This document shows, piece by piece, positions 1 to 39,172 of a stretch of 39,172 bases of DNA. Numbering within the stretch: the stretch's first letter is position 1; the number at the start of each line of letters is the position of its first letter. The notes under the pieces were generated by a model. It was given only the letters and a program-made list of their open reading frames with translations. It did no database searches and was not told the origin of the DNA. The stretch spans positions 1-39,172 of the forward strand of contig JABXKD010000033.1 in NCBI GenBank assembly GCA_013375475.1, read 5' to 3'. The position numbers were made by a program, and so were the translations under genes. Origin of the DNA: Promethearchaeota archaeon. Lineage in GTDB: Archaea > Asgardarchaeota > Lokiarchaeia > Sigyniarchaeales > SOKP01.

Positions 1-165
1 AAGGGCGCAATTAATCAAATTATCAATATCTGCTTTATAATCTCCTTCCGGAAAGAAACTCTTTTTTACACGACTTATATTTTTAATGACTTTTCTCTTT
101 ACATCCTTCTCAACCTTGTTTAGTTCTTCAATGAACCATCTATATTTATCTAAGAATTCTTGCAT
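1..165 (-). CDS. Partial CDS running off the window edge; probable (Fe-S)-binding oxidoreductase subunit (GlcF/HdrD-like)
   Basis: Not in the ORF track. The ATG at 165 directly follows the TAG of the upstream flavoprotein. The frame is open to position 1: MQEFLDKYRWFIEELNKVEKDVKRKVIKNISRVKKSFFPEGDYKADIDNLINCAL. The terminal NCAL may begin a CxxC cluster motif. The product is inferred from context. Confidence 0.55.
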   Translation of the reverse strand, partial: MQEFLDKYRWFIEELNKVEKDVKRKVIKNISRVKKSFFPEGDYKADIDNLINCAL

Positions 166-1644
166 CTAATCAACACCCTCATGCCAAATATTTTCGTAAA
201 CTTTACCGGGATTTAGAATGTTTTGAGGATCCAAAATCTTCTTGAATTCCTTCATGATTTTCATACTCTTACCCCATTCTACTCCCATCCATCTTGCTCG
301 ATTTATCCCAATACCGTGATGGTGAGCTATGGATCCACCAGAAGCCACTACTGCTTCCATTGTTGCATTCCAAACCTTCTGATAAAAATCAAAATTAGTT
401 TCTTCTCCAGTTTCAACTCCTCCAAACGTAAAGTACATACCCACTCCATTTGGATAGAAATGCGAAACATGAGCAGTAAATAATATAACTCCTTTAAGTT
501 TTTTAACGGAATCTAATACATGATGATACATTTTTGCTGCGTTTTCCCATGAAGAAGCTACTTCAATTGTATCAAAAGTAATCTGCATTTTTGGAGTTGC
601 GCTTGTCTCAGTAACTCGAAATCTAGTTTCAAACCAATGTTCAACTGGATGAACACCACAATCAACTCCTGAATTCTGTTCGCATTTTTCTCTCGTAATT
701 TCTTCTTCGAGATTGACAAGTCGTTCATTACCTTCACATACAAAAACAACCATAACTTTATCATTAGCTTTTTCCATGTGCAAAAAATGTCTTTTAGTTT
801 CATCTTTATCATAAATCCTGACAACAGCAGGATAAATTTGTTCTCGTAAAATTTGCCTAACAGCTTCTAAAGAATCTTCAAAGGTATGAAACGCATACGA
901 TAATAATGCTCGTTTCTCTGGATAAGGCCAAATTCTTAGGGTAACTTCAGTTACTATCCCTAATGTTCCCTCATTCCCTATAAATAACTTATCTAATTGA
1001 GGACCCGTTGCTTTTCTAACAATAGGGTTAAAATTAAGCACATCTCCTTGAGGTAGAATTATTTCCATTCCTAATATGATATCTTCGATTTTACCGTATT
1101 TCGTTGAGAATTGCCCCGCTGCTTTATGTGCAGTCCATCCTCCCACAGAAGACATTTGAACAGATTGAGGGATATTTCCACAGGTATATCCTTTATTATT
1201 TAAAGTACGTTCTAAATTCATTCCGTTTATTCCAGATTCAACTGTTACTGTAAGATCTTTTTCATTTATTTTTAGGATCTGATTGAACTTCTTCATATCA
1301 ATTATGATTCCGCCCCTAATAGGAATTGCGCCTCCGACTACTCCAGAACCCTCAGCATAAGGTATAACTGGGATTCCCTCCGAATTTGCCAATCGTAAGA
1401 TTTCAATAATTTGGTTTTTGTTTTCTGGCCATGTAATGAAATCAGCAAGTCCAGCAATCTTTCCTTCTAATATCCAATTAAATCCAATCATTGTAGAATC
1501 TTTTGTATAAGCAAAGAGATCGAGTTCACTGTTAGAAACATTTTTGTCCCCAACAATTTCAGTTAGCTTGGATTTAATTTTTTGTTTATCCTTAATTTCA
1601 GAGCGATTATTTTTGTAAATTAATTCAAAATCTTTAAAATCCAT
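166..1644 (-). CDS. FAD-binding oxidoreductase (VAO/GlcD superfamily), alkyl-dihydroxyacetonephosphate synthase-like
   Basis: Motifs: PYAEGSGVVGG, SSVGGWTAHKAAGQFSTKYGKIED, GNEGTLGIVTE, PAVVRIYD, SHFYPNGVGMYFTF, SIAHHHGIG, DPQNILNPGK. The ATG at 1644 is preferred over the TTG at 1653. Confidence 0.85.
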   Translation of the reverse strand: MDFKDFELIYKNNRSEIKDKQKIKSKLTEIVGDKNVSNSELDLFAYTKDSTMIGFNWILEGKIAGLADFITWPENKNQIIEILRLANSEGIPVIPYAEGSGVVGGAIPIRGGIIIDMKKFNQILKINEKDLTVTVESGINGMNLERTLNNKGYTCGNIPQSVQMSSVGGWTAHKAAGQFSTKYGKIEDIILGMEIILPQGDVLNFNPIVRKATGPQLDKLFIGNEGTLGIVTEVTLRIWPYPEKRALLSYAFHTFEDSLEAVRQILREQIYPAVVRIYDKDETKRHFLHMEKANDKVMVVFVCEGNERLVNLEEEITREKCEQNSGVDCGVHPVEHWFETRFRVTETSATPKMQITFDTIEVASSWENAAKMYHHVLDSVKKLKGVILFTAHVSHFYPNGVGMYFTFGGVETGEETNFDFYQKVWNATMEAVVASGGSIAHHHGIGINRARWMGVEWGKSMKIMKEFKKILDPQNILNPGKVYENIWHEGVD

Positions 1645-1758
1645 CAATATCAACAGTTCCTTTTATTTACTATGATAATGATTAGAATTAATTTAAAATT
1701 TCTACTTTCAAATTAACCTTTAAAGTCTTGATAATTTATATGATAAAAAAAGATTAGG

Positions 1759-3234
1759 TTAATACATAGTTTCTCCCGTAATCTTGTTCACTTTTAAGTG
1801 TCTGAATCTAGCTTGAGTTTTATTTAATTCTGGACTCGCAGATATCTTCTCTACCACTTCTGGAGGAAATAAATAGTTTGCCATTTTTATAATTAGTTGT
1901 GGAGTTTCAATGCAATTAAATAGTTTTAAAATCTCAAATGAGTAGAACAATTCAGAAATTAAATCAAAATTAGTATCTTCTGATATTTCAAGTAGTTCTA
2001 AATTCCTGTAAATCTTGGAAATAGTACTTTCCAACAAGTCGTATTCTTTTAAATTATCTAAAGTATTTCTCATATAATTACAAAATACTACGTAATAAGT
2101 TGCTTCTGACGAAACGAAGCCGTCTCTATATTGTTTTATTCCTTCTGGTGCTATTCTACGATCTAATTCTTCTAATATTGCTTGAATATTATCCTCTATG
2201 TTTCTAGCATGAATCAAGTTATATAATTTTAAAATAACAACTAATTGGGATGTTTCTAAGTTCTTAAGATAAGCGGTTTCAAAATATTTTGGCTCTGTTT
2301 CAATTAATCTATTAATTTGTTCATTTGTGAGCCATAATTTCATATAAAAAGTAGCTTTTAGAAGATAGTAAACTCCATCAGTAGCTTGTACTAAAGGTGC
2401 TTCAAACTCATCGATCCCTTCCTCATATAAATCTAATAAGAAATTCTTAACTTTGGGTTCTTCCAATTTTACATTCAATGCGTCTGCTAAGTATAATCCA
2501 CAATAATAGAGGTCGGGATTTTTTAATGTAACCAAGGGTATAGTTATTAACCATTCGTCCATGTTGTCCGAAATATAATTCTTTATATGGATAAAATTAA
2601 ATTCTTTTTCTAAATGAAATATACTAATTATCCGATAAATAAGATATAAGGATTGCAGTTTTTCTTGCGGATCTTGTAGATTCTCTAACATCTCAATTTT
2701 TTCTTTATTTAACACTAACTTTTTTTCAAATTTCTTCTGTATTTGAAGATATCTCTTCAAATTTTCTTTTTTTTCGGGATACTTATCAATGAGATCTTTT
2801 AAGTTTTTCAATTCTACAATAAATTCCAAACTTAAGAAATTATTTGATTTTAAATTTAATATTATGGGACTGACATTATTTATATCAACTAAATAATCTA
2901 CAACTTTTTCTAAAAAAATCTCGTATAATATTGGAGCTATTTTTACATCATAAATTTGATGGATTGGCCGTTTTTTGTTAATGTCATCGTGGTTCAGGTT
3001 AATATAAGGGTCTAAAAATATGTGATCTAATTCTTTGCTTTCAAATCCAAGAGCAACTAATTCAGTTTTAATAAAATCCAAGAGATCGCTAAATTGGCGA
3101 TTTAAATCTTCAGTTTCATTTGTATACATAAACTCATTAATTCTATCATGAAAAAACTGATCTAGGCTATTAAATAAATAGTCTTCATTGTCTAAGTATA
3201 AGCTAGAAATATTCAATAATCCTTGAAATATCAT
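1759..3234 (-). CDS. Hypothetical protein, 491 aa, all-helical; possible alpha/alpha-toroid repeats in the C-terminal half
   Basis: Long ORF with recurring helical units (e.g. SSEATYYVVFC, ATDGVYYLLKA, LISELFYSFEILKL). No diagnostic motif recognised. Confidence 0.6.
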   Translation of the reverse strand: MIFQGLLNISSLYLDNEDYLFNSLDQFFHDRINEFMYTNETEDLNRQFSDLLDFIKTELVALGFESKELDHIFLDPYINLNHDDINKKRPIHQIYDVKIAPILYEIFLEKVVDYLVDINNVSPIILNLKSNNFLSLEFIVELKNLKDLIDKYPEKKENLKRYLQIQKKFEKKLVLNKEKIEMLENLQDPQEKLQSLYLIYRIISIFHLEKEFNFIHIKNYISDNMDEWLITIPLVTLKNPDLYYCGLYLADALNVKLEEPKVKNFLLDLYEEGIDEFEAPLVQATDGVYYLLKATFYMKLWLTNEQINRLIETEPKYFETAYLKNLETSQLVVILKLYNLIHARNIEDNIQAILEELDRRIAPEGIKQYRDGFVSSEATYYVVFCNYMRNTLDNLKEYDLLESTISKIYRNLELLEISEDTNFDLISELFYSFEILKLFNCIETPQLIIKMANYLFPPEVVEKISASPELNKTQARFRHLKVNKITGETMY

Positions 3235-3614
3235 TTAGAGCTACGTCAATTTTTAATTTAATTAAATACTCTGATTAAAGCAATATTCTTTAAACTTTAT
3301 ATGTGAGAATAAAAATTAATACTTTTTTATTCAAATTTATAGTATATTGAAAATATTTACACATTATTATTTAATTGGGCGGTTATGTTTAAGTATGAAA
3401 TTTATCAAATTATAATCTAAAAAGATAATAGCTTCTTAATTTCTTTAGAATAAGATTCATAATCTTAACTCTTAATAAAAAAGCTTCAATAAAAATAAAG
3501 ATTTAACCATTTGAATTTTCAACTTAATGGATATTTAAAATTTGAAACAATTACTTCATAAAATTAAAATTAAAAAAAAATCTTTATTAATATAAGATAA
3601 TTATTAAGGAAAAG

Positions 3615-5051
3615 ATGAAAAATATGACATCAAATATATTTGGAACTTCCGGTATAAGAAAGGTGTTCCAAAATTACAGTGAGACAGATATCATGTTTAC
3701 GCCGCAAATGGCTTTAGATGTGGGACTAGCGTTGGGTACATACTTAAAAGGTGAAGGTATCGTAGTTATCGGGAAGGATATTAGAACCTCTGCTTTACCA
3801 ATAGAATATTCATTAATTTCGGGGATTTTAAGTACGGGATGTAATGTGAAAACATTAGGTATTGTAACTACTCCCACATTAGCAATGTCTCTACGATTTT
3901 TAGATGGGAATGCTGGAGTTATGATTACTGCATCTCATAATACTCCCGAATATATTGGACTAAAATTTTGGAATCCTTCAGGTATAGGTTACTCCCATGA
4001 GCAAGAGGAAGAAATCTCGAGATTATATGACGAGAAGAGTTTTCTTGATATCAAATGGGATCAAATTGGAAAAGTTACTCAGGTTAATGATATTAACGAT
4101 AAGCACATTTTAGATATAACAAATCGTATAAAATTTGATGGAAGTAAACTTAATGTTATAGTTGACCCCGGAAACGGAGCGGGATGTGAAATTGTTCCAA
4201 GACTTTTAAGTATTTATAATGTAAATATTATAACAATCAACGCACAAATGGATGGTAAATTCCCTGGACGAAATTCAGAACCTAGCAAAAAAAATTTAAT
4301 TCAAATTTCCAAATTTTTGAAAATATCAACACTAGATGATATTGGAATAGCATTAGATGGGGACGCTGATCGAGTTATTTTTTTAGATGAAACGGGTGAG
4401 ATTGTTGATCCAATTAGGTTATTAGCTCTTCTGGCAAAATATAATATACAAAATAATCGAAATAATCTTAATATGAAGGATATGAAAGTATCTACTCCTA
4501 TAAACTCATCTAGTTTAATTGAGGAAGTACTACAACCACTAAATTGCGAAGTAATAAGGACTGAAGTAGGAGATATCCAAGTAGCTCAAGCTTTATATGA
4601 GAACGGGGGATTTCTGGGTGGAGAAACCTCAGGTACATATATTTGGCCTAGCTTCCATTTAGGACCCGATTCAATAGTTACAATCGGTTTAGTATTGCAA
4701 ATGATGGTTAAAACGGGAAAAAGGTTAATAGAATTATTGAAAGAAATTCCAAACTACCCCTATTACCGTCAACAATTTCAACTTATAAAAGATATTCCGT
4801 TTTCAGATGATATAACTCAAAAAATCATTGGAGAAATGAAAGAGAGCTTCGATTCTATGGGAAAAAAATTAAAAACTATAAATAAGATGGATGGTTGTAG
4901 ATTCGATTACGATACTGGATGGATTTTAATAAGACGTTCGGGAACAAGCCCATACTTAAGAATTTCTGGTGAATCCAGTATCGATATAAATCAATCAATT
5001 GAGATGAATAAAGTAGCAGAAGAAAAAATGAAGAAATTAAATTTAATATAA
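3615..5051 (+). CDS. glmM: Phosphoglucosamine mutase (alpha-D-phosphohexomutase family)
   Basis: IFGTSGIR, phosphoserine loop ITASHN, metal loop DGDADR, GGETSG, RRSGTSP. Adjacent to nagB and glmS. Confidence 0.88.
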   Translation: MKNMTSNIFGTSGIRKVFQNYSETDIMFTPQMALDVGLALGTYLKGEGIVVIGKDIRTSALPIEYSLISGILSTGCNVKTLGIVTTPTLAMSLRFLDGNAGVMITASHNTPEYIGLKFWNPSGIGYSHEQEEEISRLYDEKSFLDIKWDQIGKVTQVNDINDKHILDITNRIKFDGSKLNVIVDPGNGAGCEIVPRLLSIYNVNIITINAQMDGKFPGRNSEPSKKNLIQISKFLKISTLDDIGIALDGDADRVIFLDETGEIVDPIRLLALLAKYNIQNNRNNLNMKDMKVSTPINSSSLIEEVLQPLNCEVIRTEVGDIQVAQALYENGGFLGGETSGTYIWPSFHLGPDSIVTIGLVLQMMVKTGKRLIELLKEIPNYPYYRQQFQLIKDIPFSDDITQKIIGEMKESFDSMGKKLKTINKMDGCRFDYDTGWILIRRSGTSPYLRISGESSIDINQSIEMNKVAEEKMKKLNLI

Positions 5052-5091
5052 AGTTTTTATTAAATGTTTATATTTTTAGTTGAAGTTAACT

Positions 5092-6048
5092 TTATATAAT
5101 TTCTATTTCTATTCCTTTTTTTTTGAGAAATTCCTTTTTAGCAAGCAGTTCTCTACCAACGATTTTGTCCAATATATAAGTCAGGTTACCTCCATTTTTT
5201 GAATAAATTTGCCCATAAGAAATTGGAATATCTGGGGATGGATCATTTAGTAACGATTTGGTAACTGACTCAACCTTACGTTCACCATTAGCCAACAATA
5301 AGACTGCTTTTGCTTTATATACTAGTTCAGCCCCCATACTGATTGCATACCTGGGGGATTCATCTTTGGTGGTGAAATGACCATCTTTCACAGCATTGTC
5401 TACGGTATTGTCATCAAGTTTTACTAATAAAACATTACTATTTTCAAATGGGATTCCCGATTCATGAAAAGCAACATGACCACGACCTCCAACGCCTATT
5501 ATATGTAAATCAATACCCCCAGCAGCTGAAATTTTTTGAGCATACCCTTCTAATATTGTTTCTCGAATCCACTTTAAATATTCTGAAGCTGGATTATCTT
5601 TAATTAATATTGATTTACCCGCATCTGTACCCAATTCACTCCAGTCTTCTGGATGTGCTTTAAGTTCGTCTACTAATTGTTCTTGATCAATCAAACAACC
5701 ATAAGGGAGCGAAGTCTCGATGAATTTTTTGTCAAGAAGCCCAAAAAATTCTTGAATCATAAAATAACAATAACTCTCAGGATGTAGCACTCGTTGTTGA
5801 GGGTTTTCACCAGGGAGACCTACATACTCATCAAGGTTAAAGCTACGGATCCGTGTGCTATCAATTTCACCAGAATTAGCAATCCGAGCTAGGATTTTAT
5901 ACATACCTTTAGGTGAATTTCCCGTTGCAAGCCCTAAAACATATTCTTCCTTGTTTTGCAATCCTTGGATGATATGCTCTTTTACAATTTCAGCTGCAAC
6001 CTTACTTAACTCTTTGAAATTATGTGTAATAATTACTTTAATCGCCAT
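5092..6048 (-). CDS. nagB: Glucosamine-6-phosphate deaminase/isomerase family protein
   Basis: VLGLATGNSP, FNLDEYVGL, GGIDLHIIGVGGRGHVAFHE, PRYAISMG, LLANGERK. Confidence 0.88.
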   Translation of the reverse strand: MAIKVIITHNFKELSKVAAEIVKEHIIQGLQNKEEYVLGLATGNSPKGMYKILARIANSGEIDSTRIRSFNLDEYVGLPGENPQQRVLHPESYCYFMIQEFFGLLDKKFIETSLPYGCLIDQEQLVDELKAHPEDWSELGTDAGKSILIKDNPASEYLKWIRETILEGYAQKISAAGGIDLHIIGVGGRGHVAFHESGIPFENSNVLLVKLDDNTVDNAVKDGHFTTKDESPRYAISMGAELVYKAKAVLLLANGERKVESVTKSLLNDPSPDIPISYGQIYSKNGGNLTYILDKIVGRELLAKKEFLKKKGIEIEII

Positions 6049-6192
6049 AAATAGTACCTTGAGAAATAATTTATACTAAAAAAAGTTCTGTTTAATAAAA
6101 ATTTAATCATATGAGTTTTACAAATTACTTTTATCATGTTTTCTTTCGGACGTAAAAAAATATTTAAATTTCTAATAATTACCTATTTTTAG

Positions 6193-8046
6193 ATGTGTGG
6201 TATTTTTGGAATAGTTACAAAGAATCAAGAAATCTCTGTAGGTAAAGTTGTCTTCGAAGCAATAAAGCGTTTAGAATACCGTGGATATGATTCATGTGGT
6301 ATTGTTTCACTTTATAATTCAAAACTATTCATTAAAAAAGAAGCTGGAAAAATTGATGAAATCCATAAAAAGATCAAATTAGATGAATTTCCTAGTGGTT
6401 CAAGACTTGCATTAGCTCATACAAGATGGGCTACTCATGGAGCACCTACTAAACAAAATAGCCATCCACATTTAGATTGTTTCGACAAGATTGCAGTTGT
6501 ACATAATGGAATAATAGAGAATTTTTTAGAATTGCGAAATGAACTCACTTCTCTAGGACATACATTTAAATCTGAAACTGATTCTGAAGTTATTCCTCAT
6601 TTGATTGAAGATTTCATGAAAAATGGTAATAATTTTAAGGATGCTATTATAAACGCATTAAAAAAATGCAAAGGAGCGTACGCAATTGCAGTCTGTCAGA
6701 TTGATAATCCCGATTTAATAATTGTTGCTCGAAAAGAATCTCCTTTAATAATTGGAATAGAAGAAGGAAAAACAACTTATTGTTCTTCAGATATTCCTGC
6801 TTTTTTACCATATACAAGAAAATGTTATATAATGGAAGATGACGAACTTGCTGTTTTGAAAGCGGGAGAAGTTCAATTTTTTGCTCTCAATAGTGATAAT
6901 GAATCGATTAGAAAAGAAATGCAAATTATTGAATGGAATATTGATGCTGCAGAAAAGGGAGGTTTTGATCATTTTATGTTAAAAGAAATTTACGAGGAAC
7001 CAGATGCATTAAGGTTTACTATGAAAATTTCCGACCAGCTATTAAGCAAGTTTGCAAACGCTTTAATCTCAGCAGGTAGCATCTATATCACTGCAGCGGG
7101 GACATCTTATCACTCAGCGTTAGCAGGAAAATTTATAATTTCTAAGTTTCTTGGTAAACATATTCAGGATATAGAATGTTCTGAATTTGAAACTCAGCTA
7201 AAAGGTAGTTTGCAAGATAATTCCGTAATTATTGCAATTTCACAATCAGGTGAAACCATTGATACGATAGAAGCGATTAGATGGGCAAAAAAAACAAAAT
7301 CTGTCAAAATTTTAACAATTACTAATGTTGTAGGTTCATCTATTACTAGGTATTCCGATCATGTGATCGTAACAAATGCAGGACCTGAAATTGGAGTTGC
7401 AGCAACAAAAACATATACCACGCAAGTTCTTGCTCTTGCGTTAATAGCAGTATCAATTGCAAAAACTAGAAAAATAATATCTAATGAAGAAATAGTAAAA
7501 TATCAGGATGCTTTAGCTGGAATTCCTAATATCATTGAACAATTCCTCGAAAAAAACGTTGATTTAATCAAATATATTGTAAGCAATTTAGAAAAAAATA
7601 TGAATTATTTCTTCTTGGCAAGAGGAATATCAATTGCCACTGCTAAAGAAGGAGGTTTGAAATTGAAAGAAGTTGCTTGTCGGTTTATAGAAGGATACTC
7701 TGCAGCTTCTGCTAAACATGGACCAATTTCTTTAGTACGGGAAGGATTTCCTATTATTTTTATCGCTCCTCCTGACGAGACGTATAATAGATTAGTTGGG
7801 AATGTAATGGAGTTCAAAGCTAGAGGTGGTAGAATTATTTCTGTTGTTGTGGAAAGTGATGTAAAGATAACAAAATTAAGTGATATTACAATTCGAATTC
7901 CTCAACCCGCAGACAAGTTTCATAACCTATTCAGCCCAATAACTTTCATGCCAGCCTTACAATTATTAGCCTATTATGCTGCTTTAGCCCATGATCTAGA
8001 CCCAGATAAACCATTAAATCTTAGTAAGACTGTAACTGTTCATTAA
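6193..8046 (+). CDS. glmS: Glutamine--fructose-6-phosphate transaminase (isomerizing)
   Basis: N-terminal MCGI, LEYRGYDS, HTRWATHG, HNGIIEN, SQSGET, VAATKT, LKLKE, KHGP and C-terminal LSKTVTV. Confidence 0.97.
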   Translation: MCGIFGIVTKNQEISVGKVVFEAIKRLEYRGYDSCGIVSLYNSKLFIKKEAGKIDEIHKKIKLDEFPSGSRLALAHTRWATHGAPTKQNSHPHLDCFDKIAVVHNGIIENFLELRNELTSLGHTFKSETDSEVIPHLIEDFMKNGNNFKDAIINALKKCKGAYAIAVCQIDNPDLIIVARKESPLIIGIEEGKTTYCSSDIPAFLPYTRKCYIMEDDELAVLKAGEVQFFALNSDNESIRKEMQIIEWNIDAAEKGGFDHFMLKEIYEEPDALRFTMKISDQLLSKFANALISAGSIYITAAGTSYHSALAGKFIISKFLGKHIQDIECSEFETQLKGSLQDNSVIIAISQSGETIDTIEAIRWAKKTKSVKILTITNVVGSSITRYSDHVIVTNAGPEIGVAATKTYTTQVLALALIAVSIAKTRKIISNEEIVKYQDALAGIPNIIEQFLEKNVDLIKYIVSNLEKNMNYFFLARGISIATAKEGGLKLKEVACRFIEGYSAASAKHGPISLVREGFPIIFIAPPDETYNRLVGNVMEFKARGGRIISVVVESDVKITKLSDITIRIPQPADKFHNLFSPITFMPALQLLAYYAALAHDLDPDKPLNLSKTVTVH

Positions 8047-8080
8047 AAATGTCCTTTATTATTAAAAATGAAGATATTTT

Positions 8081-9334
8081 TTAAATAAAAGATGGAAGAT
8101 ACTTCAATATGGTATTTCTTGTATTTTCAACCATGCTCAGAAGCCAAGAAGTTCCTAGTTTTTTACTATGCTCATTTAAATTTTGTATTGTGTTGATGTA
8201 ATCTTTCCCGGTATTTTTGTAGATGTCATCTATATTCTTTAAAAATTCAACTCTATTTTTCTCGTCGCCCGAATACTCTAAACATTCCATAAAACTACTT
8301 TCAATTTTTTGGATATTCTCAAATAATTCTCTTTTTTGATTTATTAGTTCATTTGATGCTTTAATACCCATAACCGATTTATATAATTCTATGGAATTCT
8401 CCATCTTGTTAGCTAGTTGTTTAAATCTTTTAATTCTCTCATTGAGAATAAGATCAAGTTTTTCTACAGAGCCCTCATAAAGCAATTTTTCCATTTCACT
8501 TCCCTGATAGAACTTAGAACGTACCATTAGGTACCATTGTCTAAGAGCTATTATATTAGCGATATATTCAATGCAATTTATAACTCTTGATTTAACTCTC
8601 CAATATAGTCCAGGATAGAAATCCATATCCTCTTTTTGAGGTTTCTTACCCATTAAGAGTTTATGACCTTGAGGACAATTTCCACGGTAAATAACTCCTG
8701 CTGCGATTACAGTCTTATAACCTATCCGACTTGGCCCCACTAGTCCGCCTTGGCCCCCTAAAAAAATAGGAGGTTGATTAAGCATAACACCATAAGCTAC
8801 ATCTCCAATTAAAGATGCACTTGCCTTATCCTGATTAGGTGTATAATTAAAATGAATATACGAACTACCCACTTCACTATGGTTTTTTCTATTCGTCCCG
8901 CCTGCCATTAAAATGTCACAAAAATTAATTATGCTCCCTAATGTCACAAATGGAAAGAGTATTGTTTGCTTAAGACCCACCGTATGAGCACCATTAGCCT
9001 CCTCCTCCAGGAGGCATCCTTCTCGGACTTCGGCACCATCACCCATATTCGCGGAATCTAAAAATGTTGATCCTTCAAAATACCCGCCTTTTAATTCCAC
9101 TTTTTTCCCTAATTGACAATTTTTAATAGTAACTGGAGATATACTGCCCAGCTTAACTCCCGGCATAATAAGTGTCTTTTCGCCAAATATTTTACATCCT
9201 GAGTGTATGGTTACATCTTCAGATGATATTAGGTCAATGTTGACTTCCTTGCTTATTTCAACCGAAGAAGGATTTGGTATTTTGACTCCTTTTTCAATTA
9301 AAGCAGTAATTAAAGAGTTTTTATCATATCCCAT
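8081..9334 (-). CDS. GlmU-related left-handed beta-helix protein (putative glucosamine-1-phosphate acetyltransferase) without the uridyltransferase domain
   Basis: Begins LIEKGVKIPNP, resembling the start of the GlmU LbH domain. Hexapeptide-like repeats, TLGSIINFCD, SEVGSSYIHFNY. SD-like GAGATGAT at 9345-9338. Convergent with glmS. Confidence 0.7.
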   Translation of the reverse strand: MGYDKNSLITALIEKGVKIPNPSSVEISKEVNIDLISSEDVTIHSGCKIFGEKTLIMPGVKLGSISPVTIKNCQLGKKVELKGGYFEGSTFLDSANMGDGAEVREGCLLEEEANGAHTVGLKQTILFPFVTLGSIINFCDILMAGGTNRKNHSEVGSSYIHFNYTPNQDKASASLIGDVAYGVMLNQPPIFLGGQGGLVGPSRIGYKTVIAAGVIYRGNCPQGHKLLMGKKPQKEDMDFYPGLYWRVKSRVINCIEYIANIIALRQWYLMVRSKFYQGSEMEKLLYEGSVEKLDLILNERIKRFKQLANKMENSIELYKSVMGIKASNELINQKRELFENIQKIESSFMECLEYSGDEKNRVEFLKNIDDIYKNTGKDYINTIQNLNEHSKKLGTSWLLSMVENTRNTILKYLPSFI

Positions 9335-9389
9335 ATAATCATCTCTCTTTTCTGGTTCATATTTCTTATTTTATCCGTAAAAACAAATT

Positions 9390-10889
9390 CTAACTTTTTA
9401 ATACTTTTTCTACGCGAAAAATATGACTCTTCCAACTATCTAATTCAACATATAATCCATTTTTGTTTAGATCTTCTCCTTTATAGTTATACTTGTTCCC
9501 CGTTAAAAGATCTGTAAATCGCCAATCAAAGTGTTCATAGCTTATATCATCGATTATGATATGTGCTTTAGAGGTATTGGAACTGTAATTGACTGTAATT
9601 AATAATCTTTGGTTATCTATTAACCATTGATATGAGATTATGTTGTTATGAGAATTATCATTCATACCCACAGGCTTGGATTTGCATAAGGACCACCTAG
9701 CTTCATCAAACTCTCTTCCAGGAGCAACCCTTAACAATTTATCATAAAATTCTATTAGATTTATATCATCTTCTTCAAATTCGCCCCTTCCTAGTTGAAC
9801 TGGTATTTTAATTTTTTTTCCCCGGGTCTGTCCTTCAAATATTAATCGGGCACCTGGTAATGTTAAAGTAAGGACAGAAGCAGCTTTAGAAGGTTCATAT
9901 CCAAAAGTTGTTAATGCTCTTGGTTCGTCGTGGTTTTCAATAAATCGAAGTAATTTATTCTGATAATCTAAATCGGCATTAAGGTGATCTCGTACGCTTT
10001 GAACTTTAAGACTAGCTAAACATTCGTATAATCTCTTATCATAACAATAATCAAAACCTTGCTGAATTAAATCCCGTTCCATATCCCAATATACTTCAGC
10101 TATGAATTTAAAATCGGGGTATTTTTTTTTTACAACTTGGATGATTTCCTCCCAAAACTCAGTTTCAGGTAATGAACCTGCTTTTTCCCCCCAAGTTTTA
10201 CTAAAAACACTGGTAGTCATTAACATTGCCATATCACATCGAACCCCATCACATTGTTGAGCGATCGAGAGTAAGGTGTTAACTGCTTTTGAGCGAGCTT
10301 CAGCAGAAAACGCGTTAATTTGAACCGTGTCTGTCCAGGGAGGAAAATTAGGATCTCTTCCGTGCGCATACACAATATCTCCAACTGAAAAAAAATCGTA
10401 TGGTTTTGTCATTAGTTCATTTAAAGTCCCCTTAATAAAAACATCAGATTTCTCAAGTGTCCAGAGATGATCAATTGAAACATGGTTTGGTACGTAATCT
10501 AATATCAGCGATATATCCCGTTTTTTTAAGTCTTCTCGGAACGATTTAAGGGCGTCTGGACCGCCTAATTGAGAACTAATGTGATAATAATAAACAGAAT
10601 AAGGCGAACCTACAACATCCTGAGCATTAAAATTTCTCAAAGCTTTACGATAACCCTCCTGTAAACCTTCATGATTCATAGCTATTTCTCTTCCTATAGG
10701 GCTACGTTCCCAAACTCCCATTAACCAGACTACATCAAAAACAGACAATTCTTGGTATATTAACTCAAGGGGAATATCCTTAAGTTTAATATTATAACCA
10801 ATAATATCAGATAAATTAGTTAACCATGGCCACGTGTTAATCTCATATATCTTAGGATGGTTAGGCCAACGACTTCTTTCTATTGGCAT
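9390..10889 (-). CDS. Alpha-amylase family glycoside hydrolase (GH13), no evident signal peptide
   Basis: Conserved GH13 regions LDYVPNH, DGVRCDMA (nucleophile), FIAEVYW (acid/base) and FIENHDE. Confidence 0.92.
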   Translation of the reverse strand: MPIERSRWPNHPKIYEINTWPWLTNLSDIIGYNIKLKDIPLELIYQELSVFDVVWLMGVWERSPIGREIAMNHEGLQEGYRKALRNFNAQDVVGSPYSVYYYHISSQLGGPDALKSFREDLKKRDISLILDYVPNHVSIDHLWTLEKSDVFIKGTLNELMTKPYDFFSVGDIVYAHGRDPNFPPWTDTVQINAFSAEARSKAVNTLLSIAQQCDGVRCDMAMLMTTSVFSKTWGEKAGSLPETEFWEEIIQVVKKKYPDFKFIAEVYWDMERDLIQQGFDYCYDKRLYECLASLKVQSVRDHLNADLDYQNKLLRFIENHDEPRALTTFGYEPSKAASVLTLTLPGARLIFEGQTRGKKIKIPVQLGRGEFEEDDINLIEFYDKLLRVAPGREFDEARWSLCKSKPVGMNDNSHNNIISYQWLIDNQRLLITVNYSSNTSKAHIIIDDISYEHFDWRFTDLLTGNKYNYKGEDLNKNGLYVELDSWKSHIFRVEKVLKS

Positions 10890-11070
10890 GATTATTTTTT
10901 ATTTTTTTGTGATCATTGATTTGTAATTACTAATTAATATCCCCCTTAATTTAAAAAATAAATTCTATTATTAATACAAATTGAATAGTTTTGTTGTTTC
11001 TTTTAAGAACAAATATATATAAATTAATAGATAATCATAATATAATAAAAGAAAATATGAAATGTGATTT

Positions 11071-11652
11071 TTGAAAGTGAGTGAAGAGAAAGACGCGATT
11101 CGAAAGTTAATAATGCTCATTTCCGACCTTCGGGCTAAAGATGAGGAACGATACGAAGCACATGTTAATTTCATGAACGAGACTATCAAAATGATAAGTG
11201 CAATCGAATCCCAAATGAATAAACATTGGTCTACAGTATTAGAATCCCTTAAAGAACTAAATAATAATATTAATACAAATTTAGATTCATTACTTACGGG
11301 TATAAATCCTAAGGGGCTTAGAGAAACTTCGAAATCCCTTCAAGAAATCATGGATACAATGAATAAAAGCGTACAATCAATGAATCTAGAGAAAGTTTTA
11401 AGCGAATTGAAAGTTTTAAAAGCTTCAGCTGCACCTAGCGCACAAGCGTCTTTTCAATCCCAAAATATCCCACTTACTCCAAAACCAGAACCCATCACTG
11501 CAAATATCAACATACAACCTCCTACAGGAATACTCCCTCCAACATCACAAGACGCTGAAGTATATGGATTTGTCCCTGGAAAAAAAAAGAAAAAGAAAGA
11601 TGAAGAAGACGAACCTCATTTAATGAAGCCGAGCGATTTATTTAAAAAATAA
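11071..11652 (+). CDS. Hypothetical protein: helical/coiled-coil N-terminus, Pro-rich linker, Lys/acidic tail
   Basis: 193-aa ORF filling the gap between neighbours. TTG start preceded by SD-like TGTGAT. Confidence 0.7.
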   Translation: MKVSEEKDAIRKLIMLISDLRAKDEERYEAHVNFMNETIKMISAIESQMNKHWSTVLESLKELNNNINTNLDSLLTGINPKGLRETSKSLQEIMDTMNKSVQSMNLEKVLSELKVLKASAAPSAQASFQSQNIPLTPKPEPITANINIQPPTGILPPTSQDAEVYGFVPGKKKKKKDEEDEPHLMKPSDLFKK

Positions 11653-11660
11653 GTAAATAT

Positions 11661-13019
11661 TTATTCTACACTCTTTAATCTCTCCATAAAAGGTTCTACT
11701 TTGGTTTTTACTTGTTCTATGTTTTCTCCTATTTTTTTGAAATTAATTACTATTGCAGGAATATCTAATTCAGATTTTAGCTTTTCCTTTAATTTATCGT
11801 ATGTTTTTGATATTGATGGGCAACCAAACACTTGGTTGAAGATTAAACCATCAATATCCATTTTTTCTGCAACCGTTAAAAACGAATTCGTCAAGTTTTC
11901 ATCGTCACATCCAATACCTTTCGCTGATGCATTCAAGAGAAATCGAGCGTATTCTTCAATTGGACTAGAGTGGGTTGATATGGGAATTTCTTCCAAAAAA
12001 CCTAGAACATCCCAATCTGCATAAATTATTCTTCCCCCTAATTTATAGATAATTTCGTGTACTTCAGGTTCCCATCCTTGATACATTGGAGCAAATAACA
12101 GCCTTGGCATTTTAGAAACATCCATGCCTATACCCTTTCTTATTCTCTCTCTCATTTCTTTAACTAATTGGCTTAAATTTTCTAAATATCGTTGTGAGTT
12201 AGAATTATAATCTTGAAATGTAATTGTTAAAAGAGCTAAAATTTCAGCAAATGTTGCGGGATTACACGGGTAGAAATCTGAGCTACTAATCTCGTAAAGA
12301 ATCGTTTTGTAAAATCTTTTTACTTGGTTTCCAATTCGAAATTGCTTCTGTAAGCTATTATCTGATACAAAATTACCCGTAATGTTTTCCAATTCGCTTA
12401 TTCCGTTCTTAATATTATCAACAATTTGTTCAAGAGCTTCAGTTTCTTTAAATGATTTTTTAGGAGGTACATCGATTAAAATTTGCTTAGGAACAGTTGT
12501 TTTTAACGACTCATAAAACTTATTCCATCTCCCACAGCGCATAGCGAAATTAAGGTGAGCGTCCACATTTTTTCCTTTTGATCTATGCATCCCATAAAGA
12601 GCGTTAATACCGTAGCATAATTCTGAAGGAACGCCATTACTAACACCTAATTCGTACATTTCATTATATTTTTTGTTTATCGAAGTGATAACGTCTTCAA
12701 GGATTTTATCAACAATCTTTAAGACATCGAATTGACGAGCAAAATCCAAAAATTTTGCGGTTAAATCCCAACCTAGAACCGAAGTAGCTGATGTTATTGG
12801 TGTTAAATATCTGCTAAAATCAAAAGATTCCATCCTTATTGGAAAAACTGGAACTGCTCCAACCGCAAAAACTAAATCGGGGAATCCTAAAGCAACAGAA
12901 ATTAATTTCTTCTTTTCTCGAAATTTTTTCTTTCGTAAGTAATCTCTCCCTGTTAAAAAATTTGACGCCATTTTTAGAACAGATGTGAAACTTAGGACAT
13001 CATCAGCGTATACACTCGT
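11661..13019 (-). CDS. 2-hydroxyacyl-CoA dehydratase/benzoyl-CoA reductase family Fe-S subunit, paralog 2; probable ACG start
   Basis: Colinear paralog of 15275..16630, sharing FYPCNPATF and RERIRKGIGMDVS. Cys in LCYG, MRCG and FGC. The ORF track starts at 12971, but homology extends 16 codons further to ACG at 13019. Confidence 0.82.
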   Translation of the reverse strand, partial: TSVYADDVLSFTSVLKMASNFLTGRDYLRKKKFREKKKLISVALGFPDLVFAVGAVPVFPIRMESFDFSRYLTPITSATSVLGWDLTAKFLDFARQFDVLKIVDKILEDVITSINKKYNEMYELGVSNGVPSELCYGINALYGMHRSKGKNVDAHLNFAMRCGRWNKFYESLKTTVPKQILIDVPPKKSFKETEALEQIVDNIKNGISELENITGNFVSDNSLQKQFRIGNQVKRFYKTILYEISSSDFYPCNPATFAEILALLTITFQDYNSNSQRYLENLSQLVKEMRERIRKGIGMDVSKMPRLLFAPMYQGWEPEVHEIIYKLGGRIIYADWDVLGFLEEIPISTHSSPIEEYARFLLNASAKGIGCDDENLTNSFLTVAEKMDIDGLIFNQVFGCPSISKTYDKLKEKLKSELDIPAIVINFKKIGENIEQVKTKVEPFMERLKSVE

Positions 13020-13023
13020 TTTA

Positions 13024-13033
13024 GGATCATCTC
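13024..13033 (-). promoter_or_regulatory. Shine-Dalgarno-like site in front of the ACG at 13019
   Basis: GAGATGATCC matches 9 of 10 positions of GAGGTGATCC, the complement of the typical archaeal 16S 3' end. It lies 4 nt before the ACG. Confidence 0.65.
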
Positions 13034-13141
13034 AAGATACAGTTTAAATTTAAGGTTTTTAGGACTACAATTACAAATTAGTAATTTAAAAGTAATAAAA
13101 TTTATGAGCTAAATTATAAGGTTTTAAAATACTATAATATC

Positions 13142-13606
13142 ATGGAGCCTAGTAAAATTGAATGGAAGAGTAGTTTAATTAAAAGTCTAATATATAGAAG
13201 TATTACGCTTGTACTGGGAACAACCACGGCATATATTTTAACTGGAAGTATCGCAATTGCTACAGGTACCGCACTTTTGACAGAATTAGTCCAAGGAATA
13301 TTCTATTTTGTTTATGAACTTGTGTGGAGTAATATTGCAAGAAGAAAACTCGAAAGTCGCATCTTTAACAGTCTCCAGATTAAAGAAATTGATTTAAAAA
13401 TAAATTATACTTCAATAGAAGAACTAGCTTATGTTCTTTCACAAATAGACACCTTCGTTCCAAAATTATATTTGAGTACCCTCAACATTTTGAATAGTAT
13501 ACTCAAAAATGAAGAATTAGAGGAAATCAGAGAAAAAATTCAAAAATATAAAGATCACTTCCAGAGAGTTCACTCACGTAGAAAATTATTTTTTGTTAAA
13601 GGGTGA
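13142..13606 (+). CDS. DUF2061-like small membrane domain with a C-terminal helical extension
   Basis: SLIKSLIYR...AYILTGSIAIA...FYFVYELVWSNI fits the DUF2061 pattern. Confidence 0.7.
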   Translation: MEPSKIEWKSSLIKSLIYRSITLVLGTTTAYILTGSIAIATGTALLTELVQGIFYFVYELVWSNIARRKLESRIFNSLQIKEIDLKINYTSIEELAYVLSQIDTFVPKLYLSTLNILNSILKNEELEEIREKIQKYKDHFQRVHSRRKLFFVKG

Positions 13607-13951
13607 ACATTTCTATTTTCGATGAAATTTACTAATTTCTAATTCTAAAACTATAATTCTAGTATATTTATGATTCTATAAAGTTTCTTAGAAAAAAATT
13701 AAATAAGATAACTCATTTATATTAATTAGAGATATTAAGTATTTGATATTCTCACACCTGCAAAACTTTTTAGGAATTTAGCTTAAAAAATAAAATTTAG
13801 GAAGGCAGTTACTGTATTAAATTAATTTTTGCCTACTTTCGATAGACAAAAAGCTGAATTTTTAATAATAAAATGACTTACTTCTTAAGGTAGAATTGGC
13901 AATCAAATACTCTAAAGTGATATTTTAGCAAAAAAACAAAAAAATAAGAGA

Positions 13952-15250
13952 GTGATAATAATAAGAACAAAAAATATTGAGAATTTAATAACTATGAACG
14001 AAATTTCTTCAGCTATCCAAAAAACTTTTAACTCTCAATTCAGGATTTCTAAAAAATCTATTATTTCTGAGGATTACCTATTAATAATAGGTCTCAGTGA
14101 AAAAGGGTTTATTTCAGTGGTTCAATCTTCCATAGATAAGAATTTTGAGAGGACTCGCATATCCATTTTGGCGTTTAAAACTAAATCATTAGCTAAAGAA
14201 TTAAAAATACAACATGAATCGCATAATTGGATAAACCTTATTGAAGAAAAATTGATTCAATCATTGAAAACTGAGGTTAAAAATGAATTTCACAATCCAT
14301 TTACAGAACTTTCTAAATTTCAATTAGAGAAAGCTCAAGAAAAAAGGAAAATATTTAAGCTCGAAACAAGAATTCTAAATGTTTTAATAAAGCATTTATA
14401 TCATGTTATTGACTTTTCAGACGGAATTATGAAATTTCCTTTTTCTGTGAACCATATTGATGGAAAGCGGGAAGAATGGGATGAAATTTATTTTCCATAT
14501 GTTGAATTAATTGAAAAAAATATAATTAAAACCAATCTAGAGAATACAAAAGTTTATCGCAACTATAATTTTGCATTAAAGGGTGATAGTTTTCAAAGAG
14601 TAATAGATCTAGTAATGGTTACAACTAAAGAATCTTCCCTAGACCCCAAAAGTCAAGCTACTGAAGAAATAAATCCCTATGATTATGAGATTACTTTTAT
14701 TTATTGTAATAGAACGTCTAAACCATTTAAATATATGAGTTTATTAAAATTTATAAATGAAATTAAGTCGTTTTCAGAGAAATTCAAGAATGATAAAAAA
14801 AATGAGTGCCATAATATCAAGTCACAATTAATTTTAATCTCCCAATTTGGACATGACCTAGAAATTAGAGATTATCTGAGAAGTCATTTGATTAGAGAAG
14901 TAGATTACACTATTCCTTTAATGTTTGTACCTCCTTTTAAAGATAAAGTGTGGCATAATTTTATTGAATATGAGGATTTAAAAACACAAAAGCGAGATGA
15001 TTTGGAGAATATTATCAGAATAGGTAATAAGAGACAAGCATCATATTCTTTTAGGAATAATATGGTAAAAACCGCAAAAAGTGATTATGCTCAGATAATT
15101 GCACGAGATAAATTGGATAAAATCGATAATGAGTTTTTAAATATGTGGTATCAAATATTAAATGTTTCTGAATCAGCGGAAATTCTAAAAATCAATAAAG
15201 ATCAAGAGAAATCTGATAAAGATATTAAAGAGAAGATATCAATATATTAA
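13952..15250 (+). CDS. Hypothetical protein with a possible degenerate Mrr-like PD-(D/E)xK domain
   Basis: Long ORF containing VYRNYNFALKGDSFQRVIDLV...FIYCN...LILISQFGH. The start is uncertain (GTG 13952 or ATG 13994). Confidence 0.55.
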   Translation: MIIIRTKNIENLITMNEISSAIQKTFNSQFRISKKSIISEDYLLIIGLSEKGFISVVQSSIDKNFERTRISILAFKTKSLAKELKIQHESHNWINLIEEKLIQSLKTEVKNEFHNPFTELSKFQLEKAQEKRKIFKLETRILNVLIKHLYHVIDFSDGIMKFPFSVNHIDGKREEWDEIYFPYVELIEKNIIKTNLENTKVYRNYNFALKGDSFQRVIDLVMVTTKESSLDPKSQATEEINPYDYEITFIYCNRTSKPFKYMSLLKFINEIKSFSEKFKNDKKNECHNIKSQLILISQFGHDLEIRDYLRSHLIREVDYTIPLMFVPPFKDKVWHNFIEYEDLKTQKRDDLENIIRIGNKRQASYSFRNNMVKTAKSDYAQIIARDKLDKIDNEFLNMWYQILNVSESAEILKINKDQEKSDKDIKEKISIY

Positions 15251-15274
15251 GGTATTTTCTTTAATTTTAGAAAA

Positions 15275-16630
15275 TTATTTGAACATTTCCATAAAGGCAC
15301 CTAATCTGGTTTTCACTTGATCGATTGATTCTCCTATTTTATTAAATGTAATTGCTGTAGTCGGTATTTCAAGCTCATTTCTTATTTTTTCTCTTAGCAT
15401 AGAATAACAATTTGAAATGGAGTGACATCCAAATAATTGAAAAAATATCATTCCATCAGCATTTAAATCCCTTGCCATTCTCAAATAAGAGTCAGTTAAC
15501 TTATCATTATCGCAACCAATTCCTGTTTCTGTAGCTCTCATAAGAAATCGGGCGTACTCCTCAGAAGGATTTGAATTAGGTGATGTGGGAATTTCTTCTA
15601 ATAATTGTAACAGTTCCCAATCGGCATACAGCGCTCTTCCACCCAATTCATAAATTATCTCATGACTTTTTGGTTCCCATCCTCCAAACATCGGGGTCAC
15701 AAATATTCGAGGCATATTAGATACGTCCATTCCAATTCCTTTTCTAATTCTTTCTCTCATTTCTTTTTCGAGAGACACAATATTATCTCTATATCTGGTT
15801 GCGTTTGAGTTATAATCTTGAAATGTAATGCTTAAGAGTGCCATAATTTCGCTAAATGTCGCAGGATTGCACGGATAAAAATCAGAAGCGCTAATATCAT
15901 AAATTATGTTTTTGTACGCTCTTTTTACTTGGTTACCGATTTTGAAATGATCTCTTATCTGATTATCTGTAATTGTTTTACCTGTTAATTCCTCAAAGTC
16001 CTTAATCGCGTGTGAAATGTTATCCGTTAGTAATTCTATGGCATTTCCAATGTTTCTAGGAGGTATATCTATCCAAATTTGCTTGGGACCTTCGTTAATT
16101 GCTTGCAAAGATTCAAGATATTTATTGTAGGCGCTACAACGGATCGTAACGTTAAGGCAAGCATCTACATTGCTTCCTTTGGAGACATGCATACCCACTA
16201 AGCTTTTCAACCCGTAGCAAAAATCAGTTGAGATTCCATATTCAATTCCAATATCATACATTTCGTTGTACTTTTTATTTATTACATCAATTACATCTTC
16301 AATAATATCATCTACGATTTTGCTTACTTCGTTAATTCCAAGATTTCTTATAAATCCTAGAAAATTAGATACCGTGTTCCAACCAAAAATACTTGAAGCT
16401 GAGCCTAAATAGGTAAGATATTGACTTATTTCAAATTCATGCATTCTAATTGGAAAAACAGGAATAGTATCAGCCGCAAAAGCTAAATCTGAAAAAGGTA
16501 AAGTTACAGCTACTAATTTCTCTTTTTCTCTGAATTTCTTACGCTTTAAATAATTTCTACTAGCAAGTAAGTTATAAGCTATCTTTAAAACTGAGGAGAA
16601 TGTTATGATTTCATCTGCAATTAAACTCAT
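15275..16630 (-). CDS. 2-hydroxyacyl-CoA dehydratase/benzoyl-CoA reductase family Fe-S subunit, paralog 1
   Basis: Cys in FCYG, IRCS and LFGCH. C-terminal QVKTRLGAFMEM. ATGA overlap with the upstream subunit. Confidence 0.85.
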   Translation of the reverse strand: MSLIADEIITFSSVLKIAYNLLASRNYLKRKKFREKEKLVAVTLPFSDLAFAADTIPVFPIRMHEFEISQYLTYLGSASSIFGWNTVSNFLGFIRNLGINEVSKIVDDIIEDVIDVINKKYNEMYDIGIEYGISTDFCYGLKSLVGMHVSKGSNVDACLNVTIRCSAYNKYLESLQAINEGPKQIWIDIPPRNIGNAIELLTDNISHAIKDFEELTGKTITDNQIRDHFKIGNQVKRAYKNIIYDISASDFYPCNPATFSEIMALLSITFQDYNSNATRYRDNIVSLEKEMRERIRKGIGMDVSNMPRIFVTPMFGGWEPKSHEIIYELGGRALYADWELLQLLEEIPTSPNSNPSEEYARFLMRATETGIGCDNDKLTDSYLRMARDLNADGMIFFQLFGCHSISNCYSMLREKIRNELEIPTTAITFNKIGESIDQVKTRLGAFMEMFK

Positions 16631-17766
16631 TTCATCATCTCTAGATATGCTTCAATTCTTGTTGATAATTGACCTCTATTTGCTCTCGAGTAATCTCGTT
16701 CTAAATTTAGAACTTGAATTCCTTTTTCTTGAAGTCTATCCTTTAAAAAAGAGGACATTAACGAGATGTGGTCACAAAACTTAATGATGTGGTTGATTAC
16801 ACCTAGTTTTTTACCTTTTGTTTTTGTATAGTCTTGGTAATAATTCTCGATTTGAGATATTTTATGTTGAAGAAAATTAGGTACTGAATGGTCCCCATAT
16901 ATATTATTCTTAAACTTCAAAACTAGTAATTCTAAAGGATCTTTTTCAGTATCTATACTATTATCATCTATAATTTGGGAATAATAATGATTCCCAATCC
17001 AAGTATCGAAAAAAATTATGTTTCCTCCTCCTTCCTCGATTAAATCGACCATATTATCGTTAATAAAGATCGAGCAGCCAGTAAGTAAAACGGCTTTAGA
17101 TGTTTCTGATATAGGGGATGGATTTTCTTTAACATAATGAATAAATTTTTCTAAATCTGGTTGAAATTCAGGACCATAAAGCATGGCTCTATGCAAAACT
17201 TTTAATTTTTCCGATCCTAGAATCTCTAACTCATTAACTTTTAGAAGGACTTTTTTAAATTGATTATACTTGTTTATACTCTCAAATAATCTCTCGTTAG
17301 TTATTTCAGTTCCAATAATTTCTTCAAGTTTGCTCTTTAGGTCTAATAATTCTAATTTAAAATATTTCAGACTGCTTTCATTTTTCGTATAGGGAACATA
17401 AAAGTTCAATCGAGAGATGTTGAAATATCTGGAAATAATCTCTGAAACACAAACGTCTGAAACACAGTGATTAGAAACTATAAAATAATCTACTAATTCC
17501 AAGAATTTAAAGAGATTAGGTTTTGTTGAAAATAATCCTATACAAGACTGAGCGAAAGCACAGGTGGATGGTGGTAAAAAATCATGGCTCGCATCCATCA
17601 ATTCGTCATTCCCACCAAACATCAACCTTAAAGGAAAGAAACCAGCAGCATCAAGTAACTCTTCGGGGATATTATCGTGAGCTAAGTAAGCAACTATTTT
17701 AACTCCTTCTGACTTTTTTTCCTTAAGAAATAGAGTAATATCAGATAATAAACTTAGATCATCCAT
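16627..17766 (-). CDS. 2-hydroxyacyl-CoA dehydratase family subunit (HgdB/FldC-like)
   Basis: IPEELLDAAGFFPLR, STCAF, NHCV, KFCD, LERDY...GQLSTRIEAYLEM. The ATG at 17766 is preferred over the TTG at 17772. Confidence 0.88.
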   Translation of the reverse strand: MDDLSLLSDITLFLKEKKSEGVKIVAYLAHDNIPEELLDAAGFFPLRLMFGGNDELMDASHDFLPPSTCAFAQSCIGLFSTKPNLFKFLELVDYFIVSNHCVSDVCVSEIISRYFNISRLNFYVPYTKNESSLKYFKLELLDLKSKLEEIIGTEITNERLFESINKYNQFKKVLLKVNELEILGSEKLKVLHRAMLYGPEFQPDLEKFIHYVKENPSPISETSKAVLLTGCSIFINDNMVDLIEEGGGNIIFFDTWIGNHYYSQIIDDNSIDTEKDPLELLVLKFKNNIYGDHSVPNFLQHKISQIENYYQDYTKTKGKKLGVINHIIKFCDHISLMSSFLKDRLQEKGIQVLNLERDYSRANRGQLSTRIEAYLEMMK

Positions 17767-17788
17767 AATCAAAAAATTGACACTTATT

Positions 17789-18568
17789 TCAATTAGAACT
17801 GTTTTCTTGAGCGATTAAAGCGGCGCCAATAGCTCCAGTTAACTGAGGAAATTCGGGTGTTTCAACCTCATAACCAAGTTCTTCTTCTAAGTATTTTTTC
17901 ACTGCGGGATTTTTAGCGACTCCACCACAAAATACTAATTTGGGGCCAACTCCAATGCGTTTTGCCATCCCCGCAACCCTTCTTGCGATTGATCTGTGAA
18001 TTCCGCTCGCTATTTCTTCTTTGGATGCGCCTCTTGCAAACAAGCTAATGACTTCGCTTTCCGCAAAAACAGTACATGTGGAACTGATTGAAGCAGATTT
18101 ATTGGATTTTAAAGCTAGATTCCCAAATTGATCAATAGGAACCTCTAAAGCGTGAGCCATGACCTCTAAGAATCTGCCTGTCCCTGCTGCGCACTTATCG
18201 TTCATTTGAAAATCGACTACATTTCCTGTTTTCTTAGATATAACGATCGCTTTGCTGTCTTGACCTCCAATATCAATAACTGAGTGAACATCTGGAAAGA
18301 AATATTGCGTACCTTTTGCGTGGGCAGTAATCTCAGTTACACGGTCATCTGCTATGTCTATTGTGTTCCGGCCGTAACCAGTACTCATCAAAAACACATC
18401 AGACTTGTTTAAATTATTCTTTTTTAGTAAATCGTCAAATAAGTTATGCCCAATTCTTTTAAAATCATATGTGGATCTCTCTGTCCTGTGATCAATTAAT
18501 TTTCCGTCGCTAATAAGAGCAATCTTTGTTGCTAATGAGCCTATATCAATTCCTATAAAAGTTTTCAA
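17789..18568 (-). CDS. hgdC: 2-hydroxyacyl-CoA dehydratase activator (ASKHA ATPase, HgdC/BadF-BadG family)
   Basis: GIDIGSLATK, STGYGR, TEITAH, DIGGQDSK, MNDKCAAGTGRFLE, ISSTCTVFAESE, GGVAKN. Likely start is TTG at 18568 (ORF track gives 18613). Confidence 0.93.
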   Translation of the reverse strand: MKTFIGIDIGSLATKIALISDGKLIDHRTERSTYDFKRIGHNLFDDLLKKNNLNKSDVFLMSTGYGRNTIDIADDRVTEITAHAKGTQYFFPDVHSVIDIGGQDSKAIVISKKTGNVVDFQMNDKCAAGTGRFLEVMAHALEVPIDQFGNLALKSNKSASISSTCTVFAESEVISLFARGASKEEIASGIHRSIARRVAGMAKRIGVGPKLVFCGGVAKNPAVKKYLEEELGYEVETPEFPQLTGAIGAALIAQENSSN

Positions 18569-18647
18569 CTTAATCCAACTAAATATTTTATTTTTTGTAG
18601 AGAAATTATCCAAAAAATTTTAATTTTTCGAAATATCAAATTTTATC

Positions 18648-19367
18648 TTAGTGTAACAACAGAATAGATATTACCATTGTTATCCCAAAAGCAGCTAACA
18701 TTTGAAGAATGTTCTTAAATATTGACTCCTGCGAAATAAAACCTATTAAACTACCGAGTAGAACGATACACCCAAAGATTATTAAAAAAGAATGGATAAA
18801 AGTGGATAGATTCGCTTGTTCTGTTAAAAAGAAAGGGATAAGAGGAATTGTTCCCCCTATAAAAGGAGCACCGCCATTTACAAGTGAGACTATTATAGAT
18901 GCGAATCTTTCTGCTTTCTCCTGTATTGTTTTTACTTTTTTCTTCTTAATTCTTGGGTTTTTTATTCCCCTTTTTTTTTTTTCATTTTTACGATGTAGAT
19001 TTACTGTTATCATTGCTTTCTCGATTTCTTCATTTTCTGATTTAATATCCGCCTCATTTTTTTGTTCCTCCTCTACGAGCACCATTGCTTTGTCTAACTC
19101 TAATTTCAATTTTCTTAGCTCTGCTTTTTCTGAAATATATGACCCACTCAAACCAGACACAAACATAGAAATAGAAGTAGCAAAACCCGTTAATAGAACC
19201 AGATAACTATCCATAGTATGTTGACTTCCTCTTAATGCTGAAATAAAAAATCCAAGAATAATTCCTAAAACAGTCAACATACCATCGTAAAAATTATTTA
19301 TAAAATAACGACGGGCAATTGATAAAAAATCGGTAATATCGGCGTAGGTTCTAACCTTATCAATCAT
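18648..19367 (-). CDS. VIT1/CCC1-family (TIGR00267-like) membrane transporter, copy A
   Basis: RRYFINNFYDG, GSYISEKAE, IPLIPF. About five hydrophobic segments. Confidence 0.8.
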   Translation of the reverse strand: MIDKVRTYADITDFLSIARRYFINNFYDGMLTVLGIILGFFISALRGSQHTMDSYLVLLTGFATSISMFVSGLSGSYISEKAELRKLKLELDKAMVLVEEEQKNEADIKSENEEIEKAMITVNLHRKNEKKKRGIKNPRIKKKKVKTIQEKAERFASIIVSLVNGGAPFIGGTIPLIPFFLTEQANLSTFIHSFLIIFGCIVLLGSLIGFISQESIFKNILQMLAAFGITMVISILLLH

Positions 19368-19541
19368 TTTAGACTATCTTTACTGGGATCAAGATACTTT
19401 TTAATAATCTTTTTTCCTCTAAATCGGTTTGTTTTAAAAATTAATTTGAGATTCCAATTACTCCTTATTCCTATTTGGTTATTATCATTTATATATATAA
19501 TGATTGAATTATACTAAAATAAATTTAAATTAAAAATTAAA

Positions 19542-20291
19542 TTAAGGAGAGATCGCTAATTCTAGCAGTAGGGAAACGAGTAAAGTAGTGATACCCGCTG
19601 TAACAAGGTGTAAAGTATATTTTAAATGACCCCCTTCAGAAATATTACCAAGGAAGATTCCCAAATAAACTAAAATACCGACCAATACTGCATAAGATAC
19701 GATAAAATGAAACACCGATAATACTGTACCAAAGAAAAAGGGTAATAATGGGAGAACTGATCCTAAAACAGGGGCACCTCCGTCTACTAAGGATGCAACT
19801 ATAGTAGCAAATCTTTCTGATTGCTCGATTAATGATTTTTTTTCAGATTTCCTATTTTTCTTCTTGCTTATTAGAAACTTTTTTTTGTATTGATCAGTAG
19901 AATCTACTTTGATGGGAGTGATCATTGCTTTTTGAATCTCTCTTCTTTCTTTCTTTTTATCCTGATCCTCAAGATTTTTTTCAACAATTACCATTTCTTT
20001 CTTTAAATCACTTATTTTTTTTTTCCGTTCGGCATCTTCTGAGAGGAAAGCCCCCCAAAGTCCACTAATGCCGATGGCTAAAGCCGTAGAGAGTCCTGTT
20101 ATTACAATAATAGTTGAGCTTAAATATTGACCCGCGTGTGAAAGGAATATTATGAAGTTTCCACTTACTATACCCGCACAAGTCAAAGCTCCGTCAAAAG
20201 CGTTGTTAAAAAATTTCCGTCGAGAAATTATTCCTAAATCAGACATTTCAGAATATTTACGCCATTTTTCCACTTTAGATTTTAATCCCAT
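19542..20291 (-). CDS. VIT1/CCC1-family (TIGR00267-like) membrane transporter, copy B
   Basis: RRKFFNNAFDG, WGAFLSEDAE, LPLLPF. Paralog of copy A. ATG 20291 is preferred because GTG 20306 lies in an SD-like AGGGTG. Confidence 0.8.
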   Translation of the reverse strand: MGLKSKVEKWRKYSEMSDLGIISRRKFFNNAFDGALTCAGIVSGNFIIFLSHAGQYLSSTIIVITGLSTALAIGISGLWGAFLSEDAERKKKISDLKKEMVIVEKNLEDQDKKKERREIQKAMITPIKVDSTDQYKKKFLISKKKNRKSEKKSLIEQSERFATIVASLVDGGAPVLGSVLPLLPFFFGTVLSVFHFIVSYAVLVGILVYLGIFLGNISEGGHLKYTLHLVTAGITTLLVSLLLELAISP

Positions 20292-20487
20292 TTTAGGTAA
20301 ATACACCCTTATTAGCGAATTCTAATAATACTAGATTTAAATAGAAATGATTCAAAATTCGATATAATTCTTATAAATAACAGAAACTATTAATCTTTTT
20401 TACATAAATTTACTTAAAAACTGATGATTTTTATTTATTTAATCATATTATATTCATAGATTATAATATAATTTATTGATTATTAAA

Positions 20488-21132
20488 ATGTCTTCGAACA
20501 GAAAGGTTAAAGAAGAAATAATTACGCTTCTCTTAGAGCATTCTAGAATAATATATGATGTCACAAGTGATTGTGCAGTTTACTATACAAATTGGTCTGA
20601 AGATTTTGAATCTAATAAAAAAGATTTAGAAAAGAAAAAGGCGAAGATGCAATTATCTGAAGAGGAAGCTGACGAGTTAAAAATTCAATTAATACAGAAC
20701 TTTTCAGAAGCGGAAGCCTTTAATCTTGGAGCTTATGTAGATTTAGTTCTGAAAATGGATAACATCATTAATTACCCTCTTGAATTTGTCGATATGCTTG
20801 ATAAGATTAAACTTGAAGGCAAGTATGCAAAAGAAATTAAAAAGAAATATCATAAGCTATTAAACCAGGTAATGGAAATGGTTGACATTTTAAAGACAGC
20901 CATAAAGAACTTAAGAGATAAACCAGAATTGGTTTTTGAGAATACTACAACTATACATGAGCACGAATCAGAAATTGATAGGACTTATAGGCAATTTCTT
21001 GAGTTTATATATTCTAATGTTGAAGATATCAGAACGCTATTGAGGGTTAGAGATAGCATAGTTCTTTTAGAACAAATGGCAGACCGAGTTCACGATATTG
21101 CTGATTTAATGAGAGTGTTATTATACCAATAA
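20488..21132 (+). CDS. DUF47/PhoU-like phosphate transport regulator family protein
   Basis: Duplicated helical bundle with EEEADELK, HEHESEIDR and LEQMADRVHDIAD. The ATG at 20488 is preferred over the TTG at 20476. Confidence 0.82.
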   Translation: MSSNRKVKEEIITLLLEHSRIIYDVTSDCAVYYTNWSEDFESNKKDLEKKKAKMQLSEEEADELKIQLIQNFSEAEAFNLGAYVDLVLKMDNIINYPLEFVDMLDKIKLEGKYAKEIKKKYHKLLNQVMEMVDILKTAIKNLRDKPELVFENTTTIHEHESEIDRTYRQFLEFIYSNVEDIRTLLRVRDSIVLLEQMADRVHDIADLMRVLLYQ

Positions 21133-21220
21133 ATACGAATTCGCTATAAATTAGATTCTTTCTTACATTTGATTTTTCTCATTGTTTTTTAGACTAAATT
21201 CAAACTTATGAGATATTTTA

Positions 21221-21232
21221 GAAAAATTTATA
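21221..21232 (+). promoter_or_regulatory. Putative BRE-TATA promoter of the ATPase operon
   Basis: GAAAAA followed by TTTATA, about 65 nt upstream of atpK. The AT-rich background limits specificity. Confidence 0.4.
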
Positions 21233-21295
21233 CGCATATATTTATTACTCTATTCTAAAATATTATTGATAATTAGAGTAAAAGTGGTTAATATT

Positions 21296-21658
21296 ATGAA
21301 CGGGAAAAAAAAATTTTATTTATTACTCGGCGCATTCCAATTAGTCTTGGTAGCGATCGTTTTTCTAAGCGTAGACGGCGTTATAACATTGGTAGCGGCA
21401 CAAACAGAGAGTTTTGATTATTATAATTCTCCAACTGCTGCCGCGTTAGCAATTTCGGCAGCTATAGCCCTTGCTGCATCGGTATTAGGGAGTGCGTTGG
21501 CTATAAGGACGGTAGGTACAGCAGCAATCTCTTCCTTATCCGAGAGAGAAGAAAGTTTTTTTAAGGCATTTTTAATCGTAGCATTATGCGAAGCACTGGC
21601 CGTGTATGGTTTAATTGTAGCAATCTTACTCTGGACAAAAATCCCTACGCCGATTTAA
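21296..21658 (+). CDS. atpK: A/V-type ATPase proteolipid subunit K (c), single hairpin with an N-terminal hydrophobic leader
   Basis: VGTAAISSLSE...FLIVALCEALAVYGLIVAIL with the ion-binding Glu. The ATG at 21296 is preferred over the TTG at 21266. Confidence 0.92.
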   Translation: MNGKKKFYLLLGAFQLVLVAIVFLSVDGVITLVAAQTESFDYYNSPTAAALAISAAIALAASVLGSALAIRTVGTAAISSLSEREESFFKAFLIVALCEALAVYGLIVAILLWTKIPTPI

Positions 21659-21686
21659 GGTTATTTATTATTTAAATTCTATAGTT

Positions 21687-21693
21687 AGGTGAT
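21687..21693 (+). promoter_or_regulatory. Shine-Dalgarno site in front of the ACG at 21700
   Basis: AGGTGAT, then TTTTAC, then ACG in the atpC frame. Confidence 0.7.
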
Positions 21694-21699
21694 TTTTAC

Positions 21700-22761
21700 A
21701 CGAGTATAATTATTCCATCTTATGCATACACATTCATCAAAATCGATTTTTTAAAGAATTTAATTATTGGCGATGCTACATTAAAAAATTTTGAAACAAT
21801 CAACGATATCCAAATCTTTTTAGAATCTTTAAAACCATATTATCCAAATATGGAAATTAAAAATTATACAATAGAGGAAATAGAAGGAGCTCTAATTAAT
21901 AATTATATTCTGCTAGTTGGAAAAATAATGCACTTTTCTCCATTGAATATGAGGAATTTTTTGAAACAGTATCTAATGAAATTTGAAATTCAAAATCTCA
22001 AGATGATAATCATTAGCTTAATTATAGGGCGAACTAAAGAAGAAACGAGAAAAGATGTTAATTTTTTGTCTGAAGAATATTTAGACAACTCAGATTTAAT
22101 TGAAGAATTGCTTAAAGCGACTAATTTAGATGAAATACAAATCTTGTTGAAAAGAACTCCATATAATATAGCTATTAGAGAAGGATTCCTCTACTTAAAA
22201 AAAAACAAAGAGATTTTTGTCTTAGAAGCCTTTCTGGATCAATTGTATTATAAACAGCTTCAATTACAAACCCAAAATTTGGATAAAAAAGAGAAAACAA
22301 TGATTTCATTATTTGTGAAATACAAAACAGAAATATACAACTTAAATTTAATATATAGAGGAATTAAAAATAACATTGAGAGATCATTATTAAAGCAATT
22401 TTTAGTTCATAATTATTTATTCTTAGATGAAGGTAAACTCGAGTTTTTGTTAAATCTAACTAATCTTAATGATTTTGTATCAACTATAGAACTTTATATT
22501 AGAGAAGCTGAAGAAATTAAGGCACTTTTCATAATATTAAAAATTAGTCAAAAGCACTTAATAGGATCAATTGAGGATTTTTATATTTCTTATTATTTCA
22601 AAAAATTTAAAATTAAAATTGATGATATTGAATATTTCACGATTTCCAAAATATTGGAAGTTATAATTAAAAAAGAAAAAGAAATTAGATTTGAAATTTT
22701 ACCACAAGTTATAAAAATCATTCATAAAAAGTTTAAAGTATTGAAAATGAAGCAGAATTAA
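21700..22761 (+). CDS. atpC: A/V-type ATPase subunit C (d); probable ACG start, 353 aa
   Basis: Operon position; KFEIQNLK, LEAFLDQLYY, EIYNLNLIYRG. The frame is open 50 codons upstream of the ORF-track ATG (21850) and encodes the subunit-C-like YAYTFIKIDFLKNLI. Confidence 0.82.
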   Translation, partial: TSIIIPSYAYTFIKIDFLKNLIIGDATLKNFETINDIQIFLESLKPYYPNMEIKNYTIEEIEGALINNYILLVGKIMHFSPLNMRNFLKQYLMKFEIQNLKMIIISLIIGRTKEETRKDVNFLSEEYLDNSDLIEELLKATNLDEIQILLKRTPYNIAIREGFLYLKKNKEIFVLEAFLDQLYYKQLQLQTQNLDKKEKTMISLFVKYKTEIYNLNLIYRGIKNNIERSLLKQFLVHNYLFLDEGKLEFLLNLTNLNDFVSTIELYIREAEEIKALFIILKISQKHLIGSIEDFYISYYFKKFKIKIDDIEYFTISKILEVIIKKEKEIRFEILPQVIKIIHKKFKVLKMKQN

Positions 22762-22807
22762 TAATAAGAATTAATAAGATTAAACATAAAATGAAGGCGC
22801 TAAAATA

Positions 22808-23119
22808 ATGAAAATTTTTGAATGGGTTGAAGAGATAGAACGCATTTATGAAGAATTAGTTGAGACCGCTAAAAAAGAAAGTTTAGAAGATATACAAAAA
22901 GAAAGAAGTGCTCAAGAGAACTTACTAGAAGATACAACTCGTAAAAACCAAGAAATTATAAATAATGCATTAAAGACAGTTTCAAAAGAGGTTAGTGAAG
23001 AATCGGCCAAATTTGAAGAATTATTAATGAATTTACGTAATAAAATAGAAAAATATTATTATGACAATAAAGAAGATTTAATAAATTCGATATTTAAGGA
23101 ATTGGGTTTTGATTTTTAA
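22808..23119 (+). CDS. atpH: A/V-type ATPase peripheral stalk subunit H (G)
   Basis: 103-aa charged helical protein within the operon. Called from size, composition and position. Confidence 0.7.
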   Translation: MKIFEWVEEIERIYEELVETAKKESLEDIQKERSAQENLLEDTTRKNQEIINNALKTVSKEVSEESAKFEELLMNLRNKIEKYYYDNKEDLINSIFKELGFDF

Positions 23120-23436
23120 TGGTAGAAGAAAAGATACATGTTATTGGTTACGAAGAAATCGTTTCATTATTTGGGCTTTTAGGTATTGAGGGTACTGTTG
23201 TCAATCATGAGGATGATTTCTTGAGAATGTTTGAAGATATAATAAAAAAACCATCGATTGTTATGGTTATTGTAAATATGGATTTATCCGATGATCTTTT
23301 TGAATACTTATTAGATTTTAAAACAAATAATAAAATTCCATTTATCTATCTATTACCTGATATCTTTCAACAGGATGTGACCAAACATGATAAAATTTTT
23401 GATTTGATATACGATTTAATACAAGAACTAATATAA
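23119..23436 (+). CDS. atpF: A/V-type ATPase subunit F
   Basis: KIHVIGYEEIVSLFGLLGI resembles the subunit F N-terminus. 105 aa, with a TAATG overlap. Confidence 0.88.
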   Translation: MVEEKIHVIGYEEIVSLFGLLGIEGTVVNHEDDFLRMFEDIIKKPSIVMVIVNMDLSDDLFEYLLDFKTNNKIPFIYLLPDIFQQDVTKHDKIFDLIYDLIQELI

Positions 23437-23452
23437 AATGAGATGATAAGTT

Positions 23453-24175
23453 ATTAGCGAAGGAGGAGAAATTAAAAAGCGTTTTGGAGAATTAGGTCTG
23501 TATTTAATTAAGCAAGCTGATAATGACATAAAAAGCATTAATCAGCAAATTCTTTTTCAAATAGCAGAGATTAAAAGAAAAAATAAGGAGAGAATATCAG
23601 AAAGCTCAATAAAAATGAGGAAGAATTTTAATGAGATATACAACAATTTATTAAACAACTTCCTTTCTTCGTCTCTTCTGAAAATTAAAGAGGAAGTATT
23701 AAAAACTAAAAATAAATTAATGTTAGATCTCATTTCAGCGTTGACAGATTTAATAGAAGATAAAATTAAAAATAACTACGCAAGCTATATAGCCTTTCTA
23801 CTTACAATCCTTCAAAGTATTAAACCTATTATTGATAAACCGCCAGAAATTAGAATTACATTTAATTCAAAAGATTTTAGTTATTTTAGTGGAAATATGA
23901 ATAAGATAGAAAAAATTTTTACTAATAAGGTAAAGTTAATTAAATCAGAAAAGGAGTTTACGGGGGGATTTGTATGTGTTTTAACTGCGGGAAATATTTC
24001 TTACAATTATACTATTGAGAATCAATTAAAAAGAAATATCACAATTATAGAAATTACTTTTTCAAAGATTTTTTCGGATTTTGAAGCAGATGTAAAAAAT
24101 CTTGAAAATAAGTATATTCAATTTATTCAAAATCAAAAATTAGCTATAAATGATTATTTAAAGGATTATGAATGA
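23453..24175 (+). CDS. atpE: A/V-type ATPase subunit E; probable ATT start
   Basis: FTGGFVC...ISYNYTIE matches the subunit E C-terminal domain. The frame is open 54 codons upstream of the ORF-track ATG (23615). Confidence 0.8.
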   Translation: MSEGGEIKKRFGELGLYLIKQADNDIKSINQQILFQIAEIKRKNKERISESSIKMRKNFNEIYNNLLNNFLSSSLLKIKEEVLKTKNKLMLDLISALTDLIEDKIKNNYASYIAFLLTILQSIKPIIDKPPEIRITFNSKDFSYFSGNMNKIEKIFTNKVKLIKSEKEFTGGFVCVLTAGNISYNYTIENQLKRNITIIEITFSKIFSDFEADVKNLENKYIQFIQNQKLAINDYLKDYE

Positions 24176-26003
24176 AACTCAAGAAAAAGTGCTGTCTGGA
24201 TATGTTTCATCAATCAATGGCTCACTAATAGAGATAAAAGGATTAGAAAATCAAGTACGACTTAACGATCTCATTAGGGTGAAAAATATATTAGGTGAAG
24301 TCATCCAAATTTATTCTGATCATGTAATAGCCCAATGTTTTGAGAATACATTTAATTTAAAATTAAATGAAAAAGTTCTCAGTTTGCAGGAACCTTTATC
24401 TATGGAACTTGGTCCGGGATTATTGGGAAAGATTTTTGATGGAATTCAAAGACCTCTAGAAGCAACTCTTTTAAAATCTAAAACGGGTGGGTTTTTAGAG
24501 AGAGGGTTAGATCTTCCATCCTTATCACGAAAGAAAAAATGGTTGTTTAAACCATCAAAAAAAGTAAATGATTATGTAAGTACTGGTTATATAATCGGCG
24601 TTGTTCAAGAAACTCCATTAATTAAGCATAAAATTTTGGTTCCAGTAGGAATTTCCGGAAAACTAACATTTATCGCAGAAGAAGGAGAGTATACAATAAC
24701 TGATGAAATATATCGCTTGAAGAGAGGTTCGAAAGAAAATACTTTCAATATGATTCAAAAATGGCCGATTACCAAACATCGACCTTATAGAAGGCGGAGT
24801 TACCCGAAAGAACCATTAATTACGGGAATCAGAACAATAGATTTATTATTTCCGATAGTAAAAGGTGGTACAGTTGCAGTTCCTGGAGGTTTTGGAACAG
24901 GGAAGACTGTAATTCAGCAATCTTTGGCAAAATGGTGCAATGCAGATGTTATTATTTTTATAGGATGTGGTGAACGCGGAAATGAAATCGCAGATGTTTT
25001 AAAGCAATTTTCTGAGATTATTGATCCCAAAAGTGGACGCCCATTAATGGAACGAATCGTCCTAATAGCAAACACGTCAAATATGCCTGTATCTGCTCGT
25101 GAAGCTAGTATTTTTTCAGGAGTGACAATTGGAGAGTATTATAGAGATATGGGATATGATGTTGCAGTATTAGCTGACAGTACTTCAAGATGGGCTGAAT
25201 CATTAAGAGAAATCTCTGGATTATTAGAAGAAATGCCTGCAGAAGAAGGTTACCCTGCTTATTTACCATCAAAGATTTCTAGCTTTTATGAACGAGCTGG
25301 GGTTGTTAATATCTATAGTGAAGATGATTCAAATACAGAAAATCTTGGCTCTTTAACAGTAATTGGGTCAGTTTCACCCCCCTCTGGCGATTTCAGCGAA
25401 CCTGTGACTTCCACTACAAAACGCTTTGTTCAAGCTTTTTGGGCATTAGACGCAAATTTAGCCTATTCCAAACACTACCCCGCAATAAATTGGCTAAAAT
25501 CTTACTCCAAATATCCTGAATTTATATCCGATTGGTGGTATGAAAGAGATGTTTATTGGCCTGAGATCGATATAGACTGGTATGAGAGTAGAAGACAATT
25601 CAATAACATACTATCTCAAGAAAATGAGTTAAAAAATGTTACCCAATTAGTTGGAGAAGAAAACTTACCCGAAAGCCAACAGTTTGTCCTTTTTATCTCA
25701 AAATTAGCCAGAAATGGTTTTTTAATCCAAAATGCGTTTGATCCTATTGATAGTTTTACGGATATTAAAAAATTAATGGAGTTTACAAAAATTATTCTCT
25801 TATTATATCATGAGGGCCAACAGCTTATAACTCAAGGGTACCTAATCGATGATATAAAAGATTTAAAGGTGATAGAGGACATTCTGAGAATTGGGTCTTC
25901 AGTTCCTAATAATGAATTTGAGAAAATAGAAGAATTAAAGAAACAACTAATTTATGAAATAGAATCTCTAAAATTAATGCGCGGAGTTTTAAAGAAAAAA
26001 TGA
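24168..26003 (+). CDS. atpA: A/V-type ATPase catalytic subunit A (canonical copy)
   Basis: Walker [51 protein letters not shown]. No intein. Confidence 0.97.
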
Positions 26004-27391
26004 GTGTAATTTATGGAAAAATTAAACAAATTGTTGGACCATTATTGTTTTTAGATAACAAACATGACGTACAATACGGTGAAATCGTTAAAATCCATTC
26101 TGATGATGGTATAGAACGCACTGGACAAGTTATAAAGATGGATGAAAATACGATAACAATTGAAGTTTTTGAAGATACATCAGGTCTCTCTTCAGAAAAT
26201 TCTTTAATTACTTTTACTGAAGATTCATTTAAAATCAAAATATCTAGTGATATGTTCGGAAGAGTCTTCAATTCACTGGGAAAACCGATAGATATTAACA
26301 CTAAACAGGAATTAGATTCTGAACTATTAACCGAAATAGATAGAGATATAAATGGGTTACCAATTAATCCATACGCCCGAGAATACCCCTCTGAAGTTAT
26401 CCAGACAGGAATTTCAGTTATAGATGGGCTTTTTACATTAATAAGAGGTCAAAAACTTCCTATTTTTAGTGGTCAAGGGATGCCTCATAATCTATTAGCT
26501 GCTCAAATTGTAACTCAAGCAAAAGTGTTAACAAAAGAACCTTTTTTGATTATTTTTTGTGGAATAGGGATTATTCAAGATGAAGCTATTTTTTTCATGA
26601 AAAGATTTCAAGAAAGCGGAAATATCCAGAATATCATATCTTTTATTAACTTTGCTGATGATCCAATTATGGAAAGACTAATAGTTCCAAGAGTAGCTCT
26701 TACAACTGCTGAATATTTCGCTTTTGAGAAAGATATGCATGTTCTCGTTATTTTAATTGATATGACAAATTATGCGGAAGCTTTAAGAGAACTAAGCTCT
26801 GCTAAAGAGGAGATTCCGAGTAGAAAAGGCTACCCGGGATACTTATACACCGATTTTGCATCTATCTACGAAAGAACTGGCAGAATTAAAGGTAAAAAAG
26901 GGACAATTACTCAAATACCTATTCTTACAATGCCAAACGATGATATAACTCATCCTATCCCCGATACTACGGGTTATATTACCGAAGGACAATTAGTCCT
27001 GAACAGAAACTTAGATAAGACAGGAATATATCCTCCCTTTGAAGTTTTAGCTTCTATTTCGCGTCTTATGAAAGACTCTATAGGTAAAGACACGACTAGG
27101 GAAGATCACGCTGATGTTAGCTCGCAATTACTCTCTTCATATTCTGCTTCTCTTGAGATTAGAGATCTCATCTCGATTGTAGGAGAAGATGGTTTAAATT
27201 ATAATCAGAAAGCGTTATTAAAATTTGGAAATGAATTCGAGCGGAGTTTTTTAAATCAAGGATACAAAGAAGAAAGAGATATCAACACAACTTTAAATAT
27301 TGCTTGGAAAGCGTTATCTTACATTCCGAGAAATCAATTATTTAGAATACATCATGAATTTATTGATAAATATTACGTTGGAGGGGTGTAA
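26000..27391 (+). CDS. atpB: A/V-type ATPase subunit B
   Basis: [41 protein letters not shown], arginine-finger segment SISRLMK. Confidence 0.97.
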
Positions 27392-27397
27392 GTACCG

Positions 27398-28030
27398 ATT
27401 AGTTTTAGAGAATTAAAGCCTACAAAGACCAATTTAATGTCTCTAAATAAAAGGTTAAATTTTGCCGTAAAAGGTGAAAGCTTTTTAAAATTCAAATTAG
27501 AGCAAATTATGATAGAAGTTAAAGAAAATTGGAAGAATTATGTTAGGAATCGTGAAATATTTATAGAATTATACAAAGAAACTATGATTAAACTTAATAA
27601 TACATACGAAGAAATGGGAAAAAGAAATTTCAAATTAATTAGTAATCTAAGTAAACTCCAATTTAAGCCAAAAATAGACATTAAATATATTAAGAAAATT
27701 GGAACATTAGTTCCAATAATTGAATATGAATTGATAAGGGAGGAACTACTTCCCGCTTATTCTTTTGAAAATACTAGTTATTATCTAGATGACTTAATAA
27801 TTGTTTTAGTAGAATTTTTTGAAAAACTTATAATCTTGGCTAAGTATGAAGATATAATGCTAAATTTGGCTAAAAATTATAAAAAGATCAATCGTAGAAT
27901 ACTTGGCTTAAAGAATGTAATAATTCCCGAGTTAACAGAGGATGTAAAAAAAATAAAAGGTATTTTAGAAGAAAATGAAAGAGAAAATTATGTTCGATTA
28001 AAAAATACAAAAGACTTGATTAATAGATAA
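27398..28030 (+). CDS. atpD: A/V-type ATPase subunit D; probable ATT start, 210 aa
   Basis: KPTKTNLMSLNKRL..A.KG and KINRRILGLKNVIIP...LEENERE. The KPT motif lies upstream of the ORF-track ATG (27437). Confidence 0.9.
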   Translation: MSFRELKPTKTNLMSLNKRLNFAVKGESFLKFKLEQIMIEVKENWKNYVRNREIFIELYKETMIKLNNTYEEMGKRNFKLISNLSKLQFKPKIDIKYIKKIGTLVPIIEYELIREELLPAYSFENTSYYLDDLIIVLVEFFEKLIILAKYEDIMLNLAKNYKKINRRILGLKNVIIPELTEDVKKIKGILEENERENYVRLKNTKDLINR

Positions 28031-28052
28031 ATTAATTACAAAGTGATTATGA

Positions 28053-30524
28053 ATGTCAAAAAAAAATGTTATGGTCCTGTTTAAAGTAAGGTTAAATCGC
28101 AATTATAAGGACATCCTTCTGCAACATCTCTCCCAACTTAAGCTAGTACATATTAAATCGAAATCTGAAAAAAGTAGCAACTATGAGATGGATAAAGATG
28201 TGTTTGATAGAATTAAAACCTTAAGCCAAAGTTTAGAAAGCTTATTTAAAGATCTTAATATCACTGAATCTGACTTCCAAAAACTATCATTTGAAGAGAA
28301 GGACAAACCAAAGTTTAAAGTTAAAGATATAGATGATTTAATTAACCAAGTGTTTAGTGAAATCAATTATTTTTCAAACCGGATAGATGAATTAAAGAAA
28401 TATAAGTCTCTAATTGAAATAGAATTAGATAAAATAAATAACATCCATGGAAGTTACTTATTTTTAGAGAAATATAAATTAACTCGAGATAAATTGATGA
28501 AATTCAAACGGTTAGAATTTAAGGCTTTCACTACTTATTCAAAGAACTTAGAAAATATCGAAATAGTTTTTGATTTCTCTCATTTTCCTAATTTTTTACA
28601 TTATGATTTTTTAAGTGAAAATAGATTAGCATTTTTCATAATATACCCGAAGGAAAAAGAAGCGGAATTTAAAGAGAGGATACGCATAATCCACGCCGAA
28701 GAGGTACCGATTTTAAAGAAATACTTACTTTCAGATGGAATTAATTTTCCGCGTATTGCGAAGGAAATTAAGTTCATTATAACCTCTTTAAATAAGAATC
28801 AGAGAGAATTAGAACGTTTAAGGGATGATAATCTCCTCTTATTTGCAGCCGCTTATGAAATCATTCAAAATTTAGAGGAATATAATTGGGTCTCCTATCA
28901 ATTTGAAGAGTTATCTTCAGATCAATTAAGTTTCAGTTTTTATTTACCTAAAGAAAAAAGACAAGAAATTTATCAAGGGCTAGTAGATAAATTCCAAGAT
29001 AAAATTACAATTGAATCTGTTGAGATTGCAAAAAATAAGACAGTAAAACTAGAATCGGATAAAAGTTCAATACTTTCAGATAAGTCAGTAAACGCAAAAA
29101 AATCTCAATTAAATGAAGAAATCGCAAGTAAAAAAGATAAAAAAGATGACTTAAGAACTTCTGCCCCTACAGTTATGAAAAATATTTTCTTATTTAAGCC
29201 TTTTGAAACAATAACAAAAATGTATGGAATCCCAGCTTATTCAGAGATCGATCCTACTCCTTTAATAGCACTAACTTTTCCACTTTTGTTTGGGATAATG
29301 TTTGGAGATATCGGGCATGGTATAGTTCTAATTATATCTGGTTTGTTAGGTTTTATCTTGTATAAAAATAAAAAAAGTAGAGATTTTTTAAATTTTTGCT
29401 GGATCATTATATATTGTGGTGTTGGGGCTATAATCTTTGGATTTCTATATGGAGACTTTTTTGGAATGCATGAAATTGAAATATTTGGAACTATTTTTTG
29501 GCATCTTACCCCATTATCAATTAGTTCGATTCTATTGTTATTGATACCACTCTTAGGAGATATAGCAATCGTTGGAGGAATTTTAGTTATCATCGGAGTC
29601 CTACTTTTTATAATAAAGCGTAGATTGGGGAAAATCTTTATTGGCTTTGGTGTGTTTATAGCATTATTTAGTTTCATTATTTACATATTAAACCTTCAAG
29701 GAATATTTCATTTACAGATTTTCAATGACACTCTATTTAATCCCTTGAATAATATTTTGTCAGTTTTTAAATTTGCTGTTCTGATTGGAGTTTTCCACCT
29801 TAATTTAGGTTGGTTTATTCAATTTATGAATTATTGGAAACAAAAGAAGAAATACTTAGGTTTTACAGATTCTATAATCAAAATACTTATATTAACGGGG
29901 GGAACGATTTTAATATTTACTTATGGATTCGATATATATACTTGGTTAGATCCTCCCTTTCCCATTTTATTAGTAGTAATTCCCGCCATCCTTCTAATTG
30001 TATTAAAACCTATTGGTAAAATGTTGCATGTCTCTTATCTAAAAAGAGAATCCGTAGGTGGACTTATCGGTGAGGGGACAATGGAAACATTTGAAACCTT
30101 TTTATCAATTTTGAGTAATGTAGCTTCTTATATTAGATTATTAGCATTGGCTTTAGCCCACATTTCATTGATGGTAGCAATTACAGCAATGTCAGATCTT
30201 GTTCAAGGTGGAGGGATAGTCAACGAAATAATTAGTACTATAGGTTTAATTTTTGGAAACATGATAGTAATTTTACTTGAAGGATTACTAGTATTTATCA
30301 ATGCCATTAGGCTACATTTCTATGAATTTTTCTTCAAATTTTATCAAGGAAGCGGAGTGACTTATATTCCTTTTTATTTAGATGATTCATATTCAGAAGT
30401 CACATTTGAAATTAGCAGTATCAAGGATGTTATATCCGAAGAAATAGATAGAGAAATTGAAGCAAAGAAAGGTTATCAAAATATTATAGAGGCAGAAAAA
30501 TATATAACTGGAAAATATTTATAA
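28053..30524 (+). CDS. atpI: A/V-type ATPase subunit I (a), 823 aa
   Basis: YGIPAYSEIDPT, FGIMFGDIGHG, essential Arg in SYIRLLAL, RLHFYEFF.KFY.G.G. Confidence 0.95.
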   Translation: MSKKNVMVLFKVRLNRNYKDILLQHLSQLKLVHIKSKSEKSSNYEMDKDVFDRIKTLSQSLESLFKDLNITESDFQKLSFEEKDKPKFKVKDIDDLINQVFSEINYFSNRIDELKKYKSLIEIELDKINNIHGSYLFLEKYKLTRDKLMKFKRLEFKAFTTYSKNLENIEIVFDFSHFPNFLHYDFLSENRLAFFIIYPKEKEAEFKERIRIIHAEEVPILKKYLLSDGINFPRIAKEIKFIITSLNKNQRELERLRDDNLLLFAAAYEIIQNLEEYNWVSYQFEELSSDQLSFSFYLPKEKRQEIYQGLVDKFQDKITIESVEIAKNKTVKLESDKSSILSDKSVNAKKSQLNEEIASKKDKKDDLRTSAPTVMKNIFLFKPFETITKMYGIPAYSEIDPTPLIALTFPLLFGIMFGDIGHGIVLIISGLLGFILYKNKKSRDFLNFCWIIIYCGVGAIIFGFLYGDFFGMHEIEIFGTIFWHLTPLSISSILLLLIPLLGDIAIVGGILVIIGVLLFIIKRRLGKIFIGFGVFIALFSFIIYILNLQGIFHLQIFNDTLFNPLNNILSVFKFAVLIGVFHLNLGWFIQFMNYWKQKKKYLGFTDSIIKILILTGGTILIFTYGFDIYTWLDPPFPILLVVIPAILLIVLKPIGKMLHVSYLKRESVGGLIGEGTMETFETFLSILSNVASYIRLLALALAHISLMVAITAMSDLVQGGGIVNEIISTIGLIFGNMIVILLEGLLVFINAIRLHFYEFFFKFYQGSGVTYIPFYLDDSYSEVTFEISSIKDVISEEIDREIEAKKGYQNIIEAEKYITGKYL

Positions 30525-30555
30525 CTGAAATTTTATATAATTTAAATTTAAGGAT

Positions 30556-31089
30556 ATGACTATGAAAGATGAAGATGGTATAGAAAACTCATCCCAAAAA
30601 AATAACTTTCGAGTCATACTCCTTTCGATCGTTTATTTAATAGCACTGGTATTTGCGTTTATTGTCATGTTAAATTTTGGAGTAGATCCATTTATAATCA
30701 TTATATTACTAGCTTTTATATCTTTATTAATCTTAGGATCCATTTTAAAGCGTAGAAAACAGAAATCACTATATTCAAAATTATATCCCGATAAAAAACA
30801 AATTACAATTCAAAGACCGACAAGAAAATTAGAATTGACTATTAAAGAAGAACAAGAGGCACCTATAGACAAAAAATTCAGAGAAGTGAACTTAAATTTT
30901 AAATATCGCAAATCTCTCATCAACAAATGTGAAAATTGCGGAATGATTATAACAAGTCATAAAAAAAAATGTCCTATATGTGGTAAAGCTCTCGAACTGA
31001 AAGGAATTATCATGAAATGCAAAAAATGTGGAATGACAATTCCAAAATCAGTGAAAAAATGTCCTGTTTGTGGAACGCGTGTAAGTTAA
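30556..31089 (+). CDS. Two-TM membrane protein with C-terminal tandem zinc ribbons
   Basis: Two hydrophobic helices, then CENC-x10-CPIC and CKKC-x10-CPVC. Confidence 0.8.
   Translation: MTMKDEDGIENSSQKNNFRVILLSIVYLIALVFAFIVMLNFGVDPFIIIILLAFISLLILGSILKRRKQKSLYSKLYPDKKQITIQRPTRKLELTIKEEQEAPIDKKFREVNLNFKYRKSLINKCENCGMIITSHKKKCPICGKALELKGIIMKCKKCGMTIPKSVKKCPVCGTRVS
30925..31074 (+). repeat. Intragenic duplication of a 60-nt zinc-ribbon unit (period 90 nt)
   Basis: 30925-30984 and 31015-31074 encode KCENCGMIITSHKKKCPICG and KCKKCGMTIPKSVKKCPVCG. Confidence 0.75.
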
Positions 31090-31124
31090 AAAATATAAGA
31101 ATTTAGAAATATAAAAAATATTTT

Positions 31125-32969
31125 ATGAAAATGGTCGTGGAAAAAAACAAGTCAACAGTGGGTTTTATTTCTGCTGTTTATGGTTCATTAGTCGAAATTA
31201 AAGGATTGGAAGATCATGTTCGCCTGGATGATTTAATAAAAATTACTAAGCACGATTTTTTATGTGAAGTAATTCAGATTTATTCTGATCGTATCATAGC
31301 CCAATGTTTCGAAAGCACAAATAGTATTAAATTAAAAGAAAAAGTTGTTTCTCTCTATCAACCTTTATCTATGGAACTAGCACCAGGTTTATTGGCAAAT
31401 GTATTTGATGGAATTCAAAGGCCGCTTGATATAACCTTTGAATACTTTCAAGAAGGGAAATTAAATAGAGGACTTGAATTTCCACCCCTATCAAGAAAAA
31501 AAAAATGGCATTTTATTCCAACAAGGAAAGTGAATGATTTTGTTCTTAGTGGAGATGAGATTGGAATCGTGCAAGAAACATCATTGATAGAACACAAAAT
31601 AATGGTACCTCCCAGTAAATCTGGAATTTTATCGTTTATAACTGATGAAGGAGACTATACAATTATTGATGAAATCTATACCCTAAAAAATGATAGTGAT
31701 GAAAAATCTTATTGTATGTTGCAAAAATGGCCAGTAACAAAAAGAAAACCTTTTTGCGAAAAAGAACAACCTAACGAGCCGTTAATAACTGGTGTGCGTA
31801 TTATTGATTTATTATTTCCTGTGGCAAAAGGGGGTACTTTTGCAGTTCCAGGAGGATTTGGAACGGGTAAAACAATACTACAGCAAAATATAGCTAAGTA
31901 TTGCGACGCAGATTTGATTGTATTCATAGGTTGCGGGGAACCGGGGAATGAAATTGCCAATGCTCTAAAACAATTTAGAGAAACTGTTGATCCTAATACT
32001 GGACACTCTTTATTAGAAAGAATTGCCCTTATTGTAAACACTTCAAATATGCCTGTGTCCGCCCGAGAATCAAGTCTTTTCTCAGGTATAACGGTCGCAG
32101 AATATTACAGAGACATGGGATACAATGTTGCTGTTATTGCAGATAGTATTTCAAGATGGGCAGAATCACTCAGAGAGATTTCGGGGCTTTTAGAGGAAAT
32201 GCCCGCCGAAGAAGGTTACCCCGCTTATTTACCTTCGAAATTATCAAGTTTTTATGAACGTGCTGGTATCTTTACAACTTTAGGACATGATTCTAACGGA
32301 AAAAGACGAAGAGGTTCTATAACAATTATAGGATCAGTATCTCCTCCTGCAGGGGATTTTAGTGAGCCAGTTACATCCGCTACAAAACGCGTTGTTCAGG
32401 GAATATGGGCTCTGGACCCCAAATTAGCATATCTTAAACATTATCCTGCCATTAGTTGGATAAATTCCTATTCAAATTACCCTGAATATTTAGCAGATTG
32501 GTGGGAACAGATAGATAAAGATTGGAATGACATTAAACTCGATTGGTCTGAGTGTAGAAAGCAAACAAATGAGATTTTAGCAAAAGAAAACGATCTAAGA
32601 TATATTACCCAACTACTTGGACAAAGAAATTTAGCTGAAGATCAAAAATTAGACCTTTATACAGCAAATCTTATAAGAAATGCCTTTTTCGTCCAAAATG
32701 CTTTCAATGAGATCGATAATTATACAAGTAGCAGAAAAATGTTAGGTCTCATTAAAGTTATACTTCTTTTATATAATAAAAGTAAATCGCTAATAAAGCG
32801 GGGTTTTATTATAAACGATAAATCATGTGACGCTGTCTTCGAGGAGATCATGCGAATTAGTCACTATGTTCCTAATAAGGATTTCGGGCCAATTGATAAG
32901 CTGAAGAAGAGTATTGATAATGAATCAATAAATTTAGTCTACAAAATTCAACGTAAAAAGAAGAATTAG
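31125..32969 (+). CDS. atpA: Second A/V-type ATPase subunit A with a GERGNE to GEPGNE substitution
   Basis: Full-length paralog of 24168..26003. Walker A GGFGTGKT is intact. GCGEPGNE (CCG at 31941-31943) and ADSISRWAE deviate from consensus. Confidence 0.93.
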   Translation: MKMVVEKNKSTVGFISAVYGSLVEIKGLEDHVRLDDLIKITKHDFLCEVIQIYSDRIIAQCFESTNSIKLKEKVVSLYQPLSMELAPGLLANVFDGIQRPLDITFEYFQEGKLNRGLEFPPLSRKKKWHFIPTRKVNDFVLSGDEIGIVQETSLIEHKIMVPPSKSGILSFITDEGDYTIIDEIYTLKNDSDEKSYCMLQKWPVTKRKPFCEKEQPNEPLITGVRIIDLLFPVAKGGTFAVPGGFGTGKTILQQNIAKYCDADLIVFIGCGEPGNEIANALKQFRETVDPNTGHSLLERIALIVNTSNMPVSARESSLFSGITVAEYYRDMGYNVAVIADSISRWAESLREISGLLEEMPAEEGYPAYLPSKLSSFYERAGIFTTLGHDSNGKRRRGSITIIGSVSPPAGDFSEPVTSATKRVVQGIWALDPKLAYLKHYPAISWINSYSNYPEYLADWWEQIDKDWNDIKLDWSECRKQTNEILAKENDLRYITQLLGQRNLAEDQKLDLYTANLIRNAFFVQNAFNEIDNYTSSRKMLGLIKVILLLYNKSKSLIKRGFIINDKSCDAVFEEIMRISHYVPNKDFGPIDKLKKSIDNESINLVYKIQRKKKN

Positions 32970-32992
32970 ACTACTTATTAGCTTTTTCTGGT

Positions 32993-33595
32993 TTAGGGTT
33001 TAAACCATTCAAAGAAGTAGTAACTTAAGGTTAGAGGATTAGCTATAACAAACTTCTTCCTCACTGAAGTAGCCAAACGTCCTGCACGTACCATATCAAT
33101 AGCGGTTATTTTTGCGTCATGAGGCAAAACATGAGCTATAAACGGAGAGTGCTCTAATCCCGGTCCTTTTTTGTATACTACAAAATCAGCACCAAACTTT
33201 AAACCCGGTCGGGGGATGTATCCTTTCTTTCTTAAATCCTGATAAATTACATATTTTTCTTCAAATTTATAGTGATTTTTTTTACTTATTTCATAAAATT
33301 CATCGTATGAGTAGAATTTATCAATTTTAGGGTCGTAAATAGTAATTTTATCGTTTTTTAGCAAATATAAAGCTTCTATTAGGGATAATTCCGAAGGTTT
33401 AGAAAAATATTCTAATCGAGGTTTGCTTATCCCAAGAGGAGATCCAAAAAACTTTTGTTTTACATATAAATACGATGCATAGAGAGGATTAAAAACAATA
33501 ACGCGATTATTAATATATTTAGCTGGAATCTTGGCTGGGATTAATTTTTCGTCTATATCCTCCAGTGAAATAGGCGATTCTTTTTCGTCAGTCAT
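32993..33595 (-). CDS. endA: tRNA-intron (splicing) endonuclease
   Basis: LSLIEALYL, GLKFGADFVVYKKGPGLEHS and RLATSVRKK contain the Tyr/His/Lys catalytic triad. Confidence 0.95.
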   Translation of the reverse strand: MTDEKESPISLEDIDEKLIPAKIPAKYINNRVIVFNPLYASYLYVKQKFFGSPLGISKPRLEYFSKPSELSLIEALYLLKNDKITIYDPKIDKFYSYDEFYEISKKNHYKFEEKYVIYQDLRKKGYIPRPGLKFGADFVVYKKGPGLEHSPFIAHVLPHDAKITAIDMVRAGRLATSVRKKFVIANPLTLSYYFFEWFKP

Positions 33596-33652
33596 CTAAT
33601 AAGATGTATTAAAAATAATTTAATAATTCTTTTAATTTAGTATACAACAGAT

Positions 33653-33665
33653 GAAAGTATATATA
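33653..33665 (+). promoter_or_regulatory. Putative BRE-TATA in the divergent endA/MEMO1 intergenic region
   Basis: GAAAG followed by TATATATA, about 40 nt upstream of the MEMO1 start. Confidence 0.4.
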
Positions 33666-33702
33666 TTTCTCAATAAATGATATTTATGAGAAGGTGATAA
33701 GT

Positions 33703-34590
33703 TTGGTTATAAGAAAAGCATCGCACGCGGGAAGTTGGTATCCTAGTAAAAAAGAAGCATTAATAAAAGATTTAAAGTCTTCTTTTTGTAATAACACATT
33801 CGGGCCGGGTAAATTGCCTGAATCGCTAAATATGGAAACAAGAACAATATTCGGAGGAGTATCTCCTCACGCAGGATATGCATTCTCCGGAAAATGTGCT
33901 GCCTTCACTTATTTAAATCTGTTTAAAGAGAAAATCCCAGATACAATCATAATATTAGGAACTGATCATGTGGGCTATGGAGGAGTCGCTCTTTTAGGAG
34001 ATGGGGCATGGGAAACGCCATTAGGGAACTTGGAGATTGATACTGAATTATCTCAGAAGATTATTGAGTCCAGCGATATAATTGTTGATGACCCTTCCGC
34101 TTTTACAGGATTTATGGAACGCGAACATAATATCGAGATTCAATTACCTTTCATTAAATTTTGCGCGGAAGATAAAGATGTAAAAATAGTTACAATGAAA
34201 TTTGGAGGTAAGAAGGATTATAGTGCGTTTGAAGTATTAGCAAACGATATAGCAACATCAATTAAAGCTCTTAATAAAGACGTTGTCATAGTAGCTTCAT
34301 CAGATATGTCCCATAAAAATGTGTCTAGTACAGAGCAGTTAGATCAGTTTAAAAAAATTGATCATGATGTCATAGATGCCTTTGTAGAATTCGATCCAAA
34401 AAAGACTCTATCGGCTGCTTCGCGAACTACTGTATGTGGAGCGCAAACGATAACGACCTTAATGTTGATTTGCAAGAATTTAGATTGCACCAATGGCAAA
34501 TCATTAAAGTACTATACAAGTACTGATGTCAGAGGAGAATATGGATATTGTGTTGGATATTTTTCCGGGATACTGATGAAATTAACTTAA
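33703..34590 (+). CDS. MEMO1 family protein (AmmeMemoRadiSam protein B)
   Basis: RKASHAGSWYP, SPHAGYAFSG, WETPLG, EHNIEIQLPF, VASSDMSH, TVCG, VGY. TTG 33703 lies behind SD AGGTGAT; the ORF-track GTG at 33694 is inside that SD. Confidence 0.92.
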   Translation: MVIRKASHAGSWYPSKKEALIKDLKSSFCNNTFGPGKLPESLNMETRTIFGGVSPHAGYAFSGKCAAFTYLNLFKEKIPDTIIILGTDHVGYGGVALLGDGAWETPLGNLEIDTELSQKIIESSDIIVDDPSAFTGFMEREHNIEIQLPFIKFCAEDKDVKIVTMKFGGKKDYSAFEVLANDIATSIKALNKDVVIVASSDMSHKNVSSTEQLDQFKKIDHDVIDAFVEFDPKKTLSAASRTTVCGAQTITTLMLICKNLDCTNGKSLKYYTSTDVRGEYGYCVGYFSGILMKLT

Positions 34591-34629
34591 AATATAAAAA
34601 CTAAAATTAAAGAAAAAATTTTGAGAAAC

Positions 34630-35709
34630 ATGCCAGAGGAAAATGAGAAAGTTGAGGATTTTATAAGTTTGTGGAAAAAAAAAATTTCAACTGAAAACAC
34701 ACCCTCAGTGATTGGAGATATACAAAAAGAAAACGAACTTTTACGAAGTAAAATTACTGCAAATATTGAGCTGATTACTAAATCTGAAGACATACTTAAG
34801 AAAGCTGTCGAGGAAAAAGAGAAATTAAGAAGAGAAAAAGATGAGGCAGTAACAGAAATAAACATAAAACTGACCGAATTAACGAAAGAGAATTCTGAGT
34901 TAGGACATAAAGTAAACAGTATGGTCAAATTGTTATTAGAGAAAGACGAAGAAATTAAATCTAAAAATAACGTGATCTCTAATCTACAAGCAACAGCAGG
35001 ATCTCCAGGAACAGTAGATTCTTCTTTAAATGATGTATTGGTGGAAGAATTAAGAACTCAAATAGTAGATAAAAATTCTATAATACAAGAATTGGAGATT
35101 AAAATTTCAGACTTAACAAAAGAAATCGAGAAGTTAAATGAAGAACAAGTTGAAAATTTAAGAGCTAAACCAGTGGATTATGTTGTCGGAGTTTCCTCGC
35201 CAGAACCTGCAGTAATAAAACCGTTACCACCTGAATCATCCTCAAAACCGCTTGAAATATTAATTCAAGACCTTCAATCAGATTTAACAAAGTATAAAAG
35301 AATAATTGATAAGTTGAAGCAAGAAAAAACTGAACTTAAAAGTGTGTTAGAAGGAGAAGGTCAAATATTTAGCGAACAAGATTTAGAGGAACTGAAAACG
35401 GAAAATGATTCGCTTAAAAAAGATCTAGAAGATATGCAAAAATCCATAAGCACTGGAAAAATGGGAGCACTTCCGGTTGATACTAGTCAGCTCGAGATGG
35501 AAATTACGAATCTCGAAAACAAACTAAGAGAAAAAGATAGTATAATAGCAGATTTAAAATTATCAGCAATTTCTCCAACCGAAGTCTCGGGCAATCCTAT
35601 GGCAGAATTAGTTGAGAACCTGCAAAAAAATATTAATAAATTAAAAACTACGATAATTGATAAAGATAAAAAGATTTTAGAGCTAAATAAAAGAATATCT
35701 CAATTGTAA
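34630..35709 (+). CDS. Segmented coiled-coil protein
   Basis: Several heptad-rich E/K/L segments separated by Pro/Ser/Gly linkers. No ATPase motifs. The ATG at 34630 is preferred over the TTG at 34621. Confidence 0.75.
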   Translation: MPEENEKVEDFISLWKKKISTENTPSVIGDIQKENELLRSKITANIELITKSEDILKKAVEEKEKLRREKDEAVTEINIKLTELTKENSELGHKVNSMVKLLLEKDEEIKSKNNVISNLQATAGSPGTVDSSLNDVLVEELRTQIVDKNSIIQELEIKISDLTKEIEKLNEEQVENLRAKPVDYVVGVSSPEPAVIKPLPPESSSKPLEILIQDLQSDLTKYKRIIDKLKQEKTELKSVLEGEGQIFSEQDLEELKTENDSLKKDLEDMQKSISTGKMGALPVDTSQLEMEITNLENKLREKDSIIADLKLSAISPTEVSGNPMAELVENLQKNINKLKTTIIDKDKKILELNKRISQL

Positions 35710-35862
35710 CTAATAGATTTTATATACAAATTTAATAAATTCGCTCTTATTTTAAATATTTATAATATGAGATTCTTTAGCCTAATTTAAACAATAAACA
35801 ATGTTTTCAATTATAATGAATGAGTAAATTTTTTCAATAATAAGAGATTAGAATAAGAAAAC

Positions 35863-36852
35863 ATGGGTATTCATGAGAAAAAATCTGATACAATTGTCAA
35901 TATTTGTTTTATCGGACATTTAGCCGTTGATAGTATTGTTAGATTTAAGCAAAAAAGAAAACCAACTTTGGGGGGATCTGTTACTTTTGGTTCTTTATCT
36001 CTAAAAAAATATGAAAAAACGGCAAAAATAGGGATAATATCTAATTTAGGAACTTTAAACTTCGATAAATCCCTATTGAAGCGATTTGACGATAGTTTTA
36101 TAGATCTTAGGGGCGTTAAATCGTTAGAGGTTGCCAATACAAATTTCATTATAGAGTATGTAGATCATTCCAGAACATTGACGCTCAAATCTAGGTGCCC
36201 AAATCTTAGATTTGACGAAATTCCTGATTTTTATTTTTCAAATCCTCCTCAAATTATCGTATTAGCTCCATTATGCAACGAAATTTCGTATAAATATGTT
36301 TCTAAAATATTAGAAGCTTTTCCGAGAGCTTATATTGGAATAGACTTACAAGGATTCATCAGAAATATTGATAAAAGTGGAAATGTATCTTATTTAAGAG
36401 AAGAATCCACGATAACAAATATAACAAAAATAATTAATTTGATAGGTGATAGGTTAATTCTAAAAGGCTCTGAAATTGAAATGAAAATGCTATCAAATCT
36501 AGAAAGCCCAGACAAAATAATGAATTGGTGTAAAGTTTTTAATAATAACGCGATATACATAATGACAATGGGAGAGGCAGGTTCAATGGTTATGAAATAT
36601 GGAGAAGAGTTAATAAAAATCCCCGCCTATAAACCTAAAAGGGTTGTAGATGAAACTGGTCCAGGGGATGTTTACTTAGCTATTTTTTTATATGAATTCT
36701 TCATATCTGATAAATCTTGGAACAAAATTGAAGAAATAAGTTATAAGGCTTCTGCAGCCGCATCTTTTTTAGTTGAAAAAAAAGGTCCTGAGGGGTTTGA
36801 AACTAAAAAGAAAGTAATGAAAAGAATTATGAGTAAGAAATATATCAAATAA
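35863..36852 (+). CDS. PfkB/ribokinase family carbohydrate kinase
   Basis: IGHLAVD, LGGSV, IDLQGFIR, MTMGEAGS, VVDETGPGDVY. Confidence 0.88.
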   Translation: MGIHEKKSDTIVNICFIGHLAVDSIVRFKQKRKPTLGGSVTFGSLSLKKYEKTAKIGIISNLGTLNFDKSLLKRFDDSFIDLRGVKSLEVANTNFIIEYVDHSRTLTLKSRCPNLRFDEIPDFYFSNPPQIIVLAPLCNEISYKYVSKILEAFPRAYIGIDLQGFIRNIDKSGNVSYLREESTITNITKIINLIGDRLILKGSEIEMKMLSNLESPDKIMNWCKVFNNNAIYIMTMGEAGSMVMKYGEELIKIPAYKPKRVVDETGPGDVYLAIFLYEFFISDKSWNKIEEISYKASAAASFLVEKKGPEGFETKKKVMKRIMSKKYIK

Positions 36853-36872
36853 ACAATTTTAAGAATATAATC

Positions 36873-37466
36873 ATGCATATAAACAGTCACTTTGCTATCG
36901 GTGTAATATTCGCTTCAATTTTAAACTATTTCTACAACTTTCCTTTATTTGATTTCGTTTTAATCGTTTTATTTTCTTTTGTTTGTGATCTTGATGTATT
37001 TTTTGCTAAATATGCAATTAAGCACAATCACAGAATGCTTATTTCTCATTCAATAATTCCCCCTTTTCTCCTACTAATAGTCGGAGTAATTCTTAATTGG
37101 CCCGCATTAGTCTATAGTGGTGCAGCGTATTCAATCCATGTTATTATTGATACTTTTGATTGGGGTACTAATTTTTTCTACTTTAAAAAAAAACCAATAG
37201 GGTTGAAACTATTAATAACAAAAGAAGAAATTGAAAATCTACCAGAATACTTATCAAAATTTAAAAAAGCAGAATCATTTTTCGATTCAAAATATTATAA
37301 CAGCAAAATAAGTTTGGGTATCGAAGCAATGCTATTTATCCTTATGATGGTATTTATTATTATTTTTGCTTTAGAATTTGTTTTAATCTCTTTATTTTAT
37401 TTTTTGGGCTTGTATTTTCATTTATCGAGACATTTCAAGCTAAAAAAAATAGAAGCAAAAAAGTAA
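36873..37466 (+). CDS. Membrane-bound metal-dependent hydrolase (YdjM-like)
   Basis: SH...DLD...HRMLISHS...HVIID motif set with hydrophobic helices. Confidence 0.75.
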   Translation: MHINSHFAIGVIFASILNYFYNFPLFDFVLIVLFSFVCDLDVFFAKYAIKHNHRMLISHSIIPPFLLLIVGVILNWPALVYSGAAYSIHVIIDTFDWGTNFFYFKKKPIGLKLLITKEEIENLPEYLSKFKKAESFFDSKYYNSKISLGIEAMLFILMMVFIIIFALEFVLISLFYFLGLYFHLSRHFKLKKIEAKK

Positions 37467-37569
37467 ATGCTCTATAATTAAAAGGAAAAAGATTTAAGAG
37501 TAAACCGATCGTATTACCCCTTATAATTATAAAAATAATCATAATTGAATGGAATTAAAGTGAAGAATA

Positions 37570-38007
37570 ATGTCTGAAGGTATGAAACCAAAAGTAGGAA
37601 TAACTCTGGAAAGTGAAATGGTATTCAAGTGCGATCTTGGAGATATGAAAGTTAAAGATTGCTATATTGATGATACTCATAAAGATGAAGTAGATATGCT
37701 CGGACCGAATCCCTCTAGGATGTTAGGATTAGCATTATTAGGTTGCTTAAGCGCTAGTTTTATCTTTTGTTTGAAAAAGAAAAATCTTAATCTAGATAAT
37801 TTAAGCGCTGAGGCAGAATTAACAATAGCTCGCAATGAAAAAGGATTTTGGAGAGTAATGAAAGTGGATGTTGATATTAATATTAAGATTAGTGATCCAG
37901 CTACTCGGAAAAGGGCAGATCAATGTAAAAAGATGTTCGAGCAATATTGTATTGTCACTCAAGCCGTAAGAGAAGGCATTGATGTTGAAGTCAATCTAAA
38001 TTATTAG
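37570..38007 (+). CDS. OsmC/Ohr family protein
   Basis: GPNPSRMLGLALLGCL and FEQYCIVT provide the two family Cys. Confidence 0.88.
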   Translation: MSEGMKPKVGITLESEMVFKCDLGDMKVKDCYIDDTHKDEVDMLGPNPSRMLGLALLGCLSASFIFCLKKKNLNLDNLSAEAELTIARNEKGFWRVMKVDVDINIKISDPATRKRADQCKKMFEQYCIVTQAVREGIDVEVNLNY

Positions 38008-38050
38008 TGTTTTTTAAACGATTTTTCATTTTTTGATTAAATGTTATAGT

Positions 38051-39049
38051 TTAATCTTTTATACCTTCTTCTGTTATTGTAAATACGGCTTCTGCCTCTG
38101 GTAAATGCGGCGCATCGATCATTTTCGCTACTCTCTGTTCACCCTTTCCTTTTCTAAGGTATATTCTTATAGTAGCACCATGAGCGATAATGTGACCGCC
38201 CGTTGCCACTGTTGGATTTCCATAGAATACGTCAGGTTTCGAAGAGACTTGGTTAGTAAACATTACTGCTAGCTCGTCAAAAATTTCTGTTAGTCGCAAT
38301 AAATCGTGAATATGACCATTAAGTAGTTGTTGTCTATTTGCTAAAGTGCCCCTTCCAATGTATTCGCTTCGAAAGTGCCCTATTATTGAATCCACAACCA
38401 CCAATTTAACGTTTTTTTCCTTTATTATTTTAGATGCTTCTTGAATTAATAGTACTTGATGATCGCTATTATACGCTCGCCCAACAACGATATTTTGCAA
38501 GGTTTTGTTATAGTCTAAATCCTTTGCTTCTGCCATTTGAATTATTCTCTCTGGTCTAAAAGTTGCTTCTGTATCAATGTAAAGAGCGTTACCTTCCAAA
38601 CCACCCTCTTCATAGGGTAATTGAACGTTAACGCAGAGTTGATGAGCAATTTGAGTCTTACCTGTTCTATATTCTCCGTAAAACTCAGTAACAGAACCGG
38701 GTTCAATACCCCCAGCTAATATTTCATCTAGGGTAGAGCTATTCGTTGTCAAGCGGTTCAGTTGTTTTCTTTTTTCCCAAATGATATCAGCGCTTTTAAA
38801 TCCCATATTTTCAATATCTTGTGCGGCTTTAATAATCTTTTGAGCAGTTTTTTCCCCGATTCCTGCTTCATCCATTAATTTAGTGATGGGATAAATAGCA
38901 AGAGTTCTGATTGATACAATTCCTGCTTCTTTCAATTTTTTAACCGTTGTATCTCCTACTCCTGGTAAATCCTTTAAATCATACACTACTTCGGTCTTTA
39001 TTGAATTTTTATTATTAATTTCCTCTGAATCCTCATTTTTTTTTGCCAA
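38051..39049 (-). CDS. radA: DNA repair and recombination protein RadA
   Basis: HhH LPGVG, Walker A GEYRTGKTQ, YIDTEATFRPER, Walker B VVVDS, FRSEYIGRGTLANRQQ, YLRKGKG. Confidence 0.97.
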   Translation of the reverse strand: MAKKNEDSEEINNKNSIKTEVVYDLKDLPGVGDTTVKKLKEAGIVSIRTLAIYPITKLMDEAGIGEKTAQKIIKAAQDIENMGFKSADIIWEKRKQLNRLTTNSSTLDEILAGGIEPGSVTEFYGEYRTGKTQIAHQLCVNVQLPYEEGGLEGNALYIDTEATFRPERIIQMAEAKDLDYNKTLQNIVVGRAYNSDHQVLLIQEASKIIKEKNVKLVVVDSIIGHFRSEYIGRGTLANRQQLLNGHIHDLLRLTEIFDELAVMFTNQVSSKPDVFYGNPTVATGGHIIAHGATIRIYLRKGKGEQRVAKMIDAPHLPEAEAVFTITEEGIKD

Positions 39050-39172
39050 AAAAGTTTACGCCAAATTAAAAAAAAATTAAATAAAAAATAGTTTCATCGA
39101 AATTAGATTTGTAATTTTTTTTTAAATTTTAAAATAATAAAAAAAAAATAAAAATTAAAGATTTACTAATTT

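Follow-up and report, generated by a model that had tools for sequence, protein, structure and literature searches.

The window considered here, a stretch of 39,172 nucleotides, forms part of a Promethearchaeia (Asgard) MAG in 288 contigs with an estimated contamination of 6.4%, labelled G000 in our genome comparison set. It carries an HgdD-like dehydratase gene and the genes for three apparent A-type ATPase subunits, C, E and D, all four of which would seem to begin at ACG or ATT. The first-pass annotation had described at each of them a near-cognate codon with an SD-like motif and an in-frame stop upstream and the first ATG only further on, and all of these elements are present as claimed. 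The 3' tail of the MAG's 16S rRNA reads ...GGATCACCTCC, so the window motifs can be taken as partial matches to GGAGGTGATCC; they were scored in gapless registers against this 16S-derived consensus, with spacing counted as the nucleotides between the end of the consensus and the codon. The four sites score 13-19 at spacings of 3-5 nt, and the ordinary starts at 9334, 28053 and 33703 score 13-17 at 1-3 nt, so that the roughly 2-nt wider spacing noted earlier for the near-cognate sites is real by this measure. Across the MAG the motif lies 1-6 nt ahead of ATG starts, with a peak at 3, a range that takes in all four sites; it is a minority signal, and just 17% or so of the confidently called ATG starts reach a score of 13 or more.

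The dehydratase gene (11661..13019, reverse strand), read from ACG-AGT at 13019, encodes a protein of the 2-hydroxyacyl-CoA dehydratase D-component family (Pfam PF06050, above cut-off). The SD-like GAGATGATCC (13024..13033, reverse strand; score 19, spacing 4) stands 4 nt before the ACG and is overlapped by an in-frame TGA at 13034-13032, while the first canonical ATG comes at 12971. The N-terminus read in this way, TSVYADDVLSFTSVLK, aligns with MSLIADEIITFSSVLK of a paralog at 15275-16630, whose own start column is ATG in 6 of 6 cases. Among the full-length orthologs of the dehydratase itself the column holds ACG in 9 of 15 and ATG in 6.

The gene for ATPase subunit C (AC39/d family), atpC (21700..22761, forward strand), is likewise read from ACG-AGT; it matches PF01992 above cut-off over residues 28-330, and its first ATG is at 21850. 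The preceding AGGTGAT (21687..21693, forward strand; score 19, spacing 4) is retained in the relatives as GGTGAT followed by a T-rich spacer. The start column of the 17 genus loci contains ACG in 13, ATG in 3 and TTG in 1, and a close pair that differs at this codon, G006 with ACG and G001 with ATG, shares the same GGTGAT and TTTTTY spacer. ACG is also found in 22 of 26 further family loci, spread over 7 genera. Database relatives of the protein are 301-321 aa long when begun at downstream Mets, as against 349-359 aa at full length, which bears out the earlier contention that standard gene callers truncate such proteins.

The atpE gene (23453..24175, forward strand) begins with ATT-AGC at 23453, behind the SD-like GAGATGAT (23440..23447, forward strand; score 13, spacing 3) and an upstream TAA at 23447-23449; its first ATG is at 23615. 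A Pfam scan of the protein gave no family match, and the match to NCBIfam NF003049 (residues 40-206 to profile positions 33-195, residue 40 aligning with position 33) is weak and below cut-off, so the name subunit E-like rests on gene order together with this match. ATT occupies the start column in 16 of the 17 genus loci and ATG in 6 of 6 outgroups; in other families ATG-TCA stands in the same column.

The third ATPase gene, atpD (27398..28030, forward strand), encodes subunit D (Pfam PF01813, above cut-off) and is read from ATT-AGT at 27398. Its SD-like motif, GGAGGGGTG (27380..27388, forward strand; score 15, spacing 5), lies at the end of atpB, immediately ahead of the atpB stop, TAA at 27389-27391. 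The first ATG, at 27437, would make residue 14 the first Met, and position 1 of the PF01813 profile already falls on residue 12. The start column of the 17 genus loci includes ATT in 10, ATG in 3 and ATA in 1, and ATT is present in 19 of 32 named-record loci; ATG, GTG or TTG is found in 11 of 11 outgroup loci. In all four genes, then, alignment of the orthologs and a tally of the start column place the near-cognate codon where relatives have ATG, as the first-pass annotation would lead one to expect.

The signal extends well beyond the window. Codons lying in frame and 8 or more codons ahead of the first ATG, GTG or TTG were counted in 3226 ORFs, and 11 of 82 ACG and 38 of 875 ATT codons proved to be preceded by an SD-like motif, against a background of 2.0%, ACG being the most enriched codon of all. 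With the window's contig removed the counts are 9 of 80 for ACG (p=3e-5) and 36 of 873 for ATT (p=6e-5), and the excess over background comes to about 45 sites genome-wide. Of 36 further candidates, 13 have a Pfam domain whose beginning lies in the extension, ahead of any canonical start codon (radical SAM, SMC_N, PIN, Thr synthase, Pop5, PheRS-beta, L11, DeoC aldolase, RadA, Ras-like GTPase, Metallophos, thiolase and GatB_N, with P-loops among the extension domains); 22 of the 36 are uninformative either way and one is marginal. ATA, ATC and CTG also occur as apparent starts in the MAG or its relatives, with the same SD, column and domain support.

Outgroup G026, which belongs to a different family and has a closed genome, has ATT starts as well, and the trait is therefore not genus-specific. 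SD-preceded codons in its 2 Mb amount to 3 of 33 for ACG and 11 of 411 for ATT, rates not significantly different from those of G000 (Fisher p=0.75 and 0.16, respectively), and genus specificity was dropped. Relaxed, SD-guided start choice, as proposed earlier for this lineage, thus finds support in the ortholog columns and the genome-wide enrichment, with a reach that is not limited to the genus. Less survives of a further suggestion, that the start codon is always followed by an AGY serine codon: this is true of the four window sites, but of only 4 of 11 ACG and 3 of 38 ATT candidates genome-wide, and ATT-TCx is also seen in relatives, so that AGY-Ser was ruled out as a rule of the start signal. 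After SD-led ATG, too, AGT ranks in the top three second codons by frequency (27 of 285), and would therefore mark starts in general.

Of particular relevance to start-codon choice is the gene for the initiation factor aIF1. Between the upstream stop of its ORF and the first Cys of the zinc knuckle, none of the 12 genus copies contains an ATG, GTG or TTG; the apparent start, preceded by an SD-like motif, is ATT in all 12, as it is in 13 of 13 copies from sister genus g10. Elsewhere the start reads ATC (2 of 2 in g14) or ATA (g5, f5 and f7), with UUG also represented among the sister lineages. The N-terminus is anchored by NF002096 and by the solved aIF1 structure 4mo0 (PDB), residue 3 of which aligns with residue 5 of the ATT-started protein. 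Substitutions in aIF1 had been put forward as something to look for; the genus sequences aligned to 4mo0 show no obvious loss, and changes in the protein were set aside as a cause. A +1-frame mini-ORF (GTG...TAA) in the aIF1 leader overlaps the ATT, and is a necessary by-product of the conserved ATT-AAA and GGTTGTGA.

The initiator tRNA, whose inspection had also been suggested, has a canonical anticodon arm. It was missed in G000 by ARAGORN (with and without introns), by an Rfam tRNA scan and by an anticodon-arm regular expression, and was located through its 5' half as known from relatives. This tRNA, G000:C12, has A1, a GGG/CCC anticodon stem, the anticodon CAU and an intron after position 37, and the same anticodon arm is found in G012, G016 and outgroup G026. 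The CAU anticodon is thus normal, and no dedicated variant was seen in a non-exhaustive search for a second initiator.

Taken together, these comparative and statistical data support near-cognate initiation, and we think it probable that the four window genes, like a few dozen more in the MAG, start at near-cognate codons, guided by SD pairing and read by the ordinary initiator. The codons used appear to be ACG and AUU, with AUA, AUC and CUG elsewhere. A strong SD would pair with the 16S tail and set the near-cognate codon in the P site, where the ordinary initiator tRNA (CAU) would be accepted despite one mismatch; the first residue would presumably still be Met. How permissive the ribosome is may depend on aIF1 as the factor for start fidelity, the aIF1 gene itself apparently starting at AUU (AUA, AUC or UUG in sister lineages), and near-cognate initiation is possibly set, by analogy with known systems, through aIF1 autoregulation, the factor limiting its own synthesis much as IF3 does by way of the AUU start of infC. 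Such feedback of aIF1 on its own translation is purely our conjecture, and g5 counts against it, since there aIF1 begins with ATA, yet atpC, atpD and atpE all begin with ATG. In Sulfolobus, according to the experiments described in PMC4705826, aIF1 blocks AUU complexes and not AUG complexes. Selection might then maintain weak starts to reduce expression of individual genes, such as those for the low-copy stalk subunits C, D and E of the ATPase, which lie next to the ATG-started A and B. Only tentatively, and with rather less than even confidence, would we extend this to a reading for the Promethearchaeia as a whole, in which an aIF1 translated from AUU, AUA, AUC or a weak UUG throttles itself, stringency becomes permissive, and conserved ACG and AUU starts tune core genes such as those for the ATPase stalk subunits, RadA, L11 and PheRS-beta. 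Were that so, ACG would count as a genuine start codon in archaea, kept over family-level timescales.

The arrangement of the ATPase genes raises the alternative of termination-reinitiation, in which ribosomes ending an upstream cistron restart with relaxed codon needs and odd codons occur only in coupled genes. The atpD start lies 6 nt past the atpB stop, atpE 16 nt past atpF and atpC 41 nt past atpK, and for 8 of the 18 supported genes the gap does not exceed 41 nt; at locus L120 the coupled layout exists without any near-cognate codon, the atpD start reading CCA AAA GCG TCT, which is neither canonical nor near-cognate and so also speaks against near-cognate initiation there. We nevertheless consider this explanation unlikely. 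Five of the 18 genes (those for the dehydratase, aIF1, RadA, Metallophos and thiolase) have either a divergent upstream ORF or none, five more follow gaps of 76-997 nt, and coupling in the sense of a start within a few nt of an upstream stop on the same strand is found for atpD and atpE but fails for 10 of the 18. Nor does coupling alone demand one specific codon, whereas here the codon is conserved across family-level divergence. In the window atpB and atpD share a frame with one TAA between them, but readthrough of the atpB stop into atpD was ruled out, since L129-L132, L134 and L135 keep the ATT although their atpB stop and atpD lie in different frames. Quite improbable, in our estimation, is C-to-U RNA editing, which would make AUG of ACG in the mRNA and leave initiation canonical at the RNA level. 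It would suit the ACG sites taken by themselves, since ACG and ATG swap in the same column among close relatives and ACG heads the enrichment, and it is uncontradicted by RNA, since the metatranscriptome contigs (two runs, compared over 12000-28100), none of which spans any of the four start sites, miss 13019 and 21700. It could not account for aIF1, nor for the ATT, ATA, ATC and CTG sites, which behave like ACG; the earlier remark that editing could serve ACG and not ATT therefore holds good. In plant organelles, ACG start codons are restored to AUG by C-to-U editing. That case is like the present one in having ACG in the start column, swapping with ATG among relatives, and unlike it in that the ATT, ATA, ATC and CTG sites here lie beyond such repair. 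To our knowledge, no mRNA C-to-U editing has been reported in archaea. A literature search returned no paper tying archaea to an ACG start codon, the Haloferax codon list (PMC7261190, Supplementary Figure S8) lying outside that search.

Gene callers yield models in which each protein begins at the ATG further downstream, or else at some in-frame GTG or TTG close by; the similarity upstream of that point would then be either a relic or a conserved leader without coding function. A downstream ATG is indeed present in all four window genes, and in some relatives a GTG or TTG in frame precedes the start by 1-4 codons, in or beside the SD-like motif (G009, G017, G018, G043, G031, G041, G061 and G046 for atpC; G006, G001 and G003 for atpE; G018, G017 and G007 for atpD). 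What makes this explanation very improbable is that the extensions look like coding sequence of the respective families, as had been claimed for the upstream segments: variation is mostly at third positions, the differences at codon positions 1/2/3 being 253/27/750 in the dehydratase, 1893/1361/3457 in atpC, 1956/1325/3113 in atpE and 202/71/628 in atpD, and profile matches, P-loops included, reach into the parts that precede any canonical start codon. In ATG-started orthologs of the dehydratase the downstream Met is conserved as an internal residue, atpD of G002 and G004 lacks the downstream ATG, atpC of G033 and G059 has an in-frame TAA with ACG as the very next codon, and aIF1 offers no canonical codon before the zinc knuckle. 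Sequencing, assembly or binning error, or pseudogenes, might be suspected in a MAG so fragmented and with some contamination, but we find this scarcely credible: the same codons recur in related MAGs, in dozens of independent assemblies, as the first reading had asked one to verify; the genes are unbroken and constrained as coding sequence; and for a contig from another sample, covering 25552-27882, the differences listed include none at 27398-27400, there being 225 further differences beyond that list.

If near-cognate initiation is accepted, a close bacterial parallel would be infC, the autoregulated gene for IF3, whose AUU or AUA start codon is described in PMC2830850. There, as with the ATT, ATA or ATC that follows an SD-like motif in aIF1, the gene of a fidelity factor is itself near-cognate-started; aIF1 has the SUI1 fold and is unrelated to IF3, however, many other genes here use such codons, and the feedback here is a proposal. 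The same source reports dnaA with ATC, rpsL with CTG and infC with ATA starts in Deinococcus, found by N-terminal proteomics. The likeness lies in conserved core genes at ATC, CTG and ATA, in the annotation errors that result and in conserved ortholog N-termini; the bacterial set, as reported there, is one of about four peptide-backed genes without ACG, whereas the present starts are proposed from sequence. In eukaryotes, whose set of near-cognate codons likewise includes ACG and AUU, the factor concerned, eIF1, is homologous to aIF1, and its autoregulation through a poor start context, as it has been described, follows the same logic, the level of the factor setting stringency. Positioning here is by SD pairing and not by scanning and Kozak context, and eIF1, by that description, retains AUG, whereas aIF1 has a non-AUG codon itself. 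Among archaea, ribosome profiling of Haloferax volcanii found about 30% of putative alternative initiation sites to be near-cognate (PMC7261190); in the account given there, these are not the main starts of conserved genes, and they were set aside by the authors against false positives.

Gene calling on Asgard MAGs admits ATG, GTG and TTG as the only start codons, so that core proteins would be truncated or given inconsistent N-termini, and such mis-called N-termini would carry over into the domain inventories, predicted structures and phylogenies on which studies of the origin of eukaryotes draw. Archaea are generally taken to begin translation at AUG, GUG and UUG. If core genes have long kept ACG and AUU as starts, near-cognate initiation would extend to archaea, and an aIF1 gene without a canonical start would carry the self-control of a fidelity factor there as well, both extensions falling in the lineage nearest to eukaryotes. 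The proposal should be open to direct test, as at least one relative with ATT starts, G026, has a closed genome.

The window is one entire contig (C215) of the MAG, G000 (3.92 Mb in 288 contigs, 32.5% G+C), and its genes include an A-type ATPase operon (gene order K, C, 103-aa ORF, F, E-like, A, B, D, I) and a cluster of the 2-hydroxyacyl-CoA-dehydratase type. The four near-cognate sites proposed in the first-pass annotation are all present as written. The dehydratase paralog has ACG-AGT at 13019 on the minus strand, preceded by TGA and GAT GAT CCT AAA, with its first ATG 16 codons further on. AGGTGAT and six bases precede the ACG-AGT of atpC at 21700 (first ATG at +50 codons); GAGATGAT, TAA and GTT precede the ATT-AGC of the atpE-like gene at 23453 (first ATG at +54); and GGAGGGGTG, TAA and GTA CCG precede the ATT-AGT of atpD at 27398 (first ATG at +13). 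Because the two 16S genes of the MAG share the 3' tail ...GGATCACCTCC, the expected Shine-Dalgarno (SD) sequence is GGAGGTGATCC. On a gapless register score against this consensus, with spacing taken in nucleotides from the consensus end to the codon, the four sites score 13-19 at 3-5 nt, and the ordinary starts at 9334, 28053 and 33703 (TTG) score 13-17 at 1-3 nt, which bears out both the SD-like motif claimed for each odd codon and its wider spacing. Genome-wide, the spacing at confident ATG starts peaks at 3 nt within a range of 1-6 nt, and about 17% of these starts (115/659) score at least 13. The TTG at 33703 is more likely to be the start of the ORF listed from GTG 33694, that GTG lying inside the SD GAAGGTGAT (window 33694-33705). 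The two archaeal 16S genes (G000:C222:102936-104338 and G000:C263:2265-3749; 1238 and 1043 bits against the Rfam archaeal SSU rRNA model) differ from one another, and one may come from another organism. The contamination estimate of the MAG is 6.4%.

Each of the four genes was searched in about 30 related genomes and every locus read from its upstream in-frame stop, a comparison that places the near-cognate codon in the column where relatives have ATG. For atpC, the 17 loci of the genus have ACG (13), ATG (3) or TTG (1), and 26 further family loci in seven genera have ACG (22), ATG (3) or TTG (1); the close relatives G006 (ACG) and G001 (ATG) share an identical GGTGAT-TTTTTY leader. In two genomes (G033 and G059) the atpC ACG directly follows an in-frame TAA, so that no upstream start is possible there. 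The atpE column has ATT in 16/17 genus loci, ATG in the remaining one (G010), and ATG in 6/6 outgroup loci. The 17 genus loci of atpD have ATT (10), ATG (3), ATA (1), TTA (1) or, in two, an ATT shifted two codons earlier to adjoin the stop, where the downstream ATG is also lost; among 32 loci from named records, 28 of them read at the start, there are 19 ATT, one ATA, three ATG and four shifted ATT. Other families are canonical at atpD in 11/11 (nine ATG, the rest GTG or TTG), followed by Ser-Phe. Of 15 full-length dehydratase orthologs, nine have ACG and six ATG, and the start of the paralog is ATG in 6/6. In some relatives a possible alternative start, an in-frame GTG or TTG, lies 1-4 codons upstream, within the SD-like motif or next to it: in atpC (G009, G017, G018, G043, G031, G041, G061 and G046), atpE (G006, G001 and G003) and atpD (G018, G017 and G007). 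At the remaining one of the 28 named-record loci read (L120, JAEOTS010000116.1) atpD reads CCA AAA GCG TCT TTT CGT after the atpB stop, with neither a canonical nor a near-cognate codon where the start is expected and without an ATG close downstream.

That the proteins simply begin at the downstream ATG is contradicted by coding constraint, by domain positions and by the relatives without that ATG. In pairwise comparisons from the odd codon to the first ATG, third positions take most of the differences in each of the four genes (codon positions 1/2/3: atpC 1893/1361/3457, atpE 1956/1325/3113, dehydratase 253/27/750, atpD 202/71/628). The AtpD profile starts two residues ahead of the first Met, in a weak subunit-E match residue 40, numbered from the ATT, corresponds to profile position 33, and the downstream Met of the dehydratase is a conserved internal residue in ATG-started orthologs. 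As judged from sequence, then, the stretches upstream of the first ATG are coding in all four genes. Gene callers do mishandle such genes, as had been anticipated: against true AtpC lengths of about 350 aa, database N-termini are inconsistent (301-359 aa), with relatives begun at downstream Mets (301, 306, 313 and 321 aa) or an in-frame GTG, and a 359-aa NCBI model begun at the first ATT after the stop.

Assembly error is ruled out, since the same codons recur across dozens of assemblies. C-to-U editing could make AUG at the ACG sites, but the ATT starts are beyond its reach; the RNA contigs examined cover none of the four start sites. Termination-reinitiation after the upstream cistron may help at atpD, atpE and atpC; it cannot account for 10 of the 18 supported genes, whose upstream ORF is divergent, missing or far away. 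The genes atpB and atpD lie in one frame across a single TAA (window 27386-27400, GTG TAA GTA CCG ATT), and readthrough of the atpB stop is excluded because the two frames differ in some relatives that keep the ATT. Comparative and statistical evidence supports the relaxed, SD-guided choice of start codon put forward in the first-pass annotation, and near-cognate initiation guided by the SD is the supported, sequence-based reading of these genes.

The statistical part comes from a genome-wide tally over 3226 stop-to-stop ORFs in G000, none overlapping another and each 100 codons or longer. In-frame codons at least eight codons upstream of the first ATG/GTG/TTG were counted as SD-preceded at a score of at least 13 and a spacing of 1-6 nt. 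Against a background of 2.0% for codons that are not near-cognate, ACG (11/82, p=8e-7) and ATT (38/875, p=1e-5) are in excess, also with the window contig left out (9/80, p=3e-5, and 36/873, p=6e-5); p values are weaker for CTG (5/59), ATC (11/255) and ATA (19/660). Added up, the excess comes to about 45 sites. When 36 further candidates were translated from the candidate codon and scanned against Pfam, a domain began within the extension in 13, several at profile position 1-2 (radical SAM, SMC_N, PIN_6, Thr_synth_N, Pop5/Rpp14, PheRS-beta B1, L11_N, DeoC aldolase, RadA HHH_5, Ras-like GTPase, Metallophos_2, Thiolase_N and GatB_N); another gave a marginal result, and the other 22 gave no information. 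The AGY serine codon said always to follow the odd codon does so at the four sites but is no specific mark of odd starts: Ser follows 52/285 SD-led ATG starts (AGT alone 27), and AGY follows 4/11 ACG and 3/38 ATT candidates genome-wide.

The trait is broader than first proposed, reaching order or class, more codons and more genes, and is not genus-specific. Outside the window's family, atpC of G022 (L078) reads GAGGTGATGA GAG ATT AGA where near relatives have ATG CGC or ATG TGC, which by sequence is an ATT start. In the closed outgroup genome G026 (2 Mb tallied), neither ACG (3/33) nor ATT (11/411) is strong by itself, and neither rate differs significantly from that of G000; Pfam backs 2/8 of its candidates, a PemK-like gene and TFE-alpha, both ATT.

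The start-codon fidelity factor aIF1 makes the proposed mechanism sharper. The initiator tRNA is ordinary (A1, GGG/CCC anticodon stem, CAU; G000:C12), with the same anticodon arm in G012, G016 and outgroup G026. Its gene lies on the minus strand at about 8614 in strand coordinates, with an intron after position 37; introns interrupt many of the MAG's tRNA genes and defeat ARAGORN and simple motif scans. The aIF1 gene lies outside the window (G000:C234:654-983) and has no ATG, GTG or TTG between the upstream in-frame TGA and its first zinc-knuckle Cys, the codons there being AAA AAG AGT ATT AAA GAC GAC GAT ATT. Its apparent start is the first ATT, with an invariant aaaGGTTGTGA ahead of it; ATT-AAA-GAC is found in 12/12 genus copies examined, and the lack of a canonical codon is shared by these 12 and by 13/13 copies of genus g10. 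This N-terminus aligns with ATG-CCC-AAG, TTG-CCG-AAA-GAT and ATA-CCA-AAA-GAC of other genera, residue 4 matches position 2 of profile NF002096, and residue 5 corresponds to residue 3 of the solved aIF1 4mo0. Elsewhere in the class the start is ATT in 13/13 (genus g10), ATC in 2/2 (g14), ATA in 4/4 (g12, where a GTG in frame four codons further up is an alternative) and ATA in 2/2 (family f7); it lacks a canonical codon in 2/2 (f5) and is TTG or ATG in f6 (n=3). In other classes of the phylum a canonical start lies at the expected place in 24/30; five have no canonical start there and one is ambiguous.

Literature searches turned up no paper describing ACG or AUU as start codons in Asgard archaea, nor any on aIF1 beginning at a near-cognate codon. 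Among the nearest known cases are the ATC, CTG and ATA starts described in Deinococcus, infC included (PMC2830850), and a Haloferax ribosome-profiling report that sets aside near-cognate codons at about 30% of putative alternative sites (PMC7261190); further nearest are reviews on aIF1 fidelity, one of which describes Sulfolobus aIF1 as rejecting AUU (PMC4705826). The near-cognate aIF1 start parallels infC and eIF1, and could be the reason for a permissive start-codon set-point; against this, genus g5 has ATA at aIF1 but ATG at atpC, atpD and atpE.

A second copy of aIF1 occurs in two relatives (G005:C60:41226-41441 and G007:C23:10957-11169; L147 and L150), about 7-8 kb from the dehydratase ortholog on the same contig, with GAGGTGA and then ATT-AAA-GAx. 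The aIF1 leader of G000 (L161, about 640-665) holds a five-codon mini-ORF in the +1 frame (GTG ... TAT TAA) whose TAA overlaps the ATT start; this mini-ORF may merely follow from the conserved motif, or it may serve in coupling.

Follow-up and report, generated by a model that had tools for sequence, protein, structure and literature searches.

A second subunit A with proline in place of the phosphate-binding arginine in the A/V-type ATPase operon of a Lokiarchaeial family

Rotary ATPases are assumed to work with three identical catalytic subunits, and their regulation is ascribed to small inhibitors, to MgADP inhibition and to rotor stoichiometry. The active site of the A/V-type catalytic subunit (subunit A) contains a Glu-Arg pair, of which the Glu is catalytic and the Arg binds phosphate. 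The equivalent of this Arg in the F1 enzyme of E. coli is, we presume, beta-Arg-182. In two accounts of the E. hirae enzyme, the gamma-phosphate is contacted by Arg262 of subunit A as well as by the P-loop Lys and by the Arg finger that subunit B contributes (PMC5095293; bioRxiv 10.1101/2021.12.07.471682). The E. coli replacements beta-R182Q and beta-R182K abolish ATP synthesis and Pi binding; the ATPase values in Table 1 of that paper are 0.020 for R182Q and 0.25 for R182K, against 42 for the wild type, that is, ~0.05-0.6% (PMC3268026). A review notes that F1 with a single Ala at any of three other key residues keeps rotating, at a rate 1000 to 10000 times lower (PMC5380711).

Here we describe a gene, denoted A2, that encodes a second subunit A in which Pro occupies the position of this Arg. 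The gene lies in an uncultured Promethearchaeota archaeon (assembly GCA_013375475.1) on contig JABXKD010000033.1, of which positions 1 to 39,172 of the forward strand, the whole stretch analysed, are referred to below as the window. A2 is a natural second "catalytic" subunit, under selection and differing essentially at one active-site residue, that is encoded in the same operon as the canonical copy in an Asgard family of energy-starved sediment. No description of an Asgard subunit A paralog was found in the open-access main texts searched, where motif strings gave unrelated matches; supplements could list such a paralog. The available portions of two papers on ATP-synthase evolution make no mention of a second A paralog.

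The A2 gene and its operon

The operon, the diagnostic positions within A2 and the convergent gene downstream are as follows.

21266-21658, + strand: subunit K
21850-22761, + strand: subunit C
22808-23119, + strand: 103-aa ORF in the position of H, without a Pfam match
23119-23436, + strand: subunit F
23615-24175, + strand: subunit E
24168-26003, + strand: A1, canonical catalytic subunit A with the Glu-Arg pair (codons GAA CGC GGA; CGC at 24975-24977)
26000-27391, + strand: subunit B, sole copy in the genome
27437-28030, + strand: subunit D
28053-30524, + strand: subunit I
30556-31089, + strand: 177-aa double zinc ribbon protein (Pfam), between I and A2
31125-32969, + strand: A2, second A/V-ATPase subunit A, 614 aa (translation, BLASTP, Pfam), final gene of the operon
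31851-31874, + strand: P-loop GGFGTGKT of A2, residues 243-250, kept (Lys249 in 33/33 and Thr/Ser250 in 33/33 A2 sequences)
31938-31940, + strand: GAA, catalytic Glu272, kept (Glu in 33/33 A2 sequences)
31941-31943, + strand: CCG, Pro273, in place of the phosphate-binding Arg of the Glu-Arg pair (codons GAA CCG GGG)
31959-31961, + strand: AAT, Asn279, a site that is Asp/Glu in other A subunits (alignment)
32076-32078, + strand: Leu318, second diagnostic substitution, Ile elsewhere (alignment)
32993-33595, - strand: endA (tRNA-intron endonuclease), convergent with A2 and starting 23 nt downstream of it

The A2 reading frame is uninterrupted, and the protein contains the sequences GCGEPGNE and ADSISR. 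A database gene model places the start two codons later, at 31131, giving 612 aa. The initial annotation had described a full-length, intact paralog with GCGEPGNE (CCG at 31941) where the first copy has GCGERGNE (CGC at 24975), and both the codons and the translation agree with this. BLASTP aligns A2 with A1 at 362 identical positions out of 609 (59%; 77% positives, 5 gaps). Three Pfam domains are found in both proteins, the E-values in A2 being 1.7e-69 for PF00006 (ATP-synt_ab), 9.9e-28 for PF16886 (barrel-sandwich bulge) and 1.2e-15 for PF22919 (V/A C-terminal domain); PF02874 (N-barrel) passes in A1 only, and Pfam detects no extra domain in A2. The best PDB matches of A2 are the A subunits of P. 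horikoshii (3M4Y/1VDZ), E. hirae (3VR2) and T. thermophilus (3A5C). Judged by its domains, its P-loop Lys-Thr and its operon context, A2 is a member of the A/V-type ATPase subunit A homology family.

The residue of the P. horikoshii A subunit that aligns with Pro273 is Arg264, and by motif position Pro273 corresponds to E. hirae Arg262. The phosphate contact made by the latter and the defects of the E. coli beta-R182 mutants (see above) bear out the premise, adopted in the initial annotation, that this Arg is needed for rotary ATPase catalysis. An AlphaFold2 model of A2 of mediocre quality, built from a 62-row alignment (mean pLDDT 70.5), puts residue 273 between a predicted strand (264-270) and a predicted helix (276-286). 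Among the elements required of a catalytically competent subunit A, A2 has the Glu, the P-loop and the Walker-B Asp340 and Arg344 (ADSxSR), and lacks the phosphate-binding Arg. A 13-residue stretch that had been listed with the P-loop and the catalytic Glu as retained is indeed present. The hallmark of the non-catalytic B/alpha subunits, a degenerate P-loop or the loss of the catalytic Glu, was not found in A2. The change from ADSTSR to ADSISR, also pointed out at the outset, occurs in this A2 but does not mark the clade, as Ile is found in only 14 of 33 A2 sequences.

Since endA converges from the opposite strand, A2 is the last gene of the operon. The usual gene order in the family is K-C-H-F-E-A1-B-D-I-Zn-A2, where Zn stands for the zinc-ribbon gene; in all 28 family loci examined with a visible flank, A2 is the operon's final gene and the zinc-ribbon gene precedes it. 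Both the A1 and the A2 motif occur in 69 genomes; in 53 of these the two genes share a strand, and A2 follows A1 at a distance of 6610-7183 nt. The two genes are on different contigs in 15 of the 69, and in each of the seven of these that were examined the contigs end inside the operon or next to it. In one complete chromosome the operon is split, A1-B-D lying ~860 kb from I-Zn-A2, and in one genus (g7) A2 stands alone, far from the operon, beside GH3, alpha/beta hydrolase and MFS genes, and is fast-evolving. No second B gene accompanies A2, a statement first made for the window that holds for the whole 3.92-Mb genome (100% complete by marker genes, 6.4% contamination), where the matches are A2, A1 and one B.

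The zinc-ribbon protein was considered as a partner specific to A2 and rejected, its gene being kept after I in eight A2-less operons as well. The zinc-ribbon gene and A2 are 35 nt apart, in DNA whose AT-richness would obscure a separate promoter.

Distribution and descent of the second copy

A back-translated search pattern for GCGEPGNE matched 75 of 400 Asgard-phylum species genomes. All 75 belong to the source's own GTDB family (74 of 134 genomes plus the source genome, or 75/135), and the pattern was found in none of 265 genomes from the other 32 Asgard families. All four Pro codons, CCA, CCT, CCG and CCC, are used across the 75 genomes. A protein search added six further second copies, two of them in genus g7, which differ slightly from GCGEPGNE at a flanking residue and all have Glu-Pro. 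At least 81 of the 135 species genomes of the family thus carry A2, with Pro in every copy read. In the protein database, 120 cluster representatives (including the source's own protein) comprised 99 with Glu-Pro, 21 with Glu-Arg and none with another residue; in 96 of the 99 Pro-type proteins, Pro is paired with Leu318. Among the best 150 representatives at 50% identity there was no Glu-Pro: 125 have Glu-Arg (99 by pattern, 26 by eye), 10 are A-like with other variants of the pair, and the remainder are fragments or intein-bearing.

A2 is absent from ~40% of the species of the family, including 100%-complete genomes in which the synteny is identical (as at locus L105); genomes without A2 retain the same neighbours, namely I, the zinc-ribbon gene, the endonuclease gene and Memo. 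Remnants of A2 were sought in four A2-less operons and seven other gaps, and none were found; the only matches were weak, on the wrong strand, and present in A2-bearing loci too. A gene missing from so many species, complete genomes among them, is dispensable.

The descent of A2 was traced in a tree of 87 A subunits, built by maximum likelihood with a quick search under LG+G4, from which three distant outgroups and the divergent A of one genome (G249) were left out; the outgroups were A subunits mostly of unrelated phyla, gathered via a universal peptide pattern. A2 is nested among the A subunits of its family. A single clade (SH-aLRT 87) holds 32 of the 33 A2 sequences, and its internal topology mirrors that of A1; the remaining A2, from genome G147, adjoins this clade and is grouped with the A1 of that genome. 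The AU test does not reject monophyly of all 33 (p-AU 0.425). The two G147 copies are 81% identical (dN 0.10, pS 0.35), against dN 0.2-0.34 and pS 0.57-0.74 in other genomes, which points to gene conversion between them; they still differ at Arg/Pro and at Ile/Leu.

Every A1 and A2 of the family that was aligned has a 6-residue Trp-rich insertion, missing in 12 of 12 outgroup A subunits, one of them from a sister family of the same order. Ten genomes, each from a different Asgard family outside this one, have a single A subunit in every case. Sharing of the Trp-rich segment had been read in the initial annotation as a sign of lineage-specific duplication, and the wider sampling upholds that reading. 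Taken with the single clade, the mirrored branching and the AU result, the shared insertion indicates that A2 arose once by duplication within the family and was then inherited vertically, being lost afterwards in some lineages.

Constraint on the A2 sequence

Values of dN/dS (NG86), calculated for the 73 of 276 genome pairs with dS < 1.5, ranged from 0.085 to 0.25 for A2 and from 0.08 to 0.21 for A1; the ratio dN(A2)/dN(A1) had a median of 1.20 across the full set of 276 pairs. GEPGNE hence marks a conserved clade with dN/dS below 1, and the early argument against simple decay is reinforced. As CCG is one base away from CGG, a sequencing error, or else a decaying duplicate, had to be considered. 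This explanation is refuted, and we accord it practically no weight, given the intact frame, the four Pro codons over 75 genomes, dN/dS of ~0.1-0.25 and an old, vertically inherited clade. By these measures A2 is a selected paralog, the outcome of neither decay nor misreading. Near-identical DNA occurs in marine-sediment sequencing runs, and contigs of three runs from two studies cover the A2 gene; the CCG codon itself rests on the conservation of Pro across species, not on these contigs. One RNA library contains two 151-nt contigs on A2 (31832-31982, 2 differences; 32020-32170, 1 difference), a weak hint of expression for which DNA carry-over is possible.

Only two alignment columns split all A2 sequences from all other A subunits. 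Residue 273 is Pro in 33/33 A2 sequences and Arg in 54/54 others, and residue 318 is Leu in 33/33 A2 sequences and, in the others, Ile (53) or Val (1). Residue 279 comes close, being acidic in 54/54 other A subunits and in 1/33 A2 sequences (N 26, H 3, Y 2, S 1, D 1). Other A subunits (52 sequences) share 87 invariant columns, and 69 of these are unchanged throughout the 28 A2 sequences examined. The invariance of Pro suggests a specific role or a gained property, more than the loss of Arg; along with retention of the catalytic Glu, it argues for more than simple inactivation.

Rates of change were compared domain by domain between A2 and A1 across the same 28 genomes, with the following rates of A2 relative to A1.

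N-terminal barrel, linker and bulge: 1.0-1.1
Nucleotide-binding domain: 1.26-1.72
C-terminal domain: 1.35

Within A2, the core stretch 301-370 is highly conserved (p-distance 0.099). At the level of these alignments, then, the parts that build the ring are constrained in A2 as they are in A1, while the catalytic and moving parts are relaxed yet conserved.

Another conceivable role lies away from the ATPase: A2 could, for example, be a soluble nucleotide sensor or belong to some other complex, its place in the operon being incidental. The stand-alone, fast-evolving A2 genes of genus g7, set among unrelated genes, would fit such a role, as would the dispensability of A2 in ~40% of species. We nonetheless hold it to be very improbable: A2 is last in the operon at every locus with a visible flank, the barrel and bulge, which form the hexamer, are under the same constraint as their A1 counterparts, and no new domain is present.

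The residue pattern bears more directly on a second alternative, in which A2 is a working isoform with altered kinetics, a slow "low-power" A that replaces A1 at very low energy and whose site has been reshaped by Pro. Lys249, Glu272, Asp340 and Arg344 are invariant in 33/33 A2 sequences, and position 250 is always Thr or Ser; Pro is equally invariant, in all 99 Pro-type database proteins and through all four codons, and the 301-370 core is very conserved. The F1 mutants that rotate slowly after loss of single key residues (PMC5380711) offer a precedent. Opposed to this are the E. coli beta-R182Q/K mutants, which on the figures quoted above lose synthesis, Pi binding and nearly all ATPase activity. 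There is, moreover, no conserved basic residue in A2 that could compensate for the Arg, neither diagnostic column being basic, and constraint on the protein is weakest in the nucleotide-binding domain. On balance a slow working isoform appears unlikely.

Proposed role in the ATPase head

The reading that we favour, and to which we would give an even chance, is that A2 binds nucleotide but is almost inactive, pairs with B in the head and holds back the motor. The initial annotation had likewise proposed an impaired subunit that binds nucleotide and could enter A3B3 as a brake, or else serve as an assembly factor or sensor. Loss of catalysis is proposed because the Arg that holds the gamma-phosphate or Pi has been replaced by an invariant Pro; A2 would still bind Mg-nucleotide, with most of its catalytic power gone. 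A place in the A3B3 head is suggested by the shared operon, the single B and the domain-wise constraint. Being encoded with A1 and alongside only one B, A2 would most likely join B and the stalks in the A1AO head, taking the place of some or all of the A1 copies. With A2 in place, the head would come to a halt on ATP or rotate at a very low rate, so that ATP hydrolysis would be throttled from within the enzyme itself, in a cell that is fermentative and limited in energy. Several observations weigh against this reading. A2 keeps Glu272, Lys249, Asp340 and Arg344, residues of the kind lost in B/alpha, and some catalytic chemistry may persist; the slow rotation of the F1 Ala mutants likewise means that "dead" is perhaps too strong a word for A2. 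In addition, the gene is dispensable in ~40% of species, stands alone in g7 and belongs to a split operon in one chromosome.

The energy metabolism of the source gives some indication of the direction in which the enzyme works. A membrane pyrophosphatase is present in the 100%-complete source genome, and four primary ion pump families (PF00361, PF00346, PF03116, PF03977) have no match there. On this basis the ATPase of the source may be mainly an ATP-driven ion pump. The possibility that the pyrophosphatase tracks A2 was rejected, since the enzyme occurs in 110 of 135 family genomes whether or not they carry A2.

These data also bear on a third alternative, a gear shift on the stator side, in which mixed A1/A2 heads would yield fewer ATP per turn, allowing synthesis at low ion-motive force with hydrolysis blocked. 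Its logic derives from what is understood of rotary catalysis. Forced rotation would pass the inactive site, so that one or two of the three sites would make ATP in each turn; the ion/ATP ratio would rise 1.5- or 3-fold, and the enzyme would be one-way, hydrolysis stalling at the Pro site. ATP could then be made even where the ion-motive force would not suffice for a normal A1AO enzyme. To our knowledge, re-gearing has so far been seen on the rotor side only, through c-ring size or through c subunits without an ion site. The presence of A1 and A2 in one operon with one B, the constraint on the assembly domains and the origin of the lineage in energy-poor marine sediment all speak for such a mechanism. 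With the pyrophosphatase alone and no match to the four ion pump families, however, a synthesis mode is doubtful; mixed heads and a fixed stoichiometry are both conjectural, and the pyrophosphatase occurs regardless of A2. We rate a gear shift as rather improbable.

If A2 does enter the head, whether as the throttle that we favour or as a gear, it would represent a new way to throttle or re-gear a rotary motor. In either case it is a natural experiment on the role of the Glu-Arg pair.

Among known systems, the closest to A2 is the catalytic subunit A (AtpA/NtpA) itself, which it resembles over its full length (E 1e-165 to P. horikoshii A), in Pfam domains, P-loop, Glu, Walker B and PAYL stretch, and in operon context; it differs in having Pro for Arg and Leu318 for Ile, in the loss of the acidic residue at 279, and in being a second copy. 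Engineered F1 enzymes, such as E. coli beta-R182Q/K and TF1 with a single altered beta subunit, provide a functional parallel, loss of the homologous Arg abolishing synthesis and nearly all hydrolysis. A hybrid F1 with a single altered beta reportedly pauses at the mutant site. Such hybrids have been studied by rotation assay (PMC2755722). All of these are laboratory constructs, whereas A2 is a natural gene under purifying selection. With the small inhibitors the likeness is confined to the proposed outcome, a limit on wasteful ATP hydrolysis. IF1, bacterial epsilon and Paracoccus zeta act by binding from outside and are unrelated to A2, which would be a subunit of the ring. The non-catalytic B (A/V-type) and alpha (F-type) subunits, finally, are paralogs of the catalytic subunit that bind nucleotide, sit in the hexamer and have lost catalysis, the last three properties being those proposed for A2. 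A preprint on ATP-synthase evolution dates the origin of B/alpha to before LUCA and has these subunits lacking the P-loop or the catalytic Glu through loss. A2, in contrast, arose within one Lokiarchaeial family and keeps both P-loop and Glu, being without the Arg only; it may illustrate an early step from a catalytic to a non-catalytic subunit, along the path that gave B/alpha.

Accessory genes and layout of the ATPase operon

The window carries two further genes in the neighborhood of those for the ATPase subunits, one of them directly after atpI and the other upstream of the c-subunit gene:
window 30556-31089: 177-aa protein with two zinc ribbons at its C-terminal end
window 20476-21132: 218-aa ORF (up218) with no Pfam match

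The zinc-ribbon gene keeps its position in those family operons that lack A2, the Glu-Pro paralog of subunit A (loci L105, L108, L122, L123, L106, L107, L110, L147 and L010), and appears to be a previously undescribed accessory gene in the family's ATPase operon. The position of up218 is likewise conserved across most family loci.

Departures from the usual layout were found in genus g7 and in genome G189. The A2 genes of g7 are fast-evolving and stand alone, with GH3, alpha/beta-hydrolase, histidine-phosphatase and MFS genes as neighbors, and the ATPase operon of this genus (L147) has I and the zinc-ribbon gene as its last genes. The operon of G189, a complete 3.34-Mb chromosome, is split (L005 and L096), with A1-B-D at 2.19 Mb and I-Zn-A2 at 3.06 Mb; the K, C, H, F and E genes are absent from the 10 kb upstream of A1-B-D.
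L145 9072-10925 and L146 1154-3031: A2 genes of genus g7

Subunit A variants within the family

The C-terminal domain of every aligned A subunit of the family, A2 as well as the canonical A1, contains a Trp-rich insertion of 6 residues (at about residues 455-475), which is present in none of the 12 outgroup A subunits in the alignment.
window 25530-25580 (A1) and 32490-32540 (A2): Trp-rich insertion
L090 5261-7087 and 11924-13717: A1 and A2 of genome G147
L122 11166-14633: A1 reading frame of genome G183, 1155 aa
L104 10295-13571: divergent A and B of genome G249 (100% complete)

In G147, A1 and A2 are 81% identical (dN 0.10), as against about 60% in other genomes, a sequence pattern that suggests gene conversion between them; the Arg/Pro and Ile/Leu differences nevertheless persist. 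The G183 reading frame, about twice the normal length, likely contains an intein; many of the 150 subunit A representatives similarly measure 900-1130 aa and show two matched stretches. The A and B subunits found in G249 have bit scores about half those of the family's own type, and the I and K genes are on the opposite strand, a picture that may point to a replaced or acquired ATPase.

Pyrophosphatase and other ion pumps

The window's genome encodes a membrane pyrophosphatase, found in 110 of the 135 family genomes and often in 2-4 copies. A search of this whole genome gave no match to the Mrp/Nuo antiporter-like, Complex1_49kDa, RnfD/E or OAD_beta families.
G000:C22:54536-56545: membrane pyrophosphatase

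Degenerate A-like proteins elsewhere

In ten A-like cluster representatives from elsewhere the canonical Glu-Arg pair is missing as well, in most cases because the Glu has been lost (P0179, P0181, P0190, P0200, P0213, P0233, P0249, P0254, P0255 and P0257). They include Cavenderia fasciculata DFA_05595 and one Oscillospiraceae protein. Degenerate A paralogs may be more widely spread than previously thought.
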